A stretch of 64,000 nt of DNA from Saprospiraceae bacterium (GCA_041741155.1 JBGSKO010000116.1:29103-93102), one strand, 5' to 3'. Positions 1-64,000 are shown, numbered from the stretch's first letter. The notes: generated by a model from the letters alone, not told the origin. A program made the numbers and translations.

Positions 1-1
1 T

Positions 2-1702
2 GCCGACCGGGCGCCCGGCGAATGGGGCTGGATAGACATCGAAAAAATCGAACGCGAAGGCGGCGCTGATTTGAGCGGCAATATGCGTTATGTCCAACCC
101 GACGACGGCAATGCCGCCGATCAATCGGTGCTGGAAGTGTCGCTCGACCGGCCCGTTTTGCCGGGCGAAACGGCTGTTTTTCACTTGAAATGGCGCGCCA
201 AAATGCCCAAAACAATTGTTCGCGCCGGCTACAGCCAGGATTTTTACCTGTTTTGCCACTGGTTTCCACAACTCGGTGTTTTTGAACAAAACAAGGCGGG
301 CGCCTGGGACTGGAACTGCCATCAATTCTTCTGGCACACCGAGTTTTTTGCCGATTTCGGCGTGTACGACGTGTACATTACCGCCGGCAACAAGTTTGTC
401 ATGGGAGCATCCGGTTGTTTGGTCAGCGAAAAAAACAACGGCAACGGCACAACCACCCGGCATTATCACGTGGAAGATGTGATTGATTTTGCGTGGGCTA
501 TTTACCCCCGTTTTATGGTGCAGGAAGACCGCTGGCGCGACGTGTACATCCGCCTGCTGATTCCGCCGGATCACGCCGATTTGGGGCCGCGATACCTGAA
601 CGCCCTGAAATTTGCCCTCGAATACCTCGAAAAACACGTCGGGAAGTATCCCTACCCAAGTATCACGGTAGTGGATCCGCCCTTTCACGGCCTGCTCTCC
701 GGGATGATGGAATACCCGACGCTGATTACCACAGGCACTTTTTACGGGATGCCGGCGGGCATCCGCACAATGGAATCCTTGGTGGTGCACGAGTTTGTAC
801 ATCAATATTTTATGGGCATGGTCGCCTCCAATGAAAAAGAGGAAGCATGGCTCGATGAGGGGTTTGTTACGTATTTTGAAGACCGGATCATGGACGCAGC
901 CTACGGCGAAAAGCAATCGCTGGTGGACGTTTTCGGCTATCGCTTCGACAACCGCGAACTTACCCGGCTGGAGTATACCACCATGCGAAATCCCCGGGAG
1001 GGTACAGTGGCGCGCCCGGGCTGGTTTTTTTCAAATTCAAATTTTAAACCCCTGATTTACAGCAAACCCGCCACGACCCTGCGTACGGTTGAAGCGCTCG
1101 TCGGCACGGAAAAAATGGACCGCATCATCCGGACCTATTTTGAAAAGTGGAAATTCCGGCATCCCCGGGGCGCTGATTTTATGGCCGTGTTGAAGGAAGA
1201 ATTGATGGCCGGGCCCGATACCGTTTTTGGCTTGCAGGTGTATGATCTGTTTGAAAAAAGCATTTACCACGCCGTCGTGCTGGATTACGCCGTCACCCGG
1301 ATTTCTAACGAGGAACTGCCCGCCGCACGAGGCTTTTTTGGAAAGAACAGTTCAACGTTTACGTACGACAAGGGGAGCGGCAACCGGCGATTGCTTTCCA
1401 AAGTCGAGGTGCAACGCAAAGGCGACTGGGTTTTTCCGGTGGAAATTTTGGTGACGTTTGAAGATGGAACCACCCTTACCCGGAACTGGTCGGGCGAGGA
1501 AGGCGTGCAGGTGTTCGAGTACTCGGGCACTTCCAAAATCGTTTCGGCGCACATTGATCCGCAGCAGAAAATCAGCCTGGATATAGACTGGAATAACAAC
1601 AGTCTTACCCTGCAACCCGAAAAAGCCCCGCTTTGGAAATACGCTGCAAAGGCCGTTTTCTGGATACAAAATCTATTGCAAATCACTAGTTTCCTGGTGT
1701 AA
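2..1702 (+). CDS. M1-family zinc metallopeptidase (aminopeptidase N-like), 5' end outside the window
   Basis: The frame is open from base 2 with no stop before the ATG at 71, so the gene is cut by the window edge. HEFVHQYF...WLDEGF matches the HExxH-(18)-E gluzincin/M1 signature. The stop at 1700-1702 overlaps the next ATG (TAATG). Confidence 0.85.
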   Translation, partial: ADRAPGEWGWIDIEKIEREGGADLSGNMRYVQPDDGNAADQSVLEVSLDRPVLPGETAVFHLKWRAKMPKTIVRAGYSQDFYLFCHWFPQLGVFEQNKAGAWDWNCHQFFWHTEFFADFGVYDVYITAGNKFVMGASGCLVSEKNNGNGTTTRHYHVEDVIDFAWAIYPRFMVQEDRWRDVYIRLLIPPDHADLGPRYLNALKFALEYLEKHVGKYPYPSITVVDPPFHGLLSGMMEYPTLITTGTFYGMPAGIRTMESLVVHEFVHQYFMGMVASNEKEEAWLDEGFVTYFEDRIMDAAYGEKQSLVDVFGYRFDNRELTRLEYTTMRNPREGTVARPGWFFSNSNFKPLIYSKPATTLRTVEALVGTEKMDRIIRTYFEKWKFRHPRGADFMAVLKEELMAGPDTVFGLQVYDLFEKSIYHAVVLDYAVTRISNEELPAARGFFGKNSSTFTYDKGSGNRRLLSKVEVQRKGDWVFPVEILVTFEDGTTLTRNWSGEEGVQVFEYSGTSKIVSAHIDPQQKISLDIDWNNNSLTLQPEKAPLWKYAAKAVFWIQNLLQITSFLV

Positions 1703-2580
1703 TGATGAAGATGCAGGACATTTTTATACATAGTTTTTCGGTCGGAATGCGCCAGTGGCGTATTGCTGCTATTGTTTATGTTTTTCAATTTTGTCTGGTG
1801 TTTACCCTGGGAATGCAGGTGTTCGGTATTTTAGAGGCTTCTATAGGGCATTCTCTGGAGATCAATAAATTGCTGCGAAACTATGACCACACCGTACTGA
1901 CGGACTTTCTGAAAGTGCACGGCGCCTCCATTACCCCGCTCATCGGTCAGTTGCGCTGGCTGATACTCGCGTGGCTGCTGTTTTCGGTATTTATTGACGC
2001 CGGGTTGTTGGTATGCGCCGCTTCGCCGGAAGAAAGCTCAGGCCGGGCATTCTGGAAAGGAGGGGCCGGGTATTTTTTTCCGTTTCTAAAAATTGGCCTG
2101 TTTTTTCTGGTGCTGGCTTTGATTTGGACGGCGGCGATTTGGACGCCGGTGGCTGTATATGTACAGCCGGCGTTGCAAGGCCTTCCTTCGGAAAAATATA
2201 CGGTCTGGCTCCTGTTGTGCGGGTTGTTGATGTACCTGATAGGCCTGGCGGTGTTGTTCGCCTGGTCGGTTGTCAGCCGGTTTGTCAAAATTAAAACCGA
2301 TGCATCTATTGCTGCGAGCCTCAAACGCGGCTTTCAAATTTTCCGGAAAAACAAATGGGGTTTTGCGGGTTTACTGTCGGGTTTCGCGGGCCTGCAGCTG
2401 GTATTGCTGGTGGTGTACTGGCAGCTGGAGGCGTTCGCCGGCATGACTTCGCCGGCATCCATTCTGGCGTTTTTTGTTGTGCAGCAGGCGTTTGTGTTTT
2501 TCAGGATACAGATTCGGCAAATGCTGTACGCCGGGGTTTGCGCGCTTGCAATACGGACGGGGGGCCAGGCAAACGCATAA
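1702..2580 (+). CDS. multi-pass membrane protein of unknown function
   Basis: 292-aa ORF whose ATG overlaps the upstream stop, suggesting translational coupling. It has several long hydrophobic segments (IAAIVYVFQFCLVFTLGMQVFGIL, WLILAWLLFSVFIDAGLLV, GLFFLVLALIWTAAIW). No catalytic motif recognised. Confidence 0.6.
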   Translation: MMKMQDIFIHSFSVGMRQWRIAAIVYVFQFCLVFTLGMQVFGILEASIGHSLEINKLLRNYDHTVLTDFLKVHGASITPLIGQLRWLILAWLLFSVFIDAGLLVCAASPEESSGRAFWKGGAGYFFPFLKIGLFFLVLALIWTAAIWTPVAVYVQPALQGLPSEKYTVWLLLCGLLMYLIGLAVLFAWSVVSRFVKIKTDASIAASLKRGFQIFRKNKWGFAGLLSGFAGLQLVLLVVYWQLEAFAGMTSPASILAFFVVQQAFVFFRIQIRQMLYAGVCALAIRTGGQANA

Positions 2581-2591
2581 AAACTGATTAC

Positions 2592-3034
2592 GACCTCGGT
2601 ACCGCTGAGCCTAAGCAGCGCATAGTTTCCATGCTCTACGTTTGTCATCCTGAAGGGAACTGTCCGCTCTACGGTCGAAACTGCGGGGTTTGCCATACGT
2701 AGAGCGGACAGTTCCCTTCGGGATGACAAACGTAGCGTACCCAAAATATGGGGATTGTTCAGAATATGCGAAGGGCGTGCTCGGCGGTATCGGGGTTCAC
2801 GAATGTACCATTATTTCCATGCTATAAACATATAGCCCTTTTACCGCCGAGCCTCGGCTCTGCATACAGTGCTATTGGTCAGACGACCTTCGGTCGTACA
2901 GACCAATGTGTCCTGCGGTCTGTACGACCGAAGGTCGTCTGACCGCTTTCCCTTTTTATGCGCAACCAATGCTCGGCGGTATCAGGGCTTGGCTTGAGAA
3001 TTATAAGTAATCAACGCTCGCCGGTACCGAGGTC
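2592..3034. repeat. nested modular palindromic intergenic element (REP/MITE-like)
   Basis: Outer inverted repeat 2592-2610 / 3016-3034 (17/19). Two internal units share TACCGCYGAGC-type arms (2600-2624 with 2765-2791; 2842-2866 with 2957-2983). Their cores differ: a 38-bp stem at 2636-2673/2698-2735 and a 28-bp perfect stem at 2877-2904/2917-2944. Confidence 0.7.
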
Positions 3035-3044
3035 ATTTGTACCC

Positions 3045-5456
3045 TCATAACCGCACCTTCATCAACTTCGCCAGCCGCTCGAAAACGGCCTTCCACTCGT
3101 CGTTCCAGAACTCCCAAAGTTCTTTCCGGTGCCCTTTCGTGACCAGGTAGAAAATATTTTGGCTGCGCCAGATATCGGGCACAAGCTGCATTTCCTGCAT
3201 GATTTCCAGCACGTCGGCCAGCCATTGCAAACGAGACAGCGAGGAGGTATCCTGCTGGATCTGTTTGATTTCCCGGTGGATGCGCTGGCCGGCGGCGTGG
3301 CGCACAGCTTCTTCGTCGGCGAGTTTGACTTTCCAGCTTTTCAGGTCGTCGGCTACACGGCGCAGGATCTGGATGTTGGGCGTTTGGCCGTTTCTGAAAA
3401 AATGCAGCAAGTCGTCGTTCAGCACGTATGAGGCGATGTTGCGCCAGGTATCGGGCAGGGGCAGGCCGGCTTCCTGGAGGCCGGTCATGAGCTGGTAGTT
3501 GTCGTTGAAAACGTTGCGAAAATTAGCCTCCGCGAGCAGCAGGCTGTTGGCGGTAATGGCGCGGATGATCTTGATTTTTTCGTCGGCAAAGAGTGTAGCC
3601 AGGGTGAACTTGTGCGGCCCGAAGTGCTCCTGCTGGATGCCGATGACCTCGCCGAGGTTGGCTTTTCGGAATGCGTCGGCTACGCGCAGGTGCACCTCGT
3701 CGTAGGTGGTGCGGTTCAACGTACCGCTGATGTTGCCGATGATGTGCTGCTGGCCGAGGTACAGCGCCGAAAAACTGTACGTATGCTCGGCATGCGTGAG
3801 GCGCGAGCGGATGCGCAGGCGGCCGATCGCGAGGCGCGGAGTGCCGGCCTCGATGCGCTCGAATGCTTCTACTTTGACGGTATAGTTGAACAGATCAAGT
3901 TGTGCCGGGTCGTCTTCGAACAGCGAGGCTACGGCAAAATGGGCCGCTACGCGCTCGAGGTCCACGCGGGCGGGCAGCACGTTTTGCAGGTAGCTGGCGG
4001 CGCCGTCGGCGTACTTGTTGCTGGGCGCGCTGCGCAGGCGTTTCTCAAATCCCGCGTGCAGCTCCAGTCCGCAGGAGTCCTGGGCATGGTCCATGGAGCG
4101 CAGGGCATACTGGAGAATCTGGTTGGTTTCGATGCCCGATATTTCATCGAAAAACCAGCCGCAACTGGTGTACATGAGTACGGCGTAGCGCTGCATTTCG
4201 AGCAGGCGCAGGGCGGTCACTTCTTCGAGTTTGCTGAGTTCGCGGCGGGCGTGTTTCTCAAAAAACGCGCGCACAGCCTCGTCGGAGCGGTTCAGCATGG
4301 CCTCGATGTAGTCGTTTCGAGCTTTCCAGGCGTCTTTGAAAAACCGGCCGGCCTCTTTTTCGTACGCGGGGGCGAGTTGGTCGCGCAGCCAGTCGAGCGC
4401 TGCGCGCAGGGGTTTGCGCCAGCGCTGATGCCAGCCGGGATTGCCGCCGGTGTTGCACCCGCAGTCGCTGCGCCAGCGCTCCACTCCGTGCACGCAGCTC
4501 CAGGAGGAGTCTTCGTGGATTTGCACTTCGTATTCCGGCGGAAACAGTTCGAGAAACTGGCCGTAATTGGTCAGGGTTGCGAGGTTGTTGTCCTCAATAT
4601 GGGTGAGGGCGGAAGCGAGGGCCATTTCGCCGAAGCGGTGGTGGTGGCCGTAGCTCTCGCCGTCGGTGGCGATGTGGGCGAGTTGGGGGGCGTCGGAGTC
4701 GTCGAGGATGCGGAGCAGGCGCTCGGCGAACAGCTGCCCGTTGTTGAGCAGGCCGTTGAAGGCAACCTCCTGCGCCAGTCTGCCGTGGTAAAAATACAGG
4801 GCAATGCGGCGTCCGCTGGGCAGCTGGCACCAGTACGGGTGGCGGGTATCTATGGAATCGGCGTCCACCGGTTTCCATGCGGTGTCGCCCGTTTTGCGCA
4901 CGGCCGCAGCCTGTCGGGGCGCCAGCACGGTGTACTGGAGGCCGTGTGCGGCCAGCACTTCGAGGGTTTCGGTATTTACGGCCGTTTCTGCCAGCCAGAT
5001 GCCCTCCGGGTAGCGGCCGAACCGGTGTTCAAAATCGCGCACCCCCCAATAGACCTGGGTTACTTTGTCGCGGTAATTGGCCAGCGGCAGGATGAGGTGG
5101 CTGTGCACTTGTGCCAGCGCGTTGCCGTGGCCGCCGTAGCGTTCCCGGCTGCGGTGGTCGGCCTGAATGACCAGCTCGTACGCTTCCGGGTCGTTGACCT
5201 CCAGCCAGGTAAGCAGGGTGGGGCCGAGGTTGTAGGAAATGCGGTTGTAGTTGTTTTTGATCTTGATGATCCAGCCTTCCCGATCGAGGATGCGGGCCGC
5301 CGCATTGGGGGCGTAGCATTCGAAGTTGATGCGCTCGTTCCAGTCGTGGTAGGGGCGGGCGCCCTCTTGTTGTTCCACTACTTCCAGCCAGGCGTTTTCG
5401 CGTGGAGGCTGGTAAAAGTGGCCGTGGACGCAGACGTATTTTTTCTTGTCGGACAT
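3045..5456 (-). CDS. glycoside hydrolase family 57 protein (alpha-glucan-active, with DUF3536-type C-terminal extension)
   Basis: 803-aa ORF. The N-terminal YVCVHGHFYQPPRENAW and HDWNERINFECYAPNA blocks are characteristic of GH57 enzymes. Confidence 0.9.
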   Translation of the reverse strand: MSDKKKYVCVHGHFYQPPRENAWLEVVEQQEGARPYHDWNERINFECYAPNAAARILDREGWIIKIKNNYNRISYNLGPTLLTWLEVNDPEAYELVIQADHRSRERYGGHGNALAQVHSHLILPLANYRDKVTQVYWGVRDFEHRFGRYPEGIWLAETAVNTETLEVLAAHGLQYTVLAPRQAAAVRKTGDTAWKPVDADSIDTRHPYWCQLPSGRRIALYFYHGRLAQEVAFNGLLNNGQLFAERLLRILDDSDAPQLAHIATDGESYGHHHRFGEMALASALTHIEDNNLATLTNYGQFLELFPPEYEVQIHEDSSWSCVHGVERWRSDCGCNTGGNPGWHQRWRKPLRAALDWLRDQLAPAYEKEAGRFFKDAWKARNDYIEAMLNRSDEAVRAFFEKHARRELSKLEEVTALRLLEMQRYAVLMYTSCGWFFDEISGIETNQILQYALRSMDHAQDSCGLELHAGFEKRLRSAPSNKYADGAASYLQNVLPARVDLERVAAHFAVASLFEDDPAQLDLFNYTVKVEAFERIEAGTPRLAIGRLRIRSRLTHAEHTYSFSALYLGQQHIIGNISGTLNRTTYDEVHLRVADAFRKANLGEVIGIQQEHFGPHKFTLATLFADEKIKIIRAITANSLLLAEANFRNVFNDNYQLMTGLQEAGLPLPDTWRNIASYVLNDDLLHFFRNGQTPNIQILRRVADDLKSWKVKLADEEAVRHAAGQRIHREIKQIQQDTSSLSRLQWLADVLEIMQEMQLVPDIWRSQNIFYLVTKGHRKELWEFWNDEWKAVFERLAKLMKVRL

Positions 5457-5601
5457 GTGTTGCGGTGGTCGGGTTGGTTGGGGGGCGGCGCAGGAGTGGC
5501 GGGGTGACTTTAAGGCACCCCGACACTTTTACACGCGCCGCTCTGTTGCGGCAAAAGTACAATTGCTAACCACCACTTGAGTCCTCTTTTGTCGGTGCGC
5601 T

Positions 5602-6003
5602 CTAAATATCGCGCCATGCCGTTACGGTGTAGTGCGAGCGTAATTGACTTTCCGCGCCGCCATAGATGAGCGTTTTGGAATGCACGTTTGCTCCGGCGAT
5701 ATTGGCAAAGTAGTCAAGCCCTTTAAAATGATTGGGCAGCACGGTTTCTGTAGATTTTATTTCAAGGATATCAAGCACGGCTCCCCGTTGTTGGAGCAGG
5801 TCAATTTCGTTGCCGTTGGAGTCGCGCCAGAACCAGTACTCCCGGAGTTGGTATTGGTGAAAATTTTGTTTGAAGAGTTCGGCGACGATAAGGTTCTCAA
5901 ACAGGCTGCCCGCAAGTGTCGGGTTGTCTAATTCTTGAACTTGTCGAATACCGAGTAAGAAGCAGACCAGAAACTTTGAAATTACATGATTGTTTTTTTG
6001 AAA
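5602..6003 (-). pseudogene. remnant (C-terminal part only) of an AAA-ATPase with a DUF4143 domain
   Basis: Hand translation of the minus strand gives ...GIRQVQELDNPTLAGSLFENLIVAELFKQNFHQYQLREYWFWRDSNGNEIDLLQQRGAVLDILEIKSTETVLPNHFKGLDYFANIAGANVHSKTLIYGGAESQLRSHYTVTAWRDI*. This has the layout of the C-terminus of ~390-aa DUF4143 ATPases. There is no ATG, no Walker region, and a stop lies just upstream (6004-6006). It is absent from the ORF track because it lacks a start codon. Confidence 0.6.
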
Positions 6004-6031
6004 TTACATAAATAATTTTTTGGAATTGCAT
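5975..6031. repeat. three phased 22-bp direct repeats (TTTGRAATTRCAT core)
   Basis: Cores lie at 5975-5987, 5997-6009 and 6019-6031 with exactly 22-bp spacing. The stretch is AT-rich and sits where the missing 5' part of the ATPase relic should be. Confidence 0.6.
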
Positions 6032-6074
6032 AAAAATGACTGTGTTGGGTTTCTGCACATCCTAAGCTAACCCA

Positions 6075-7241
6075 TTACATCAGCAGCCGCTCCAAATAGT
6101 GCTCCCCGATGCCGAACCCGGTCTTCAGCGCGGCTACTTTTTCCAGTGCAGCGGCTTTTTTCCGGGCGTCGCTGCGGGCGTCGCCGATGGCGGTGATCAT
6201 CACATTTTTGGCGGTATGCTCGGTGGAGACAAACTCAAACACGTTGGTTTTGTAACCGTTGGCTTCGAGCAGGAGCGCCCGGATACCGTCGGTCACGATC
6301 TCGGCCTGGCGCTCTTCGAGGATGCCGTGGCGGAGAATGGGCGCCAGTTCGTTGTGCGTGTCCATGTCGCGGCGGATCTGCTTGTGGCAGCAGGGCGCAG
6401 CCACGACGATGCCAGCCCGGGCGTGTATGCCGGTGGCCAGCGCAAGGTCGGTGGCGATGTCGCAGGCGTGCAGGGCGATGAGCATGTCGAGGCGCTCGGG
6501 TTGGTACGCGGCGATGTCCTGTGCGACAAATTGCAACCCCGCGAAGTTTGCTGCGCGGGCGGTTTGGTTGCAAAAGTCCACAAGATTCTGGCGCAGTTCG
6601 ATGCCGGTGATCTGTGGTTGCAGGCCGAGGTGGTTGGTCAGAAAATCGTACAGGGCGAACGTGAGGTAGCCTTTGCCGCTGCCCATGTCGGCGATGTGGG
6701 CATCCGGCGGCAGGGGGTGCGTGCGCAGCAGGCTCTCGATGATTTCGAGGTACTTGTTGATTTGTTTCCACTTGTCCTGCGCGGTGGGCAGCACCTGGCC
6801 TTGTTTGTTGGTGATGCCGAGGGCGTGCAACCACGGTGCTGCGGGGTCGAGCAGGCGGTGCTTTTCGCGGTCGTGCCGGGTGTCGGGTGGGGTGGTGCTG
6901 GTTGGTTTTTTTGTGGAAAAAGCAGCGGTACCGTTTTTGGAAAAGGCCAGTGAACTATCTGCTTCGGCGCTGAACAGTTCAGCGTTCAAAAACACCTTGC
7001 CGAGCAGGGCCTCCAGTTGCAGGGCAGCATCCACGGCGGTGAAATTCTTCACCTCGTCGCGGGTTTGGTAGCGGAATGTGAAGGCGATATGTGGTCCGGA
7101 TTTGAGTGTCACCGGGCGCAGATAAATGTTTTTCAGCCCTTCTGCCGCGGTAGCGGTGGGTTTGCTAAGGGTGCATTTTAGAAAATGTCCGGCGGAGCAG
7201 GCGCTGCGAAAGGCGTCGAGAAATTGTGTTTGTGGTTGCAT
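6075..7241 (-). CDS. class I SAM-dependent methyltransferase (Methyltransf_32-like)
   Basis: DMGSGKGYLTFAL provides the GxGxG motif I, and an ALHACD motif is present. 388-aa ORF. Confidence 0.8.
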   Translation of the reverse strand: MQPQTQFLDAFRSACSAGHFLKCTLSKPTATAAEGLKNIYLRPVTLKSGPHIAFTFRYQTRDEVKNFTAVDAALQLEALLGKVFLNAELFSAEADSSLAFSKNGTAAFSTKKPTSTTPPDTRHDREKHRLLDPAAPWLHALGITNKQGQVLPTAQDKWKQINKYLEIIESLLRTHPLPPDAHIADMGSGKGYLTFALYDFLTNHLGLQPQITGIELRQNLVDFCNQTARAANFAGLQFVAQDIAAYQPERLDMLIALHACDIATDLALATGIHARAGIVVAAPCCHKQIRRDMDTHNELAPILRHGILEERQAEIVTDGIRALLLEANGYKTNVFEFVSTEHTAKNVMITAIGDARSDARKKAAALEKVAALKTGFGIGEHYLERLLM

Positions 7242-7262
7242 AGGGTATAGAGGATGACGTAC

Positions 7263-7703
7263 TCAGAGCCGCGCACTCCGGCCTTTAAGCGCTGACCGTC
7301 GGCGCAGTTCGTCTTCAATGGTGCGCAGGGTGTATTCCAGTTCGCCGCGACTTTCGTATTTCCATTTCAACAGCCAGACCCCGGCAAGGAAACCGAGAAT
7401 GGCAATACCCATTATGGCAAATGCTACGCGGGCCAGAATGGGCCAGCCGATCAGCAGAAATGCGGCGCCGAGTAGCATCCAGCCGGCGGCAGTGGCGCCC
7501 ACGAGCAGGTTAAGGCGGTGCAAACGGTCAAATTGAGCCATACGCAGGCGCATCCGCTCGTGCAGTTCCAACAAGTGGGTGCCACCAAAGTACTCGGGAC
7601 CGAGATCTTCCAGCAGCAGGAAATCATCGTTGGCCTCGCGTTCGAGGCGATCGAGGGGCGACTCTTCAGACTTGCGAAACCACATGGCGCATTTTTTATG
7701 CAA
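7263..7703 (-). CDS. small membrane protein, unknown function
   Basis: 146-aa ORF with two adjacent hydrophobic helices (LLVGATAAGWMLLGAAFLLIGWPIL, VAFAIMGIAILGFLAGVWLL). It is 22 nt from the methyltransferase gene on the same strand. Confidence 0.55.
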   Translation of the reverse strand: MHKKCAMWFRKSEESPLDRLEREANDDFLLLEDLGPEYFGGTHLLELHERMRLRMAQFDRLHRLNLLVGATAAGWMLLGAAFLLIGWPILARVAFAIMGIAILGFLAGVWLLKWKYESRGELEYTLRTIEDELRRRSALKGRSARL

Positions 7704-7814
7704 AACTATAGAAGATGTGCGAGATAACGGGAACAGTAGCGGCGGGTTTTAACCCGCCGTATCAGAAACATTGACAAGAGCCACCGGGTTTTTACCTGCT
7801 GTATTTTCGTCCAT

Positions 7815-8405
7815 TTATTTAAAAACAGCATCTTCAGTAAGTACCCCCAACCGTTTCATTTCCCAAAAACATCTGGCCGTGGCGGCAATATCGGCTGCTG
7901 CGTTGTGGGAATCTTCGAAGGGCATGCGGAAAAGTTTATTGTGCAACTCGGATAGCTTGGGCCATTTGTAACCATAGCGGCCGGGAATGCGGCAGTAGGG
8001 CGTGGCGCTTTCCATGGTGCAGATTTTGGGTTTGCGTTCCAGCACATTCTCCTGCCCGCGCCGGATATATTCCGCGCCGATGATCTTCTCGTCAAAGTTC
8101 ATGTTGTGCGCCACAAGCACGGAGGCCTCGTCCACCAGTGCATCGAGCAGTTCCAGAATGAGGGTAAGGTCTTCGCCTTTTCCCAGGGCGATTTCGGTGG
8201 AAATACCGTGAAGTGCCGCAGCATCGCGGGGAATGGTGTAGCCCTCGGGGCGAATGATGTGGCTGTCGGATTCCACCAGCTTCCCGCCCGGGGTGTACAG
8301 CATCCAGGCAAGCTGCACCATGCGCGGCCAGTTGTCGGTATGCGTGATCGGGGCTTTCCAGCTGCGGGGTAGTCCGGTGGTTTCTGTGTCAAAAAAAAGG
8401 TACAT
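7815..8405 (-). CDS. DEDDh 3'-5' exonuclease (DNA polymerase III epsilon-like)
   Basis: Exo I is MYLFFDTETTGLP, Exo II is HNMNFDEKII and Exo III is HNAAADIAATARCF. I place the start at the ATG at 8405 (M53 of the 248-aa track ORF), immediately before the Exo I motif. Confidence 0.85.
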   Translation of the reverse strand: MYLFFDTETTGLPRSWKAPITHTDNWPRMVQLAWMLYTPGGKLVESDSHIIRPEGYTIPRDAAALHGISTEIALGKGEDLTLILELLDALVDEASVLVAHNMNFDEKIIGAEYIRRGQENVLERKPKICTMESATPYCRIPGRYGYKWPKLSELHNKLFRMPFEDSHNAAADIAATARCFWEMKRLGVLTEDAVFK

Positions 8406-8605
8406 TGCCTGTCGTTTGCGGACCTGGGGGCGGCACGAGCATGTCGTGTGTAGCTTGGCGGTAAGGGAGGGCGAAGGTACGCGACGTTTTGTATTGGATT
8501 GTACAAAATCACAAGAGAGCCCAAGATCACATGCTTCCCTGTTAACAATCATCGAAAACATCCGCAGGCATACAGGAAATTGTGCCTCAACAAAACGAAA
8601 CGATC

Positions 8606-9829
8606 ATGAGGAATACATTCGCATGGGTACTGTTGTGGCTACTTTTCCATACAGCAGACGCGCAGGTCAGTGCGCCTGTACTGGTGGATACGGTGCCGAG
8701 CCGGGTATTCAAACGCCTCGATATTTTCCCTGCAATCAGTTATGCGCCGGAAACAAAACTCACGCTCGGGGTTATTGGCATCAAGTATTTTGACTTGTCC
8801 CAAGGCGATTTTTCCACACCCATATCCAATCTGGAATTCCTCGGGGTGTACACCCTGAACAAGCAGATTGTGTTCGAAACGCGGTGGGAGGTTTTTACCC
8901 GGCAGCGGCAGTGGCGCACGCGCGGCGAAGCCTTTTTGCACCGCTATCCCGACCGTAACTACGGCGTCGGCAACGATGCCGCCGTGCTCGTGTTGAAGCA
9001 GAATGACGACGGCGGACAGGATACGGTCAACTATATGTTTTACACCTCCGGCCGGATCAAGGTTTCGCCGGTTGTGCTGCGCAAAATCCGGCCCAACCTG
9101 TATGCCGGCGTGCAATATGATATGGAGTACCTGTTCAACATGAAAACGCACACGGATGAATATTTTTACGTCCAGGCGGATTCGGTCAACATCCAGCGTC
9201 TGCCGGTAGCCGGTGTGCGTTCGGGTATTGGTTTTCAGGTGCTTTATGACAACCGCGAGCGGATGATCAATCCGCTGAAAGGCACAGTCATTGAGTTGAA
9301 CAACCTGAATTACGGCAAGTTCGTAGGCAGCGATTACCGGTTTACGCTGCTTTCCGTGGATGCCCGCCACTACATCAACACGTTTAAAAACCAAACCCTG
9401 GCGCTGCGTGCGGTCGGCATGCTGGAGTTCACGGACGACCAAATACCGATGCGGGCGCTGGGGCGGGTCGGCGGGCACAAGTTCATTCGAGGGTATTTCA
9501 AGGGGACCTACCAGGATTACAATATGCTTGCTTTTGAAACGGAGTACCGCTTGCCGTTCTGGCCGGAGGGCACAAAAGCCAAACTCTGGCAGGTATGGAA
9601 AAGGCTGGGCATCGTAGGTTTTGTCAGCGGGGCGCAAGTGTTTCACGAGGTATCCGACGTGCGGCTTGATGGTTTCAACCTGGCGGTTGGCGGCGGGCTG
9701 CGGGTTTTGTTCAATCCCCAGTCGCGGGTTAACCTGCGGTTTGACTACGCTTTTGGTCTGCGGAACGACTCGGACGGCCCCGGCAAACGACAGCGCGGAT
9801 TCTATTTTTTCCTGGGCGAGGCTTTTTAA
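8606..9829 (+). CDS. Omp85/BamA-superfamily outer-membrane beta-barrel protein (surface antigen D15 domain)
   Basis: Signal peptide MRNTFAWVLLWLLFHTADAQ. Contains the LGRVGGHKFIRGYF block and beta-strand repeats. The C-terminus ends in the aromatic residue typical of OMPs (FFLGEAF). Confidence 0.75.
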   Translation: MRNTFAWVLLWLLFHTADAQVSAPVLVDTVPSRVFKRLDIFPAISYAPETKLTLGVIGIKYFDLSQGDFSTPISNLEFLGVYTLNKQIVFETRWEVFTRQRQWRTRGEAFLHRYPDRNYGVGNDAAVLVLKQNDDGGQDTVNYMFYTSGRIKVSPVVLRKIRPNLYAGVQYDMEYLFNMKTHTDEYFYVQADSVNIQRLPVAGVRSGIGFQVLYDNRERMINPLKGTVIELNNLNYGKFVGSDYRFTLLSVDARHYINTFKNQTLALRAVGMLEFTDDQIPMRALGRVGGHKFIRGYFKGTYQDYNMLAFETEYRLPFWPEGTKAKLWQVWKRLGIVGFVSGAQVFHEVSDVRLDGFNLAVGGGLRVLFNPQSRVNLRFDYAFGLRNDSDGPGKRQRGFYFFLGEAF

Positions 9830-9841
9830 AACAATCACCAG

Positions 9842-11149
9842 ATGCAACAACCAACAATACCCGCCATCACCAAAAATGACCCTAAAATCATCAACGCGTG
9901 GGCCATGTACGATTGGGCCAACTCGGTGTACATGCTGGTGATCACTTCCGCTATTTTTCCGGCCTACTACAACTCGGTGACCCGCGTCAATGGCAGCACC
10001 CGGATCAATGTCCTGGGCTTTGACATCGAAAACACGGCAGCCTATTCCATCAACCTCGGTATTGCATTCGGGATTATCGCCCTGTTTTCGCCCATGCTGT
10101 CGTCTATTTCCGACTACTCCGGCAGCCACAAAAAATTCATGCGCTTCTTTTGCTACCTCGGCGCACTGGGGTGTATGCTGCTGTTTTTTTTTACCGGTAG
10201 CGACCGCGTTTTGCTGGGGCTTGGAGGCATGATGCTGGCCACCATTGGCTATGCCGGGAGTATTGTTTTTTACAATTCCTACCTGCCGGCTATTGCCACG
10301 GAAGACCGCCAGGACAAGGTGAGTGCGCGGGGCTACGCCTTGGGCTACCTCGGCGCCACAACCCTCCTGATCATCAACCTGATCGCTATTTTGAATCAAA
10401 AAGCGCTCGGTATCGCCGATGATTCCCTCCTGCCGCGCCTGTCTTTTTTGCTCACGGGATTGTGGTGGATCGGGTTTGCGCAAATCACGTTCAGCAAACT
10501 GCCCAGCCGCGTACACGGTAACCAACAAACCGGCAACTACCTGCTCAATGGCTACCGGGAACTACTGAAGGTGTGGCGTCGCCTGAAGTCCGAGCGAATG
10601 TTGCGCACCTTCCTGCTGAGTTTTTTCTTCTACATCATGGGTGTGCAGACGGTGATGTTTATGGCGGCGTCTTTTGGTGAAAAAGAAGTCCACCTGCCGA
10701 TGATGAACCTCATCATCACGATTCTTGTCCTGGAATATGTCGGCATCGGCGGTGCATTCCTGTTTGCCTGGCTATCGAAAAAACTGGGAAACACCCGCGG
10801 CCTGACTATCGCTATTGTGGTATGGATTCTGATTTGCCTCGGCAGCTATTTCATCACCACGGCGGTGCATTTCTACATTGCCGGTTTTTTCATCGGTATG
10901 GTGATGGGCGGTATCCAGTCGCTCTCGCGCTCCACGTACTCCAAGTTTATCCCGAAAACCGGAAACAACGCGGGGTACTTCAGTTTCTACGATGTGTGCG
11001 AAAAGGTCGCTATGATGTGCGGTCTCATCCTGTGGGGCTACCTCGACAACGTGACGGGCAGTATGCGCAATTCTATCCTGGTACTGGCTTTGTGGTTTAG
11101 CCTTGGCCTGATTTTGATGTTACGGGTGCAGGGGGAAAGCAAGCGATAG
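9842..11149 (+). CDS. MFS transporter, UMF1/Atg22-like family
   Basis: N-terminal INAWAMYDWANSVY motif of the UMF1 family and about 12 hydrophobic helices. Confidence 0.85.
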   Translation: MQQPTIPAITKNDPKIINAWAMYDWANSVYMLVITSAIFPAYYNSVTRVNGSTRINVLGFDIENTAAYSINLGIAFGIIALFSPMLSSISDYSGSHKKFMRFFCYLGALGCMLLFFFTGSDRVLLGLGGMMLATIGYAGSIVFYNSYLPAIATEDRQDKVSARGYALGYLGATTLLIINLIAILNQKALGIADDSLLPRLSFLLTGLWWIGFAQITFSKLPSRVHGNQQTGNYLLNGYRELLKVWRRLKSERMLRTFLLSFFFYIMGVQTVMFMAASFGEKEVHLPMMNLIITILVLEYVGIGGAFLFAWLSKKLGNTRGLTIAIVVWILICLGSYFITTAVHFYIAGFFIGMVMGGIQSLSRSTYSKFIPKTGNNAGYFSFYDVCEKVAMMCGLILWGYLDNVTGSMRNSILVLALWFSLGLILMLRVQGESKR

Positions 11150-11172
11150 GCACGTTTATGCGGAGCAAAAAA

Positions 11173-11216
11173 GCAAAAGGCAAAAAGCAAGGAGATCCTC
11201 ACTTTTTGCCTTTTGC
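11173..11216. terminator. bidirectional stem-loop between convergent genes
   Basis: GCAAAAGGCAAAAAG (11173-11187) pairs perfectly with CTTTTTGCCTTTTGC (11202-11216). A/T runs lie on both sides. Confidence 0.6.
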
Positions 11217-11237
11217 AAATGCACTTTTTGAAACCGC

Positions 11238-14200
11238 TTACTTCTTCACCACTTTCGCTACGCTGCTGCCTTTGCTGCTTTCAACCTGTATAATGTACAG
11301 GCCGGCGGGCAGTTGCTGGATGTCGAGCGGGAATACCTGGCCGGCAAACACATTGTTGAAGCGGTGCTGAGCGGCTATGCGGCCGTCTGCGCCGATGATC
11401 TGCACTTGCACGGGACCGTCGGCGGAAGCGCCAAACGACAGGGCCACCATATCGGTAGCCGGGTTGGGTTGTACGCGCAGTCCGAGGGCGTTGTCGGTTG
11501 GCTCGTCGGTACCGACCAGCGCTCCGGCGTCCACGATCACGCCGCGCTCGGGGGCACGGGCACAAGCCACGTCGCCGGCATCGGAGCGGATACAAGCTTC
11601 GGTGTCGTAGTTCAGCATGTCCATGATGTCCACCTGATCCACTACCCAGCCGCTATTGGCTGCTGCCGTATTGTCGTCGGTGCCGAAACGGAACTGGAAG
11701 GAAATTTCCTTGCCGGCATAGTCGCTCATATCGAAATAGGAGCGCACCCAGCCGTTGGAATTGCCGGAGAAACCGCTGAGGTACGGAATAGCGAAGGTGC
11801 CGTACTGGATACCGCCGCTATAGCCGCCGCGGATAACCTGGCTGCGATCGAAACGACGCCATTGCGATTCGCCATTAATTTGAACTTCCAGAAAACCGGC
11901 ATCAGCACCGGCTTCGGTGTTGTAGTTGTGCCAGAAACGCAGTACCGGTTGTGTGCCGTTGATGGCCACCGGCGAGTAGTTCAACAGCGCCTGATCGGTT
12001 TCGGTAGCCGGTGCATCAGCTCGCCATGCCTGGCTACCCGTTTTTACAGAGTCGCCTTGCAAGTAGAAGAGGTTGTTGCCTTTGTCGTTGTTGATGAGTG
12101 AAATCCAGCGGTCGCCTTCTTCTTCCATATCGTCGCGGAAGTACAGGAGGGAGGCGGCGGTCGGGTCTGATTTGGCGGTGTAGGTCAGGGTTATTTCCTG
12201 TAAGGAAGGCATGTCACCGATGTTCCAGGTAACAACGCCGCCCACGTTGGTGCCGCCATTGGAAGCCGACACCAAGGAGAGTCCGTTAGGCAGCGGGTCG
12301 GTTACAACCACGCCTTCCGCTGTTTCGTCCTTGTGGTTGATGATTTTGATGGTAAACTCGACGTTGTCGCCGGCCGTGATGATCGGCGTGGAGGTCGTTT
12401 TGCTGATTTTCAGCTCCTTCACGCAGGTCGGGATCGGGTCAAAACTCTCGACGCCGTCGCCGGAGTTGTCGCTGCTACCCTGGCTGGCAAAGACACCCAT
12501 GCCGCGGCGGGCGAATACGCCCATGATAAGGCAGGTATCCACACCGTCGTAGTTGAGCATATCGGCGGCGATGATAGCGTCGCGGCCGTCAATAAAGCCG
12601 GGGCTGCAGGGTTGCAGTTTCATGCCGTCCATGACGAGCTGGATGGCGCGGAAGTTACCGCTGCCGGTGTTGCTCAGGTCGGCGTCGAAGCCGTATTTTT
12701 CTACAAAAGCCCAGTACAGGTCCCAGGTTACGGTAGCCCAAATTTCGCCGATCGCGTGTACGCCCGTGCTGGCGGCTACGGTTGCGAAGGTGTGTGGGTT
12801 GACGGTCATATCCGTGGAATACGGGACGCGGCGGATACCAACGCCGTCGTTGGGTTGGCGGAAAACGAAGGTGCCAACGCCACGGCGCTGCGCAGCGACG
12901 TCGCTGGCTTTGACGGTGTTAATCAGTGAAAACCAGTCGCTCCAACCCTCGCCCATTTGTTCAGCGTTACCGAGGCAGCCTGCCTGGCTGGGGCCGCCGG
13001 TGAGGCGGTTGGAGATGCCGTGGCCATATTCGTGCGAAACGATACCATTATCGAGGGCGCCGTCGAGCAAGTTAGGACCAGTGATGGTCGGGCGTACCAA
13101 CGAAATATTCAGGCCGGTGCCGACGTACTGGCGCAACAGGTCGCAGGCCGGTTTGGTCATCATGACGGTCGGAATGGTAACCTGGCCGCCAACAGCGCCG
13201 CCATCCATACCGATTGTGGCATCTTCAAAATTGCAAATGATACAGCCGATGGCGCCATTTTGCTGGGCAGTGAGGGCTTTGCGGCCAAATTCGCAGACGC
13301 CCCGGTCAACCATAGCGATTTTGCCTTGCAGGCTGTTTGCCGGCGTCGTACAGTTTTTCGTGGCGTCATTGGATCCCGAGCCATCATCGGTGATAACCAC
13401 CTCGCCGGTAACCGGATCAGCATCAATCGCGGCGCCAAAACTGCCGGCCTGGGCATAATAGGTTCCTTGCACCAGCACCGGCGCATTTACCGTCACGATA
13501 TTGCCGCTTTGGCCGCTCCAGAGGAACATCTGCATCCGGCCACGGCCACCGTCGGCGGGCGTGGCGAAGTTGGCGTTGTTCTCGCCGCCGCCGTCGAGGG
13601 CTTCGGAGCGTACGCCATCAGCTGCAGCACCGCCGTTTCCGTAATTATTTTCCTGAAAGTTACCGGCCTGCTCGTCAAAACCAAAGCGGTAGGTGATGTC
13701 GTGCATCATGTTGTTCATGTAGAACAAGTTGGTGACGGATGCCTCCAGGTTGTCGGCAGGTTCGCCGTTGGGGTCGAACGGGAAGTCGAAGTTGGCATTG
13801 GCGCCGCCATCAACAGATTCATTGGCACTTGACGTGTTGTCGTTGGCGCGGTCTTCATACGCCCACACGTTGTTGCCGCGGGTGTAGGTGTAGTCGGCGC
13901 CGGGTTGGCCATTAACGTCCAGCCAGCCAAAGGGCGATGCGATCGGGTCGGCCGGGTTAACTACCAGTGTACGACTTCCGTGTGCGGGGCTTTCGACAGG
14001 CAGCGCGAAAACGTTGTACGTCTCGTCGGCCAAGCCGTTGCCGCCGGCGGTATTTTGCGTTTTGACGGTTGATTTTTGTGTTTCGGCGACTTCATCCGGG
14101 CACACTTCCCCGAGGCGGTGTGGGTGGCCGACTTTGCAATACACCGTGTGGTTGAATTGCGTGATGATCTGGCCGGTTTGAGCGTCCACGGTGATGGTCC

Positions 14201-14783
14201 ACATATCGGCCGAGTTGGCCTGGTCGAAGAACAATTTCCAGGCGAGGCGCGGTTTGCCGAGATCGTTGAGGTCGTAGCAAATCTCGACGGGTATTTCGGC
14301 GCGGGCGACGTTGCCGGCGTCAAACACCCAGCTGCGGTCGCTGATTTTGCGCTTCAGGCCAGGCGTTTCGGCAGCCGAAAAGCCGAGGTGCGTCACGGCG
14401 ATTTCCAGCGCGCGGGAGGCTGCTAAAGAGGGCAGGGTAGTGTTCACCTGCTGGTTCAGGTCAAGCACAAAGCGGTGGCCGAGGTGCATGACCTCGCCGT
14501 TGGGCTTCACGTGCAGACCGAACAGGGCATTGTACACCGGGATGCCGATGTGCTGCTGTTGCACCCACACGTGCGTGACGCCGTTGTGTTTGGACACGTA
14601 GGCATCCGTGATGCGGACATCCGACACATCTTGCCGGGAAAGATTAAACTGGGTAGGATTACTTTGCAGGAAACGCAGAGCGGTTTCCTTGGCAGGTGCA
14701 AGGTCTTGCGCTTGTACTGAAACGGCGAGGCCGATCAGTGCGCCTGCCAAAAGCCGGAAGCGGTGTAAAATTGTTTGACGCAT
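11238..14783 (-). CDS. secreted M36 (fungalysin-family) metallopeptidase with FTP propeptide, PA-type insert and T9SS C-terminal sorting domain
   Basis: HEYGHGISNRLTGGP is the fungalysin HExxH block. A signal peptide is present. The C-terminal LRVQPNPATDMVALSF...GLYIIQVESSKGSSVAKVVKK is a typical T9SS CTD. Confidence 0.9.
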   Translation of the reverse strand: MRQTILHRFRLLAGALIGLAVSVQAQDLAPAKETALRFLQSNPTQFNLSRQDVSDVRITDAYVSKHNGVTHVWVQQQHIGIPVYNALFGLHVKPNGEVMHLGHRFVLDLNQQVNTTLPSLAASRALEIAVTHLGFSAAETPGLKRKISDRSWVFDAGNVARAEIPVEICYDLNDLGKPRLAWKLFFDQANSADMWTITVDAQTGQIITQFNHTVYCKVGHPHRLGEVCPDEVAETQKSTVKTQNTAGGNGLADETYNVFALPVESPAHGSRTLVVNPADPIASPFGWLDVNGQPGADYTYTRGNNVWAYEDRANDNTSSANESVDGGANANFDFPFDPNGEPADNLEASVTNLFYMNNMMHDITYRFGFDEQAGNFQENNYGNGGAAADGVRSEALDGGGENNANFATPADGGRGRMQMFLWSGQSGNIVTVNAPVLVQGTYYAQAGSFGAAIDADPVTGEVVITDDGSGSNDATKNCTTPANSLQGKIAMVDRGVCEFGRKALTAQQNGAIGCIICNFEDATIGMDGGAVGGQVTIPTVMMTKPACDLLRQYVGTGLNISLVRPTITGPNLLDGALDNGIVSHEYGHGISNRLTGGPSQAGCLGNAEQMGEGWSDWFSLINTVKASDVAAQRRGVGTFVFRQPNDGVGIRRVPYSTDMTVNPHTFATVAASTGVHAIGEIWATVTWDLYWAFVEKYGFDADLSNTGSGNFRAIQLVMDGMKLQPCSPGFIDGRDAIIAADMLNYDGVDTCLIMGVFARRGMGVFASQGSSDNSGDGVESFDPIPTCVKELKISKTTSTPIITAGDNVEFTIKIINHKDETAEGVVVTDPLPNGLSLVSASNGGTNVGGVVTWNIGDMPSLQEITLTYTAKSDPTAASLLYFRDDMEEEGDRWISLINNDKGNNLFYLQGDSVKTGSQAWRADAPATETDQALLNYSPVAINGTQPVLRFWHNYNTEAGADAGFLEVQINGESQWRRFDRSQVIRGGYSGGIQYGTFAIPYLSGFSGNSNGWVRSYFDMSDYAGKEISFQFRFGTDDNTAAANSGWVVDQVDIMDMLNYDTEACIRSDAGDVACARAPERGVIVDAGALVGTDEPTDNALGLRVQPNPATDMVALSFGASADGPVQVQIIGADGRIAAQHRFNNVFAGQVFPLDIQQLPAGLYIIQVESSKGSSVAKVVKK

Positions 14784-15120
14784 TGTACAGAGAGTAATGA
14801 TTTAGTTAGAAAAACACGGAAAAGTCAACACAGTATTTTTGAGAAAGCGGCCAAAGGTAGTGCGTCCGGGCATTTGACAAGTAGTACCTTCGGGAAAATG
14901 CCCACGGTGGCAAAAGTTGGCGGGGCTGGATTCCTGGGATTTACATAGTTTATCGAGTTTAAAAGAGTCCGTGTAGCGGGCGCTATTCCTGTCTATCCAG
15001 TGAATTTTTACCGGGTGTACGCATTTTTTGTCGGCGTGCCGGTGCGCGGCGGAAGAAAAAACAAGACATTAGAGGCTTGTTTTAATAGAAGCAGCAGCAG
15101 CAATGGATATTTCCGGAACG

Positions 15121-15153
15121 AGACCTTCCAGGTTTGACAAACCTGGAAGGTCT
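15121..15153. repeat. 33-nt palindrome, copy 1 of a REP-like element
   Basis: AGACCTTCCAGGTTTGACAAACCTGGAAGGTCT. The same palindrome, with a single central difference, recurs with similar flanks at 26526-26558. Confidence 0.7.
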
Positions 15154-15219
15154 GGATACCCTGAAAACAAAATGTCCATTAGTTTGACAAAAGGCAACCG
15201 TTCACACTCTTAATTTTTA

Positions 15220-17805
15220 ATGATGAAGCGAATTTTACTCTTTTTCTTTTGCCTCGTTCTGGGCAGCAGCCTAACCGCACAACAAACCATCTACGTCAAA
15301 TCCGACGCAGCCGGAGCCAATAACGGCACTTCCTGGCAAAATGCCTACACCGCGCTTTCAGCCGCGCTGGCGGCCGCTGTCCCCGGCGATCAGGTGTGGG
15401 TAGCTGCCGGAACACACAAGCCCGCATCGGCTACGCCCAATGCTTCCTTCACCGTACAGGCCGGAGTGGCCCTTTATGGCGGATTCAACGGTAGCGAAAC
15501 CATGCTTTCGGCCCGAAATCCGGCAACCAACGTGACCATTCTGAGTGGCGACCTGACAGGCGACGACGTCGTCGGGAACTACGCTACCAACCGTACGGAC
15601 AACTCCACACACGTCGTGGAAGTGGTGGACGGTTTGGGTACGGGCGCACGCGCTATTGTGGATGGATTCACCATTTCCGGGGGACAAACCTTGATCGGAG
15701 CCGCCAATCCCGACCTCACCCGCCGGGGCGGCGGCTTGCTGACTACCGCTAAAGCGACGGTGCGCAACTGCCGTTTTACCGATAACAATGCCGAAACCGG
15801 CGGCGCGCTCGCGGCCGTCAACACGACTGCCAGCGGGCTTTTGCTGGACAATTGTTTGTTCGATAAAAACAACGCCACTCTGCTGGGCGCCGGCATTTTC
15901 TTCCGTGACCTGTCTGCCGGCAGCGAGGTAAACCGGTGCATTTTTCAGGAAAATAAAACCATCCGCGGCACATTCTACGTCATCACCTCCGGCAATATGG
16001 TGGTGGACAGCTGCCAGTTCCTGAACAATGACGCCGGCCTGAACCCTTGCTCCGGCCTGTACACCTGGCAAACAACGTTCACCCTGACCAACAGCATTTT
16101 CAAAGGCAACCGCTCGAACGACTATTCGGCGATGTACAACGACGGGCGAAACGGCGTGTTCCCGTTCACAATTGACAACTGCCTGTTCGAAGACAATGTA
16201 GCCGTAGATGCTACCAATACTTCCAACGTGGCCACCGGTGGCGCTATCTTCAACGCCACGACGACGTCGTTGATCAAAAACTGCATATTCAAAAACAACG
16301 CCGGCCACCTCGCCGGGGCCATTTACATGACCGGGAGCGTCCCCGGCAACAAAAATGTCATTGACAATTGCCTGTTCGAAGACAACCGCGCTGCGCCCGG
16401 CGCCAACACCACTGCCGCCCGCGGCGGTACCCTGTACAGCTTCAAGTCCAACTACGAAGTCAAAAACAGCATCTTTAAAAAAGGTAGCGCGACCACCAGC
16501 GGCGGCTATGTGCACAACGCCGACTCCACACTGTACCACTTCACCGACTGCCGGTTTGAGGCAGGTACAGCAGCTTTCGGTGCCGGCACCGCCAACTACA
16601 ATGCCGGTACCGTGGGCACCTACGAAAACTGTGTGTTTGCAGGCAATACTGCGGCTACCAGCGGCGGCGCGGTGTCCACCGCATTTACTGCCAATACCAC
16701 GATGAAAAACTGCACCATCGAGTCGAACAATGCCCGTTTCGGCGGCGGCTTGTTTGTGCAAAACACCAACTCTAAATTAACGGTGCAGGGTTGCTCGATT
16801 TTTGGCAACAATGCACAAGACAATGGCGGCGGGATCAACATTTCCGCGGGTGTTCCATTGCTGATCGAAAACAGCATTTTTGAGGTCAATGTGGCCAATA
16901 CCGGCGGCGCGATCAATTACACCGACGATACCTTCAATGTAGGCACGCTCATCATCCGCAACACGGCTATCCAGAACAACTTCGCCAACACCCAGGGAGC
17001 GGGTATCAATATTTCCAATGCTAATACAGAGCTGACCAACTGCCTGTTTTTCGCCAATCAAAACTTCGGCACAGGCGCCGGCGGCGCGATCATCAACAAT
17101 GCATCCGCTTCTACTTCGCCCTTAACCGCCATCAACTGTACGTTTGCCGACAACTCCGCACCCATTGGCGCCGGTATCGCCCAATGGCAGGATTCGCTCG
17201 GAGGACAAGCTACGCTGGTGCTGCAAAACTGCATTCTGTTCGGAAACTTCGGAACCGACTATGAAATCGAAGCGGGTACACCGACGGTAACCTCCATGGG
17301 GGGCAACCTCGGCGGCGACCAGACCCTGGCTGCCGTACTGGTACAAACCAACGACCAGATCGGCCTCGACCCGCTCTTCGTTGACCCGGTCGGCAGTTTC
17401 GACTACCGCCTGCAGGCCGGAAGCCCGTGCATTGACAAAGGAATCGCTGCCGGCGCGCCCACCACGGATATCGCGGGCAACCCGCGCGGCGGTATCCCTG
17501 ACCAGGGCTGCTACGAGTTCCAAACGATCGGAACCCACCAGCCCGGTACACAGGTTCAACCCCTGCGCCTGATGCCAAACCCCGCCGTCGAACGCTCCAT
17601 TTTGGTGCTGGAAGGCGACTGGTCGGGCCAGGTACAGGTAACGGTTGTCGCACAAAACGGCGCACAGGTTCGCGCGTTCACGGCGTACAAAACTGCCGGC
17701 CGCTGGGCACAGCCGCTGGATGTACACGACTTGCCCGCCGGAGTATATTCGGTGCAAGTAGCATCGGGTACAGAACGGTTCGAAGGCGGTTTGGTGAAGC
17801 AATAG
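15220..17805 (+). CDS. secreted right-handed beta-helix repeat protein (Pmp-like GGAI repeats) with T9SS sorting domain
   Basis: Signal peptide. Many GGA[ILV]/GGGL + NxxF(xxN) repeats (GGAIFNATTT, GGGLFVQNTN, GGAINYTDD, GGAIINNASA). C-terminal LRLMPNPAVERSILV...GVYSVQVASGTERFEGGLVKQ. Confidence 0.85.
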   Translation: MMKRILLFFFCLVLGSSLTAQQTIYVKSDAAGANNGTSWQNAYTALSAALAAAVPGDQVWVAAGTHKPASATPNASFTVQAGVALYGGFNGSETMLSARNPATNVTILSGDLTGDDVVGNYATNRTDNSTHVVEVVDGLGTGARAIVDGFTISGGQTLIGAANPDLTRRGGGLLTTAKATVRNCRFTDNNAETGGALAAVNTTASGLLLDNCLFDKNNATLLGAGIFFRDLSAGSEVNRCIFQENKTIRGTFYVITSGNMVVDSCQFLNNDAGLNPCSGLYTWQTTFTLTNSIFKGNRSNDYSAMYNDGRNGVFPFTIDNCLFEDNVAVDATNTSNVATGGAIFNATTTSLIKNCIFKNNAGHLAGAIYMTGSVPGNKNVIDNCLFEDNRAAPGANTTAARGGTLYSFKSNYEVKNSIFKKGSATTSGGYVHNADSTLYHFTDCRFEAGTAAFGAGTANYNAGTVGTYENCVFAGNTAATSGGAVSTAFTANTTMKNCTIESNNARFGGGLFVQNTNSKLTVQGCSIFGNNAQDNGGGINISAGVPLLIENSIFEVNVANTGGAINYTDDTFNVGTLIIRNTAIQNNFANTQGAGINISNANTELTNCLFFANQNFGTGAGGAIINNASASTSPLTAINCTFADNSAPIGAGIAQWQDSLGGQATLVLQNCILFGNFGTDYEIEAGTPTVTSMGGNLGGDQTLAAVLVQTNDQIGLDPLFVDPVGSFDYRLQAGSPCIDKGIAAGAPTTDIAGNPRGGIPDQGCYEFQTIGTHQPGTQVQPLRLMPNPAVERSILVLEGDWSGQVQVTVVAQNGAQVRAFTAYKTAGRWAQPLDVHDLPAGVYSVQVASGTERFEGGLVKQ

Positions 17806-17828
17806 TACTGTTGAAGTACTTCGCGATT

Positions 17829-17885
17829 AAAGGCACACAGGGTAGAGCAGGTTTACAGCTCGTCTTGTGTGCCTTTTTTGTTTTT
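17829..17885 (+). terminator. rho-independent terminator of the beta-helix protein gene
   Basis: AAAGGCACACA (17829-17839) pairs with TGTGTGCCTTT (17866-17876) and is followed by TTTGTTTTT. Confidence 0.65.
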
Positions 17886-17892
17886 AAATCCA

Positions 17893-18101
17893 GGCTTTTC
17901 GGGAGTGTTTAGAGAACTGTGTCAAACCTACCGAGAGATATTTTTTAACACAGACAAACGCAGACTGCTGCGCAGACAAAAACAGAGTGTAACTTATTTA
18001 AAATCAAATCTCTGTGTTTGTCTGCGCAGCAGTCTGCGTTTGTCTGTGTTAAATTTGCTCTCAACGGGCTGACACAGTTCTCTGAACACTCCCGGCTTTT
18101 C
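17893..18101. mobile_element. MITE-like non-autonomous element (193 bp) with 24-bp terminal inverted repeats and an 8-bp target-site duplication
   Basis: TIRs are GGGAGTGTTTAGAGAACTGTGTCA (17901-17924) and TGACACAGTTCTCTGAACACTCCC (18070-18093), 23/24. Both ends are flanked by the direct repeat GGCTTTTC (17893-17900 and 18094-18101). Internal 43-bp arms at 17945-17987 / 18010-18052 have 1 mismatch. No coding capacity. Confidence 0.65.
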
Positions 18102-18228
18102 CGGTGATAAATCGCCCGGCAAAACCAAAAATTAAAATCATCGTATTCGTTTCAATTTGTCATTTGGTAATTCAACGCCGTGTAGCATCTTTGCGCCCTA
18201 TTTTGATTTGATCCAAATAAGCATAAGT

Positions 18229-20673
18229 ATGAAACGTATTGTTTTCACGATCACTTTTATCTTTCTTTCACATTGCACGATCTGGAGCCAAACCATCCTC
18301 AAGGGCCGTGTGGAAGCTACCGGCCATGTCGTCGTTGGGGCTACGGTCGTGCTGAAACCCTCCGGAAATTCCACCACTACAGACAATCAGGGTATGTTCC
18401 GGTTTGAACAACTGGCAGCGGGAAATTACCTATTGGAAGTCCGTTCTGTGGACATAGAGCCACTGTCCTATTCAGTCGAGTTGGCTTCTGGCGAAACACT
18501 GGCACTTGTCCTCTCGGCGCAGCCGGCCCAAAAAAGTATAAGCGAAGTGACGGTGTACGGCAGCCGCGATTTTCGGGGTATCGGGCGTTTGCCGGAGGCC
18601 GGTGTTTTGCAGGTGAATGCCGGTAAAAAAATGGAGGTAGTGTCCATGAACAGCCTCGATGCCAACCTTGCCACCAACAACACCCGGCAGATTTTTGCCA
18701 AAGTACCCGGCACGCACGTCTGGGAAAGCGATGCCTCGGGCATTCAGGTTAGCGTAGCCACGCGTGGACTCAGTCCCAACCGCTCCTGGGAATACAACGT
18801 GCGCCAGAACGGCTACGACGTGAGCGCCGATCCGCTGGGCTACCCGGAAGCCTACTACAACCCGCCGATGGAAGCAGTGGACAAGGTCGAGGTGATACGG
18901 GGGGCCGCTTCCCTGCAGTGGGGCCCGCAGTTTGGCGGCTTGTTAAACTATCAACTGCGCCGGGCGCCCGAAGACCGCAAGATCAGCCTCGAAAGCCGTC
19001 AAACAGTGGGTAGCTATGGCCTGTTTAGTTCCTACAACGCCGTCGGCGGCACCATCGGCAAGTTTGATTATATCGGGCATTTCCACCACCGCGATGGGGC
19101 CGGCTGGCGCGAAAACAGCCGATACACCATCAACCACGGGTTCCTGCGGCTCGGCTATCAGTTTTCCCCCAAGTTCCGCGCCGAGGCCGAATACACCCGC
19201 ACCGACTACAAATCCCAACAGGCCGGAGGCCTCACCGATGCCCGGTTTGCTGCCGATGCCCGCCAGTCGGTTCGTTCCCGAAACTGGTTCAGCACGCCCT
19301 GGAACCTCGCCTCGGCTCGCCTGCAATACGATTTTTCTCTAAAAACACACCTCGAACTGAAAGTGTTTGGTCTGTTCAGCCAGCGCAACAGCATCGGTTT
19401 CGTACGCGCCATTAACATCCCGGACACGATAAACCTGGCTACCGGCGCATACAACCCGCGCCAACTCGACCGCGACCGCTATAACAACTGGGGCAGCGAA
19501 CTGCGCTTCCTGACCAACTACACCATCGGCGGACGCGAACAGACCCTCGCCGCCGGTTTGCGCTATTTCGATGGGCATACCCATCGCCTTCAATCGGGTC
19601 TGGGCGATACCGGCTCGGAGTTTAACACCGACCTGCGGGGCGAGCAGTACCCCCGCGACCTGAATTTTGGAACCCGAAACGCCGCCGCCTTCGCCGAACA
19701 CATTTTCCGGGTGGGGAAACGCTTCTCCCTCGTACCGGGCTTCCGTGTCGAAAACGTGCAGAACAATGCCGAGGGCCGCATCAATATCAACAGCGCCGGT
19801 GTGGAACAAAACATGACCCCGGAACAACGCACCCGTACTTTCCTGCTGGCCGGATTTGGCGCCGAGTACCATGCCACCGCTACCTCGGAAGTATATGCGA
19901 ATATCTCCCAGTCGTACCGCCCCGTAGGCTTTACCGACCTGACGCCGCCGGCCACTACTGCCGTCATTGATCCCGACCTGAAAGATGGCCGGGGTTGGGT
20001 GGCCGACCTCGGCTACCGGGGACGCTGGAAAAACGTGCTGAACTTCGATGTGAGCGTGTTTTACCTCCGCTACGCCGACCGTATCGGTACAATCGCCCGA
20101 CTGGCCGACGATGGTTCGGTGTACCAGTACCGTACCAACCTGAGCACGAGCATCCACCAGGGCGTGGAGTCCTACATGGAAATAAACCCGCTGGCGCTGA
20201 TCCCGACAGCCAAACGTTTGGGTGCGCTCAACCTGTTCGCGTCGCTGGCCTGGACGGATGCCCGTTTCACCGACCTGCCGGTAACCACCGTCAGCAATGG
20301 CGTGATCACCGAAACCAATTTGAAAGACAAATTCGTGGACAACGCCCCGCGCTATGTGCACCGCTACGGAGCTACTTTTGCCCGGAAAGGCTTCTCGGCT
20401 ACCTGGCAGCTCAGCAATGTCGGCGCGGTGTTTACCGATGCTGCCAATACGGATGCTCCATCCGCCAACGGCCAAACAGGGCGTATTCCCGGTTACGCGG
20501 TGCAAGACCTGTCTGCTACCTGGCATTTCCTCAGCAACTACTCCCTGCGGGCGGGCGTGAACAACCTCGCCGATGTGCGCTATGCTACCCGCCGCTCGGG
20601 CGGTTATCCCGGTCCGGGTTTGTTGCCGGGCGAGGGCCGGACGTGGTATGCCGGGCTGGGTGTGCGGTTTTGA
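18229..20673 (+). CDS. TonB-dependent receptor with CarboxypepD_reg-like N-terminal domain
   Basis: The start is taken at MKRIVFTITFIFL (signal peptide). Contains an ILKGRVEATGHVVVGATVVLK Ig-like domain, then plug and barrel. The C-terminus ends YAGLGVRF with a terminal Phe. Confidence 0.9.
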   Translation: MKRIVFTITFIFLSHCTIWSQTILKGRVEATGHVVVGATVVLKPSGNSTTTDNQGMFRFEQLAAGNYLLEVRSVDIEPLSYSVELASGETLALVLSAQPAQKSISEVTVYGSRDFRGIGRLPEAGVLQVNAGKKMEVVSMNSLDANLATNNTRQIFAKVPGTHVWESDASGIQVSVATRGLSPNRSWEYNVRQNGYDVSADPLGYPEAYYNPPMEAVDKVEVIRGAASLQWGPQFGGLLNYQLRRAPEDRKISLESRQTVGSYGLFSSYNAVGGTIGKFDYIGHFHHRDGAGWRENSRYTINHGFLRLGYQFSPKFRAEAEYTRTDYKSQQAGGLTDARFAADARQSVRSRNWFSTPWNLASARLQYDFSLKTHLELKVFGLFSQRNSIGFVRAINIPDTINLATGAYNPRQLDRDRYNNWGSELRFLTNYTIGGREQTLAAGLRYFDGHTHRLQSGLGDTGSEFNTDLRGEQYPRDLNFGTRNAAAFAEHIFRVGKRFSLVPGFRVENVQNNAEGRININSAGVEQNMTPEQRTRTFLLAGFGAEYHATATSEVYANISQSYRPVGFTDLTPPATTAVIDPDLKDGRGWVADLGYRGRWKNVLNFDVSVFYLRYADRIGTIARLADDGSVYQYRTNLSTSIHQGVESYMEINPLALIPTAKRLGALNLFASLAWTDARFTDLPVTTVSNGVITETNLKDKFVDNAPRYVHRYGATFARKGFSATWQLSNVGAVFTDAANTDAPSANGQTGRIPGYAVQDLSATWHFLSNYSLRAGVNNLADVRYATRRSGGYPGPGLLPGEGRTWYAGLGVRF

Positions 20674-20678
20674 AAATT

Positions 20679-21359
20679 CTAAAACAAGGTAGGTTGCTCC
20701 GGCACCTCCGTGTGCAGGCTCGGCTCGTCATAGCCGGGCCTGTTCAGTTTTTCGGAAACCCGATACAGCGCCAGCATCCCGTCGGGCGCCGGGAGCAGCA
20801 GCGCCAGCACGTCGTCCAACGGTAAGGGCGCGAGCCACGCCTGCTGCATTTCGGCGGTAGTGAGTATGGCCGGCATCCGATTGTGCAGGGCGGCTATGTC
20901 GTGGTTGGCGGCGGTAGTGATGATGGAAAACGTGCGTTTTCGTTCGTCGCCTTGCTGCCACTCGTCCCAGATACCGGCCAGAAACAGCAGTTCGCCATTC
21001 CTGGGCATGATACGGTAGGGCGCCTTTCGTCCGCCCGGTTCGGTGCGCCATTCGTAAAAACTGTCCGCCGGCACCAGGCACCTATGGTGTTGCACCGGCT
21101 CGCGAAAGGATGGTTTTTCTGCGATACCCTCGGCGCGGGCGTTGATCAGATTGCCTGCATTTTTGCCGTAGGCGCTCCAGTGTGGCACGAGGCCCCATTG
21201 CATGGTTTGCAACAGGCCCGGCGCGTCATTGGTCACCACGTATGCCCGGTGGGTCGGTGCGATATTGTAACTGATTTCCAACTCGGCGGGACGCTGCACG
21301 TCGGGCAGTTGGGCGTCGAGTTGCTGGGGTTTGGGGGCGAAAGAGTAGCGGCCGCACAT
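20679..21359 (-). CDS. SOS response-associated peptidase (SRAP/YedK-type abasic-site processing protein)
   Basis: N-terminal MCGRYS with the catalytic Cys2. The 226-aa size is typical of SRAP proteins. Confidence 0.9.
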   Translation of the reverse strand: MCGRYSFAPKPQQLDAQLPDVQRPAELEISYNIAPTHRAYVVTNDAPGLLQTMQWGLVPHWSAYGKNAGNLINARAEGIAEKPSFREPVQHHRCLVPADSFYEWRTEPGGRKAPYRIMPRNGELLFLAGIWDEWQQGDERKRTFSIITTAANHDIAALHNRMPAILTTAEMQQAWLAPLPLDDVLALLLPAPDGMLALYRVSEKLNRPGYDEPSLHTEVPEQPTLF

Positions 21360-21377
21360 GGAGGTTTCGAGTACTTT

Positions 21378-23195
21378 TTATTTCACAAACAAAATCCCGG
21401 TCAGGCGCTTCAACCGGAGTTTTTCTCTATCGAAATGAGCCTCCTGCAGGTACAAGCGGGCGACGGTTTTCCTGCCCTGCAGTGCCACCACGTCGAGGCT
21501 GTCGGGCAAATTGTAGTAGTCTTCCTTGCCGGCAGCAGTCCTCCAGACACGCATGGCAGCAGATAGGTCGAGGGAATCCGCGACGTTTTTGCCATCAGCG
21601 CTCAGCAGGAGCAACGCCTTTCGATCTTTTGAAAATACCGTTGTTTGGCCGGGGCGATTGTGGTTGGCAGTTTCGTCGCCGCCGTATAGTTGAATCCGGT
21701 GGAAGGTGCGGTACCCGGCGATATTGCCGCTCTGAATGGATCGCTGCTGAGGATATACCGTCACCATTTTCTTGTTGGATGGCGCCGTCCCCTTTGGCGC
21801 GGCGTTGAGCCACTTGGCGATGTACGTCGCCCGTTCATAGTGCCCGTATTGGGTGGTGTCCCTGGCAATGCTGTCCAACGGCACCGGGAACCACGATTCG
21901 ATGCGGCCCAGAGCATCCTGCTGACTGAGCAATACGAGGCTGGACTGAATGCGTCCGGCATCCGCTTCGGGTACTGCTGCGCCGCCGGTTTGGAGCAAGC
22001 CGCCCTCGAAGCGGTTATTTTTTTCGAATAAATCCTGCAAAATAGCGGTTTGGTTGCGTTGCGACACGTTGAACGCACTGAACGGCCCTACTACAGCCAC
22101 CAGCACAAACAGCCCCAGCGAGATGGGGATAAACTTGATGTTGTCGGTTTTTGACCACAAAAAATACCCGCACATAACCAGCAGCCATACCCCAGCATGG
22201 GCCACATAGTAGCGCTCGGGGGTGATGCCATAGTCGGAAATACGCCGGCCAATGGCTACGAAAAGTAGGCCCACCATAGGCAGCAGTACCCACCAAAACC
22301 ACTTGCGGTAGGCGTGTACGATTTTGATATCGGAGTACTGCGGGAGCAGGGAATTGATGAGGTAGGTAAAAATGCCGGCCACCGAAAAGCCCAGCACCAA
22401 CGAGGACACCCAGCCGTGCGGCAGGTTCCAGGTGACGAGGATCTTGACCGAGTAGGCGTATAGGATCAGGAAGTACAAGCCCACGATGGGTATGAGAATG
22501 TACTGGCAAAGGTTTTTGAAAACGACGTTGTAACTCCGGTCTTGCTCGTCGAACCCGAAGTGGCGGGGAAAATGGAACAGGAAAAACGCCGTTTGGAACA
22601 CCCCGGCCAACAGTACAAACAGGTGCGCGTACATTTTCCCGTCAATGTTCAGGTTGAACAGTTCATTCACGGCCAGCAGCGCGAGTGCCAGCCCGCCAAA
22701 CAGGATATGGGCATACACGGCGCCCACGACGAAATTGGCGAACAGTTGTTTGTTGTACTCCCAGAAATCGGCTATTGGCGTCCGGTTGAGGTACGGCGCC
22801 ACCGCTACCAACAGGTGCGCGCCGGCCAGAAAGCCCAGATACCGCGGGATATCCACACTTTCGAAGGCGAACGCATCCATGTCGAACAACACAAAATACA
22901 CTGCCAGTACGGCCAAGCCAACCGCCTGAATGCCCCAGGTGCGCAGCCGGTCCCAGCCCCGCGCCTCGGCAAAAACGGTGAGCCCGGTACACAGCGACAA
23001 CCCGAGCTGGGCGATAAGCCAGATCCGCACATAGTTGTCATTGTTGCTGCGGTCAAACTCGATAGCCGACATAACAGCTCCGGTACCGACGAAGGCACAG
23101 AGCATAGTTGCGGGGAAGCGGACGCAGGCATCCACGAAGGCTTGCGCGAGGAAAGAAAGGGAGGGCAGTTTCATAAATTGCGGTTCGTTAGACAA
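21378..23195 (-). CDS. large polytopic membrane protein (possibly DUF4153-type)
   Basis: 605-aa ORF with about 11 hydrophobic helices in the N-terminal 370 aa and a soluble C-terminal region. The family name comes from memory of the architecture only. Confidence 0.65.
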   Translation of the reverse strand: MSNEPQFMKLPSLSFLAQAFVDACVRFPATMLCAFVGTGAVMSAIEFDRSNNDNYVRIWLIAQLGLSLCTGLTVFAEARGWDRLRTWGIQAVGLAVLAVYFVLFDMDAFAFESVDIPRYLGFLAGAHLLVAVAPYLNRTPIADFWEYNKQLFANFVVGAVYAHILFGGLALALLAVNELFNLNIDGKMYAHLFVLLAGVFQTAFFLFHFPRHFGFDEQDRSYNVVFKNLCQYILIPIVGLYFLILYAYSVKILVTWNLPHGWVSSLVLGFSVAGIFTYLINSLLPQYSDIKIVHAYRKWFWWVLLPMVGLLFVAIGRRISDYGITPERYYVAHAGVWLLVMCGYFLWSKTDNIKFIPISLGLFVLVAVVGPFSAFNVSQRNQTAILQDLFEKNNRFEGGLLQTGGAAVPEADAGRIQSSLVLLSQQDALGRIESWFPVPLDSIARDTTQYGHYERATYIAKWLNAAPKGTAPSNKKMVTVYPQQRSIQSGNIAGYRTFHRIQLYGGDETANHNRPGQTTVFSKDRKALLLLSADGKNVADSLDLSAAMRVWRTAAGKEDYYNLPDSLDVVALQGRKTVARLYLQEAHFDREKLRLKRLTGILFVK

Positions 23196-23228
23196 CGGGA
23201 TAGTGGTACTTTTGCGGCCTAAAGATCA

Positions 23229-23783
23229 ATGCTTATGCAGAAATTATTGGTTTTGTGTGGATTTTTTCTCCTGTTCCACGCCGCCCTGCCGGGGCAAGCA
23301 GCCGACACGCTGGTATTCCCTGCATCCTGGGCAGGCACCTGGCAGGGAACCCTGGATATTTTCAACGGCGGCGGTAAAGTGCAGTCTGTGCCCATGTGGG
23401 TCGAAATCCAAAAAATAGACACCTCCACCACGGGGCGCTACACGTTTGGACTGGTTTATGGCTCCAAACAGCAGGACTGGCGGCCCTACGAACTGGTACC
23501 CGTGGAACCGCAATACGGCCTTTGGAAGGTGGACGAGAAAAACGGCATCGCCATGGAAAGCTACCTGTTCGGCCCCAAACTGCTGTGCTGGTTCACCGTA
23601 GAGACCAGCCGCGTCCTTTGCACCTACGAGAAACGCGGCGATGAAATGATCTTTGAGGTTTACTCGGGTATGGAGTCCGCGATCAGTACCACCGGCAATG
23701 GCACCCACAATGGAGAATCCATCCCGGAAGTGAAAACATTCCCGTTCAGTGTATTCCAGCGGGCGGTGTTGAAGCGGGGTTGA
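23229..23783 (+). CDS. secreted hypothetical protein
   Basis: 184-aa ORF with signal peptide MLMQKLLVLCGFFLLFHAALPGQA. The stop codon lies inside the first GTTGAG repeat. Confidence 0.6.
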   Translation: MLMQKLLVLCGFFLLFHAALPGQAADTLVFPASWAGTWQGTLDIFNGGGKVQSVPMWVEIQKIDTSTTGRYTFGLVYGSKQQDWRPYELVPVEPQYGLWKVDEKNGIAMESYLFGPKLLCWFTVETSRVLCTYEKRGDEMIFEVYSGMESAISTTGNGTHNGESIPEVKTFPFSVFQRAVLKRG

Positions 23784-24221
23784 GGGGAGTTGAGATAGTT
23801 GAGGGGGTTGAGATGGTTGAGGGGGTTGAGGGGAGTTGAGTAGGTTGAGAGGAGTTGAGGAGATTGAGAGGCGTTGAGGAGATTGAGCGTTAGATGCCGT
23901 TTGGGGCCTTGTTTTGGTTTAAAATTATTTGATAATCAAGCGGTTGGCGCGGGGTCAAAAGACCCACGCGCGGCGTTTCAGGGATAATCTCAACTCATCA
24001 ACGCCGCGCTTGGTGTTTTCACCAAGTGCACACCATGATGCACACGAAACTGTTTGGGCGTGGTAAAACACCAAGCACGTTTCAAAATATTTGACAATCA
24101 AGCGGTTGGCGCGGGGTCAAAAAGTTGGACGACAGTCGCCCAATTTCTCTCAACGCTCAACCCTCTCAACCCCCTCAACCATCTCAACCACTCTCAACCA
24201 CTCTCAACCATCCCTCAACCC
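23779..24221. repeat. GTTGAG/CTCAAC word-array inverted repeat filling an intergenic region
   Basis: There are 12 TTGAG words at 9-10 nt spacing (23779-23888) and 8 CTCAAC words (24149-24221). A 25-bp perfect complement exists between 23806-23830 and 24165-24189. The centre holds a ~40-nt direct repeat (23921-23961, 24083-24124) and small hairpins. Confidence 0.75.
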
Positions 24222-24230
24222 AACAAAAAA

Positions 24231-24545
24231 ATGCTCCTCTACAACGTCACTGTTACAATAGACCTCGATGTACACGAGGACTGGCTGCGCTGGATGCGCG
24301 AAACGCACATCCCCGATGTCATGGCTACCGGCATGTTCCGCTCTTACCGCATGAGCCGGATGATCGGCCACGAGCACGAAGACTCGGAAATTTACTCCAT
24401 GCAATACCTCGTGGAGGACATGGAACACCTGCGCCGCTACATGGACACGTTCGCGCCCGAACTGCAACGCCAACACCAGCAGCGGTACGAAGGCAAGTAC
24501 GCCGCGTTTCGGACGGTGATGGAAGTCGTGGGCGAGGGACAATAG
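24231..24545 (+). CDS. DUF4286-family protein
   Basis: The start is taken at MLLYNVTVTIDLDVHEDWLRWMRETHIPDVM, the characteristic DUF4286 N-terminus. The longer track ORF from 24054 runs through the repeat array. Confidence 0.7.
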   Translation: MLLYNVTVTIDLDVHEDWLRWMRETHIPDVMATGMFRSYRMSRMIGHEHEDSEIYSMQYLVEDMEHLRRYMDTFAPELQRQHQQRYEGKYAAFRTVMEVVGEGQ

Positions 24546-24616
24546 AAATCCGGGTATTGCCGGATACCGGGGCGATTGGCAGACGGGGAAGGCGCAGATT
24601 TTGCGACCTTTGCGCC

Positions 24617-26485
24617 ATGAATTTCCTTACGCTCGAAAACGTCACCAAGTCTTACGGCGAAAAACTGCTGTTTCGCAACATTACCCTGCACATAGACAAG
24701 GGCCAGAAAATCGGCCTCATCGCCAAAAACGGCACGGGCAAAACGACCCTCATGCGGGTCATCGCCGGGCGCGAAGGCTCCGAAGGCGAAAACGCCAAAA
24801 TCATCCTGCGCAAGGGCATCCGCATCGGCTGGCTCGATCAGGAGCCGGAGTTTAACCCCGAAATGGACGTGCTCGGCGCAGTGCTCGACCCCGGCAACCC
24901 GCTCGTGCAAGTCGTGCAACGCTACGAACACGCCCTCGCCCACCCCGAAAACACGTCCGACCTGCAAGACGCCATCGGCGAAATGGACCAGCTCAACGCC
25001 TGGTCGTTCGAGGCCAAAGTAAAAGAAACGCTGTTCCGGTTCCGCATGGAGGATTTCGAACAAAAGGTAAAAAACCTCTCCGGCGGCCAGCAAAAGCGCC
25101 TCGCTCTGGTGAAAATCCTGCTCGAAGAACCCGATTTCCTCATCCTCGACGAGCCGACCAACCACCTGGATGTCGAGATGATCGAATGGCTGGAGGAGTA
25201 TCTCCAGCAGCCGGGCATCACGCTGTTCATGGTCACGCACGACCGGTATTTCCTCGAAAACGTGTGCGACAGCATCATCGAACTTGAAGGCGGCCAACTA
25301 CGCCGCTACTCCGGCTCGTATTCGGATTATTTAGAAAAAAAGGCCATGCGCGAGGAGGTGGAATCCACGACCTACGAGCGCCAGAACAAACTGCTCAAAA
25401 ACGAGCTCGACTGGGTGCGCCGAAGTCCGCAGGCGCGTACCACCAAGGCGAAAGCCCGTGTGGACGCTTATTTTGACCGCAAGGAAACCAACGACGCGCT
25501 GAAAAAGAAGACGGACGAAATGACCATCGCCATCAAGGAAAACTGGATGGGCAGCAAGGTGGTGGAGCTGCACAACATCAGCAAGTCCTTCGGCGACAAA
25601 AAAATCCTGGACAATTTTTCCTACAAATTCAAACGCCGCGAGCGAGTGGGCATCGTCGGGCCAAACGGCTCCGGCAAATCCACTTTCCTGCAAATGATCA
25701 CCGGCCTGCTGCCACCCGACACCGGCAAGGTGGTCATTGGCGACACGATCCTGTTCGGCCACTACCGGCAGGAAGGCATCCAGCTTAAGGAAGACAAGCG
25801 GGTGATTGATGCCATTCGCGACATAGCCGACTACATCCCCCTCGAAAAAGGCAAGGAACTCAGTGCCGCGCAATTGCTGGAGCGTTTTCTGTTCAGCCGC
25901 CCGCAGCAGCAGGTGTACGTTAGCCAGCTCAGCGGGGGCGAGCGCCGCCGCCTCTACCTGCTCACGGTTTTGATGAAAAACCCCAACTTCCTCATCCTCG
26001 ACGAGCCGACGAACGACCTGGACGTACTCACCTTGCAGGTGCTGGAAGATTTTCTCGAAGACTACCCCGGCTGTCTCGTCGTGGTCACGCACGACCGATA
26101 TTTTATGGACCGCCTGGTGGACCACCTTTTTGTATTCGAAGGGGAGGGAAAAATCAAGGATTTCAACGGCACCTATGCCGAGTACCGCGCCGGCAAACGC
26201 AGCGGAAACCTTCCTGCGGCAACAACCGCTACGGGAGGGGGAGAAGTCGCCCAGCGCCCGCCGGCGCCCGCGCCCCGGCTGACGGGCGCCGAGCGCAACG
26301 AGATAAAAAAATTAGAAAAGGACATGGCCACGCTCGAGCGGCGAAAAAAGGAGATTCTGGAGCGTTTCAACGCCACCGACCTCGGTGCCGATGAAGCGGG
26401 CAAGCTGTCCACAGAACTGGGAAAAGTGCAGGGCGATCTGGACGAAAAGGAGATGCGCTGGCTGCAGTTGTCCGAGTTGACGTAA
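24617..26485 (+). CDS. ABC-F family ATPase (Uup/EttA-like, no membrane domain)
   Basis: The start is taken at MNFLTLENVTKSYG. It has two cassettes with Walker A GLIAKNGTGKTT and GIVGPNGSGKST and signatures LSGGQQKRLAL and LSGGERRRLYL. The tail is a C-terminal coiled coil. Confidence 0.9.
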   Translation: MNFLTLENVTKSYGEKLLFRNITLHIDKGQKIGLIAKNGTGKTTLMRVIAGREGSEGENAKIILRKGIRIGWLDQEPEFNPEMDVLGAVLDPGNPLVQVVQRYEHALAHPENTSDLQDAIGEMDQLNAWSFEAKVKETLFRFRMEDFEQKVKNLSGGQQKRLALVKILLEEPDFLILDEPTNHLDVEMIEWLEEYLQQPGITLFMVTHDRYFLENVCDSIIELEGGQLRRYSGSYSDYLEKKAMREEVESTTYERQNKLLKNELDWVRRSPQARTTKAKARVDAYFDRKETNDALKKKTDEMTIAIKENWMGSKVVELHNISKSFGDKKILDNFSYKFKRRERVGIVGPNGSGKSTFLQMITGLLPPDTGKVVIGDTILFGHYRQEGIQLKEDKRVIDAIRDIADYIPLEKGKELSAAQLLERFLFSRPQQQVYVSQLSGGERRRLYLLTVLMKNPNFLILDEPTNDLDVLTLQVLEDFLEDYPGCLVVVTHDRYFMDRLVDHLFVFEGEGKIKDFNGTYAEYRAGKRSGNLPAATTATGGGEVAQRPPAPAPRLTGAERNEIKKLEKDMATLERRKKEILERFNATDLGADEAGKLSTELGKVQGDLDEKEMRWLQLSELT

Positions 26486-26525
26486 AGGGTATCGCGACCG
26501 CACTAATGGTTGCTTTCGGAACGCG

Positions 26526-26558
26526 AGACCTTCCAGGTTTGTCAAACCTGGAAGGTCT
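26526..26558. repeat. 33-nt palindrome, copy 2 of the REP-like element
   Basis: AGACCTTCCAGGTTTGTCAAACCTGGAAGGTCT. The flanks CGGAACG(CG) and GGAT..AAAACAA..ATG.CC are shared with the copy at 15121-15153. Confidence 0.7.
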
Positions 26559-26620
26559 GGATGACCAAAAACAACGATGCCCAGTAGTGTGTATCGCGAC
26601 GAGTACGGCCGTTGCGCACC

Positions 26621-26665
26621 AAAAAGAAGGAGGCTCACAGACATGCTGTGAGCCTCCTTCTTTTT
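26621..26665. terminator. bidirectional rho-independent terminator
   Basis: Perfect 20-bp stem: AAAAAGAAGGAGGCTCACAG (26621-26640) with CTGTGAGCCTCCTTCTTTTT (26646-26665). It lies between the convergent ABC-F and mltA genes. Confidence 0.75.
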
Positions 26666-26681
26666 GGGTGTATCTGGCAGT

Positions 26682-27743
26682 TTATTGCTTCGGCAACAGC
26701 ACCCACAGTCGGCCAAATCCATTGATTTTGTATGCTTCCTGGAGGCCTTTCTGACCGATGCCGCTGTACAAATCCAACCGTTTGGTGGTGAGGATCGCGC
26801 CGCCGCGGTCTTGCGCGAAGAGGATGCGATAGGTATAACCTTTCAGGTTTCCGGCGGCATCCATATCAGGCAGTTCGGCCAAAAGCGTGGTACCGATCGG
26901 GATAAAACGCGGGTCAACGGCTACCGAATAACCGGCGGTAAGCGGGAAGTAACCGGAACCGATAACCTCTTCGTTGCTCATTTTTTGGAAAAACACATAT
27001 TTACCACCGGCGCCTTTCACGGAGCCACCGAAGCCAAATTGTTCGCGGCTGCCGTCAGCATACTCCACCCAGCAAGAACCTTGCAGTTGGGCATTGGCCA
27101 CCTCGCGTTTGGTACGTACCCAGGCCAGCTCGAGTCCTTTGCCGTTGAGGGCGCCCGATTCGATGGCTGCGGGCGAGGGAATGTGATCTTCGGGGCGACT
27201 CAGCAGGGGTACGGAAAATTCGGGGGTGCGCACCCGGCTTGCCTCCATCAGCGGCGTGTAATAGCCAGTGATACGCACCTTGTCTTTTTTGAGATCGGTT
27301 TTTACCTTGTAAAAATCAAAGCGGTCGAGCAGGGCTTCCGGCTGCAGCATTTGACAATCTTGCAGCAGTTCCACCGTACGCAACATTTCCGACTTGCTGA
27401 TTCCTTTTACGGGGTACTCTTTGACATCCGACCGGCGCAGGTAGTTGGACTGTTCGTACAGTGCCTGGAGCATAGGAGGGTCGAAAGGCAAGTATGGAAG
27501 CGTATCGGGGGTGGTGTAGTGCAAAACGGAGGGACGTACCTGGCGCTTCAGGATGAGAGGCTTGGTCCGCGATGGGGGAGCCATCATAGCCAACCTTGCC
27601 AATGCGTCGGTACTTAAGTCTGCAGCCGTAACAATATCCGCATTCGCCGCAGCACTCGGCGTAACGGACCTGCTTCCCCAATCCAGCATAAACACAAATG
27701 GAGAAAGCAACAGGCAGATGAAAATGGATATTTTATTTGTCAT
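26682..27743 (-). CDS. mltA: membrane-bound lytic murein transglycosylase A (MltA domain + 3D domain)
   Basis: N-terminal hydrophobic signal/anchor. An ITGYYTPL block precedes the 3D-domain blocks VAVDPRFIPIGT and FAQDRGGAI. Confidence 0.85.
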   Translation of the reverse strand: MTNKISIFICLLLSPFVFMLDWGSRSVTPSAAANADIVTAADLSTDALARLAMMAPPSRTKPLILKRQVRPSVLHYTTPDTLPYLPFDPPMLQALYEQSNYLRRSDVKEYPVKGISKSEMLRTVELLQDCQMLQPEALLDRFDFYKVKTDLKKDKVRITGYYTPLMEASRVRTPEFSVPLLSRPEDHIPSPAAIESGALNGKGLELAWVRTKREVANAQLQGSCWVEYADGSREQFGFGGSVKGAGGKYVFFQKMSNEEVIGSGYFPLTAGYSVAVDPRFIPIGTTLLAELPDMDAAGNLKGYTYRILFAQDRGGAILTTKRLDLYSGIGQKGLQEAYKINGFGRLWVLLPKQ

Positions 27744-28609
27744 GATAATCGAGTTCTTGGCTACAAGGAATGTTTCTGGGGAGTAGTTGTCGTTCTTTAG
27801 GGAACATGCTCAACTTCAGGAGCCTTATTTTATGGAAAAGAACAGCAAATGTATGCCGGTTTAAACCGCATTTTCTTTACATTTATTTTGGCTTTGCATT
27901 GCATTAACATTCAAGAGGCTATTTTTCAAGCAGTTGTAAAAACTGTTTTTTTTGAATAATTTAGTCATTTGAGGCTTTTGACGGTCAATCACTCCTGTCG
28001 TAACCATTTCTTGTTTTTGGGAGCGTATCCTGCATAAGTGCTTGCGATGCTGGATTTTCAGAGCCTTACATTTGCTTTACACACTGTCATTCACCTGACA
28101 AACGCCCATTGTTGCCTTTATATAGCTCGTCATTTCAGGGTGTTGTTTTGACATTCGCTATCTAAAGTGGTACTTTTGTCGAAAGTTAAAAGGGTCTTCC
28201 GTAATAACCCGACATTAGCACTACAATTGAACTGTCTTCAAGGCTACTTCTTTTGCTCCCCCAAGTGCTCTAATCTTTCCCCGTTTCCATTCTCTTCCCC
28301 TCATTTTCAAACAGAACCGTGAAGTTGGCTTGTATTGCTTCTTCCTTTTCTCGTTGATTAGTCTGTTTTCATTCGGTCTTTTATTTGATAGCCGTGATGA
28401 AAAGCATTGATTATTACGACCGGCAGTGATTTGAGGAAAGAGCGTCCTGCGCCAGCCAAAGATCAGCAATATGAGTAATAATTGACATAACACTAAAATC
28501 GGGCCACTTTTTGCTGGTCTTATTTTTTACCAATTACCGGTTAGATTTTTAATCCAAACAGTTACCTCCCGCCATGCTTTACTTTTGAGAAAACAAAAAA
28601 ATCTGGCGT

Positions 28610-30031
28610 ATGCTTAATTTGTACCGCTCACGTGTCCTTTGCTGGGCTTTGGCCCTTCTGCCTGCTGTACTAACGGCCCAATTGACCGTTTTGGTAAATT
28701 CCATACCGGCGAATACGCCGATGGGTACGTCAATATATATTGCCGGGACGTTTAACAACTGGAATCCGGGGGATGTACATGCCGTATTAACCCCTTTGGC
28801 AAATGGCAAATACGCCATCACTCTGAATCCGGCAGTTGGCCCGGTTCGGTTTAAGTTCACCCGGGGCGGCTGGTCCAATGCCGAGGGTAATGCTTCGGGT
28901 GGCTTCCAGCCTGACCATGTGGTAACCTATACGGGACTTCCGCAAACGGTAGAAACGGCCATCCTTTCCTGGGAAGACCTGCAAAATACAAGTCCTGATC
29001 CGGGCAATGGCAGCGTCATCATCTTGAGCAACAACTTCTATATGCCTCAGTTGAACCGGACTCGACGCATCTGGATGTACCTGCCGCCAGACTACCTGAC
29101 CACCTCGAAAAAATACCCCGTCCTCTACATGCAGGATGGCCAAAATCTGTTTGACTCGGCTACCAGCCTCTCCGGCGAATGGGAAATAGACGAAACACTG
29201 GACGAACTTTTTGCGGAAGGAGACCACGGTTGCATTGTGGTGGGTATTGACAACGGCGGGTTGCACCGCATAGATGAATATTCTCCCTGGGCAAACCCGC
29301 TGTATGGCGGCGGCGGCCAAGGTGCTGCGTACATGAGTTTTATTGTAAATACCCTGAAGCCGCACATTGATGCCAACTACCGAACCATGCCTGACCGGGA
29401 ACATACCGGCATCATGGGTAGTAGTATGGGCGCGCTGATTTCGACGTACGGTATCATGGAATACCAGCACGTTTTTTCAAAAGTAGGCGCGTTTTCTCCT
29501 TCGTTTTGGTTTGCCGGCAACAACTCGGCCAACCACATTCTGGGCATGGGCAAGCGCAACAACATCAAAGCATATATTCTTGCAGGCGGACAAGAGCCTG
29601 CTTACGTCCTGCAGGATGTGCAAAAGATAAATACAGCCATGCTTCAGGCCGGTTTCGACAGTTCCGAGATGACCATCAAAATTCCCCAGGATGGCCAGCA
29701 TGCAGAATGGTTCTGGCGCCGCGAATTTGCCGATGCTTATCAGTGGCTTTTCTCCGGATCGGTTACTTCCACAGGATCGGCAGTCTCAGACAACGAACTC
29801 GCCCTTGAGTTGTATCCCAACCCGGCTACCGACTGGATCCGGATATCCGGCATGGAAAACGAGGACAACCTGCAGGTTCAGATCCTTGGCCTGGACGGCT
29901 CGGTGCAGCGCGATGAACAAGTAAAACCCGGAGCAGCCATTCCCGTTTCCAACCTTTCCACAGGCTTTTATGTCGTGCGGGCACGCGCGGCAGGACAGTA
30001 CTGGCGGACCACTAAAATGATCCGGCGATAA
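28610..30031 (+). CDS. secreted esterase-fold alpha/beta hydrolase with N-terminal Ig/CBM-like domain and T9SS sorting domain
   Basis: Signal peptide. GIMGSSMGA provides the GxSxG nucleophile elbow and the layout matches the 'putative esterase' family. C-terminal LELYPNPATDWIRISG...GFYVVRARAAGQYWRTTKMIRR. Confidence 0.85.
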   Translation: MLNLYRSRVLCWALALLPAVLTAQLTVLVNSIPANTPMGTSIYIAGTFNNWNPGDVHAVLTPLANGKYAITLNPAVGPVRFKFTRGGWSNAEGNASGGFQPDHVVTYTGLPQTVETAILSWEDLQNTSPDPGNGSVIILSNNFYMPQLNRTRRIWMYLPPDYLTTSKKYPVLYMQDGQNLFDSATSLSGEWEIDETLDELFAEGDHGCIVVGIDNGGLHRIDEYSPWANPLYGGGGQGAAYMSFIVNTLKPHIDANYRTMPDREHTGIMGSSMGALISTYGIMEYQHVFSKVGAFSPSFWFAGNNSANHILGMGKRNNIKAYILAGGQEPAYVLQDVQKINTAMLQAGFDSSEMTIKIPQDGQHAEWFWRREFADAYQWLFSGSVTSTGSAVSDNELALELYPNPATDWIRISGMENEDNLQVQILGLDGSVQRDEQVKPGAAIPVSNLSTGFYVVRARAAGQYWRTTKMIRR

Positions 30032-30080
30032 ACAAAACTGACCTCTCGGGTTTTGAAAACCAGAAAGGTCAATTTCGATA

Positions 30081-30128
30081 AAAAAACAGGCGTCATCCCC
30101 GCAACTCCGGGATGACGCCTGTTTTTTT
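30081..30128. terminator. bidirectional rho-independent terminator
   Basis: CAGGCGTCATCCC (30087-30099) pairs with GGGATGACGCCTG (30109-30121). An A-run precedes it and a T-run follows. It lies between convergent genes. Confidence 0.75.
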
Positions 30129-30150
30129 ATGCGTTTTTGGCAACTGTAGG

Positions 30151-31299
30151 TTACCCGTTTATACTGAGGATTTTGATTTCGACGCGCTGGTTGCGCTTGC
30201 GCCCCTCCGGTGTCGTATTCGTGTCAACGGGATATTTCTTCCCATAACCTTTATACTGTACCCGTTCGGCAGAAATACCCTTTCCGATGAGCCAATCGGC
30301 CACAGACTTGGCCCGACTGGTAGAGAGCGTTTCGGCAAATTCCGGAGAAGCTCGGTTGTTGGTATGCCCTCCGACCTCCAGCACTACATCCGGGTTTTCT
30401 GCGAGAAAATCGTACACCACCATCAGCGCAGGGACACACTCATTTTTGATGACATATTTGTCTGCATCGAAATAGACATTCTCTAACCGGATCGTACTGC
30501 CGCGTTTCAGTCCTTCCCTACTGATCTTTTCAGCGGCAGCGGAAGGAGCTGGCGCTGGCGCTTTCAAAACAATAGGTGAAGTATCCGGCTTTTTGGTGGT
30601 GGTTGGCGTTGGTGGCTTGTCAGCAATTGGTGGCTCCGGCTCCTTCATGGGCTTCATGTTACAGTCAATCTGCTTGATCGGCGTCGCATTGTCCATCAAT
30701 ATGTTGCCGTTGTAGGGAAACAAGGTCGGTGTTTTGTAGTACGCTTCGATATACAGGAACGGGTATGTTCCTTTTTTGGGATTGAGCCGGAAGGTGTATG
30801 TCAACCAGCGAGTGGTAGTAATCAGCGGTGTTTCATAAAGCAGTTCGCGCTGATCGCAATATCCCATGCCGCCATAAATTCGAATTTTAGCCGGTGAAGC
30901 GTAATTGACCTCATCGCCAGTCGTACGGCTCAGGCTCAGGTAGAGTTCGGCACGGCACAAATCCAGCGAAAACTCGTAGCACTCATTGATTTCGAGCGGA
31001 CGGGGCAGCCGCTGTCCAATTGCCTCCCAGGTATCATTGTCCCGGACCACCAAACCCACGTATGTATCGCCATTGCTTGGAGCCTTGGTCACTTGAAAAA
31101 AGCCCGGTTGTATATCCGGTGGGCTTTCTTCAGATTTCCCGCAGTTATACCAACCAGACGGCGCTTCGCAGCATTTTGGAATCCCCTCAAACGAAGGGTT
31201 GGCAAAAGGAATCGGGGCATCCTTCTGCTGTGCGGAAAGGGAAAGTGGAATGGCCAACGCCACACCCACGATCCAGTACAGTTTGCTCATAATAGACAT
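30151..31299 (-). CDS. OmpA-family protein (C-terminal peptidoglycan-binding OmpA-like domain)
   Basis: The start is taken at MSIMSKLYWIVGVALAIPLSLSAQ (signal peptide). The C-terminal GHTNNRASPEFAETLSTSRAKSVADWL...RKRNQRVEIKI is an OmpA_C-like domain. Confidence 0.85.
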   Translation of the reverse strand: MSIMSKLYWIVGVALAIPLSLSAQQKDAPIPFANPSFEGIPKCCEAPSGWYNCGKSEESPPDIQPGFFQVTKAPSNGDTYVGLVVRDNDTWEAIGQRLPRPLEINECYEFSLDLCRAELYLSLSRTTGDEVNYASPAKIRIYGGMGYCDQRELLYETPLITTTRWLTYTFRLNPKKGTYPFLYIEAYYKTPTLFPYNGNILMDNATPIKQIDCNMKPMKEPEPPIADKPPTPTTTKKPDTSPIVLKAPAPAPSAAAEKISREGLKRGSTIRLENVYFDADKYVIKNECVPALMVVYDFLAENPDVVLEVGGHTNNRASPEFAETLSTSRAKSVADWLIGKGISAERVQYKGYGKKYPVDTNTTPEGRKRNQRVEIKILSING

Positions 31300-31491
31300 A
31301 GTCTGCTGCTGTTTTTTTGAAAATAAAGGCGCCATTAACCCACAAAACCATGCCGAAATGGCCGAATCATCAACCATAACGAACAACCAAATATTTATGG
31401 ATGCTGCGCAACACCTCAATAAACGCCCTGTATCCCCTTTTATGTCCTCATTTTCGATGAAAAACAGGCGTATCAGATCAAAGGGAATGTT

Positions 31492-31640
31492 GGAGGGTTA
31501 GAAGGTTTCTGGTTAGAAGGTTAGAAGGTTTCTGGTTGGAAGGTTTCTGGTTAAAGGTTAGAGGGTCCCTGGTTGGAGTAACCAGAAACCCTCTAACCAG
31601 AAACCTTCTAACCTTCCAACCCTCCTAACCAGAAACCCTG
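31492..31640. repeat. word-array inverted repeat (GGTTAGAAGG / GGTTTCTGGTT words and their complements)
   Basis: The left half consists of degenerate tandem words and the right half holds their reverse complements. The apex hairpin is CTGGTT-GGAGT-AACCAG (31569-31585). GGTTAGAGGGT (31556-31566) pairs with ACCCTCTAACC (31588-98). The array ends 5 nt from the gcdH stop. Confidence 0.7.
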
Positions 31641-31644
31641 AAAA

Positions 31645-32865
31645 CTATTTGTATGCCTCCAGGCCGGTTACGTCGTGGCCGGTAATGAGGAGGTGAATAT
31701 CGTGTGTGCCTTCGTAGGTGAGCACCGTTTCGAGGTTCATCAAATGGCGCATGACGGGATACTCATTGGTGATACCCATGCCGCCGTGTATTTGCCGGGC
31801 TTCGCGCGCGATTTCAAGCGCCATGTGGACGTTGTTCCGTTTAGCCATGGATACCTGGGCGGAAGTCATCGTGCCTGCGTTGGCCAGCGTGCCAAGGCGC
31901 CAGGTAAGTAATTGGGCTTTGGTGATCTCGGTGATCATTTCGGCCAGTTTTTTCTGTGTGAGCTGGAAAGCGCCAATGGGCTTGCCAAACTGAATGCGCT
32001 CTTTGGAATAGCGCAGGGCGGAGTCGTAACAATCCAGCGCTGCACCAATGGCGCCCCAAGCGATACCGTATCGAGCCTTCGTAAGGCAGGTCAGCGGGCC
32101 GCGCATACCCACCACACCAGGCAGGACATTGGCCTTCGGGACACGTACGTCCTCAAACACCAGTTCTCCGGTGATACTGGCGCGAAGTGACCATTTGCCG
32201 TGAATTTCCGGCGCTGAAAAGCCTTTCATTCCTTTTTCCACGATCATGCCCAGCACTTTACCATCTTCGCGTTTGGCCCAAACCACGGCAATATCGGCTA
32301 CGGGAGAATTCGTGATCCACATTTTGGCGCCGTTGAGGATGTAGGCATCGCCGTCGTCCTTCACATTGGTCACCATACCGCTGGGATTGGAGCCGTGGTC
32401 AGGTTCGGTGAGACCAAAACAGCCAATCAGTTCGCCTGCGGCGAGTTTGGGCAGGTAGCGGCGGCGATGCTCCTCCGAGCCGAATTTGTAAATAGGGTAC
32501 ATCACCAGGGATCACTGCACGGAGGCCATGGAGCGCACCCCGGAGTCGCCGCGTTCAAGTTCCTGCATGATGATACCATAAGCAATCTCGTCCATGCCGC
32601 CACAGCCGTATTCGGCAGGCAAAGATGGACCAAATGCACCTATTTCGGCCAAACCCTTGAACAGATGCGTAGGGCATTCAGCGCGGTTGGAGTAGTCTTC
32701 GATGATGGGGCTTACCTCTGCTTTTACCCATTCCCGAACGGCATCGCGGGCGAGCAAGTGCTCGGGAGCGAGCAGTTCATCCATGCCATAATAATCATGG
32801 TGTTGGTAGCGGTCTTCACGGGCAGTGCGGGGCTTGTGGGCAGTATCAGAACCGTTGGATTGCAT
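31645..32865 (-). pseudogene. gcdH: glutaryl-CoA dehydrogenase (acyl-CoA dehydrogenase family) interrupted by a single in-frame TGA
   Basis: Track ORFs 32512..32865 and 31645..32505 share one frame. The joined sequence reads ...[53 protein letters not shown]. Intact homologues, as I remember them (e.g. human GCDH), read SVQSSLVM at this position. Total length is 407 codons. Confidence 0.85.
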
Positions 32866-32990
32866 ATTCTGTCAAATATTTGGTTAAGTAAAATTACTGT
32901 TACGTCTTGGGCGGCAAAGGTACGGTGTTCCGGTGGCTCGCCACGCCCGACCGCCACCTCTACAACTCAAAATTCTAAACTCAAAACAGC

Positions 32991-33326
32991 CTACCATTCC
33001 CACCCCTCCATATCTTCCAGGGGTTTTGTTTTTATGGTGCGCTTCGTTTCGATGCGTTGTTTTTGGCGCTCCAGCACGAGCCGTGCGAGGCCCCAATTGG
33101 CTGGTTCCGGCGCATCGGGCTGCATGACTGGATGTATTTTCTTTTCCAGTACATCAAGCCGGTAGAGGAGGCTCATCAGATATTCCGGCTGTTTTTCCAG
33201 CATGTCGGCGATTCGGTCTGCCATCAGAGCGAGCAGTTCTTCCTCGTTGGCGGGTGGCAGCGTGTGCTCCAGTTCGAACGGCTCGCGGACAAGCGCAGTT
33301 GTTTGTTGTAAAAGATCGTCCGACAT
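32991..33326 (-). CDS. hypothetical protein
   Basis: The start is taken at MSDDLLQQTT (M47 of the track ORF), giving a 111-aa acidic helical protein. No motif recognised. Confidence 0.5.
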   Translation of the reverse strand: MSDDLLQQTTALVREPFELEHTLPPANEEELLALMADRIADMLEKQPEYLMSLLYRLDVLEKKIHPVMQPDAPEPANWGLARLVLERQKQRIETKRTIKTKPLEDMEGWEW

Positions 33327-33469
33327 GCTGATTGCGGGTTTTATGTTTTGAGTTGTAACCGATACTGCCCGTGGGCCACAGGTTGCTATCCAAATTTGTT
33401 TTTTCGTTTTGCCTACCTTCGCCACCCGAAAATCATCAACAGACACGTCCACCGTACTACCCACCCGAT

Positions 33470-33631
33470 ATGTTCCGACGACACAACCACAAACCGTTCC
33501 CCGTGCGCAACATCATCGCCCTTTTAGCTATCGCGTTGATCGTATTGTTGTTCATCGCGCAGCAGCTAAAAAAAGCGGAAACCAAAGCTACGGAACCCCC
33601 GCCGCCGATTATCATTGAGGGATCGAAATGA
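33470..33631 (+). CDS. possible small single-pass membrane protein
   Basis: 53-aa ORF MFRRHNHKPFPVRNIIALLAIALIVLLFIAQQLKK... with one clear hydrophobic helix. No other support. Confidence 0.3.
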   Translation: MFRRHNHKPFPVRNIIALLAIALIVLLFIAQQLKKAETKATEPPPPIIIEGSK

Positions 33632-33644
33632 ATATGTCCGAAAC

Positions 33645-35468
33645 TCACTGCACTTTGTCTCCTCTCAATATCCGGAAACGCTTGCGTGCTTCCACGGCAA
33701 ATACGGAGCCGGAGTAGTCCACAAAAATTTTCTCGTAAAGCTCCTTGGCCTTTTCGGCATTGTTGAGCCTTTCCTCGTTCAACATGGCCAGAGCATACAG
33801 GGAATTGTCGGCGCGAATATCTTCCGGAAATTTTTCCGCTACCTGCTGGTACAGTTCGGCAGCCTTGACGTAGTCGCGCTTTTTTTCGAAAATCTGCGCC
33901 TGAAGGTAGCCAATATCGTCCTGGAGACTGTTTTCCGGGTATGCAGCGCGCAGGCTGTCTAACCGGTCAAAGGCTTCCTGGAGCCGGTTTTGGAACATCA
34001 GCAGTTCGGCCTCGGCGTACAGCGCCATCGCATCAGTGGTGGTATCGGTATTCAGATTGTCCATGATAAACACCGACAAGTCGAGTGCATCGTTGGAAAT
34101 GAGTTTGGACGTAGAAGCTTTCAGCACGTTGAATTGCGCCTGTGCCCATTCGAAATCGCCGTTGAAATACGACAGTTTGGCATTTTTGTACCGCGCTTCC
34201 TGCCCCAGCATTTCCTCCCGAAACTCCTTGTCCACCTGGCTGTACAGCAGGGTACTTTCCCAGATTTCACCGCTCATGAGGTAAAAATCGGCGAGGTTTA
34301 TTTTGGCGCGAGCAATGACGCTGCGGTTGAGGCCAGGGGTATTGACGAGCTCGTTGAGCAAACGGACCGCCTTCTCCAGGTCGTTGATGTAAAACGCCTC
34401 CAGGTCGGCCAGTTGAATCACGATGTGGGCAGTATTGCGGCCCCGTTCATACTGGGCGAGAAAACTCTCGTACTCGGATTCAAGGATGCGTAAATCTTCA
34501 ATCGTATAGTCAAACCCTTCTGTGATTTTGCGGCGACGGCAATTCATCGCTTCGCGTTTGGCATCAAAAAAGAACGGATTTTGTGGGCCTTTCTCCTGAA
34601 TAATATACTCGTATCCGGCAATAGCAGTGTCGAAGTCCCGGGCATTGGTGGCATCGTTGGCCAATTTGAAAATACGCTGCCCGGGCTCGCCGAGGCGCTT
34701 GTCGAGTGCTTTGTACTGGCGCAGGGCATTTTTATAGTCTTTGCGCTGCACAAAAGACCATGCCAGTAGTTCGATATAATCCGGATTGTCTTTTTCCTGC
34801 AAACGGGTGTAGAGTTGGGCTTGCAACTCGGGGTACTCCGATTCGGCTAAGTAACGGGCCAGTTGGGTCTGGATGGTCACCAAACGCCCCGGCTCGGCAT
34901 CGAGGCTACTGAGGTAGTACTCGACCATTTTGGGGGTATTGCCTTTGCGGCGGTACAGTTCGGCGAGGTTGTAGGCGAAGCGCTTGGGGTCTTTGGATAG
35001 CGCCCCGCCGCGCTCGAAGGTTTTTATGGCAAAGTCGTACTTGGCGGTAGTGATAAAGGAATTAGCCAGCGTATTTACGGCCGCATAGTCGGCCGACATC
35101 TTGGATATTGCCAGTTCGTACTGCACGGTAGCCTCCTCGGTCTTGCCGAGGCGGTCGTACAGGTTGCCGTAAAACACATACAATTTGGTGTTTTCGGGCG
35201 ACTTTTTGAGTTGTTTTTTCAGCGACTTCTCAGCTTCGTCGTATTGGTCGAGATTGAGCAGGCAGGTCAGGTAACGCTCGAAATAATAGTCCGCCAAGCC
35301 GCGGTCGTTCTCCATCAACTGGGCATACAGTTCGCCCGCCTTTTCATACTCGCCATTCAGGAAGTACTGATTGGCGAGGTTGGGGTTGGGAACTTGCGCG
35401 TGCATCTCGGTGCAAAAACCAAGTACAGCGATCAACAAGGCGGCAATTCGCAGCATACTAATGTTCAT
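33645..35468 (-). CDS. secreted tetratricopeptide-repeat protein
   Basis: Signal peptide MNISMLRIAALLIAVLGFCTEMHAQ. TPR-like Y/A/L-rich 34-aa repeats run throughout the 607 aa. Confidence 0.8.
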   Translation of the reverse strand: MNISMLRIAALLIAVLGFCTEMHAQVPNPNLANQYFLNGEYEKAGELYAQLMENDRGLADYYFERYLTCLLNLDQYDEAEKSLKKQLKKSPENTKLYVFYGNLYDRLGKTEEATVQYELAISKMSADYAAVNTLANSFITTAKYDFAIKTFERGGALSKDPKRFAYNLAELYRRKGNTPKMVEYYLSSLDAEPGRLVTIQTQLARYLAESEYPELQAQLYTRLQEKDNPDYIELLAWSFVQRKDYKNALRQYKALDKRLGEPGQRIFKLANDATNARDFDTAIAGYEYIIQEKGPQNPFFFDAKREAMNCRRRKITEGFDYTIEDLRILESEYESFLAQYERGRNTAHIVIQLADLEAFYINDLEKAVRLLNELVNTPGLNRSVIARAKINLADFYLMSGEIWESTLLYSQVDKEFREEMLGQEARYKNAKLSYFNGDFEWAQAQFNVLKASTSKLISNDALDLSVFIMDNLNTDTTTDAMALYAEAELLMFQNRLQEAFDRLDSLRAAYPENSLQDDIGYLQAQIFEKKRDYVKAAELYQQVAEKFPEDIRADNSLYALAMLNEERLNNAEKAKELYEKIFVDYSGSVFAVEARKRFRILRGDKVQ

Positions 35469-35717
35469 GTGTTTAAATATTTGGCCTAAAAAAAGCGGCT
35501 ACAAAGGTAGGGAAATATGCCGTTGGCGGTTGGCCGACGACAATTGGCTCGGGGGATTACTGAAATTTTAAAAACGACCTATAAACGCAACGGGGCATGG
35601 TTGTGTTTTGGATACTGCCGGCGGCGGCAAATACCGCTCACCCCCCGATTCCAAAAACCTCGTACGTTTGTCGCTCCAATCAGAAACCATCTAACCCAAA
35701 ACCCTCCTGCAGCTCTT

Positions 35718-36464
35718 ATGCGCCGGAAACAAGAAAAATATAAGGCCGGCATTACGGTCAGTGGACAAGAATTGCCTGTGGATGTTGTCTTCGAACATCG
35801 CCGGGGGCATCGGTTTTCCATTACGCGCAAACGCATTATCATGCGTTTGCCCCTGGGCTTGAACCCTTCGGAAGTGCAAGCGCGACTTCTCGAACTTCAG
35901 GAATGGGTCGGCAAGGTGACCGCCCAAAAAACCGCCCTGCTCACGCCGTTTACCCCAAAGGAATACCGCACGGGCGACGTGTTGACGGTGGGTACACGGC
36001 AGTATATCCTGGACATTGCAGAGGAAGACCGCGGCTCGCACACCGGCAAATTAGTCGGCAACACCATCGCGCTGCAACTCAGTAACCGCGCCACCCCGGC
36101 CAATCGAATAAAAGCCATCAAAACCCTGCTCTCACGCATTGTAGCCGCCGATTTTCAAAGTGAAATCGAGCAACGTGTACACTTCTGGAACCGCCATGCT
36201 TTCGAAAAGCCCATCAAAGGCATTTTTTTGAAATACAACCATTCCAACTGGGGCAGCTGCTCCCACAACGGAAATATAAACCTGTCTACCCGACTGCTAT
36301 TCGCCCCGCAAGACGTGCAAGACTATGTGATCCTGCACGAACTGGCCCACCTCGTGGAACACAACCACTCCGACCGTTTCTGGGCGCTCGTGGAACGCCA
36401 TATCCCCGACTACACGGAAAAAGAGAAGTGGCTCAAACAACACGGGGGAACCTGTGATTTTTAA
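35718..36464 (+). CDS. YgjP-like (DUF45/M48-type) metal-dependent hydrolase
   Basis: The start is taken at MRRKQEKY. The C-terminal VILHELAHLVEHNHSDRFW is the DUF45 HExxH block. Confidence 0.85.
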   Translation: MRRKQEKYKAGITVSGQELPVDVVFEHRRGHRFSITRKRIIMRLPLGLNPSEVQARLLELQEWVGKVTAQKTALLTPFTPKEYRTGDVLTVGTRQYILDIAEEDRGSHTGKLVGNTIALQLSNRATPANRIKAIKTLLSRIVAADFQSEIEQRVHFWNRHAFEKPIKGIFLKYNHSNWGSCSHNGNINLSTRLLFAPQDVQDYVILHELAHLVEHNHSDRFWALVERHIPDYTEKEKWLKQHGGTCDF

Positions 36465-36470
36465 AAAAAC

Positions 36471-36878
36471 ATGAAACCGGACATCGCTTTCCGCGCCGAC
36501 ATCGAGCGCTTGATCAATACCTTCTACGACAAGGTGAAGGCCGACCCCGTCATCGGCTATATTTTCAACGACATCGCCCACGTGGATTGGCCCAAACACC
36601 TGCCTGTCATGTACGACTTCTGGGAATTTCTGCTGCTCGGAGGCACCCGGTACCAGGGCAATCCCATCCAGAAGCACTTCGACCTGCACGCCACACATCC
36701 GCTGACGGCCGAGCACTTCGACCGCTGGCTGCTACTGTTCCAGTCCTCGGTGGATGAGTTGTTCGCCGGCACTGTGGCCGAGGATGCCAAGTTTCGGGCG
36801 TTCGCTATTTCAGAGACCTGGAAACCAAAATTTACGGGCGGGCACGGGGTTGGGTTGCCCAGGCAGGAAACGCCCTGA
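36471..36878 (+). CDS. group III truncated haemoglobin
   Basis: 135 aa with the FYDKVKADPVIGYIF...MYDFWEFLLLGGTRYQGNPIQKHFDLH pattern of group III 2/2 globins. Confidence 0.8.
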   Translation: MKPDIAFRADIERLINTFYDKVKADPVIGYIFNDIAHVDWPKHLPVMYDFWEFLLLGGTRYQGNPIQKHFDLHATHPLTAEHFDRWLLLFQSSVDELFAGTVAEDAKFRAFAISETWKPKFTGGHGVGLPRQETP

Positions 36879-36881
36879 ACG

Positions 36882-38537
36882 CTACCGCATTAATTGTTGA
36901 ATAATACTCCCGGTACTGCCATTCGGCCGCATAATGCGCAGCATGGCCGCCAGTGTAGGTGCAATATCGGTAATGCTTACGGGCGCAAATGTTTCCCCGG
37001 ACGGAATTTTCCAGCCGTACCAAATCAGTGGAACATGCGCATCGTAGGGATATGGGGAACCATGCGTGGTGCCCCCGAGGCTGAATAACTTGTCGTCGGC
37101 ATGCCAGGCAGGTTCGAGTTGAAACAGTACGTCGCCGGATCGGCGGGGATGCAAACCACGGCGAATTTCCGGTGCGAATGGATACTCGGACGGCAAGGCC
37201 AACATATCGGCCGGCGTATAGGCATCGTAAACTCCGGGCTGTTTGCGAAGGAATGTTTTTAGCGCCTCGCAGGCATGCTCCAATTCGATTCCAGCAGCAT
37301 GAAGCGCCTCGTGGTCCAGCCAAATCTGCTGATTGGCCACATCGAGTACAAACGTTCCGGGACGGCCGAATTTTTCAGTCAGTGCCTGGTTGAACTGCCC
37401 CACGCTGGTGCTTTCCGGAAACACCCCGGCGGGGATTTCCAGGTCGTGCAGGTGTGCGGGCGTTTCGCCACCGCCGTGGTCGGCAGTCAGAAAAACCAGC
37501 ACATTGTTTTTTCCAAATTTTTCATCCAGGGCACGCAGCAAGCGGGTGATCTGGCCATCAAGCCGCAGATACATATCCTGCGTTTCTTCGGCATGGATAC
37601 CGAACTGGTGCCCGCAGTAATCCGGCCCGGAAAAACTCAGACACAACACGTCGGGGTACTCATCCTGCCCCAACTCCATTTTGTCAATGGTTTCCAGCGC
37701 AAAGTCCACGGTGAACATATTGCCCCCGGGTGTGAAGCGCAGGAGCGTGTAGCCTGTTTTTTGTTTGATGGCAGGCAGGTCGTAGGGGAAATTCTCGGGG
37801 ATTGCCAGGTATTTGCCGTCGTCGTATTTGTCCCAGGCTTCGCCAAAACTTTCCTCGTAGGGCTCGGGACGGAGTTTGCTCCAGGGCTGGGAGAGGTAAG
37901 TATCAGGCAAGCGCCGGGCATTAAAATCCTGCACCCACTGGGGCAGGCCAAGGGAATCGGGGTAATACGTGGACGTGATCCAGTTGCCGGTTTTGTCGTC
38001 AAACCAGTACGCAGCATTGGGAATATGCCCGGCGGGCAGGATACTGCCGCGGTCTTTGAGGCACACGCCGACAACTTTGGAGCGGAAATTATTGGACAGG
38101 CGCAGCTCGTCGGTGATGGTAGTGCTGAGCAATGCGCGGGGCGAATGCCGGCCGGCGCGTTGGGCATCAGTGCCTACCGGGTATTCGGTGGTATCGGCAG
38201 TTACGTATCGGCTGCGACGCCAGGAACGATCGTACCAGTCGTTGCCTATGATGCCGTTGACGGCGGGGGTAGTGCCGGTATAAATGGCCGCGTGTCCCGG
38301 CCCGGTGTAGGTAGGCACGTAATTGAACTGAGCATTTTCACAAGAAAATCCCTCGCGCAACAGGCGCTTGAAACCACCGGGGCCGTACTTGGACTGATAG
38401 CGGTAGAGGTAGTCGTAGCGCATTTGGTCCACCACAATACCGACGATGAGTTTGGGCCGATCGGGCACGGTTTGGGCAGAGAGTACGGCCGAAAGGAAAA
38501 TGCAGAGACAGATTGTCAGTGGCAGGCGTTGAAGCAT
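36882..38537 (-). CDS. alkaline-phosphatase-superfamily phosphatase (PafA-like)
   Basis: The start is taken at MLQRLPLTICLCIFLSAVLSAQ (signal peptide). Contains the IVGIVVDQMRYDYLYRY N-terminal block and the LTADHGGGE metal-site block. Confidence 0.85.
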   Translation of the reverse strand: MLQRLPLTICLCIFLSAVLSAQTVPDRPKLIVGIVVDQMRYDYLYRYQSKYGPGGFKRLLREGFSCENAQFNYVPTYTGPGHAAIYTGTTPAVNGIIGNDWYDRSWRRSRYVTADTTEYPVGTDAQRAGRHSPRALLSTTITDELRLSNNFRSKVVGVCLKDRGSILPAGHIPNAAYWFDDKTGNWITSTYYPDSLGLPQWVQDFNARRLPDTYLSQPWSKLRPEPYEESFGEAWDKYDDGKYLAIPENFPYDLPAIKQKTGYTLLRFTPGGNMFTVDFALETIDKMELGQDEYPDVLCLSFSGPDYCGHQFGIHAEETQDMYLRLDGQITRLLRALDEKFGKNNVLVFLTADHGGGETPAHLHDLEIPAGVFPESTSVGQFNQALTEKFGRPGTFVLDVANQQIWLDHEALHAAGIELEHACEALKTFLRKQPGVYDAYTPADMLALPSEYPFAPEIRRGLHPRRSGDVLFQLEPAWHADDKLFSLGGTTHGSPYPYDAHVPLIWYGWKIPSGETFAPVSITDIAPTLAAMLRIMRPNGSTGSIIQQLMR

Positions 38538-38679
38538 CGTATCGATAGGTTTGTTCAAACTGTAATTGCGCAAAGATGGAGATTCCGTAGTAAACAGACA
38601 GCGAAGGAATCCCCACGGGCGGAAACCAATGGCCAATATTTCTGTTCCTTTGCAGCCCAAAATTTGAACAGCACCCGAC

Positions 38680-39555
38680 ATGTCCAACCGCCCGCCTGCC
38701 ACCCTCGATTGGGTTTTGCTTTTCCTGCTAAGCCTGATCTGGGGCGCTTCGTTTATTTTCATCAAACGATCGGTAGCGATTTTCGACCCCATGCAAATGG
38801 CCATGTGGCGCATGGTACTCGCATTGGTGGTTTATCTGCCGATAGCAGCAATTTTCTGGTCCAAAATTGACTGGAAACGCTGGAAATCGCTCCTGGTCGT
38901 GGCATTTTGCGGGTCGGCGATTCCCAATTTCTTTTTTGCCGTAGCGCAGCAACACGTGAGCAGCAGCCTTGCCGGCGTACTGAATTCGCTGACGCCTTTA
39001 TTCACGCTCTTGCTTGGTGTGGTGTTTTTTCAAATGGTTTTTAATAAAAATAAAATACTGGGCGTGGTGCTGGGCCTGGCTGGAGCGGCCATACTCATTC
39101 TGTTCAACAGCAGCAGCGCTGTACAGGGCAACTGGTTTTACGCGACCCTCTGCGCCGGGGCTACGGTGTGTTACGCCATCAATGCCAATGTGGTAAACCG
39201 CGACCTGCGCGACCTGCATCCGGCAGCTATTGCCTCCTCGGCATTCGTGATCACCGGAGCCATTTTCCTGGTCGGCTTGTGGTGGTCGGGCGGCTGGAGC
39301 ACGGCATTTCAGCATCCCGAGGGCTTGAACGGTCTCGGCTACATTTTTTACCTCTCGGCAGTGGGTACCGTAGGCGGATCTATCCTGTACTTCTGGCTCC
39401 TGCAACGCACCAGCGCCCTCTTTGCCACGTCCGTCACCTACCTGCTGCCCGTAGCAGCACTGGCCCTTGGCGCTTTGGACGGAGAGGCCGTTGGCATGAC
39501 AGACCTGATCGGCACGGGTGTTATCCTGCTCGGGGTGTATTTGGCGCGCAAATAA
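38680..39555 (+). CDS. DMT-superfamily transporter (two EamA domains)
   Basis: 291 aa with about 10 hydrophobic helices in two homologous halves. Confidence 0.85.
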   Translation: MSNRPPATLDWVLLFLLSLIWGASFIFIKRSVAIFDPMQMAMWRMVLALVVYLPIAAIFWSKIDWKRWKSLLVVAFCGSAIPNFFFAVAQQHVSSSLAGVLNSLTPLFTLLLGVVFFQMVFNKNKILGVVLGLAGAAILILFNSSSAVQGNWFYATLCAGATVCYAINANVVNRDLRDLHPAAIASSAFVITGAIFLVGLWWSGGWSTAFQHPEGLNGLGYIFYLSAVGTVGGSILYFWLLQRTSALFATSVTYLLPVAALALGALDGEAVGMTDLIGTGVILLGVYLARK

Positions 39556-39566
39556 TCGGGCCAAGA

Positions 39567-42428
39567 TTACCCCCGTCCCATCCCCGGCATCCACTCGCCG
39601 CTGCCCTGGCGGTCCGAACGGGGAGATGGTTCTTTCTTTGTCTTGAAATGCCGCAGATTGTAGGTGAACGACAACATTACGAACCGTTGCAACGCATTGG
39701 TTTGCAGGTCCTCAATGTAGGATTCGGTGATATTCCGGCTGATGCTGCGGTTTTGGCCAAGCACGTCGTTGAGGGCCAATGCAATCTCGCCGCGCTCGTT
39801 TTTGAATACTTTTTTACCGATGGCGAGGTTCCAGAGCCAAAAATTTTGGTTGAAGCCGTCGGATAAACCGGAGTTGAACGTATGGCTCACATCAGTGCGC
39901 AACACGAACCCTTCATAGATGATCCAGTTGAACTTGAGTCGCGATGTTTGGCTGAGATACTCGGTGTTGCCGGCGGTTTGCAGGGTGTTTTTTACCGTGT
40001 TGTAACTGGGTCTGGCAGACAGGGTAAAATCCACCCGTTCGCTGATATTACTGGCGAACGTGAGACCAAATCCGACGATGTTGTTGTTGGCATAGTTCGG
40101 CACGTCATTGACAAGGCCCGGGGTACGGGAATAGTTGTACGAAATATCCACATTAACATTGGTTTTCAGCCCTTTAACCGGTAATCCGTACGACAAAAAA
40201 GAACGTGCGTTCCGGTACCCGTTGAGGTTGACCGGGCGGGAAATACGGGCGCCCGGCGGCACATTGTACTCCTGCAGGATGGGGTGATCGCTGCTGGCCA
40301 GGTAGGTGGCATTGGCAATGTAGGCATCGGTAAGGCCACCGCCGGCCATGACGAAGAAGGTGCTGCCTTTTTCGGGGTTGGAGCCCTGGTACCGCATAAA
40401 CAGGTTTTGCTGAAACGACTGACGCAGGTTTGGATTACCTACGCTGAGCTGCAGCGGGTTGGTGTTGTTCAGCACATCCTGCAACTGCTCCACAGAGGGC
40501 AATTGTGTACTGGTGCGGTAATTCAACCGAATGTTGCGGTTTTTGTCCAGGCTGTAACGAAACATAGCCGAGGGCAGCACATTGAAAAATGTCTGGTTGA
40601 TGGTGGCCGGCTGCGGAAAGGTTTTTTCATTGGCCAGATCAGCCCATTGTACGTTGGTGCGAATATTGAAATTCACGTCGCGCCCTTTGCTATAGTTATA
40701 GCCCGCTCCGGTTTGGTGGGTCACATAATCATTGGAAAAAACGTTCGTCAGCGGTTCATTGAGCAGGGTGTAGCCCTCGTCGGGGGTAAAAAAATCGTAG
40801 GTGTATTTATCGGATGCCTCCTGCTGGTAACTGAGGCGGTAGTTGAACAACAGTTGGGCATTCTCGCTCACCGGTTCGGTGTACTCCATATTGCCGGCAG
40901 CGTTCCAGCTGTTCAGATCAAGGGTGGAATACTGGTCGAGATTGCTTTGGATGGGCTGCCCGGTATAGTACACATCCTGGGATTGCAGGGTGCTGTTGCC
41001 GTTTTTGGGTGCATAGCCGGAACTCAGGTTGATCGAGAAGGTGCGCCCTTTTTTGGCCAGTCGGTGGCGCCACAGCAGGTCGCTGTTCAGGCTGACACCG
41101 GTGAGGTCGGAGCGGAAGATATTGTCTGTTTGGCTCAGGAGGTTGTTGTCGAAACTGGTTTGTCCGAGCGTAGTGGAGTTGCCGTCATTTTGCTGGATAC
41201 TCAGGCGGGGCCGGAACAACAGGGTGTTCATGCTGTCGAGCTTAAACTCGATGCGGGCATTGAACCGGTGGTTGATGTTGTCCGTATTGGAGTTGTTTTC
41301 CTCGCCGTAAAGTTCGGCCAGGCCGCCGTCGCTGTTGAGAAACTGGCGGAAGGTATTGGACTCGGAGAAACTATTGCTTTTGTTGAAAAAATAGCTGGCG
41401 CTCGCTTCGGTTTTGCTGCCCCACTTATCGGAATAGTTGATGCCCACGGCTGTCGTGGTAGCAATACCGCCTTGTGGGCGCACCAAAAAATCGCCACCAC
41501 CGCCGCCGCCGGTCGGGCGCCCGCCGCCGCCGCGTCCGCCCATCATACCACTTGGGCGCCCGCCACCACCGCCGCCCATGACACCGAGCAAGTCATCGGA
41601 GGAAAAATTCTGGACGTTAATGTTGTTGGTCATCCCGATGAACGAGATACGCCGGTCGCCGTCGAAATAATTGATGTTGCCGCCGCCCTGGTACTTATCC
41701 TCGTAACCATAGCCGGCGTACACCTTTCCAAACTGGCCACTGCGCATATTGGTTTTGGTGACGATATTGATCGTTTTGGTGGTATTTCCGTCCTGAAATC
41801 CAGTAAACTGCGCCTGCTCACTCTGCTGGTCGAATATTTGCACCTTGTCAATAACCTCGGCAGGCAGGTTGCGCAACGCAGCGGCTGGATCATTGCCGAA
41901 GAAGGGTTTGCCGTCCACCAGCACCTGCGTAACATTTTCGCCCTGAGCCTTGATCGCGCCGTTTTCTACCGTCACCGAAGGTAGTTTTTCGATAAGATCC
42001 GACGCGTCTGCATCTTTCATCACTTTAACGGCATTGGCATTGAACTCTGTGGTATCACCTTTTTGCTGGGAAATGGGCACTGTGGCTTTAATATCCACCC
42101 CGCTGAGAACAACCGGATCGGGTTCCAGGGTCAACGTCCCCAACTGCACGTCGGCATTAGACACCGTGACCTCACGTTTTAGCGCACTGAAACCAATGGC
42201 CGTGACGACCAGGCGGTAGCCGCCTTTGCCAATTCCGCTGAGTACAAATGCCCCGTCCGCGCCGGTGGCGGTATTTTTCACCGCATCGCCCCAAGGATGC
42301 TGCAAACTGATCGTTGCGCCGGGCAGCGTGCTATTCGCATCATCAACGATTCTGCCTTTGATAGAAAACGTTTGGGCGCTCAGCAGGTTGGCGAGCAGCA
42401 GAAAAAGAGCGAGGGCGAGATTTTTCAT
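39567..42428 (-). CDS. outer-membrane beta-barrel protein with CarboxypepD_reg-like domain (TonB-dependent-receptor-like)
   Basis: Signal peptide. FSIKGRIVDDANSTLPGATISL is an Ig-like domain. There is a plug-like region and a Gly-rich insert (GGGGGRPSGMMGGRGGGGRPTGGGGGG). The rest is a long beta-strand-rich barrel. Confidence 0.85.
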   Translation of the reverse strand: MKNLALALFLLLANLLSAQTFSIKGRIVDDANSTLPGATISLQHPWGDAVKNTATGADGAFVLSGIGKGGYRLVVTAIGFSALKREVTVSNADVQLGTLTLEPDPVVLSGVDIKATVPISQQKGDTTEFNANAVKVMKDADASDLIEKLPSVTVENGAIKAQGENVTQVLVDGKPFFGNDPAAALRNLPAEVIDKVQIFDQQSEQAQFTGFQDGNTTKTINIVTKTNMRSGQFGKVYAGYGYEDKYQGGGNINYFDGDRRISFIGMTNNINVQNFSSDDLLGVMGGGGGGRPSGMMGGRGGGGRPTGGGGGGDFLVRPQGGIATTTAVGINYSDKWGSKTEASASYFFNKSNSFSESNTFRQFLNSDGGLAELYGEENNSNTDNINHRFNARIEFKLDSMNTLLFRPRLSIQQNDGNSTTLGQTSFDNNLLSQTDNIFRSDLTGVSLNSDLLWRHRLAKKGRTFSINLSSGYAPKNGNSTLQSQDVYYTGQPIQSNLDQYSTLDLNSWNAAGNMEYTEPVSENAQLLFNYRLSYQQEASDKYTYDFFTPDEGYTLLNEPLTNVFSNDYVTHQTGAGYNYSKGRDVNFNIRTNVQWADLANEKTFPQPATINQTFFNVLPSAMFRYSLDKNRNIRLNYRTSTQLPSVEQLQDVLNNTNPLQLSVGNPNLRQSFQQNLFMRYQGSNPEKGSTFFVMAGGGLTDAYIANATYLASSDHPILQEYNVPPGARISRPVNLNGYRNARSFLSYGLPVKGLKTNVNVDISYNYSRTPGLVNDVPNYANNNIVGFGLTFASNISERVDFTLSARPSYNTVKNTLQTAGNTEYLSQTSRLKFNWIIYEGFVLRTDVSHTFNSGLSDGFNQNFWLWNLAIGKKVFKNERGEIALALNDVLGQNRSISRNITESYIEDLQTNALQRFVMLSFTYNLRHFKTKKEPSPRSDRQGSGEWMPGMGRG

Positions 42429-42529
42429 ACATTGAAGTTTACAGGGTTTTGGGGTTTATGAATGTTGAGCCTGTATTGCTCAACACCCATAAACCCCTTG
42501 AACCATTTTGAAATAGTAATTACGTACGC

Positions 42530-43021
42530 TTACTGTTTGTCATCAGAGTCCGGCGTACTCTTTTTGGCTTTTTTGCCTTTCTTATCCTTCTTGCCTGTTT
42601 CGGCAGGCGGACCGGCTTTCGGGCGGTTTCCATCGCCCCAGTTGCCGCGGTTGGCGCGTTGTTCTTCGCGGAATGCGGTCCATTTCTGCCACTGTTCCTG
42701 CGTCACGATGGTTTGCAATTCCTTATCCTGTTCCTGGCGCATAGCGGTCATTTTCCCCCGCATGGATTCCCAGTCGCCGTCGGCGTTTTCACGCGCCGCC
42801 TGCGCTTGTTTGGCGTACTTAAGGTTGATTTCCTGCACCTTGCCGGCTTGCGCCTCGGAGAGGGAAAGCTGCTCCGTCATTTGAGCAGTTTGCTGTTTAG
42901 CCCTTTGTTCGGGGTTCATGTCGCGGCCACCGCCGCCGGGTTGAGCGTAGAGTACTCCGCCGACCAGAAGGAACAAAGCCACTATGGAATACTGAAGCGA
43001 TTGAAACATGTACTTTTTCAT
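42530..43021 (-). CDS. secreted helical protein (Spy/CpxP- or DUF4890-like)
   Basis: The start is taken at MKKYMFQSLQYSIVALFLLVGGVLYAQ (signal peptide). The body is Q/E/K-rich helical repeats and the tail is lysine-rich. The family assignment is tentative. Confidence 0.55.
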   Translation of the reverse strand: MKKYMFQSLQYSIVALFLLVGGVLYAQPGGGGRDMNPEQRAKQQTAQMTEQLSLSEAQAGKVQEINLKYAKQAQAARENADGDWESMRGKMTAMRQEQDKELQTIVTQEQWQKWTAFREEQRANRGNWGDGNRPKAGPPAETGKKDKKGKKAKKSTPDSDDKQ

Positions 43022-43257
43022 AATCGTGTGTTTTTGTATTTGAATAAGCAGTCGCAAAGGTGCAACAAGTGCTTTCCTGCTTTTATAAAATTCAATGAAC
43101 ACCGCAGATTCACCCATAAACACCCGCTTTATCTCATAAACCCAATTTCTTGCAAAAATCAGCCGGACATTGAGCCGATCCCGGGGTTGAAAGGCAACAC
43201 ACCGGTGTTGGTTGAGAATAATTGGGCAGATGCAAGACGTTTGGCACCTTTGCAACT

Positions 43258-44322
43258 ATGCATTTACCGCGTCGAAATACCTGGTTACAAATTCTATTCT
43301 GGGGTGCCCTGTGGGTACTGGTGCCGGTGGCCCTCGCCGGCAACTGGGAAAACACCGAGCGGCTCGTCGTGCGGAGCGCCGTAGTGCTCACAGGCATCGC
43401 CCTCGTCGTGTGGGCTAATGTGGAAATTTTGCTCCCCAGACTTTATTTTAACAAAAAACAGGTCGCTTACATCCTGGCGGGACTGGCGCTTCTGGTGGGC
43501 ATTGTTTTGCTGGTGGACTGGGATGCGGCGCCCTGGGCCGAACATTTTACCCGGCCACGCACCAATGACAGTACCGGCCGCGGCGGCAATCCACATAACA
43601 ATCCGGGGTACCGCAGCATGAAATATATCGGTATGGCCATGCCTTATTTCACGGCATTGATCGGTAGCGCCCTGTTTGAAGTGGCCAGTTTTGCCAACCG
43701 CAAGGAGCGCGAGGCCACGGAGTTTCGCAGCGAAAAACTGGAGGCTGAACTAAAGTTTCTCAAATCCCAAATCAACCCGCACTTCCTGTTCAACGCCCTG
43801 AACAACATTTATACCCTGACGGTCATCAAGTCTGATCAGGCGCCCGACAACCTGCTCAAACTATCCGGTATGCTGCGCTATATGTTGTACGACTGCAAAG
43901 CCGACCGTGTACCACTGGGCAAAGAAATTGAATACTTGCGGCACTTCATTGATCTGAACCTGCTCAAAGACAGCCGGGGACTCAATGTGACGGTAAGCCT
44001 TGATGAATCGCGGCCGGCGCTGTCCATCGCTCCAATGCTTCTGATTCCTTTCGTGGAAAACGCATTCAAACACAGCAAAATTGAGGATCGCGCACACGGC
44101 TGGATCCGCATCGAATTGCAAACTGCCGCCGGTCATATTCAATTTACTGTGGAAAACAGCGTGCCAGAAACCGCCCACACCAAGGACCAATCCGGCGGCA
44201 TCGGCCTGAAAAACGTGCGCCGCCAACTCGAACTCCTCTACCCCGACCAACACGAACTAACCATTGAACCCGGACCAGATACTTTCCGCGTCCGACTGAA
44301 ATTGTTGGTTGAGAACGGTTGA
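43258..44322 (+). CDS. LytS/YehU-type sensor histidine kinase
   Basis: N-terminal membrane helices. The QINPHFLFNALNNIY block is the His_kinase (PF06580-type) H-box. A C-terminal ATPase-like GGIGLKNV block is present. Confidence 0.85.
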   Translation: MHLPRRNTWLQILFWGALWVLVPVALAGNWENTERLVVRSAVVLTGIALVVWANVEILLPRLYFNKKQVAYILAGLALLVGIVLLVDWDAAPWAEHFTRPRTNDSTGRGGNPHNNPGYRSMKYIGMAMPYFTALIGSALFEVASFANRKEREATEFRSEKLEAELKFLKSQINPHFLFNALNNIYTLTVIKSDQAPDNLLKLSGMLRYMLYDCKADRVPLGKEIEYLRHFIDLNLLKDSRGLNVTVSLDESRPALSIAPMLLIPFVENAFKHSKIEDRAHGWIRIELQTAAGHIQFTVENSVPETAHTKDQSGGIGLKNVRRQLELLYPDQHELTIEPGPDTFRVRLKLLVENG

Positions 44323-44468
44323 GAAAAGTTGAGAGGGTTGAGACGGTTGAGTTGAGAGCCCGGCTGCTGCTTAAGACTGTTCAGAAAGCTCTGAACTTTC
44401 CCAACATCCCTCCTCAACCCTCTCAACTTTTCTCAACCTTTCTCAACTTTTCTCAACCTTTCTCAACC
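44308..44468. repeat. GTTGAG/CTCAAC word-array hairpin between the kinase and regulator genes
   Basis: Six GTTGAG words lie at 44308-44356 and six CTCAAC words at 44413-44467. A 25-bp perfect complement links 44318-44342 and 44413-44437, extending to about 35 bp with 1 mismatch. The array starts inside the HK stop codon region and ends 9 nt before the RR ATG. Confidence 0.8.
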
Positions 44469-44476
44469 ATAACACA

Positions 44477-45190
44477 ATGAAACCCATCCGTTGCCTTGTC
44501 GTGGACGACGAAGAACTCGCCCGCACCCTGCTCCAGAACTACATTGGGCGGCTGCCCCATCTGGAACTCGTCGCTTCCTGCGCCAACCCGCTCGAAGCTA
44601 TGAGTGTACTCCAGCAGCAGCCCATTGACCTGTTGTTTCTCGATATCCAAATGCCCGAACTTACCGGAATTGAGTTTCTCCGCACCCTGACGTACAAGCC
44701 GCTGGTCATTTTCACCACAGCTTATACCGAATATGCGCTGGACGGTTATGCGCTGGATGTAACCGATTACCTGCTCAAACCTTTTTCCTTTGAACGGTTC
44801 CTGCAAGCCGTGAACAAAGCGGGAACACTCTTGCAGTCCCGTAACGGAAATACCCCGATCGTTCTGGAAACCGAAACGCCCGTCAAGGACTACATTTTGG
44901 TAAAAGCCGACCACAAGGTACATCGGCTCAAAATGGACGATATTCTCTACATCCAAAGTATGCGGGAATATGTAGCCTTCCACACGTCGTCCGGCCGTTT
45001 ACTTTCCCTCAATGCACTGAAAAACCTGGATGAAGAATTACCCCCGGAGCGATTTATCCGAATCCACAAATCCTATATTGTGGCGATAGACAAGATAGAT
45101 ACGCTCGAAGGAAACCTCGTACACGTAGGCAAGGAAAAACTGCCCATCGGAGCAAGCTACCGGGACGCGGTGGTGCGCAGGGTATTTTAA
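44477..45190 (+). CDS. LytR/AlgR-family response regulator (receiver + LytTR DNA-binding domain)
   Basis: The receiver domain has VVDDE...LLFLDIQMPELTGIEF. The C-terminal LytTR domain has ILYIQSMREYVAFHT...FIRIHKSYIV. Confidence 0.9.
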   Translation: MKPIRCLVVDDEELARTLLQNYIGRLPHLELVASCANPLEAMSVLQQQPIDLLFLDIQMPELTGIEFLRTLTYKPLVIFTTAYTEYALDGYALDVTDYLLKPFSFERFLQAVNKAGTLLQSRNGNTPIVLETETPVKDYILVKADHKVHRLKMDDILYIQSMREYVAFHTSSGRLLSLNALKNLDEELPPERFIRIHKSYIVAIDKIDTLEGNLVHVGKEKLPIGASYRDAVVRRVF

Positions 45191-45254
45191 AAACCAAAGC
45201 ACTAAAACACAAAACCCCAAAGCCCCAAAGCCCCATAACACGCACAAACGATGC

Positions 45255-46964
45255 ATGATGAATAGATTTTTCTACCCGATTTTCGCACTTCTTTTCCTGC
45301 TGCCGCTCGTTTCTTTTGCTCAGGACCGCATCACGGGCCGGCCATGGGCTACCCGCAGCGAGGTAATTGCCCAAAACGGCATGGCCTGTACCAGCCACCC
45401 GCTCGCCACTCAGGTTGCCCTCGATATTTTGAAAAAAGGCGGCTCGGCCATTGATGCAGCCATCGCAGCCAATGCCTGCCTCGGCCTAATGGAACCCACC
45501 GGCAGCGGTATCGGCGGCGACCTGTTCGCAATCGTGTGGGATGCCAAATCCCAAAAATTGTACGGCCTGAACGCCAGCGGGCGCAGTCCCAAGGCGCTCA
45601 CCCGCGCGTACTTTTTAGAAAAAGGCCTGACGAGCATCCCGTCCTACGGTCCGTTGCCCGTGACGGTACCCGGCTGCGTGGACGGGTGGTTCGAACTGCA
45701 CCGTCGGTTTGGCAAATTAGGAATGGGCGAAATCCTCCAGCCCGCCATTGGATATGCCGAGCAGGGATTTCCCGTAACCGAACTCATCGCCTACTACCTG
45801 CAAGCCAGTACCCGCCGCTTTGCGGAATATCAGAATTTCACGGAAACGTATACCCTTCAGGGCAAAGCCCTCGAAAAGGGTAGTATTTTTAAAAACCCCG
45901 CCCTGGCCAAGACGTACCGCCTGTTGGCTGAAAAAGGCCGTGATGAATTTTACAAGGGCAGTATTGCCCGCACCATCGCCACATTTATGCAGGAACAGGG
46001 CGGTTTTCTGGCGCTCAACGATCTCGCCGAACACCGCAGCGAGTGGGTGGACCCTGTCAGCGTCAATTACCGCGGATACGATGTGTGGGAACTGCCGCCC
46101 AACGGCCAGGGCATCGCCGCCCTGCAAATGTTGAATATCCTCGAAGGTTTTGATTTCAAACCGGAAGACTACGGCACGGCGCGACACATTCACCTGTTTT
46201 CTGAAGCCAAAAAACTGGTTTTTGAGGACCGGGCCAGGTACTATGCCGACCCTGCGTTTTCCAAAACGCCCGTGCAGGAACTGCTCAGTAAGGAATACGC
46301 CGCCCGACGCAGGGCACTGATCAATCCCGACCGGGCCGGCACCCGTGTAGCCGCCGGCGACCCGTTCGCCAACAACACGATTTACATGACCGTAGCCGAC
46401 CGGGAAGGCAATATGGTCAGCCTCATTCAGAGCAACTACCGGGGTATGGGCAGCGGTATGGTGCCGACCGGGTTAGGTTTTATGCTGCACGACCGGGGCG
46501 AGTTGTTCAGTTTGGATACTGCGCACGCTAATGTTTTTGCTCCCGGCAAACGCCCGTTCCACACCATCATTCCGGCGTTTATTACCAAAGACGGGCAGCC
46601 ATTCCTCAGTTTTGGCGTCATGGGCGGCGATTTTCAGCCGCTCGGCCACGTCCAGATTGTCCAGAACATCATTGATTTTCAGATGAACATCCAGGAGGCC
46701 GGCGATGCTCCGCGCATAGATCACCAGGGCGGCAACAGCGACCCCACCGGCGCGGCCACCGGCGGCAGTACCGGCGGCGGCCAAATCCTGCTCGAAAGCG
46801 GCATTCCTTACGAAACCATCCGCGAGCTCCTGCAAAAAGGCCACCGGGTTGGCTACGGACTCGGCGGCTATGGCGGCTATCAGGCTATCCGTTGGGATCC
46901 CGTGCGGAAGGTATATTTCGGCGCCAGCGAAAGCCGAAAGGATGGCGGAGCGGCAGGTTTTTGA
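45255..46964 (+). CDS. ggt: gamma-glutamyltransferase
   Basis: Signal peptide. GGSAIDAA and PTGSGIGGD blocks. The autoprocessing/nucleophile region is NNTIYMTVADREGN. An MGGDFQP block is present. Confidence 0.9.
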   Translation: MMNRFFYPIFALLFLLPLVSFAQDRITGRPWATRSEVIAQNGMACTSHPLATQVALDILKKGGSAIDAAIAANACLGLMEPTGSGIGGDLFAIVWDAKSQKLYGLNASGRSPKALTRAYFLEKGLTSIPSYGPLPVTVPGCVDGWFELHRRFGKLGMGEILQPAIGYAEQGFPVTELIAYYLQASTRRFAEYQNFTETYTLQGKALEKGSIFKNPALAKTYRLLAEKGRDEFYKGSIARTIATFMQEQGGFLALNDLAEHRSEWVDPVSVNYRGYDVWELPPNGQGIAALQMLNILEGFDFKPEDYGTARHIHLFSEAKKLVFEDRARYYADPAFSKTPVQELLSKEYAARRRALINPDRAGTRVAAGDPFANNTIYMTVADREGNMVSLIQSNYRGMGSGMVPTGLGFMLHDRGELFSLDTAHANVFAPGKRPFHTIIPAFITKDGQPFLSFGVMGGDFQPLGHVQIVQNIIDFQMNIQEAGDAPRIDHQGGNSDPTGAATGGSTGGGQILLESGIPYETIRELLQKGHRVGYGLGGYGGYQAIRWDPVRKVYFGASESRKDGGAAGF

Positions 46965-47036
46965 AATGGCTACCTTTGCAACCCTTTTGCCCCCGGGGCG
47001 TTCTTACTGGCCCCAATACACCAACATCAACCGCCC

Positions 47037-48824
47037 ATGCAGCACCTCGCCTACCTCAACAAGTTTTTCTGGAAATATCGCTGGCGCTTCCTCCTCGGGA
47101 TCGTGTTTGTTGGCTTTGCCAACTGGTTCCGCGTGTGGCAACCCAAGATTATCCGGGAAGCACTGGACACGGTGGTCACGCAGGTGCAGCACTACAAAGA
47201 CACCGGCGGCATTTCGGCGCACCCGGAAGCATACGAGGAACTGGGCACACAGATTGCCTGGTTTGGAGGAGCAGTCATCGTGCTGGCTTTTCTGATGGGC
47301 CTGTTCATGTTTTTTATGCGCCAGACCATTATTGTGATGAGCCGACTCATTGAGTACGATATGCGCAAGGAACTCTTTGCGCACTACACAAAACTGGATC
47401 TGGCTTTTTTTAAACGAAACAGCACGGGCGACCTTATGTCGCGCATTTCGGAGGACGTGTCCAAGGTGCGGATGTTCCTTGGCCCTACCATTTTGTACGG
47501 CCTCGACCTGATTTTTTTGTTCGTACTGACCATCTCGTCCATGCTGCGCGTGAGTGTGCCGCTCACGCTGTGGTCGTTGTTACCACTGCCGTTTCTCAGT
47601 ATTTCGATTTACTGGGTGAGTAGTGTGATGAACAGGCGCAGCGAAAAAATCCAGCAGCAACTGGCCGTGCTCACCAGTACCGCCCAAGAGGTGTACAGCG
47701 GTATCCGGGTAGTGAAGAGTTATGCGCAAGAGGATGCTATGGGTCGCCATTTTGCCGAACAAAGCGAGGTGTATCGCCAAAAAACGCTGGGACTCACCCG
47801 GGTGGATGCCTTCTTTTACCCGCTCATGATACTCATGGTAGGCGCCAGCACCATCATCACCGTCTATGTCGGGGGGCTGCAAGTCGTGCAGGGCAATATA
47901 ACCACCGGCAACATCGCCGAGTTTGTGATTTATATTAATATGCTCACCTGGCCCGTGACCGCTATCGGCTGGATTGCCTCCCTGACCCAGCAAGCCGCTG
48001 CTTCGCAAAAACGCATCAACGAATTTCTCGCCACCAAACCGACGGTAGAAAACGACCACCACCTCCCGGCAACCACCTTCCGAGGCCATATTGTTTTTGA
48101 AAATGTAGGCTTCGTATATCCCGATACGGGTATCCGGGCGCTGGAAAATGTGTCGTTCGAAGTGTTGCCCGGTCAAAAAATGGCCATCGTGGGCCGCACA
48201 GGGTCGGGCAAGACAACCATTGCCGACCTGTTACTCCGTATGTACGATGTAACGGAAGGCCGTATCCTGCTCGACGGCAAGGATTTGCGCGAACATGACC
48301 TGTACCAGTTACGCCGCCGCATCGGGTATGTCCCGCAAGATGTGTTTCTGTTTTCGGACACCGTACAGGGAAATATTGCCTTCGGTAACGCTGACATTGC
48401 CCGCGAACAGGCCGAGTTTTTTGCCAAAAGCGCCGCAGTGCATAGTGACATCATGGGCTTGCCCAAAAACTACGAAACCCTGGTGGGCGAACGGGGTGTA
48501 ACCCTCTCCGGCGGTCAAAAACAACGCATCAGCATTGCGCGGGCATTTGCCAAACAGCCCGATATCGTGCTGCTCGACGACTGTTTATCTGCGGTGGACA
48601 CGCATACGGAAAGCCAGATTTTGGGCTACCTGAGCCAGGCACTGGCTGACAAAACAGCCATTATCATTACCCACCGGATTTACGGGATGCTGGAGTTTGA
48701 CAAAATTATTGTGCTGGAAGACCACCGGATTGCCGACTCCGGCACACACGAAGAACTGCTTGCCAAAGGCGGTTACTACGCCGAGTTGTTCGAAAAACAA
48801 TCCGCAGGGGGACTTGTCGAATAA
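47037..48824 (+). CDS. ABC exporter, fused permease/ATPase (MsbA-like); no N-terminal C39 peptidase domain
   Basis: Six N-terminal TM helices begin at the N-terminus. Walker A is GRTGSGKTT, the signature is LSGGQKQRISIARA and Walker B is IVLLDD. Confidence 0.9.
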   Translation: MQHLAYLNKFFWKYRWRFLLGIVFVGFANWFRVWQPKIIREALDTVVTQVQHYKDTGGISAHPEAYEELGTQIAWFGGAVIVLAFLMGLFMFFMRQTIIVMSRLIEYDMRKELFAHYTKLDLAFFKRNSTGDLMSRISEDVSKVRMFLGPTILYGLDLIFLFVLTISSMLRVSVPLTLWSLLPLPFLSISIYWVSSVMNRRSEKIQQQLAVLTSTAQEVYSGIRVVKSYAQEDAMGRHFAEQSEVYRQKTLGLTRVDAFFYPLMILMVGASTIITVYVGGLQVVQGNITTGNIAEFVIYINMLTWPVTAIGWIASLTQQAAASQKRINEFLATKPTVENDHHLPATTFRGHIVFENVGFVYPDTGIRALENVSFEVLPGQKMAIVGRTGSGKTTIADLLLRMYDVTEGRILLDGKDLREHDLYQLRRRIGYVPQDVFLFSDTVQGNIAFGNADIAREQAEFFAKSAAVHSDIMGLPKNYETLVGERGVTLSGGQKQRISIARAFAKQPDIVLLDDCLSAVDTHTESQILGYLSQALADKTAIIITHRIYGMLEFDKIIVLEDHRIADSGTHEELLAKGGYYAELFEKQSAGGLVE

Positions 48825-48831
48825 ACGTCTG

Positions 48832-50469
48832 CTATTGCCCGTTGGGGCGGAGCGCTTGTATTGCCGGCTGGAGTCTGAGTACTTTCACATTCGCTCCGGC
48901 TTTTGCCGCGGATTTAATGGTTTGCAACGCCCTGGCTGTATCGCCCTTTTGCATTTGGGCATCCACGGCTATTTGTACGGCTTCCACATTTGTTGGATCA
49001 CGTCTCAAAACTTCTTTCGCCTGCGTTTCTGCGCTGGTTGCATCGCCCAGGCCAAGGTTTGCCTTCGCTGCTCCGATGCGGGCGTCAAGGTTGTTTTTGC
49101 TGGAAGCGACAATACGCTCCATTTTGTCGCGTCGCCGCTCAAGTGCCGAAGTACTGTCTTGCACCTGCCGTGCTTTATCCTCTATCCAGGTACTGTCCAG
49201 GTCGCCGTATTGTTTGGCTGTTTGAAGTTCCTGATTGGCTTTTTCCGGCTGACTACTGCCCAAAAACGCCTTGATGCGCGCCTCGCGCAAAGCCGGCTCC
49301 ACCGTTTTATTTGAAGGGGATACTGCCTCCAAATCGCGCGCTGCGGCCCGGTAATCCTTGAGCTGAAGCAGCAGGGCGCCGCGTTTGGTGTGTGCTGTGG
49401 CATTATCCGGGAAATGCTCCAGCACTTTATCATACTCGGCAATTGCCTTTTCGGGCTCGTTCTGCACAAAATAACGGTCGGCCATAATGAAACTGGTGGT
49501 CGTGTCCACCGGATGGGCCTCCGCGCCCGGATCATCGCTTTTGAGGGCAGCAAGGTCCGCGTCCATGGCTCGCAGTGCATTGGCAGCAATGGGCGATCGT
49601 TTGTAGTTGGCCAGTACCATGTACAACATCCGGCTCACGGCTTTTACGTCACTTGTCAGAGCGGCTTCCTCCGTTACAGAGAGCAGGCGGTTAATGGTCG
49701 TATCTCCGCCGAAGCGAACGCCGCCGCCATCGAGCAGGCGGTAGCGCACGTCAATGGTATAGCTGTTGTTTTCGCGTTTCCGGACTTTGCCCCAAACCAG
49801 CATTTGTGCGCTGCAATTGCGCGCTATGTCAACGGCTTGCGCGGAATTGGGGTAGTTTTGATCAATATCGTAGCGCTTGTGTACGTCTGCGATCGTCTTG
49901 GTACGTAATTCCGGTGTCTGATCAATCCAGTCATTCAGCTCATCCATGATGTCAATGGCCGGATTTTCGCCGCGCTGTGCCCCCATAAAAGGAAGAATCA
50001 TCACGCGCGTTTCAGCCTCTTCGCTAAACGAGGGGCAATCCTCGGACTGGTATAAAAATACAAACCACAACACAGCGGCGATGATCAATGCAGCTCCACC
50101 GCCAATGGCGTAGTAACGCCACACTTTGGTACGGCTTGGTTCGGACTCTTGCTCGAAGGAAACTTTTCCGGACTCCAGCAGTCGTACGATTTTGAGGGCA
50201 TTATCAGCCAGTTGATTGGTCGTACGGCGCGCCTCGTCTCCAGAGATCGTGCCTTTCAGATTCTGGGCCTTCAACTGATACAGATCGCCCTGGTTGACTC
50301 GGGCAATATTGGCCAATTCAGCGTATTCCTCCGAAGATTCCAATAGTATGACCAACTGGTCGTAGCCCTCCTCCAGATTACCCTGGCTGACGAGCTGTTT
50401 TATTTGAGCAAGCGCCTTTTTGATCTCCATGGTTTCGATTGATTTCGAATAATGCAATTGTCCTGCCAA
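48832..50469 (-). CDS. single-pass membrane protein: N-terminal cytoplasmic helical module, periplasmic domain + TPR repeats
   Basis: 545-aa ORF. The TM helix YYAIGGGAALIIAAVLWFVFLY lies around residue 120 and C-terminal TPR-like repeats follow. The start could instead be M14. Confidence 0.7.
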   Translation of the reverse strand: MAGQLHYSKSIETMEIKKALAQIKQLVSQGNLEEGYDQLVILLESSEEYAELANIARVNQGDLYQLKAQNLKGTISGDEARRTTNQLADNALKIVRLLESGKVSFEQESEPSRTKVWRYYAIGGGAALIIAAVLWFVFLYQSEDCPSFSEEAETRVMILPFMGAQRGENPAIDIMDELNDWIDQTPELRTKTIADVHKRYDIDQNYPNSAQAVDIARNCSAQMLVWGKVRKRENNSYTIDVRYRLLDGGGVRFGGDTTINRLLSVTEEAALTSDVKAVSRMLYMVLANYKRSPIAANALRAMDADLAALKSDDPGAEAHPVDTTTSFIMADRYFVQNEPEKAIAEYDKVLEHFPDNATAHTKRGALLLQLKDYRAAARDLEAVSPSNKTVEPALREARIKAFLGSSQPEKANQELQTAKQYGDLDSTWIEDKARQVQDSTSALERRRDKMERIVASSKNNLDARIGAAKANLGLGDATSAETQAKEVLRRDPTNVEAVQIAVDAQMQKGDTARALQTIKSAAKAGANVKVLRLQPAIQALRPNGQ

Positions 50470-50472
50470 GCC

Positions 50473-51159
50473 CTAAAGCAGGGGTTTCAGCACTTTCCAC
50501 ACGGTTTCAGCTACGATCCGGTGGCCGGTTTCATTGGGGTGGATACCGTCGGGGAGGTTAAGGTTTGGCTCACCGCCCACCCCTTCCAGCAGGAACGGTA
50601 TGAGCGCAGCGCCGTTGGCTTTGGCCAGGTCAGGGTACATTCGGGCAAAGGTTTTGGTGTATGTCGGCCCGAGGTTGGGAGGCGCCAACATGCCGGCCAC
50701 CACGATTTTACAATCGGGGTATTTAGCTTTTACCCGGTCTATAATTTCCTGAAGATTTTTTTTCGATTCGTCTAACGGCAGACCGCGCAAGGCGTCGTTT
50801 CCGCCGAGTTCCAGCACGAAAACATCCACGGGTTGGGAAAGAATCCAGTCAATCCGGTTTTTGCCGCCGGCGGTGGTTTCGCCGCTGTTGCCGGCGTTCA
50901 CACACAGGTAGGGCAAACCGAGACTGTCTATTTTTTTTTGGATCAGCGCCGGGAAGCCCATTTCGGGCGACAGTTGGTAGGCGGCTGTGAGGCTATTCCC
51001 AAAAAAAACAATGGTTTTGCGCGACGTTGCGGTAACTTCGGCAGGCGCAGCATTTGCACTGCCGGCGTCGGCAGATTTCTCGGGAGTGGACTGATTTTGG
51101 CAAGCGCCAAAAGCGGCTACGAGAAGGGCGGAGAAAAAAACAGTACGGATTAGAAACAT
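50473..51159 (-). CDS. SGNH/GDSL hydrolase (TesA-like arylesterase)
   Basis: The start is taken at MFLIRTVFFSALLVAAFGAC (signal peptide). Block I is FFGNSLT, block III is GGNDALRG and block V is DGIHPN. Confidence 0.85.
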   Translation of the reverse strand: MFLIRTVFFSALLVAAFGACQNQSTPEKSADAGSANAAPAEVTATSRKTIVFFGNSLTAAYQLSPEMGFPALIQKKIDSLGLPYLCVNAGNSGETTAGGKNRIDWILSQPVDVFVLELGGNDALRGLPLDESKKNLQEIIDRVKAKYPDCKIVVAGMLAPPNLGPTYTKTFARMYPDLAKANGAALIPFLLEGVGGEPNLNLPDGIHPNETGHRIVAETVWKVLKPLL

Positions 51160-51349
51160 GGCGGAATCGCGCTTTTGAGCAAAGGTACAATAAGTGTTGC
51201 TTTGACGGCGTGAGAAGCCAAACAGCGTTTTCGGCCCCAGGATGGCAAATAAACCTGTTTTTTTAAAAACTTTAACCCATTGCACCGTCAGACCGGTGTG
51301 CAATTGGGCAATCTGCCGCACATTTGCCCCAAGCCTGACACACTCAAAT

Positions 51350-52384
51350 ATGCCACGTCCACAACGTTCCGCAGAAGAATACGTCCGGGGTATCCGCGCC
51401 GGCGACCGCGTCGTGCTCGCCCAGGCGATCACGCTGGTGGAAAGCACTCGCCCGGCACATCAGGCGTTGGCGCAAACGGTCATCCAGCAAATCCTGAACA
51501 CTCCGGTACCACCCGAGTCAAAACTCAAAACCTTGCGCATCGGTGTTACAGGGGCGCCGGGGGCCGGTAAAAGCACCTTCATCGAGGCACTCGGAATGCA
51601 CCTGGTGGAGCAGGGCAGGCGGGTGGCCGTGTTGGCGATAGACCCGTCAAGCTCCGTTAGCCGGGGCAGTATTTTGGGCGACAAAACGCGTATGGAGCGG
51701 CTTTCATCCTCGGAACAGGCATTTATCCGGCCCTCTCCGGCGGGCGATTCGCTGGGCGGTGTGGCGCGTAAAACCCGCGAAACAATCCTGCTCGTAGAAG
51801 CGGCGGGCTACGACACGGTATTCGTGGAAACGGTCGGCGTGGGACAGTCGGAAACCGCCGTACACCGCATGACCGATGTGTTTGTGCTGCTGTTACTGCC
51901 GGGCGCCGGCGATGAGTTGCAGGGCATCAAACGTGGTATTGTGGAAATGGCGGATGTACTCGTTGTAAACAAAGCCGACGGTGACCGCATCAAACTCGCC
52001 AACCAGGCCCGCGCACACTACTTGAATGCAACCCACTTGCTCCCGCCAAACGCCAGCGGTTGGGCGCCACACGTGCTGTCCTGTAGCAGCCAGGAAGACA
52101 CCGGAATAGCCGAAGTATGGGGCGCCATCGAGGAATACCGGGAAAAGACACAGGCAAACGGCTTCTTTGCCGAAAACCGCCGCCAACAGGCACAATACTG
52201 GCTACAGGAAACGCTGGAGGCGGGGCTACGAGCAGCTTTTTATGGACACCCGGAGGTTAAACGCCAACTTGCGGCACTGGAGCCGGAGGTTTTGGCCGGG
52301 CAGATGTCGCCGTTTGCAGCAGCAGAGCAGGTGCTGCGGGCGTATGCTCCGGCGGAATTTGCCCCGCCGCCACCGGGTACTTGA
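51350..52384 (+). CDS. meaB: methylmalonyl-CoA mutase-associated GTPase MeaB/ArgK
   Basis: The start is taken at MPRPQRSAEEY. The P-loop is GVTGAPGAGKST and the G4 motif is VVNKADG. Confidence 0.9.
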   Translation: MPRPQRSAEEYVRGIRAGDRVVLAQAITLVESTRPAHQALAQTVIQQILNTPVPPESKLKTLRIGVTGAPGAGKSTFIEALGMHLVEQGRRVAVLAIDPSSSVSRGSILGDKTRMERLSSSEQAFIRPSPAGDSLGGVARKTRETILLVEAAGYDTVFVETVGVGQSETAVHRMTDVFVLLLLPGAGDELQGIKRGIVEMADVLVVNKADGDRIKLANQARAHYLNATHLLPPNASGWAPHVLSCSSQEDTGIAEVWGAIEEYREKTQANGFFAENRRQQAQYWLQETLEAGLRAAFYGHPEVKRQLAALEPEVLAGQMSPFAAAEQVLRAYAPAEFAPPPPGT

Positions 52385-52401
52385 TTGATTGGTACATAGT
52401 C

Positions 52402-52441
52402 AAAACAAAAAAACGCCGAGCGAGTCGTTCCTCGCCCGGCG
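52402..52441 (-). terminator. rho-independent terminator (minus strand)
   Basis: The stem 52414-52424 / 52431-52441 pairs at 10/11 positions and is followed on the minus strand by TTTTTTTTGTTTTG. It lies about 125 nt downstream of the LytTR gene stop. Confidence 0.6.
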
Positions 52442-52564
52442 CCAAACCAAAACCCTAATTGCTTATTTGTTTGGGTACTACACGGGTGTGTATGCTGAAT
52501 TCGAAATCATTAGTAGTATGTGCAACAACTTAACAACTCATCACTTATCGCTCATAGTTCATCA

Positions 52565-53041
52565 CTATTCCGAGTGATCGAAATACTGCGCCAAGGCTTC
52601 CAGGAAGATATCTTTCTGACCGGCAGAAACAGTAAGCGTTGCGCTGTTTTGGAGTACAACATGTCCCCCTTTTCCTTTCACATATTTTTTGATGTGCCGC
52701 AAATGGATCGTGTGTGAGCGGTGGATGCGCACAAATGCCGAGACCGGCAGCATGAGTTCCACCTCGCGCAGCGTGCGGCACACCAGGATTTGCCGGCCAT
52801 CCAGAAAATGCAGCACCGTGTAATTACCGCTCGCTTCGAGGTACGCGATATGCTTGACCTTCTCAAAACACAGGCCGTCCATCGTGGGCAAAACTACCTT
52901 GCTGGACTTCCCCGGGTCGTATGGTTGCGTACGACCCGGGGCTGGCGTCCGGTAATGGTCGGTGGTTAATGGCAGCGCGCGGGCACTGCGCACGGGTTCG
53001 GAGAATTCGGCAGCGGTCGGGTACGGTAAAGCGGTCATCAT
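52565..53041 (-). CDS. stand-alone LytTR DNA-binding protein (no receiver domain)
   Basis: The start is taken at MMTALPYP. A Pro-rich linker of about 50 aa precedes the LytTR domain (VKHIAYLEASGNYTVLHFLDGRQILVCRTLREVELML...FVRIHRSHTIHLRHI). Confidence 0.8.
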   Translation of the reverse strand: MMTALPYPTAAEFSEPVRSARALPLTTDHYRTPAPGRTQPYDPGKSSKVVLPTMDGLCFEKVKHIAYLEASGNYTVLHFLDGRQILVCRTLREVELMLPVSAFVRIHRSHTIHLRHIKKYVKGKGGHVVLQNSATLTVSAGQKDIFLEALAQYFDHSE

Positions 53042-53170
53042 AGCAGTGCAATTTGAAATAAATGATGGGACAAAAGTATCGGCACGTCCAACCGTGACCA
53101 ACCCAAGTTTGGCGGATAAGTCAGGTTTCAAAGGCTTCTTTTGCATTTGGCCGGCCGGCAAAAAACCGGC

Positions 53171-53200
53171 ACTTTTGTCCAATCAAAAACAACTTTTGCC
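53171..53200 (+). promoter_or_regulatory. candidate LytTR operator: 9-bp direct repeats with a 12-bp spacer
   Basis: ACTTTTGTC (53171-53179), spacer caatcaaaaaca, then ACTTTTGCC (53192-53200), ending 44 bp upstream of the ATG at 53244. A third exact ACTTTTGTC lies inverted at 53069-53077, 28 bp upstream of the LytTR gene ATG. Confidence 0.45.
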
Positions 53201-53243
53201 GATCCGCCGTCGGCATTCGGGGTATCAGGCACCAAACCCAAAC

Positions 53244-54788
53244 ATGTCCAAGACACCTTCCGACAAACTCTTTCGCCTCATTCGCGGGCTCACGCCTGTG
53301 GAGAAGCGGTATTTTCATGTTTTTGTGGGCGGCAAAGTCGGACAGACCAGTAAGTATGTGCAATTGTTTGATGCCATTTCGGAGGTGGACTCCTTCGACG
53401 ACGAAGCGTTGCGCCGGAAAATCTACCAGAACAATCCGGTGGAAAGCAAGAAATTCTCGGAGCTTAAGGCATATCTGTATGACCTTATCCTGAAGAGTTT
53501 GCAGGCCTTTGATGAGCAGCATTCCGTAGATTTTCGGATAAACCACCAGTTACAAAGTGTGGCTGTTCTGTTCAAACGCGGGCATTACGACGCCTGTCAG
53601 GAATTACTCCGCAAAGCCGCCAAGACGGCACGCCACTACGAATGTTTTACTCATCTGCTGGAGATTGTACGCTGGGAAAAACACCTCGCGTACACCCGCA
53701 TGGATGTAGATTTTTTACACAAGCAATTTGATCAGTTGCAATTCACCGAAAAACGCGCAATGGAGCAATTGCACAATGTGGCCCAGTATCGCAACCTCTT
53801 TTTCCAGGTCTATACCACCATCAAGCGCGATGCCCTGCACCGCGGCGAGGAGCGTATGGAGCGCCTGCAAAATATTGTACAACACGACCTGCTCCGCGAC
53901 CTCGAACACGCACAATCGCACACCGCGCGGGTACTGTACTACCGCACGCTCAACCTGTACTTTTATGCCGCATCCGAACGCGAGCAGTTTTACGACACCG
54001 GCCTAAAAATGATTGAGCTTCTGGAGTCGCAACCCCACTTTTTGACAGAAAACCTGGCCGATTACATTGCTGCACTCAGTAATTTTATCCTCTCCTGCGG
54101 TCTGCTGGAGCGCTATGACGAAGTGCGCATCGCACTGGATAAACTACAGAAAATCAAACCATTAACTGCGGACGACCGTTTAAAAATTCACCGGCAATAC
54201 TATACCAACAAGTTTGTCCTGTGCATTTTTACCGGTGATTTTGAAGAAGGACGCCGGGAAATGGATCGTTGCCAATCGGAGGCCGGCCGGCTCGATCCGC
54301 ACGACTACGAGACGGCCAGTTTTTACTTTCAGTATTGTTGTATTTGTTTCGGCTGCGGTGACTACAACGGGGCGCTCGGCTACCTGAACGAGTGGCTCAA
54401 CCAACCGCGCACCGTGGAGCGCGAAGACCTGCAAAGCCTCGCCCGAATCCTTGCACTCATCATCCATTTTGAAATGGGAAACACCCTTTTGATTGAATCC
54501 CTGATGCGCTCGGCAACACGATTTTTACAAAAGAAAAACCGCCTCTACGATCTGGAGCGGCGGTTCTTTCATTTTATATCCGAACTGATGCGCGTGCCCA
54601 CGGAGCGGGAGCGGCAACATGCATTTCAAAAAATGCGCGACGACCTCGCGCAACTGTCTGATTGGCCGGGTGCCCGGGCGCTATTGCAAACGTTTGACCT
54701 GGACGCCTGGCTGGATGCCAAAATCAACAACCGGGCCTTTGCTGATTCCGTGAAAACCAAATGGGATCAAAAGAGACCGTTAACCTAA
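53244..54788 (+). CDS. 514-aa all-helical (TPR-like) hypothetical protein
   Basis: The start is taken at MSKTPSDKLFRLIRGLTPVEKRYFHVF. The ORF is long, uninterrupted and helix-rich. It has no signal peptide, TM segment or catalytic motif. Confidence 0.7.
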   Translation: MSKTPSDKLFRLIRGLTPVEKRYFHVFVGGKVGQTSKYVQLFDAISEVDSFDDEALRRKIYQNNPVESKKFSELKAYLYDLILKSLQAFDEQHSVDFRINHQLQSVAVLFKRGHYDACQELLRKAAKTARHYECFTHLLEIVRWEKHLAYTRMDVDFLHKQFDQLQFTEKRAMEQLHNVAQYRNLFFQVYTTIKRDALHRGEERMERLQNIVQHDLLRDLEHAQSHTARVLYYRTLNLYFYAASEREQFYDTGLKMIELLESQPHFLTENLADYIAALSNFILSCGLLERYDEVRIALDKLQKIKPLTADDRLKIHRQYYTNKFVLCIFTGDFEEGRREMDRCQSEAGRLDPHDYETASFYFQYCCICFGCGDYNGALGYLNEWLNQPRTVEREDLQSLARILALIIHFEMGNTLLIESLMRSATRFLQKKNRLYDLERRFFHFISELMRVPTERERQHAFQKMRDDLAQLSDWPGARALLQTFDLDAWLDAKINNRAFADSVKTKWDQKRPLT

Positions 54789-54994
54789 AAGATGCTGGTC
54801 TTGTCACCGGGACGCGTGATTGCCTCGCTCTCATCCGAGCGCGTATCTACGGAAGTCCAGCGGGTACGGTAGGTGAAGCGACGGCCGCGAATGATGTAGA
54901 AACCACCCTTAATGTGGTTCATTTCAGTTTCGTCCAGCGTGGTGACGAAGCTCTTGATCTTGAGATCGGTAAGTGAAAGTTTAGATTTTGCCAT
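54785..54994 (-). CDS. 69-aa peptide with a double-glycine (bacteriocin/RiPP-type) leader
   Basis: MAKSKLSLTDLKIKSFVTTLDETEMNHIKGG | FYIIRGRRFTYRTRWTSVDTRSDESEAITRPGDKTSIF. The leader resembles Bacteroidota GG-type natural-product precursors. Codon usage is GC3-rich like neighbouring genes. The stop overlaps the convergent 514-aa gene stop by 4 nt. Confidence 0.55.
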   Translation of the reverse strand: MAKSKLSLTDLKIKSFVTTLDETEMNHIKGGFYIIRGRRFTYRTRWTSVDTRSDESEAITRPGDKTSIF

Positions 54995-55163
54995 AAGATA
55001 CAGAAGTTTGAATTGAGCAGAATGAAGATTAACAGTGCTAATGTAACCGAAATATAGACACCCTGTTCGGAGGCGCACTTACCAGTTTTTTGGAAAAGTC
55101 AGGTTTCAGAAGGTTGATTTTTTGAGCGTGATCGAAAAGATGGATGCGATTACGCGCAGAAAA

Positions 55164-55628
55164 TTACAGATTTTGGAAAACCAATTCCGGCTCAAAGCCT
55201 GCGCGGATGAGTGCTGCGGCGATCTTGGCTCGGGCATTGGGGTCACTGCGGTACTGCCTGCGTTTTTTTTCCAAAATATCCTGCAGTACGGTAAGGTACT
55301 CCGTTTCGTCAATGGTATCAAGCGCCTGTACGATCAGATCAGACGCTATGGCACGCTGCCGCAGTTCCAGCCGGATGCGCACACGCCCCCAGTGGTTTAC
55401 CCGAAACTTGCCGCCGGCAAAAGCGTGGGCGAAACGCTCCTCGTTCACAAAACCCTCGCCCATCAGCACCTGCCAAATTTGCTCGGCGGTTTCGCCTTCC
55501 AGTCCTAACTCGGCCATTTTGCGGTGTACCTCTTGCGGACAACGCTCCCGGTAGGCGCAGTAGTTTTCCATCTTGGCCAATGCCTCATCCGTGGTAAGGG
55601 GCTTGGCCGGTTGTTTTTGAAATGCCAT
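55164..55628 (-). CDS. recX: regulatory protein RecX
   Basis: 154 aa. The N-terminal ...ALAKMENYCAYRERCPQEV... is followed by repeated three-helix modules typical of RecX. Confidence 0.75.
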   Translation of the reverse strand: MAFQKQPAKPLTTDEALAKMENYCAYRERCPQEVHRKMAELGLEGETAEQIWQVLMGEGFVNEERFAHAFAGGKFRVNHWGRVRIRLELRQRAIASDLIVQALDTIDETEYLTVLQDILEKKRRQYRSDPNARAKIAAALIRAGFEPELVFQNL

Positions 55629-55669
55629 ACCGGGGCAAAATTGGGCATGTTTGAAGAAAAGAACAAGCG

Positions 55670-55702
55670 AAAGGCAAGAAGCAAATCTTGCTCCTTGCCC
55701 TT
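55670..55702 (-). terminator. stem-loop terminator downstream of the giant T9SS protein gene
   Basis: AAAGGCAAGAAGCAA (55670-55684) pairs with TTGCTCCTTGCCCTT (55688-55702) with 1 mismatch. A T-rich tract follows on the minus strand. Confidence 0.6.
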
Positions 55703-55718
55703 TACTAACTTGCGGGAC

Positions 55719-58700
55719 TTACCGTTGCACCACGACCAAACGCCGAACCACAGCTTCCCGGGTTCGGATGAGCACCGAGTACATACCCGGTGGAAGGCGA
55801 TCACAAGCCAGCATCACGTCAGGCATAGCGCGTCCATAGTGCTCCAGCACCGTCCGCCCTGTAGCATCAAGGAGAAATACTTGCACCTCGGGCTGATCCG
55901 GGCCGAGGTAACGCAGATACAGCTGCCCGCATGTCGGGTTTGGGTAAAGGACCCATTTGTTGTCCTTTGAAATATCCGGGGCCGAAACGCCAGTGTCCAT
56001 CACGGGCACCACCTGTGCGTTGGTGCAGCCATTGGAGCCGGTCACAATCACCGTGTAATCTCCCGCCGTCAGGCCGTTTATATTTTCCAGATTGGAAATA
56101 AACTGTCCGTTGAAAAACCACTCCACCGTGTACGCCCCCGAATGGGAAACTGCAACAGAAATAGAACCAAGCCCCTGCCCAAAAGTGTCATGCACAACTT
56201 GAAGCACACCGATTTGTGGTATCTCTACGTCCTGCTGCACTGTGATGGTGACCGTACTCGTGCAGCCGTTCGCCGGGTTGACCACCTCCAGGGTATAGAT
56301 GCCAGGCAGGGTAACCTCCGGGTTGAGCAGGTTGGAGAAAAAACCATTGGGACCACTCCAGGCATACACCAGGCCGGGCATATTGGCGGTGGCTTGTAGC
56401 ACAATGGAGGGATTGGCACAAGTCAGTTTTCCCGACGATGTAATCAGCACAAGTGGCATTTGCTGGTCTATGTACACGGTAGCCGTAGCCACAGTGGAAC
56501 ATCCGTTACCGGGATTTGTAACGGCAACGGAGTAAATACCAGCCTCGTTTACGACAGGGTTTTGCTCCATAGAGATAAAGCCGCCCGGCCCAGACCAGGC
56601 AAAAATGGCGTTTGGCGTTACTGTTTCTGCTTGTAAAACAACACCGGGCTGGTTGCAGCGCAACGTATCGTCTGCTACGCTGACACTGGGCGCATTGCTA
56701 TCCTGATAAATCTGAACGGTCGCTGTATTGGTGCAGCCATTTGGCGCCGTGGCCACCACCATATAGCAAAACCCGACAGGATTTTCCACACAAATACACT
56801 CCGACATGGGAATATCCACTTCGCAAGTGATCGTTGTGGTCTGGTTGTAACAATTAATGGTATCGGCAGAAACAGTGATGATCGGTATTTGAAAATCAGC
56901 GACAACCGTCATTTCGGCGGTTGTCGTGCAGCCGTTGGCTCCTGTAACGGTCAGCAGAAAAACACCGGGGCTGTCCACGATCGGGTTGGGGCCCGGAACA
57001 ATGATGCCCGGCCCGGACCAGCTGCAAGTGCCTTGCGCGAATGGAGGGCACGGCAACACCAGATCAGGGTTGGTGCAGTTGATGACGGCATTGGCCGGGA
57101 TGGAAATAGCTGGTGTGACCAGATCGGCCAGTACCAGTGCAGTGGTCTGGGCCGTACAACCTGTTGCCGGATCGGTTACTACAAGGATGTAGGCGCCAGG
57201 CTGATCTACAACCGGATCTTCCTCGCTGGAGAAAAACCCGCCTGGCCCCGTCCAGACAAACGACAAGCCTGCCGGAGTGGCGTTGGCGTCCAATTGCACC
57301 ATAGGCTGGGCACAAGTAATGATTCCGTCTTGAACGGCCACCTGTGGAGGCGTCCCGCCAAATTGAACGGTAATGGTATCGGACGCTTCGCAGGTTTTCC
57401 CGCCGGCCATTGAGGTAGCTACCAAAATGTATGTCCCCGAACTGGAAACAGTTGCCGAGTTGCCCGTGGCAATGGTATCCCCGTCCAGCATTTTCCAGAT
57501 TTTGGCACCCGGAGACGGGACGGCGTTCAATACAAGCGGCGGTTCGGTACAAAGCGGGTGCGGGATCGGTTCAATTTGTGCCAGCGGTTCGAGTACAGCT
57601 ACTATGGGCAAAAAAACGGTGGAATCACATCCCAGATAGGATTCACAAACTTTACTGTGGTTGCCCACATCGCCGAATGCCTCTCCACAGATAACGATGG
57701 AATCGCCGGCACACAAGATTTGTGCAGCGTAGAAAAATCGTATCGGCGCCCGGATATTCACTTGCTGGCAAACAACACTATCGCAGCCTAAATAACTGGT
57801 GTAGGTGAAGCAGTAGGTTCCCGGAACCGGGCATTCTTCCCCCCAAGGAGTATAGTACGGGGCATCTTCGGCGCAGATGGTGACCGGGGGCAGGTTGGTG
57901 ACCGGGATGGGCGTTACGGTTATTTGCTTACACCTCAGTGTGCCGATATAGCAGGAGTTGAGTGGTTGGACACAAACCTGACCTGAATTTGTGCCGAAGG
58001 TAATTTGAGCAAAATTGCTGCCGGCGCCGACCAATGTCGCCGGAGCAGGAAGGCCATTTATTAAACTACCAGGTGGAGCAGTCCAAGTGTATGCACCCGC
58101 TCCAGCTACAGTTAGTGTAGAATAATCAAATGTGCCGCCCGGACAAATGGCGGAAGGACCAAAGATTGGGCCGGTGATCCCTATCGGATTGGGAACTGCC
58201 GCACCAGGCGGAACTGCTGACAGTTGAAAATCGCACTGATCGCCGGCGTATCCATCAATCAACAGGAAGTATGTGGTGCCGGGTACCAATGATGCCTTGA
58301 TGGATACCGGTGTGTCGCCGTAGCCCTGACCGCCCTCGTTGCAGGCAATCGGGTCATAATCGTTACATGACGGGTACAGCGCAATCTGAATGCCATTTCC
58401 ATTCTCACAATTATACGGTGTTGCGGTAAACGTAGCAGACGCGGCACCTGCTACAAAGCCGATCCATTGCTCATTTTCGATGGTGCCACAAAACCCCGAG
58501 GGCGTTTGGCCGGTATAGCCGTAAGTAGAACCAGTGTATCCGTTGAAGTTGCACAACACGCAGGCGTCGTAACACAAGTCTGCGGGGAAATAATTGTCTT
58601 CCGGGCAAGGTGGCGGAAGAAATTCAGTTCCAATTGAAAAAAACAAACAAGATTCGGCGCCTTGCGAACAGGCGTTGATCGGCGTGACACAAAGACTACC

Positions 58701-59402
58701 GTTCTGACTACCAAGCGTCACGGTTACCTTGGTGCCTGCCGGCGCCGGGATGATCACGGGAGATGCCTGCCCATTGATCAGGATGTCGTTCGGCCCCGTC
58801 CAGCGGTAGGCCGTTGCCCCGGGAACAGCAGCCACCGAGTATTCCTGCACGCTGAACGGAGCGACTACCCACGGTCCTCCTATCGGTCCCGCTGAATCTA
58901 CCGGCGGCGGCGCCACAGCATCGGCCGGCCCGGTCGCTATCTGAAAGGAGCACAAATCCCCGTCATAACCATCTACCATCAGGTAATATGTCTCTCCCGG
59001 AATAACATTCGCCGCTATGTCTCGCGCTACGTTTCCATCGCCGGGTTGTCCGGCGGCGCAAGCAATCGGCGCATCCGAGCAATTCCGATACAGGGCAATT
59101 TCGATGCCGTCGCCTGTTTGGCAATTCGACGGCATCACACTGATGGCAATACCATCCGCTCCAGCCACAAATGCAAACCATTGGTTGTTTTCCACCGCAC
59201 CGCAAAAACCAGGTGCAGGGTTGGCCGTAAAACCATTTGTCTGCCCGATGCGCCCATTAAGGAAACAATGCAGGCACGCATCCGCACAGGCACTGGCGCC
59301 AGGCGTTTGGGCTGTCGTGCAAACGATGGGATTTTGACTCCAGAGAGAACCTGAGAAAAGGAGCAGGAAAAAGAGCGAAAGCAGGGGGTAATTTTTTTTC
59401 AT
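55719..59402 (-). CDS. 1227-aa secreted repeat protein (two Cys-rich N-terminal modules, PKD/Ig-like repeats, T9SS sorting domain)
   Basis: Signal peptide MKKNYPLLSLFFLLLFSGSLWSQ. A ~135-aa module is duplicated (C..AC..C...FCG..EN.QW..FVAG...DGY.GD.C.FQ). About 7 tandem repeats carry W(S/T)GPGGF.S...NP.V...G.Y...V...NGC. C-terminal LYPNPTCGQLYLRY...GMYSVLIRTREAVVRRLVVVQR. Confidence 0.85.
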   Translation of the reverse strand: MKKNYPLLSLFFLLLFSGSLWSQNPIVCTTAQTPGASACADACLHCFLNGRIGQTNGFTANPAPGFCGAVENNQWFAFVAGADGIAISVMPSNCQTGDGIEIALYRNCSDAPIACAAGQPGDGNVARDIAANVIPGETYYLMVDGYDGDLCSFQIATGPADAVAPPPVDSAGPIGGPWVVAPFSVQEYSVAAVPGATAYRWTGPNDILINGQASPVIIPAPAGTKVTVTLGSQNGSLCVTPINACSQGAESCLFFSIGTEFLPPPCPEDNYFPADLCYDACVLCNFNGYTGSTYGYTGQTPSGFCGTIENEQWIGFVAGAASATFTATPYNCENGNGIQIALYPSCNDYDPIACNEGGQGYGDTPVSIKASLVPGTTYFLLIDGYAGDQCDFQLSAVPPGAAVPNPIGITGPIFGPSAICPGGTFDYSTLTVAGAGAYTWTAPPGSLINGLPAPATLVGAGSNFAQITFGTNSGQVCVQPLNSCYIGTLRCKQITVTPIPVTNLPPVTICAEDAPYYTPWGEECPVPGTYCFTYTSYLGCDSVVCQQVNIRAPIRFFYAAQILCAGDSIVICGEAFGDVGNHSKVCESYLGCDSTVFLPIVAVLEPLAQIEPIPHPLCTEPPLVLNAVPSPGAKIWKMLDGDTIATGNSATVSSSGTYILVATSMAGGKTCEASDTITVQFGGTPPQVAVQDGIITCAQPMVQLDANATPAGLSFVWTGPGGFFSSEEDPVVDQPGAYILVVTDPATGCTAQTTALVLADLVTPAISIPANAVINCTNPDLVLPCPPFAQGTCSWSGPGIIVPGPNPIVDSPGVFLLTVTGANGCTTTAEMTVVADFQIPIITVSADTINCYNQTTTITCEVDIPMSECICVENPVGFCYMVVATAPNGCTNTATVQIYQDSNAPSVSVADDTLRCNQPGVVLQAETVTPNAIFAWSGPGGFISMEQNPVVNEAGIYSVAVTNPGNGCSTVATATVYIDQQMPLVLITSSGKLTCANPSIVLQATANMPGLVYAWSGPNGFFSNLLNPEVTLPGIYTLEVVNPANGCTSTVTITVQQDVEIPQIGVLQVVHDTFGQGLGSISVAVSHSGAYTVEWFFNGQFISNLENINGLTAGDYTVIVTGSNGCTNAQVVPVMDTGVSAPDISKDNKWVLYPNPTCGQLYLRYLGPDQPEVQVFLLDATGRTVLEHYGRAMPDVMLACDRLPPGMYSVLIRTREAVVRRLVVVQR

Positions 59403-59572
59403 GGTAAAATTTTCGTTGGTTATCGAACGTAGAAAAGAGGATGCGACACCAAAAATCGCTGCCTAAAAAAATATTTCCAATGTTTCACTAAAATACCCGC
59501 ACCTTTGCGGGCTATTCTCACCGTCCGATTAGACCCCAAAACGGATTTTTTTTATTTGACGCAACTATTTTA

Positions 59573-61285
59573 ATGACTGCTTTTCAAGAAATGGGCCTCG
59601 ATGAAGCCCTCCTACAAGGTATTGCTGCCTTGGGTTTCGACACCCCCACCCCCGTCCAACAACAAGTCATACCGGTCGCATTGCAATCTGACGAAGATTT
59701 CATAGCTCTGGCCCAGACGGGCACCGGAAAAACCGCTGCATTTGGCCTTCCGCTGCTTCAGCGCATCAATCCCGCTGAAAAAAATGTGCAGGGACTTGTC
59801 CTGTGCCCCACCCGCGAACTGTGCGTACAGGTAGCCAACGATTTGGCGAACTATTCCAAGTTTTCGCACCACCTCAAAATTGTGGCCGTCTATGGTGGCG
59901 CCAGCATTGAGACCCAAATACGCCAGATCAAAGCCGGCGCTCAAATCATCGTGGCCACTCCGGGCCGACTCGTGGACCTGCTGGTTCGCCAGGTAGCCCA
60001 CTTGGAGAAAGTGGAACGCGTGGTGCTGGATGAGGCCGACGAGATGCTCAACATGGGCTTTAAAGAGGCCGTTGACATCATCCTGGAGGCCGTCGAGAAC
60101 CGCAAGTCTATCTGGCTGTTCTCCGCAACCATGCCACATGAGGTGCGGGCCATTGCATCCACCTACATGCAAAATCCGCGCGAGATCAGCACGGCCAACC
60201 GGAACGAGGCGCACGCCAACATTGAGCACCTCTATTATCTGTGCCACTCTGAAAACCGCTTCGCTACGCTCAAACGCGTGGTAGATGCCAATCCCGGTAT
60301 CTACGGCCTCATCTTCTGCCGCACCCGTATAGATGCCAAGGAGATCGCCGAACAGATGATCCGCGACGGCTACAACGCCGATGCCCTGCACGGCGACCTG
60401 GCGCAGAGCGACCGTGACCGCGTGATGCAGCGCTTCCGCGAGCGCAACCTTCAACTGCTTATCGCCACCGACGTGGCAGCCCGTGGTATTGACGTTAGCG
60501 ATATCTCGCACGTCATCAACTATGGCTTGCCCGATGAACCGGAAGTATATACCCACCGCAGCGGCCGTACCGGCCGAGCAGGCCGTACCGGTATTTCGAT
60601 CAGTATTATTACGCCCAAGTTTGAGGAGAAAATCCGACAGATCGAGCGGCGCACCAAGTCCACGTTCACCCGGATGCCAATTCCCACAGGCAGCGAAGTG
60701 TGCGAAAAACAGTTGTTCCACATCGTGCAGAGCATCCACGACCAGGAGGTGCAGCACGACCAGATTGAACCGTTCCTGCCGCGCATTTTAGAAGCGCTTA
60801 AAGACATCACCAAGGAAGAACTCATCAAACGCTTCGCGAGTGTGGAGTTCAACCGCTTCCTGGCCTACTACCGCGACGCTCCGGATATCAACATCTACCC
60901 GCGCAGCCGCAGCAGCGAGCGGGACGGAGGACGGCCCGAACGCAGCAGCGGTGCAACAAACAGCGCTCATCAGCGCTTGTTCGTCAACATCGGTCTGATG
61001 GATGGTGTGAACAAAAAGGACTTCATCGAACTCCTGACCGGCGAATTCCGCGTACCCAAACCCGCTATCGGCGATATTGATATCCAAAAATCTTTCATGC
61101 ACTTCGACGTCGAACCGGCTTTCACCCGTGAGGTGCGCCGTGGCCTGGAAGAATTCAATATCAACGGCCGACGCGTAAAAGTGAGCGACGCTATGGCTCG
61201 TCCCGACAAGCCTAAAAAAGACAAGAAGTTCCCATTTGCAAAAAGCGGCGGCGGCGACAAGGGCAAGAAAAGGCCACGGTACTAG
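59573..61285 (+). CDS. deaD: DEAD-box ATP-dependent RNA helicase (DeaD/CsdA-like with DbpA-type C-terminal RNA-binding domain)
   Basis: AQTGTGKT, VLDEADEML, SAT and HRSGRTGRAG motifs. The C-terminal tail is basic. Confidence 0.9.
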   Translation: MTAFQEMGLDEALLQGIAALGFDTPTPVQQQVIPVALQSDEDFIALAQTGTGKTAAFGLPLLQRINPAEKNVQGLVLCPTRELCVQVANDLANYSKFSHHLKIVAVYGGASIETQIRQIKAGAQIIVATPGRLVDLLVRQVAHLEKVERVVLDEADEMLNMGFKEAVDIILEAVENRKSIWLFSATMPHEVRAIASTYMQNPREISTANRNEAHANIEHLYYLCHSENRFATLKRVVDANPGIYGLIFCRTRIDAKEIAEQMIRDGYNADALHGDLAQSDRDRVMQRFRERNLQLLIATDVAARGIDVSDISHVINYGLPDEPEVYTHRSGRTGRAGRTGISISIITPKFEEKIRQIERRTKSTFTRMPIPTGSEVCEKQLFHIVQSIHDQEVQHDQIEPFLPRILEALKDITKEELIKRFASVEFNRFLAYYRDAPDINIYPRSRSSERDGGRPERSSGATNSAHQRLFVNIGLMDGVNKKDFIELLTGEFRVPKPAIGDIDIQKSFMHFDVEPAFTREVRRGLEEFNINGRRVKVSDAMARPDKPKKDKKFPFAKSGGGDKGKKRPRY

Positions 61286-61333
61286 AAACTGCCTGACCTA
61301 ATAGAATAGCGGGATATGAGCGGCTTTTGCTGT

Positions 61334-62521
61334 TTATATCCCGCTTTCATTGAGACCATCCAAAATTACGGTACACGCTACTTGTATTTCTGCCGCCCCA
61401 ATCGTTAGTGGCGGCGCAATGCGCAAGCAACGGTCATTGAACAAAAACCAGTCGGTGATCACGCCCTGGCGCAGACAGTGCTGAATGACGCGTTGCACCC
61501 GTTCGGCATCATCCAAATCCACCGCCATCCACAGCCCGGCACTACGCACCTCTATGATGGCGGGGTGCACCAAAATATCCCGGAACAGGCGCTCTTTCAC
61601 ACGGACCTGTGCGATCAAATCCGTTTCCAGCAACACCCGCAAGGTAGCCAACGCAGCAGCGGCACTCACCGGATGCCCTCCAAAAGTGGTGATATGCCCC
61701 AATGGCGGATCAAACGACAATACTTGCATGACAGCACGCGGCGCAAGAAATGCTCCAATAGGCATGCCCCCGCCAAAGCCCTTGGCCAATAATAAAATAT
61801 CCGGACAGATACCGTACTGCTCAAAGGCAAACAACGTACCCGTACGGCCATAACCGGCCTGCACTTCGTCAAGAATCAGTAATGCACCGGTTTCGTCGCA
61901 CCTCCGACGAAGTGCCTGGAGCCATTCGGGGCGCGGCAGGCATATCCCGGATTCGGCTTGCACCGTTTCCACAATAACCGCAGCGGTGCGCCGATCAATT
62001 TTTTCCAAACAATGGTCGCAGTTGAAATCAATATGCCGAATACCAGGCAGCAACGGATGATAGGGCAACGTGAAATCGTCGGGTGCCATAAGGCTGGCCG
62101 CGCCCTGTGTGCTGCCGTGGTACGCCCGGCGGCAGGCGACGATGTCCGGCCTGCCCGTGTAGCGTTTGGCCAGTTTCATGGCGCCCTCGGTGGCCTCGGT
62201 GCCGGAATTGACAAAATACACCGCGTCGAGACCCGGCAGTACTTCTGCCAACAGGGTAGCGAGTTCTACCTGCGGCGCCAGCACATATTCCCCATAAACC
62301 AGCGTATGCCAATAACGCCCCAGTTGATCGCGCACGGCAGCCTCCACCTGCGGGTGCCTGTGCCCCAGAGCACTCACACCAATACCGGCGATCAGGTCGA
62401 GATATGCCTTGCCTGACGTGTCGTACAGGTAAAGTCCTTCAGCGTGCGCGATTTCCAGCGCGAGTGGCGCAGGCGAGGTCTGGGCGATGTGTTGCAAAAA
62501 CAATTGTCGCTGGCTGAGCAT
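61334..62521 (-). CDS. class-III PLP-dependent aminotransferase (acetylornithine/ornithine aminotransferase-like)
   Basis: The start is taken at MLSQRQLFLQHIA. GVSALGHRHPQV, DEVQAGYGRTG and LLLAKGFGGGMP blocks are present. Confidence 0.85.
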   Translation of the reverse strand: MLSQRQLFLQHIAQTSPAPLALEIAHAEGLYLYDTSGKAYLDLIAGIGVSALGHRHPQVEAAVRDQLGRYWHTLVYGEYVLAPQVELATLLAEVLPGLDAVYFVNSGTEATEGAMKLAKRYTGRPDIVACRRAYHGSTQGAASLMAPDDFTLPYHPLLPGIRHIDFNCDHCLEKIDRRTAAVIVETVQAESGICLPRPEWLQALRRRCDETGALLILDEVQAGYGRTGTLFAFEQYGICPDILLLAKGFGGGMPIGAFLAPRAVMQVLSFDPPLGHITTFGGHPVSAAAALATLRVLLETDLIAQVRVKERLFRDILVHPAIIEVRSAGLWMAVDLDDAERVQRVIQHCLRQGVITDWFLFNDRCLRIAPPLTIGAAEIQVACTVILDGLNESGI

Positions 62522-62751
62522 GATTTGTTTGCTGGTAAAAATAATTGGGCAAATATTTGTGCCGTCCGTTAGATCCCGGGCGTCTAATGAACGATGTCTC
62601 AATATTGTGGCACCGTTCCTAATCATCCAAATGCGTTTTTTTTTGTTCAACCGGTAACCCTTTTGTAGAACGCCCGAAAAGTCGCTGTTTTTTTCAATTT
62701 GCACGGGAAATGCCCCGCACGAGCCAAACAAAGTATCCAGACTATTTTTTT

Positions 62752-63414
62752 ATGACAGCCCAATCGCTCATCGCCTACGATATCCCAGCGCTCAGTACCG
62801 AGCAAACAGGGAAAGATGCCTTCCACGCGTTGAATGACCACCACGTGCGGCACCTCCCCGTCGTGGAAGGCCAGCGCCTGGTGGGCATCATCTCCGAAGA
62901 AGATATTTTCAACCACAAACTATACGAACCCATCCGGGAATACGATTTTTCGATGATGCGCCGGTTTGCCGTGCGCAACACCGATCACGTTTTCGAGGTC
63001 ATGCGCGTCATGGGCGAGAACCGCCTGACAGTCATCCCGGTCGTGGACGAGCATGGAAACTATCAAGGCCTGATTACCCTGAGTGACCTGCTACGCTTTT
63101 TTGCAAATTCGGCCTCGTTTACCGAGCCGGGCGGTGTGCTCGTACTTGAAATGAGCCGCCGCGACTATGCACTCGCGACGATCGCCCGTATTATTGAAGA
63201 TGAAAACGCCAAAATCCTGAGCACCTTCGTCACCTCCGTCCCAGACGCCGAAGTCGTTGAGCTGACCATAAAGGTCAACCGCCAGGACCTTAGCCGGGTC
63301 GTAGCAGCGCTTCAACGGTACGAATATGACGTAAAAGAAACCTTTGCCGAGGTGGACTATGCCGATTCCCTTCAGGAGCGGTACGACTCGTTGATGAGTT
63401 ACTTGAGTGTTTAA
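62752..63414 (+). CDS. CBS-domain protein
   Basis: The start is taken at MTAQSLIAYD. Two CBS-like units carry HLPVVEGQRLVGIISEEDI and LTVIPVVDEHGNYQGLITLSDL. A C-terminal ACT-like region follows. Confidence 0.75.
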   Translation: MTAQSLIAYDIPALSTEQTGKDAFHALNDHHVRHLPVVEGQRLVGIISEEDIFNHKLYEPIREYDFSMMRRFAVRNTDHVFEVMRVMGENRLTVIPVVDEHGNYQGLITLSDLLRFFANSASFTEPGGVLVLEMSRRDYALATIARIIEDENAKILSTFVTSVPDAEVVELTIKVNRQDLSRVVAALQRYEYDVKETFAEVDYADSLQERYDSLMSYLSV

Positions 63415-63556
63415 TTTCCCGGCTTCTGGAGTATCTCGTTGAAGCAAATGCAAGGTAATGGCGTGTCGGGTGTAGCGGCTTCACAACACATGCGGCTCTG
63501 CGTGCCTACTTTCCTCCACAACCCCTACATTTGCCCGCAAACAACCGCTCCTGCCC

Positions 63557-64000
63557 ATGCAGCAATTTGTCCTTCGCCTCCTCGCCCTCGCTTTGTGCGT
63601 GGCGCCCCTCGCTCTTTTTGCGCAGCAAACCTACCCACAAGCAGCCCCTTCCGATGTGCGGGATCGCGCGTATGCATTCACCAATGCCACCATTTTTATG
63701 GACTACCAAACCCGGCTTGATAGCGCCACGCTGGTTGTGCGCAAGGGCAAAGTGGAAGCCTGCGGAAAGGTAGTTTCGGTGCCAAAAGATGCTGTGGTGA
63801 TAAACTGTACCGGAAAATCTATTTATCCGGGACTGATTGACCTGTATGCCACCGGATATGGCCTGCCGGCACAACGAACGGAGACCCGGGCGTTTGGCCA
63901 GCAAGCCCCACAGCCGTACACCAGCAAAAAAGGCGCATACTCCTGGAATGAGGCGCTTCGACCCGAATTCAGTGCAGCAGAGGTGTTCTCCAACGATGAA
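63557..64000 (+). CDS. secreted amidohydrolase-family protein, 3' end outside the window
   Basis: Hand translation from ATG 63557 gives MQQFVLRLLALALCVAPLALFAQ... (signal peptide). It is open to base 64000 (148 codons). GKSIYPGLIDLY matches the N-terminal beta-sandwich block of amidohydrolases. It is not in the ORF track because it has no stop. Confidence 0.7.
   Translation, partial: MQQFVLRLLALALCVAPLALFAQQTYPQAAPSDVRDRAYAFTNATIFMDYQTRLDSATLVVRKGKVEACGKVVSVPKDAVVINCTGKSIYPGLIDLYATGYGLPAQRTETRAFGQQAPQPYTSKKGAYSWNEALRPEFSAAEVFSNDE

Follow-up and report, generated by a model that had tools for sequence, protein, structure and literature searches.

Cell-cell signaling by means of peptides is a textbook property of Gram-positive bacteria and is, to our knowledge, almost undocumented in Gram-negative phyla. 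In Firmicutes, the double-glycine (GG) leader pheromones of the ComC/ComDE, BlpC/BlpRH, and PlnA/PlnBCD systems are under LytTR response regulators. The RRNPP circuits are built on peptide-receptor pairs, which include Rap-Phr, NprR-NprX, PlcR-PapR, PrgX-cCF10, and Rgg-SHP (PMC10075063). LytTR regulatory systems also include HdrRM and BrsRM of Streptococcus mutans, and receiver-less LytTR regulators autoactivate via direct repeats that lie immediately upstream of the -35 element and control bacteriocin genes (PMC6193735). The typical LytTR operator comprises two 9-bp direct repeats, 11-13 bp apart, just upstream of the regulator's own -35 (PMC6193735). Genetic evidence shows that RusR is needed for the rus locus to be transcriptionally activated (bioRxiv 10.1101/574913), and leaders of the LxLxKx5L/GG type have been described (PMC7268733).

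The locus under study lies in a 64-kb window (the whole stretch of 64,000 nucleotides that was analyzed) from a Saprospiraceae bacterium. It is a cassette of three genes, about 2.2 kb in total, in which a LytTR-only gene is followed by a divergent gene for a RusR-like TPR protein and by a peptide gene convergent to the latter. The genes and the regions of the peptide are as follows:

52565..53041, minus strand: gene for a LytTR-only DNA-binding protein of 158 aa (PF04397 at aa 58-150, E 6e-14)
53244..54788, plus strand: gene for a RusR-like TPR superhelix protein of 514 aa (NF058569, AF2, Foldseek)
54785..54994, minus strand: precursor peptide gene, 69 aa plus a TAG stop (from translation)
54902..54994, minus strand: double-glycine leader, aa 1-31 (MAKSKLSLTDLKIKSFVTTLDETEMNHIKGG; NF038180 match and ortholog conservation)
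54830..54901, minus strand: conserved Cys-free core, aa 32-55 (FYIIRGRRFTYRTRWTSVDTRSDE; alignment of 74 orthologs)
54788..54829, minus strand: variable C-terminal tail, aa 56-69 (pN/pS 0.92)

The reading that we tentatively favor is that the peptide may be the signal or the output of an autoregulated LytTR/TPR circuit, and not a lanthipeptide.

The first-pass annotation had presented the peptide gene as an orphan. This description does not hold, as the gene belongs to a LytTR-TPR-peptide trio kept in about 80 species, the outer flanks of which differ. The cassette is conserved across Saprospiraceae/Lewinellaceae; the Saprospiraceae in this set are all uncultured metagenome-assembled genomes. 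The peptide gene is directly convergent to the TPR gene in 77/79 testable GTDB species, and the LytTR gene adjoins the TPR gene wherever the contig extends far enough (75/80 loci). The recX gene was considered as a functional partner and excluded from the core module because it adjoins in only about 49/80 loci. The locus appears to be vertically inherited in a syntenic chromosomal context rather than to be a biosynthetic cluster. The TPR orthologs are 48-98% identical, and where their identity goes down to 48-52%, the peptide core has shrunk to W-T-x-x-K-T-R or has been lost, which indicates co-divergence of the two. Two species (L084 and L088) have kept the LytTR and TPR genes, likewise adjoining, together with the LytTR operator while the peptide is absent, and the circuit can thus run without it.

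That the peptide gene is a coding gene, as had been claimed, was borne out by more than 235 homolog clusters, purifying selection on its leader and core, and the orthologs detected by hmmsearch in 77/79 testable loci, each from a different GTDB species. Full-length homologs numbered 52 in a first search and 235 in a second one, which used a 40-aa leader profile and returned mostly orthologs among the 120 matches listed of the 235. Translation of 54785..54994 on the minus strand yields exactly the 69-aa sequence initially reported. The ORF sits in a 375-bp interval between the stop codon of recX and that of the convergent gene, in agreement with the gap noted at first, and its 3' end overlaps the stop of the TPR gene by 4 nt. 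The GC-rich third positions are also as stated, with a GC3 of 0.64 that falls within the range of the adjoining genes (0.57-0.68). Across the codon positions of the gene, variability is highest at the third ones, matching the frame. Purifying selection acts on the leader and the core, with pN/pS values of 0.34 and 0.44, respectively, and the tail, with a value of 0.92, evolves close to neutrality. The gene is present in a single copy per locus, with no paralog in the 64-kb window; the ORF has no match in Pfam, and PADLOC found nothing at the window.

Residues 1-31 finish in I-K-G-G, and the resemblance of this leader to those of the pinensin type, pointed out at first, is well founded, since it scores 45.6 bits with NF038180 (leader_pinensin) against a cutoff of 24, which is passed by 50/50 aligned homologs too. 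Among models of GG precursors, NF038180 recognizes the peptide, and its score stays below the cutoff with two others, namely TIGR01847, which generically models the GG signals of bacteriocins (13.7 bits, with 15.7 required), and TIGR04149, which describes radical-SAM (rSAM)-modified GG RiPPs of Bacteroidota (20.1 bits against 25); sub-threshold matches to the latter occur in 30/50 members. The peptide has the Gly-Gly at -2/-1 and the hydrophobic residues at -4, -7, -12, and -15 of a GG leader. Among 74 orthologs, G-1, G-2, M/L-7, L-12, T-14, and S-17 are each found in 74/74 sequences, V/L/I-4 in 73/74, and V-15 in 67/74. When 1.84 billion representatives were searched, 92 of the best 150 matches shared only the leader and had at least two Cys residues in their cores. 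Conversely, the distant relatives P0283 and P0284 have kept the core and carry a different GG leader, and the leader thus behaves as an exchangeable export module. A further profile match, to the 4307-aa adhesin-like repeat protein P0281, was spurious and caused by its VTTLD...GG repeat.

The 38 residues after the leader contain six Thr, four Ser, and no Cys, exactly as had been counted. A Cys is found in only one of the 74 orthologous cores, where it is single and non-conserved, and a core without Cys does not allow lanthionine formation. In the same alignment, G37, R45, W46, T47, and R52 are invariant (74/74), and D50 and Y42 are found in 73/74 and 71/74 sequences, respectively, yielding the motif G-R-R-x-x-Y-x-x-R-W-T-x-V-D-T-R, the conservation of which is greater than that of the leader. 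Such conservation is unlike typical RiPPs, and this cationic and aromatic 24-aa core, which hardly changes across the family, is the reverse of the hypervariable cores of natural products. The tail, on the other hand, differs among orthologs in both length and sequence. The mature part has a net charge of about +3 and a pI of 10.2, and the peptide is neither hydrophobic nor amphipathic (maximum 19-residue hydropathy, 0.26). Modeled alone with AF2, it forms a weak three-strand sheet with a mean pLDDT of 54, which denotes low confidence and is insufficient for comparing its fold with others.

The absence of RiPP enzymes, initially stated for the 9-10 kb on either side, extends to the large ORFs of the whole 64-kb window, among which neither LanB, LanC, radical-SAM, and YcaO proteins nor Peptidase_C39 are found. 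Similarly, Lan, rSAM, YcaO, and C39 domains are absent from the flanks of six other loci annotated with Pfam, where these flanks cover +/-10 kb in most cases; two of the loci sit on short contigs. An ABC exporter is encoded at 47037-48824 in the window and has ABC_membrane and ABC_tran domains with no C39 domain; the cassette itself includes no exporter, C39 peptidase, or uptake system. Members of the family are named 'pinensin family lanthipeptide' by NCBI. This public name is misleading, because the core has no Cys and the window has no LanB, LanC, rSAM, YcaO, or C39 gene. From among the traits of lanthipeptide precursors, the peptide has the leader and lacks both a core that combines Cys with Ser/Thr and LanB/LanC genes in its vicinity. 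There is no positive evidence for the new RiPP class that had also been envisaged, and a search of the literature found nothing on lanthipeptides of Saprospiraceae, nor on the combination of LytTR with double-glycine peptides in Bacteroidetes.

The peptide might instead be a RiPP precursor that is modified by enzymes encoded elsewhere, with the leader as their recognition handle and the LytTR and TPR proteins merely regulating production. The enzyme could be a split LanB that dehydrates Ser/Thr without cyclization, one of the radical-SAM or another type that targets the Tyr/Trp/Arg/Thr motif, or one of the ATP-grasp type that forms Thr/Ser-Asp esters. The leader is indeed indistinguishable from those of bona fide Cys-rich class I precursors by its NF038180 score, at least two Cys residues are present in 92 of the best 150 proteins that share it, and the weak TIGR04149 matches are in line with modification, possible sites of which are the invariant residues Y, W, T, D, and R. 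Precursors encoded far from their enzymes are known, such as those of cyanobacterial LanM proteins (PMC7268733). However, the core has no Cys, no modification enzyme is encoded in the 64 kb or in the Pfam-annotated flanks of the six other loci, and the only conserved neighbors of the peptide gene are regulator-like and have no enzyme fold. Together with the vertical inheritance, the syntenic context, and a core whose invariance is unlike that of variable natural-product cores, this makes the involvement of remote enzymes unlikely.

These conserved neighbors are consistent with the regulatory circuit that we favor. The LytTR protein has no Response_reg (receiver) domain. The gene for the TPR protein, for which a mechanical ORF of 608 aa from 52962 was discarded as over-extended, encodes a protein that aligns with positions 1-500 of the 502 of NF058569 (BT_2802_fam) with 170.6 bits, a score that does not reach the curated cutoff of 550. 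It is therefore a homolog of RusR that falls outside the curated BT2802 family. Its AF2 model (pLDDT 85) comprises 25 helices, including four short N-terminal ones, and Foldseek searches with this model returned generic TPR solenoids that bind peptides or proteins, among them RapH and domain III of MalT. Pfam gave no match for the whole protein or for its residues 1-79, and sequence searches of the PDB with it yielded only marginal partial matches, the best of which (E 0.0012) covers 75 residues of a TPR protein. Neither the TPR nor the LytTR protein has a segment of transmembrane-level hydropathy, and both are predicted to be soluble and cytoplasmic.

A putative operator of roughly 30 nt, GAAACCTGACTT[T/A]T-N5-6-AAAA-N-TTGG, lies ahead of the peptide gene and of the LytTR gene alike. 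The regulatory elements of the locus are as follows:

55074..55109, minus strand: operator copy 1 (CTGAAACCTGACTTTTCCAAAAAACTGGTAAGTGCG), about 80-115 nt upstream of the peptide ATG (PWM score 43.5)
55038..55056, minus strand: two elements resembling the Bacteroidota -7 box (TATATTTCG and TACATTAG), past the operator and ahead of the peptide ATG
53096..53131, minus strand: operator copy 2 (TTGAAACCTGACTTATCCGCCAAACTTGGGTTGGTC), upstream of the LytTR gene in the divergent LytTR/TPR intergenic region (PWM score 30.3)
53071..53078, minus strand: LytTR-promoter -7 box (TACTTTTG), some 20 nt past a TTG
53146..53177, plus strand: putative promoter of the TPR gene (TTTG-N20-CACTTTTG), from an alignment of 110 nt of upstream sequence in about 80 loci

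Within the operator, AAACCTGAC and AAAsTTGGn constitute imperfect direct repeats of 9 bp each, and their period is 17-18 nt. In the LytTR promoter, they directly adjoin the -33 element. The 8-bp spacer between them departs from the 11-13 bp that is typical and thereby speaks against a LytTR operator. Sites of this type were found at 77 peptide-promoter positions, and on the LytTR side at about 60 sites within one mismatch, with variants in 15/15 other loci inspected. The operator is present exactly twice per locus, and a PWM scan detected no third site elsewhere in the 64-kb window. In three lineages, matched changes are found at both sites (CCTGAC->ACTGAC; CTGACTT->CTGATTT; CTTTT or CTTAT->CTTTA). 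An absence of the operator from the two peptide-less species was ruled out by the variant AGAAAACTGACATAT upstream of their LytTR genes.

The Bacteroidota -7 consensus is TAnnTTTG. Upstream of the peptide gene, a -7-like box lies about 20-26 nt downstream of the operator with no clear -33 element, and equivalent boxes, TATCTTTCG and TATCTTTG, are conserved in orthologous loci. The operator on the LytTR side abuts a Bacteroidota-type -33/-7 promoter, the -7 box of which is conserved as ggTACTTTTGt in about 60 loci. As for the TPR promoter, its spacer harbors a single operator-like unit, AAAAACCGGCAC in this genome and AAAAC[C/T]GACA in most species. A scan for sigma-70 promoters and terminators found nothing at the conserved promoter elements. 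A GC-rich dyad between the operator and the -7 box was considered as a hairpin or attenuator and rejected, since single-sequence folds of about 135 sites were weak and inconsistent.

In the circuit proposed here, the LytTR protein would bind the repeats and thereby activate its own gene and the peptide gene in a positive feedback, with a possible repression of the TPR gene. An ABC transporter with a C39 peptidase, encoded at another place in the genome, would cleave the precursor behind its Gly-Gly and export it. The product would be a peptide of about 38 aa, of which the invariant G-R-R-x-x-Y-x-x-R-W-T-x-V-D-T-R segment would constitute the functional epitope. We regard the TPR protein as the most probable partner or receptor of the peptide, on account of its peptide-binding fold and its co-divergence with the peptide. 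It might couple the level of the peptide to the activity of LytTR, as in the Rap-Phr and Rgg-SHP pairs or in inhibitor-controlled LytTR systems. Pheromones usually diversify between species, and the invariance of the core across the family argues against a 'private' quorum signal. The options initially listed include signaling, a cationic peptide that stays unmodified, and modification by distantly encoded enzymes, and these data shift the weight toward a regulatory or signaling reading. In its most specific form, this reading would represent a family-wide, vertically inherited type of signaling in Gram-negative Bacteroidota, in which an exported GG peptide is sensed in the cytoplasm by a RusR-like TPR receptor, and this receptor controls an autoregulatory LytTR protein without a receiver domain. 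This full scheme is somewhat unlikely. If true, it would combine features of RRNPP circuits with those of LytTR pheromone circuits, which are both known so far essentially from Firmicutes, and a pinensin-type leader would have been recruited from lanthipeptide biosynthesis to signaling.

Alternatively, the gene product might be a small intracellular protein that is never exported, with its former leader and basic core directly contacting either of the TPR and LytTR proteins, or else nucleic acid, as an anti- or co-regulator. The absence of an exporter and peptidase nearby and the predicted cytoplasmic location of both regulators would fit such a role. So would the strong conservation that the core has in common with the TPR protein, as two proteins bound to each other in an obligate pair should have, and the convergent, overlapping 3' ends, which suggest tight control of co-expression. 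On the other hand, purifying selection acts on the very positions that C39 peptidases read, GG and the hydrophobic residues at -4, -7, -12, and -15, the leader is conserved to the same degree as in hundreds of exported lanthipeptide precursors, and P0283 and P0284 have retained the core behind another GG leader. A purely intracellular function is thus quite unlikely.

The peptide might also be an unmodified, class-II-like cationic bacteriocin or antimicrobial peptide that is exported by virtue of its GG leader and induced by LytTR, like the streptococcal Blp peptides and mutacins. The charge and pI of the mature part and the operator upstream of the gene agree with this idea, and bacteriocin genes are direct targets that LytTR regulators, some of them without a receiver, activate via direct repeats (PMC6193735). 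Nevertheless, neither an immunity-like gene nor one for a transporter belongs to the cassette, the peptide has no hydrophobic or amphipathic character, and it is encoded by one copy per locus with no paralogs in the window. Furthermore, its core is invariant over about 80 species, while bacteriocins diversify rapidly, and a bacteriocin is therefore very unlikely. Finally, a chance ORF, or conservation due to a non-coding RNA or to the 3' end of the neighboring gene, might be suspected from the shortness of the ORF and its lack of a Pfam match, but this is negligibly probable and is effectively refuted by the orthologous loci, the full-length protein homologs of 47-99% identity, the selection that tracks the codon positions of the peptide frame, the conserved promoter region that the gene has for itself, and the absence of an Rfam match above threshold (the sole one, RcsR1, reaches 26 bits where the gathering score is 60, and it falls within the TPR gene).

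The cassette is compact and directly testable, with its 30-nt operator, its invariant epitope of 24 aa, and about 80 Saprospiraceae species in which to study it. The locus also reveals an annotation problem, in that a model restricted to the leader labels more than 200 Cys-free proteins as 'lanthipeptides', and such leader-only naming inflates the counts of lanthipeptide clusters in genome mining.

The pinensin-type precursors (PinA; NF038180) share with the peptide a homologous leader, with a K-rich start, L-x-L-x-D-L-K-V-x-S-F-V-T-x-L, and K-G-G. In contrast to their cores, which bear Cys and vary, that of the peptide is Cys-free and invariant. Neither a split LanB nor LanC nor a C39 transporter is encoded nearby, be it in the 64-kb window or in the flanks of the other loci, and the gene belongs to a conserved regulatory cassette and not to a biosynthetic cluster.

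As in the Com, Blp, and Pln systems, a GG precursor is encoded and its gene shares direct-repeat operators with the LytTR gene, which is the architecture of an autoinduction loop. Unlike these systems, the cassette has no histidine kinase, receiver domain, or adjacent ComAB-type exporter. Its host is a Gram-negative member of the Bacteroidota, its repeats are separated by 8 bp instead of about 12 bp, and its peptide is invariant across species whereas theirs are split into pherotypes.

With the RRNPP systems, the locus has in common a small propeptide gene beside that of a cytoplasmic TPR-type protein, an adjacency found in 77/79 species, and RapH is a structural neighbor of the latter. Some Rgg/SHP pairs and prgX/prgQ are convergent as well. 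The TPR protein, a candidate receptor, nevertheless has no RRNPP-family match in Pfam and is larger, with 514 aa and about 25 helices. Where members of the RRNPP families have an N-terminal XRE-type HTH or Rap three-helix bundle, its model shows four short helices of unassigned type. The propeptide has a GG leader in place of a Sec or SHP-type route, a separate LytTR protein is present, and the system is found outside Firmicutes.

A parallel to the LytTR gene is offered by HdrRM and BrsRM, which also have a receiver-less LytTR protein, repeats directly upstream of its own promoter, implying positive autoregulation, and an adjoining gene for a dedicated partner. Their regulon includes bacteriocin genes, and the LytTR gene of the window similarly shares its operator with the peptide gene. 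However, the partner is a soluble, all-helical TPR protein encoded divergently, in place of a co-operonic transmembrane inhibitor, and the repeat spacer is 8 bp and not 11-13 bp.

Lastly, RusR (BT2802), a candidate regulator of the ribose utilization locus of Bacteroides thetaiotaomicron, has full-length homology to the TPR protein. In contrast to the rus locus, the context in the window has no ribokinase or SusC/D genes, and the TPR gene is paired with those of a LytTR protein and a GG peptide. RusR-like TPR proteins, known from a sugar-utilization locus, are thus also found together with LytTR proteins and peptides, which hints at a broader class of one-component sensors in Bacteroidota.

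The 69-residue translation that the first-pass annotation had proposed at 54785-54994 (-) was reproduced exactly. Its ORF fills a 375-bp gap between recX (55164-55628, -) and the convergent plus-strand TPR gene, the stop codons of the two convergent genes overlapping by 4 nt (54785-54788). The peptide had been described as an orphan, but its neighbours, the TPR gene and a LytTR gene, form with it a cassette conserved across species. In 80 species, the TPR gene adjoins the LytTR gene wherever the contig extends far enough, and in 77 of 79 testable cases the peptide gene converges directly on the TPR gene. Only about 49 of the 80 loci have recX as a neighbour, and genes further out vary. Where the TPR protein has diverged most (a clade at 48-52% identity), the core of the peptide has decayed to W-T-x-x-K-T-R or the peptide gene is absent; absence was found at loci L084 and L088. 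The intergenic gap between peptide and TPR genes is 0-50 nt in most species, which leaves no room for terminators, and read-through from the peptide promoter would be antisense to the TPR gene along its full length and then reach the LytTR gene on the same strand. A Saprospiraceae-type cassette also occurs on a 2.6-kb contig of an Acidobacteriota MAG labelled Thermoanaerobaculia (locus L025, JAKLJF010000862.1; also protein P0030); its peptide is identical to that of locus L024, and the contig has most likely been mis-binned, not horizontally transferred.

A mechanical 608-residue ORF from GTG 52962 was rejected as an over-extension of the TPR gene, whose orthologues encode 506-534 residues and start at Met 53244; the true start is 53244 and the length 514 residues. 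The over-extension (52962-53243, +) crosses the divergent LytTR/TPR promoter region. No Pfam domain was found in the TPR protein, which aligns along the entire NF058569 profile (BT2802/RusR family) at 170.6 bits, below the cutoff of 550. Transcriptional activation of the ribose locus in B. thetaiotaomicron requires RusR, a candidate regulator (bioRxiv 10.1101/574913). The AF2 model of the TPR protein (pLDDT 85) comprises 25 helices, and Foldseek matched it with TPR-type solenoids only, namely Ski3, LbcA, RapH, LapB, LGN and MalT domain III; the protein is thus predicted to be a ligand- or peptide-binding scaffold and not an enzyme. The divergent upstream gene encodes a 158-residue protein with a LytTR DNA-binding domain and no receiver.

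Outside the conserved cassette, a LytS-type histidine kinase (PF06580) and a receiver-LytTR response regulator (43222-45190, +), together with a 595-residue ABC exporter without a C39 domain (47037-48824, +), lie 6-11 kb from the peptide gene and are syntenic in the close relative L004. So is a 545-residue protein (48832-50469, -) with an N-terminal Effector-associated domain 11 (EAD11, PF19964) and TPR repeats; EAD domains are usually associated with signalling or conflict systems. The genes at 11238-14783 (-) and 55719-59402 (-) encode very large secreted proteins with T9SS sorting; one is an M36 fungalysin-type metallopeptidase that carries PA, DUF11 and MAM domains, the other a 1227-residue PKD-domain protein directly upstream of recX.

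The promoters of the cassette carry the following elements.

Operator and promoter elements of the cassette
55074-55109: operator copy 1, caGAAACCTGACTTTTccAAAAAnTTGG, preceding the ATG of the peptide gene by about 95 nt
53096-53131: operator copy 2, ahead of the LytTR gene, differing from copy 1 in having TTAT for TTTT
53146-53177 (+): putative TPR-gene promoter, TTTG-N20-CACTTTTG, also at the equivalent position in loci L010-L089

Copy 1 is followed by -7-box-like TAnnTTT elements, while copy 2 directly abuts a TTG with TACTTTTG about 20 nt beyond, which together read as the canonical Bacteroidota -33/-7 promoter of the LytTR gene. A PWM of about 134 sites picked out these two sites and no others in the 64-kb window. 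The LytTR site is present in every locus examined, with a second copy at the peptide gene where that gene exists. Loss of the operator in peptide-less species was considered and rejected, the variant AGAAAACTGACATAT being found at their LytTR promoters. Both sites carry the same change in each of three lineages (CCTGAC has become ACTGAC, CTGACTT has become CTGATTT, or a variant with TTTA is found), which argues for a single factor reading both. Most species have a single AAAAC(C/T)GACA operator-like unit within the spacer of the putative TPR promoter, a position typical of repression, so the same factor might repress the TPR gene. A GC-rich dyad between the operator and the -7-like box (55057-55076, -, and orthologous sites) displays apparent compensatory changes in several species, e.g., CCCGC...GCGGG vs CCTGC...GCAGG; folding the sites as single sequences gave weak structures that did not agree with one another.

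The operator can be read as a pair of imperfect 9-bp direct repeats, AAACCTGAC and AAAsTTGGn. Receiver-less LytTR regulators are known to autoactivate via a pair of 9-bp direct repeats that immediately precede the -35 element, and to drive bacteriocin genes (PMC6193735). The resemblance is architectural and not exact, since the spacer is 8 bp here and 11-13 bp there (PMC6193735).

A profile of the peptide, searched exhaustively against 1.84 billion representatives, returned 474 matches. Among the best 150, 92 have only the leader in common with the peptide and at least two Cys in the core, and so qualify as lanthipeptide-like, and about 25 have the family core motif. The annotation had proposed a pinensin-type leader, correctly in view of these matches and of the score of 45.6 bits against NCBIfam NF038180 (leader_pinensin, cutoff 24), a model that 50 of 50 aligned homologues pass. 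C39 double-glycine peptidases read leader positions -1, -2, -4, -7 and -12, and these are essentially fixed: among 74 orthologues, G-1 and G-2 are kept in all, -7 is M/L and -12 is L in all, and -4 is V/L/I in 73.

The public name of the homologues, ‘pinensin family lanthipeptide’, was rejected for the peptide, whose leader fits but which fails on both Cys and Lan enzymes. As had been annotated, the 31-residue leader ends in IKGG and the other 38 residues include 6 Thr and 4 Ser but lack Cys, which occurs in just 1 of 74 cores. When the 38 largest ORFs picked as likely genes over the whole 64 kb were scanned with Pfam and NCBIfam models, no LanB, LanC, radical-SAM, YcaO or Peptidase_C39 domain came up, bearing out over the window an absence noted nearby; the stretches annotated with Pfam on either side of six other loci, up to ±10 kb, were likewise free of them. 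A RiPP modified by remotely encoded enzymes, which the leader would suit, is unlikely; conservation is higher in the core than in the leader, unlike in typical RiPP precursors. The NCBI pipeline labels Cys-free P0008, P0016, P0017, P0030, P0046, P0049, P0052 and others as lanthipeptides because NF038180 models the leader only; JGI calls one such peptide ‘natural product precursor’. The lanthipeptide name is founded on the leader alone. The family is mislabelled, and genome-mining counts relying on these names would be inflated.

The core signature is G-[RK]-[RK]-x-x-Y-x-x-R-W-T-x-[VI]-D-[TV]-R, with G37, R45, W46, T47 and R52 invariant and D50 and Y42 nearly so, while the final ~14 residues drift freely. 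The distant relatives P0283 and P0284 retain W-T-x-[VIL]-[DE]-x-R, preceded by a GG leader of another kind; their motif reads R-V/L-R-W-T-S-V-D-I/T-R, and their leader lacks SFVT. Core and leader seem to be separable modules. P0281, a 4307-residue repeat protein, was dismissed as a relative: its 16 matching stretches reflect a repeated ...NVTTLD...YLGGG... motif reminiscent of adhesin repeats and are spurious. AF2 folds the peptide alone into a low-confidence three-strand sheet (pLDDT 54), consistent with ordering only upon binding or modification. That the peptide is an intracellular partner protein is quite improbable, given a leader that conserves the positions read by C39 peptidases. An unmodified bacteriocin is more improbable still. 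The mature part is cationic (pI 10.2, net charge about +3) and not hydrophobic.

Protein searches retrieved 52 full-length homologues (65-83 residues) and, in a second search, 235; a profile search found an orthologue in 77 of 80 loci, each a different GTDB species. In a codon alignment of 74 distinct orthologues, third positions vary most and pN/pS is 0.34 in the leader, 0.44 in the core and 0.92 in the C-terminal tail. GC3 (0.64) matches that of the neighbours (0.57-0.68), as annotated, and no Rfam family accounts for the conservation of the locus. The ORF is a real gene, a chance ORF having almost no probability.

The observations thus comprise a real GG-leader peptide gene whose Cys-free core is invariant, a LytTR/TPR/peptide cassette that is conserved, and one operator common to the LytTR and peptide promoters. 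In the layered model built on them, the LytTR protein would bind the operator, with positive feedback on its own gene and the peptide gene; a C39 transporter whose gene lies elsewhere would process the precursor and export it; and the TPR protein would be the partner or receptor of the peptide, modulating LytTR activity. This model is tentative, at somewhat less than even confidence. Against it stand a cassette without exporter, a repeat spacing atypical of LytTR operators, two species that lost the peptide yet retain the rest of the cassette, and the peptide's lack of between-species diversification, unusual among pheromones, which usually diversify between species. The most novel interpretation, that Gram-negative Bacteroidota have here a genuine system of peptide signalling, is rather unlikely.

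No description of the peptide family or the cassette was found in the literature. Pinensin-type lanthipeptides have the leader in common with the peptide, but their defining features failed here. Com/Blp/Pln pheromone loops are alike in their GG precursor and LytTR operator, whereas the cassette has no kinase, receiver domain or adjacent exporter. RRNPP pairs, described as a Firmicutes feature (PMC10075063), similarly place a propeptide beside a cytoplasmic TPR protein, but the cassette has no sequence membership among them and its secretion signal differs. LytTR regulatory systems also combine a receiver-less autoregulator with a dedicated partner, which is here a soluble TPR protein. The cassette is a variation on known peptide-regulator circuits, in an unexpected phylum.
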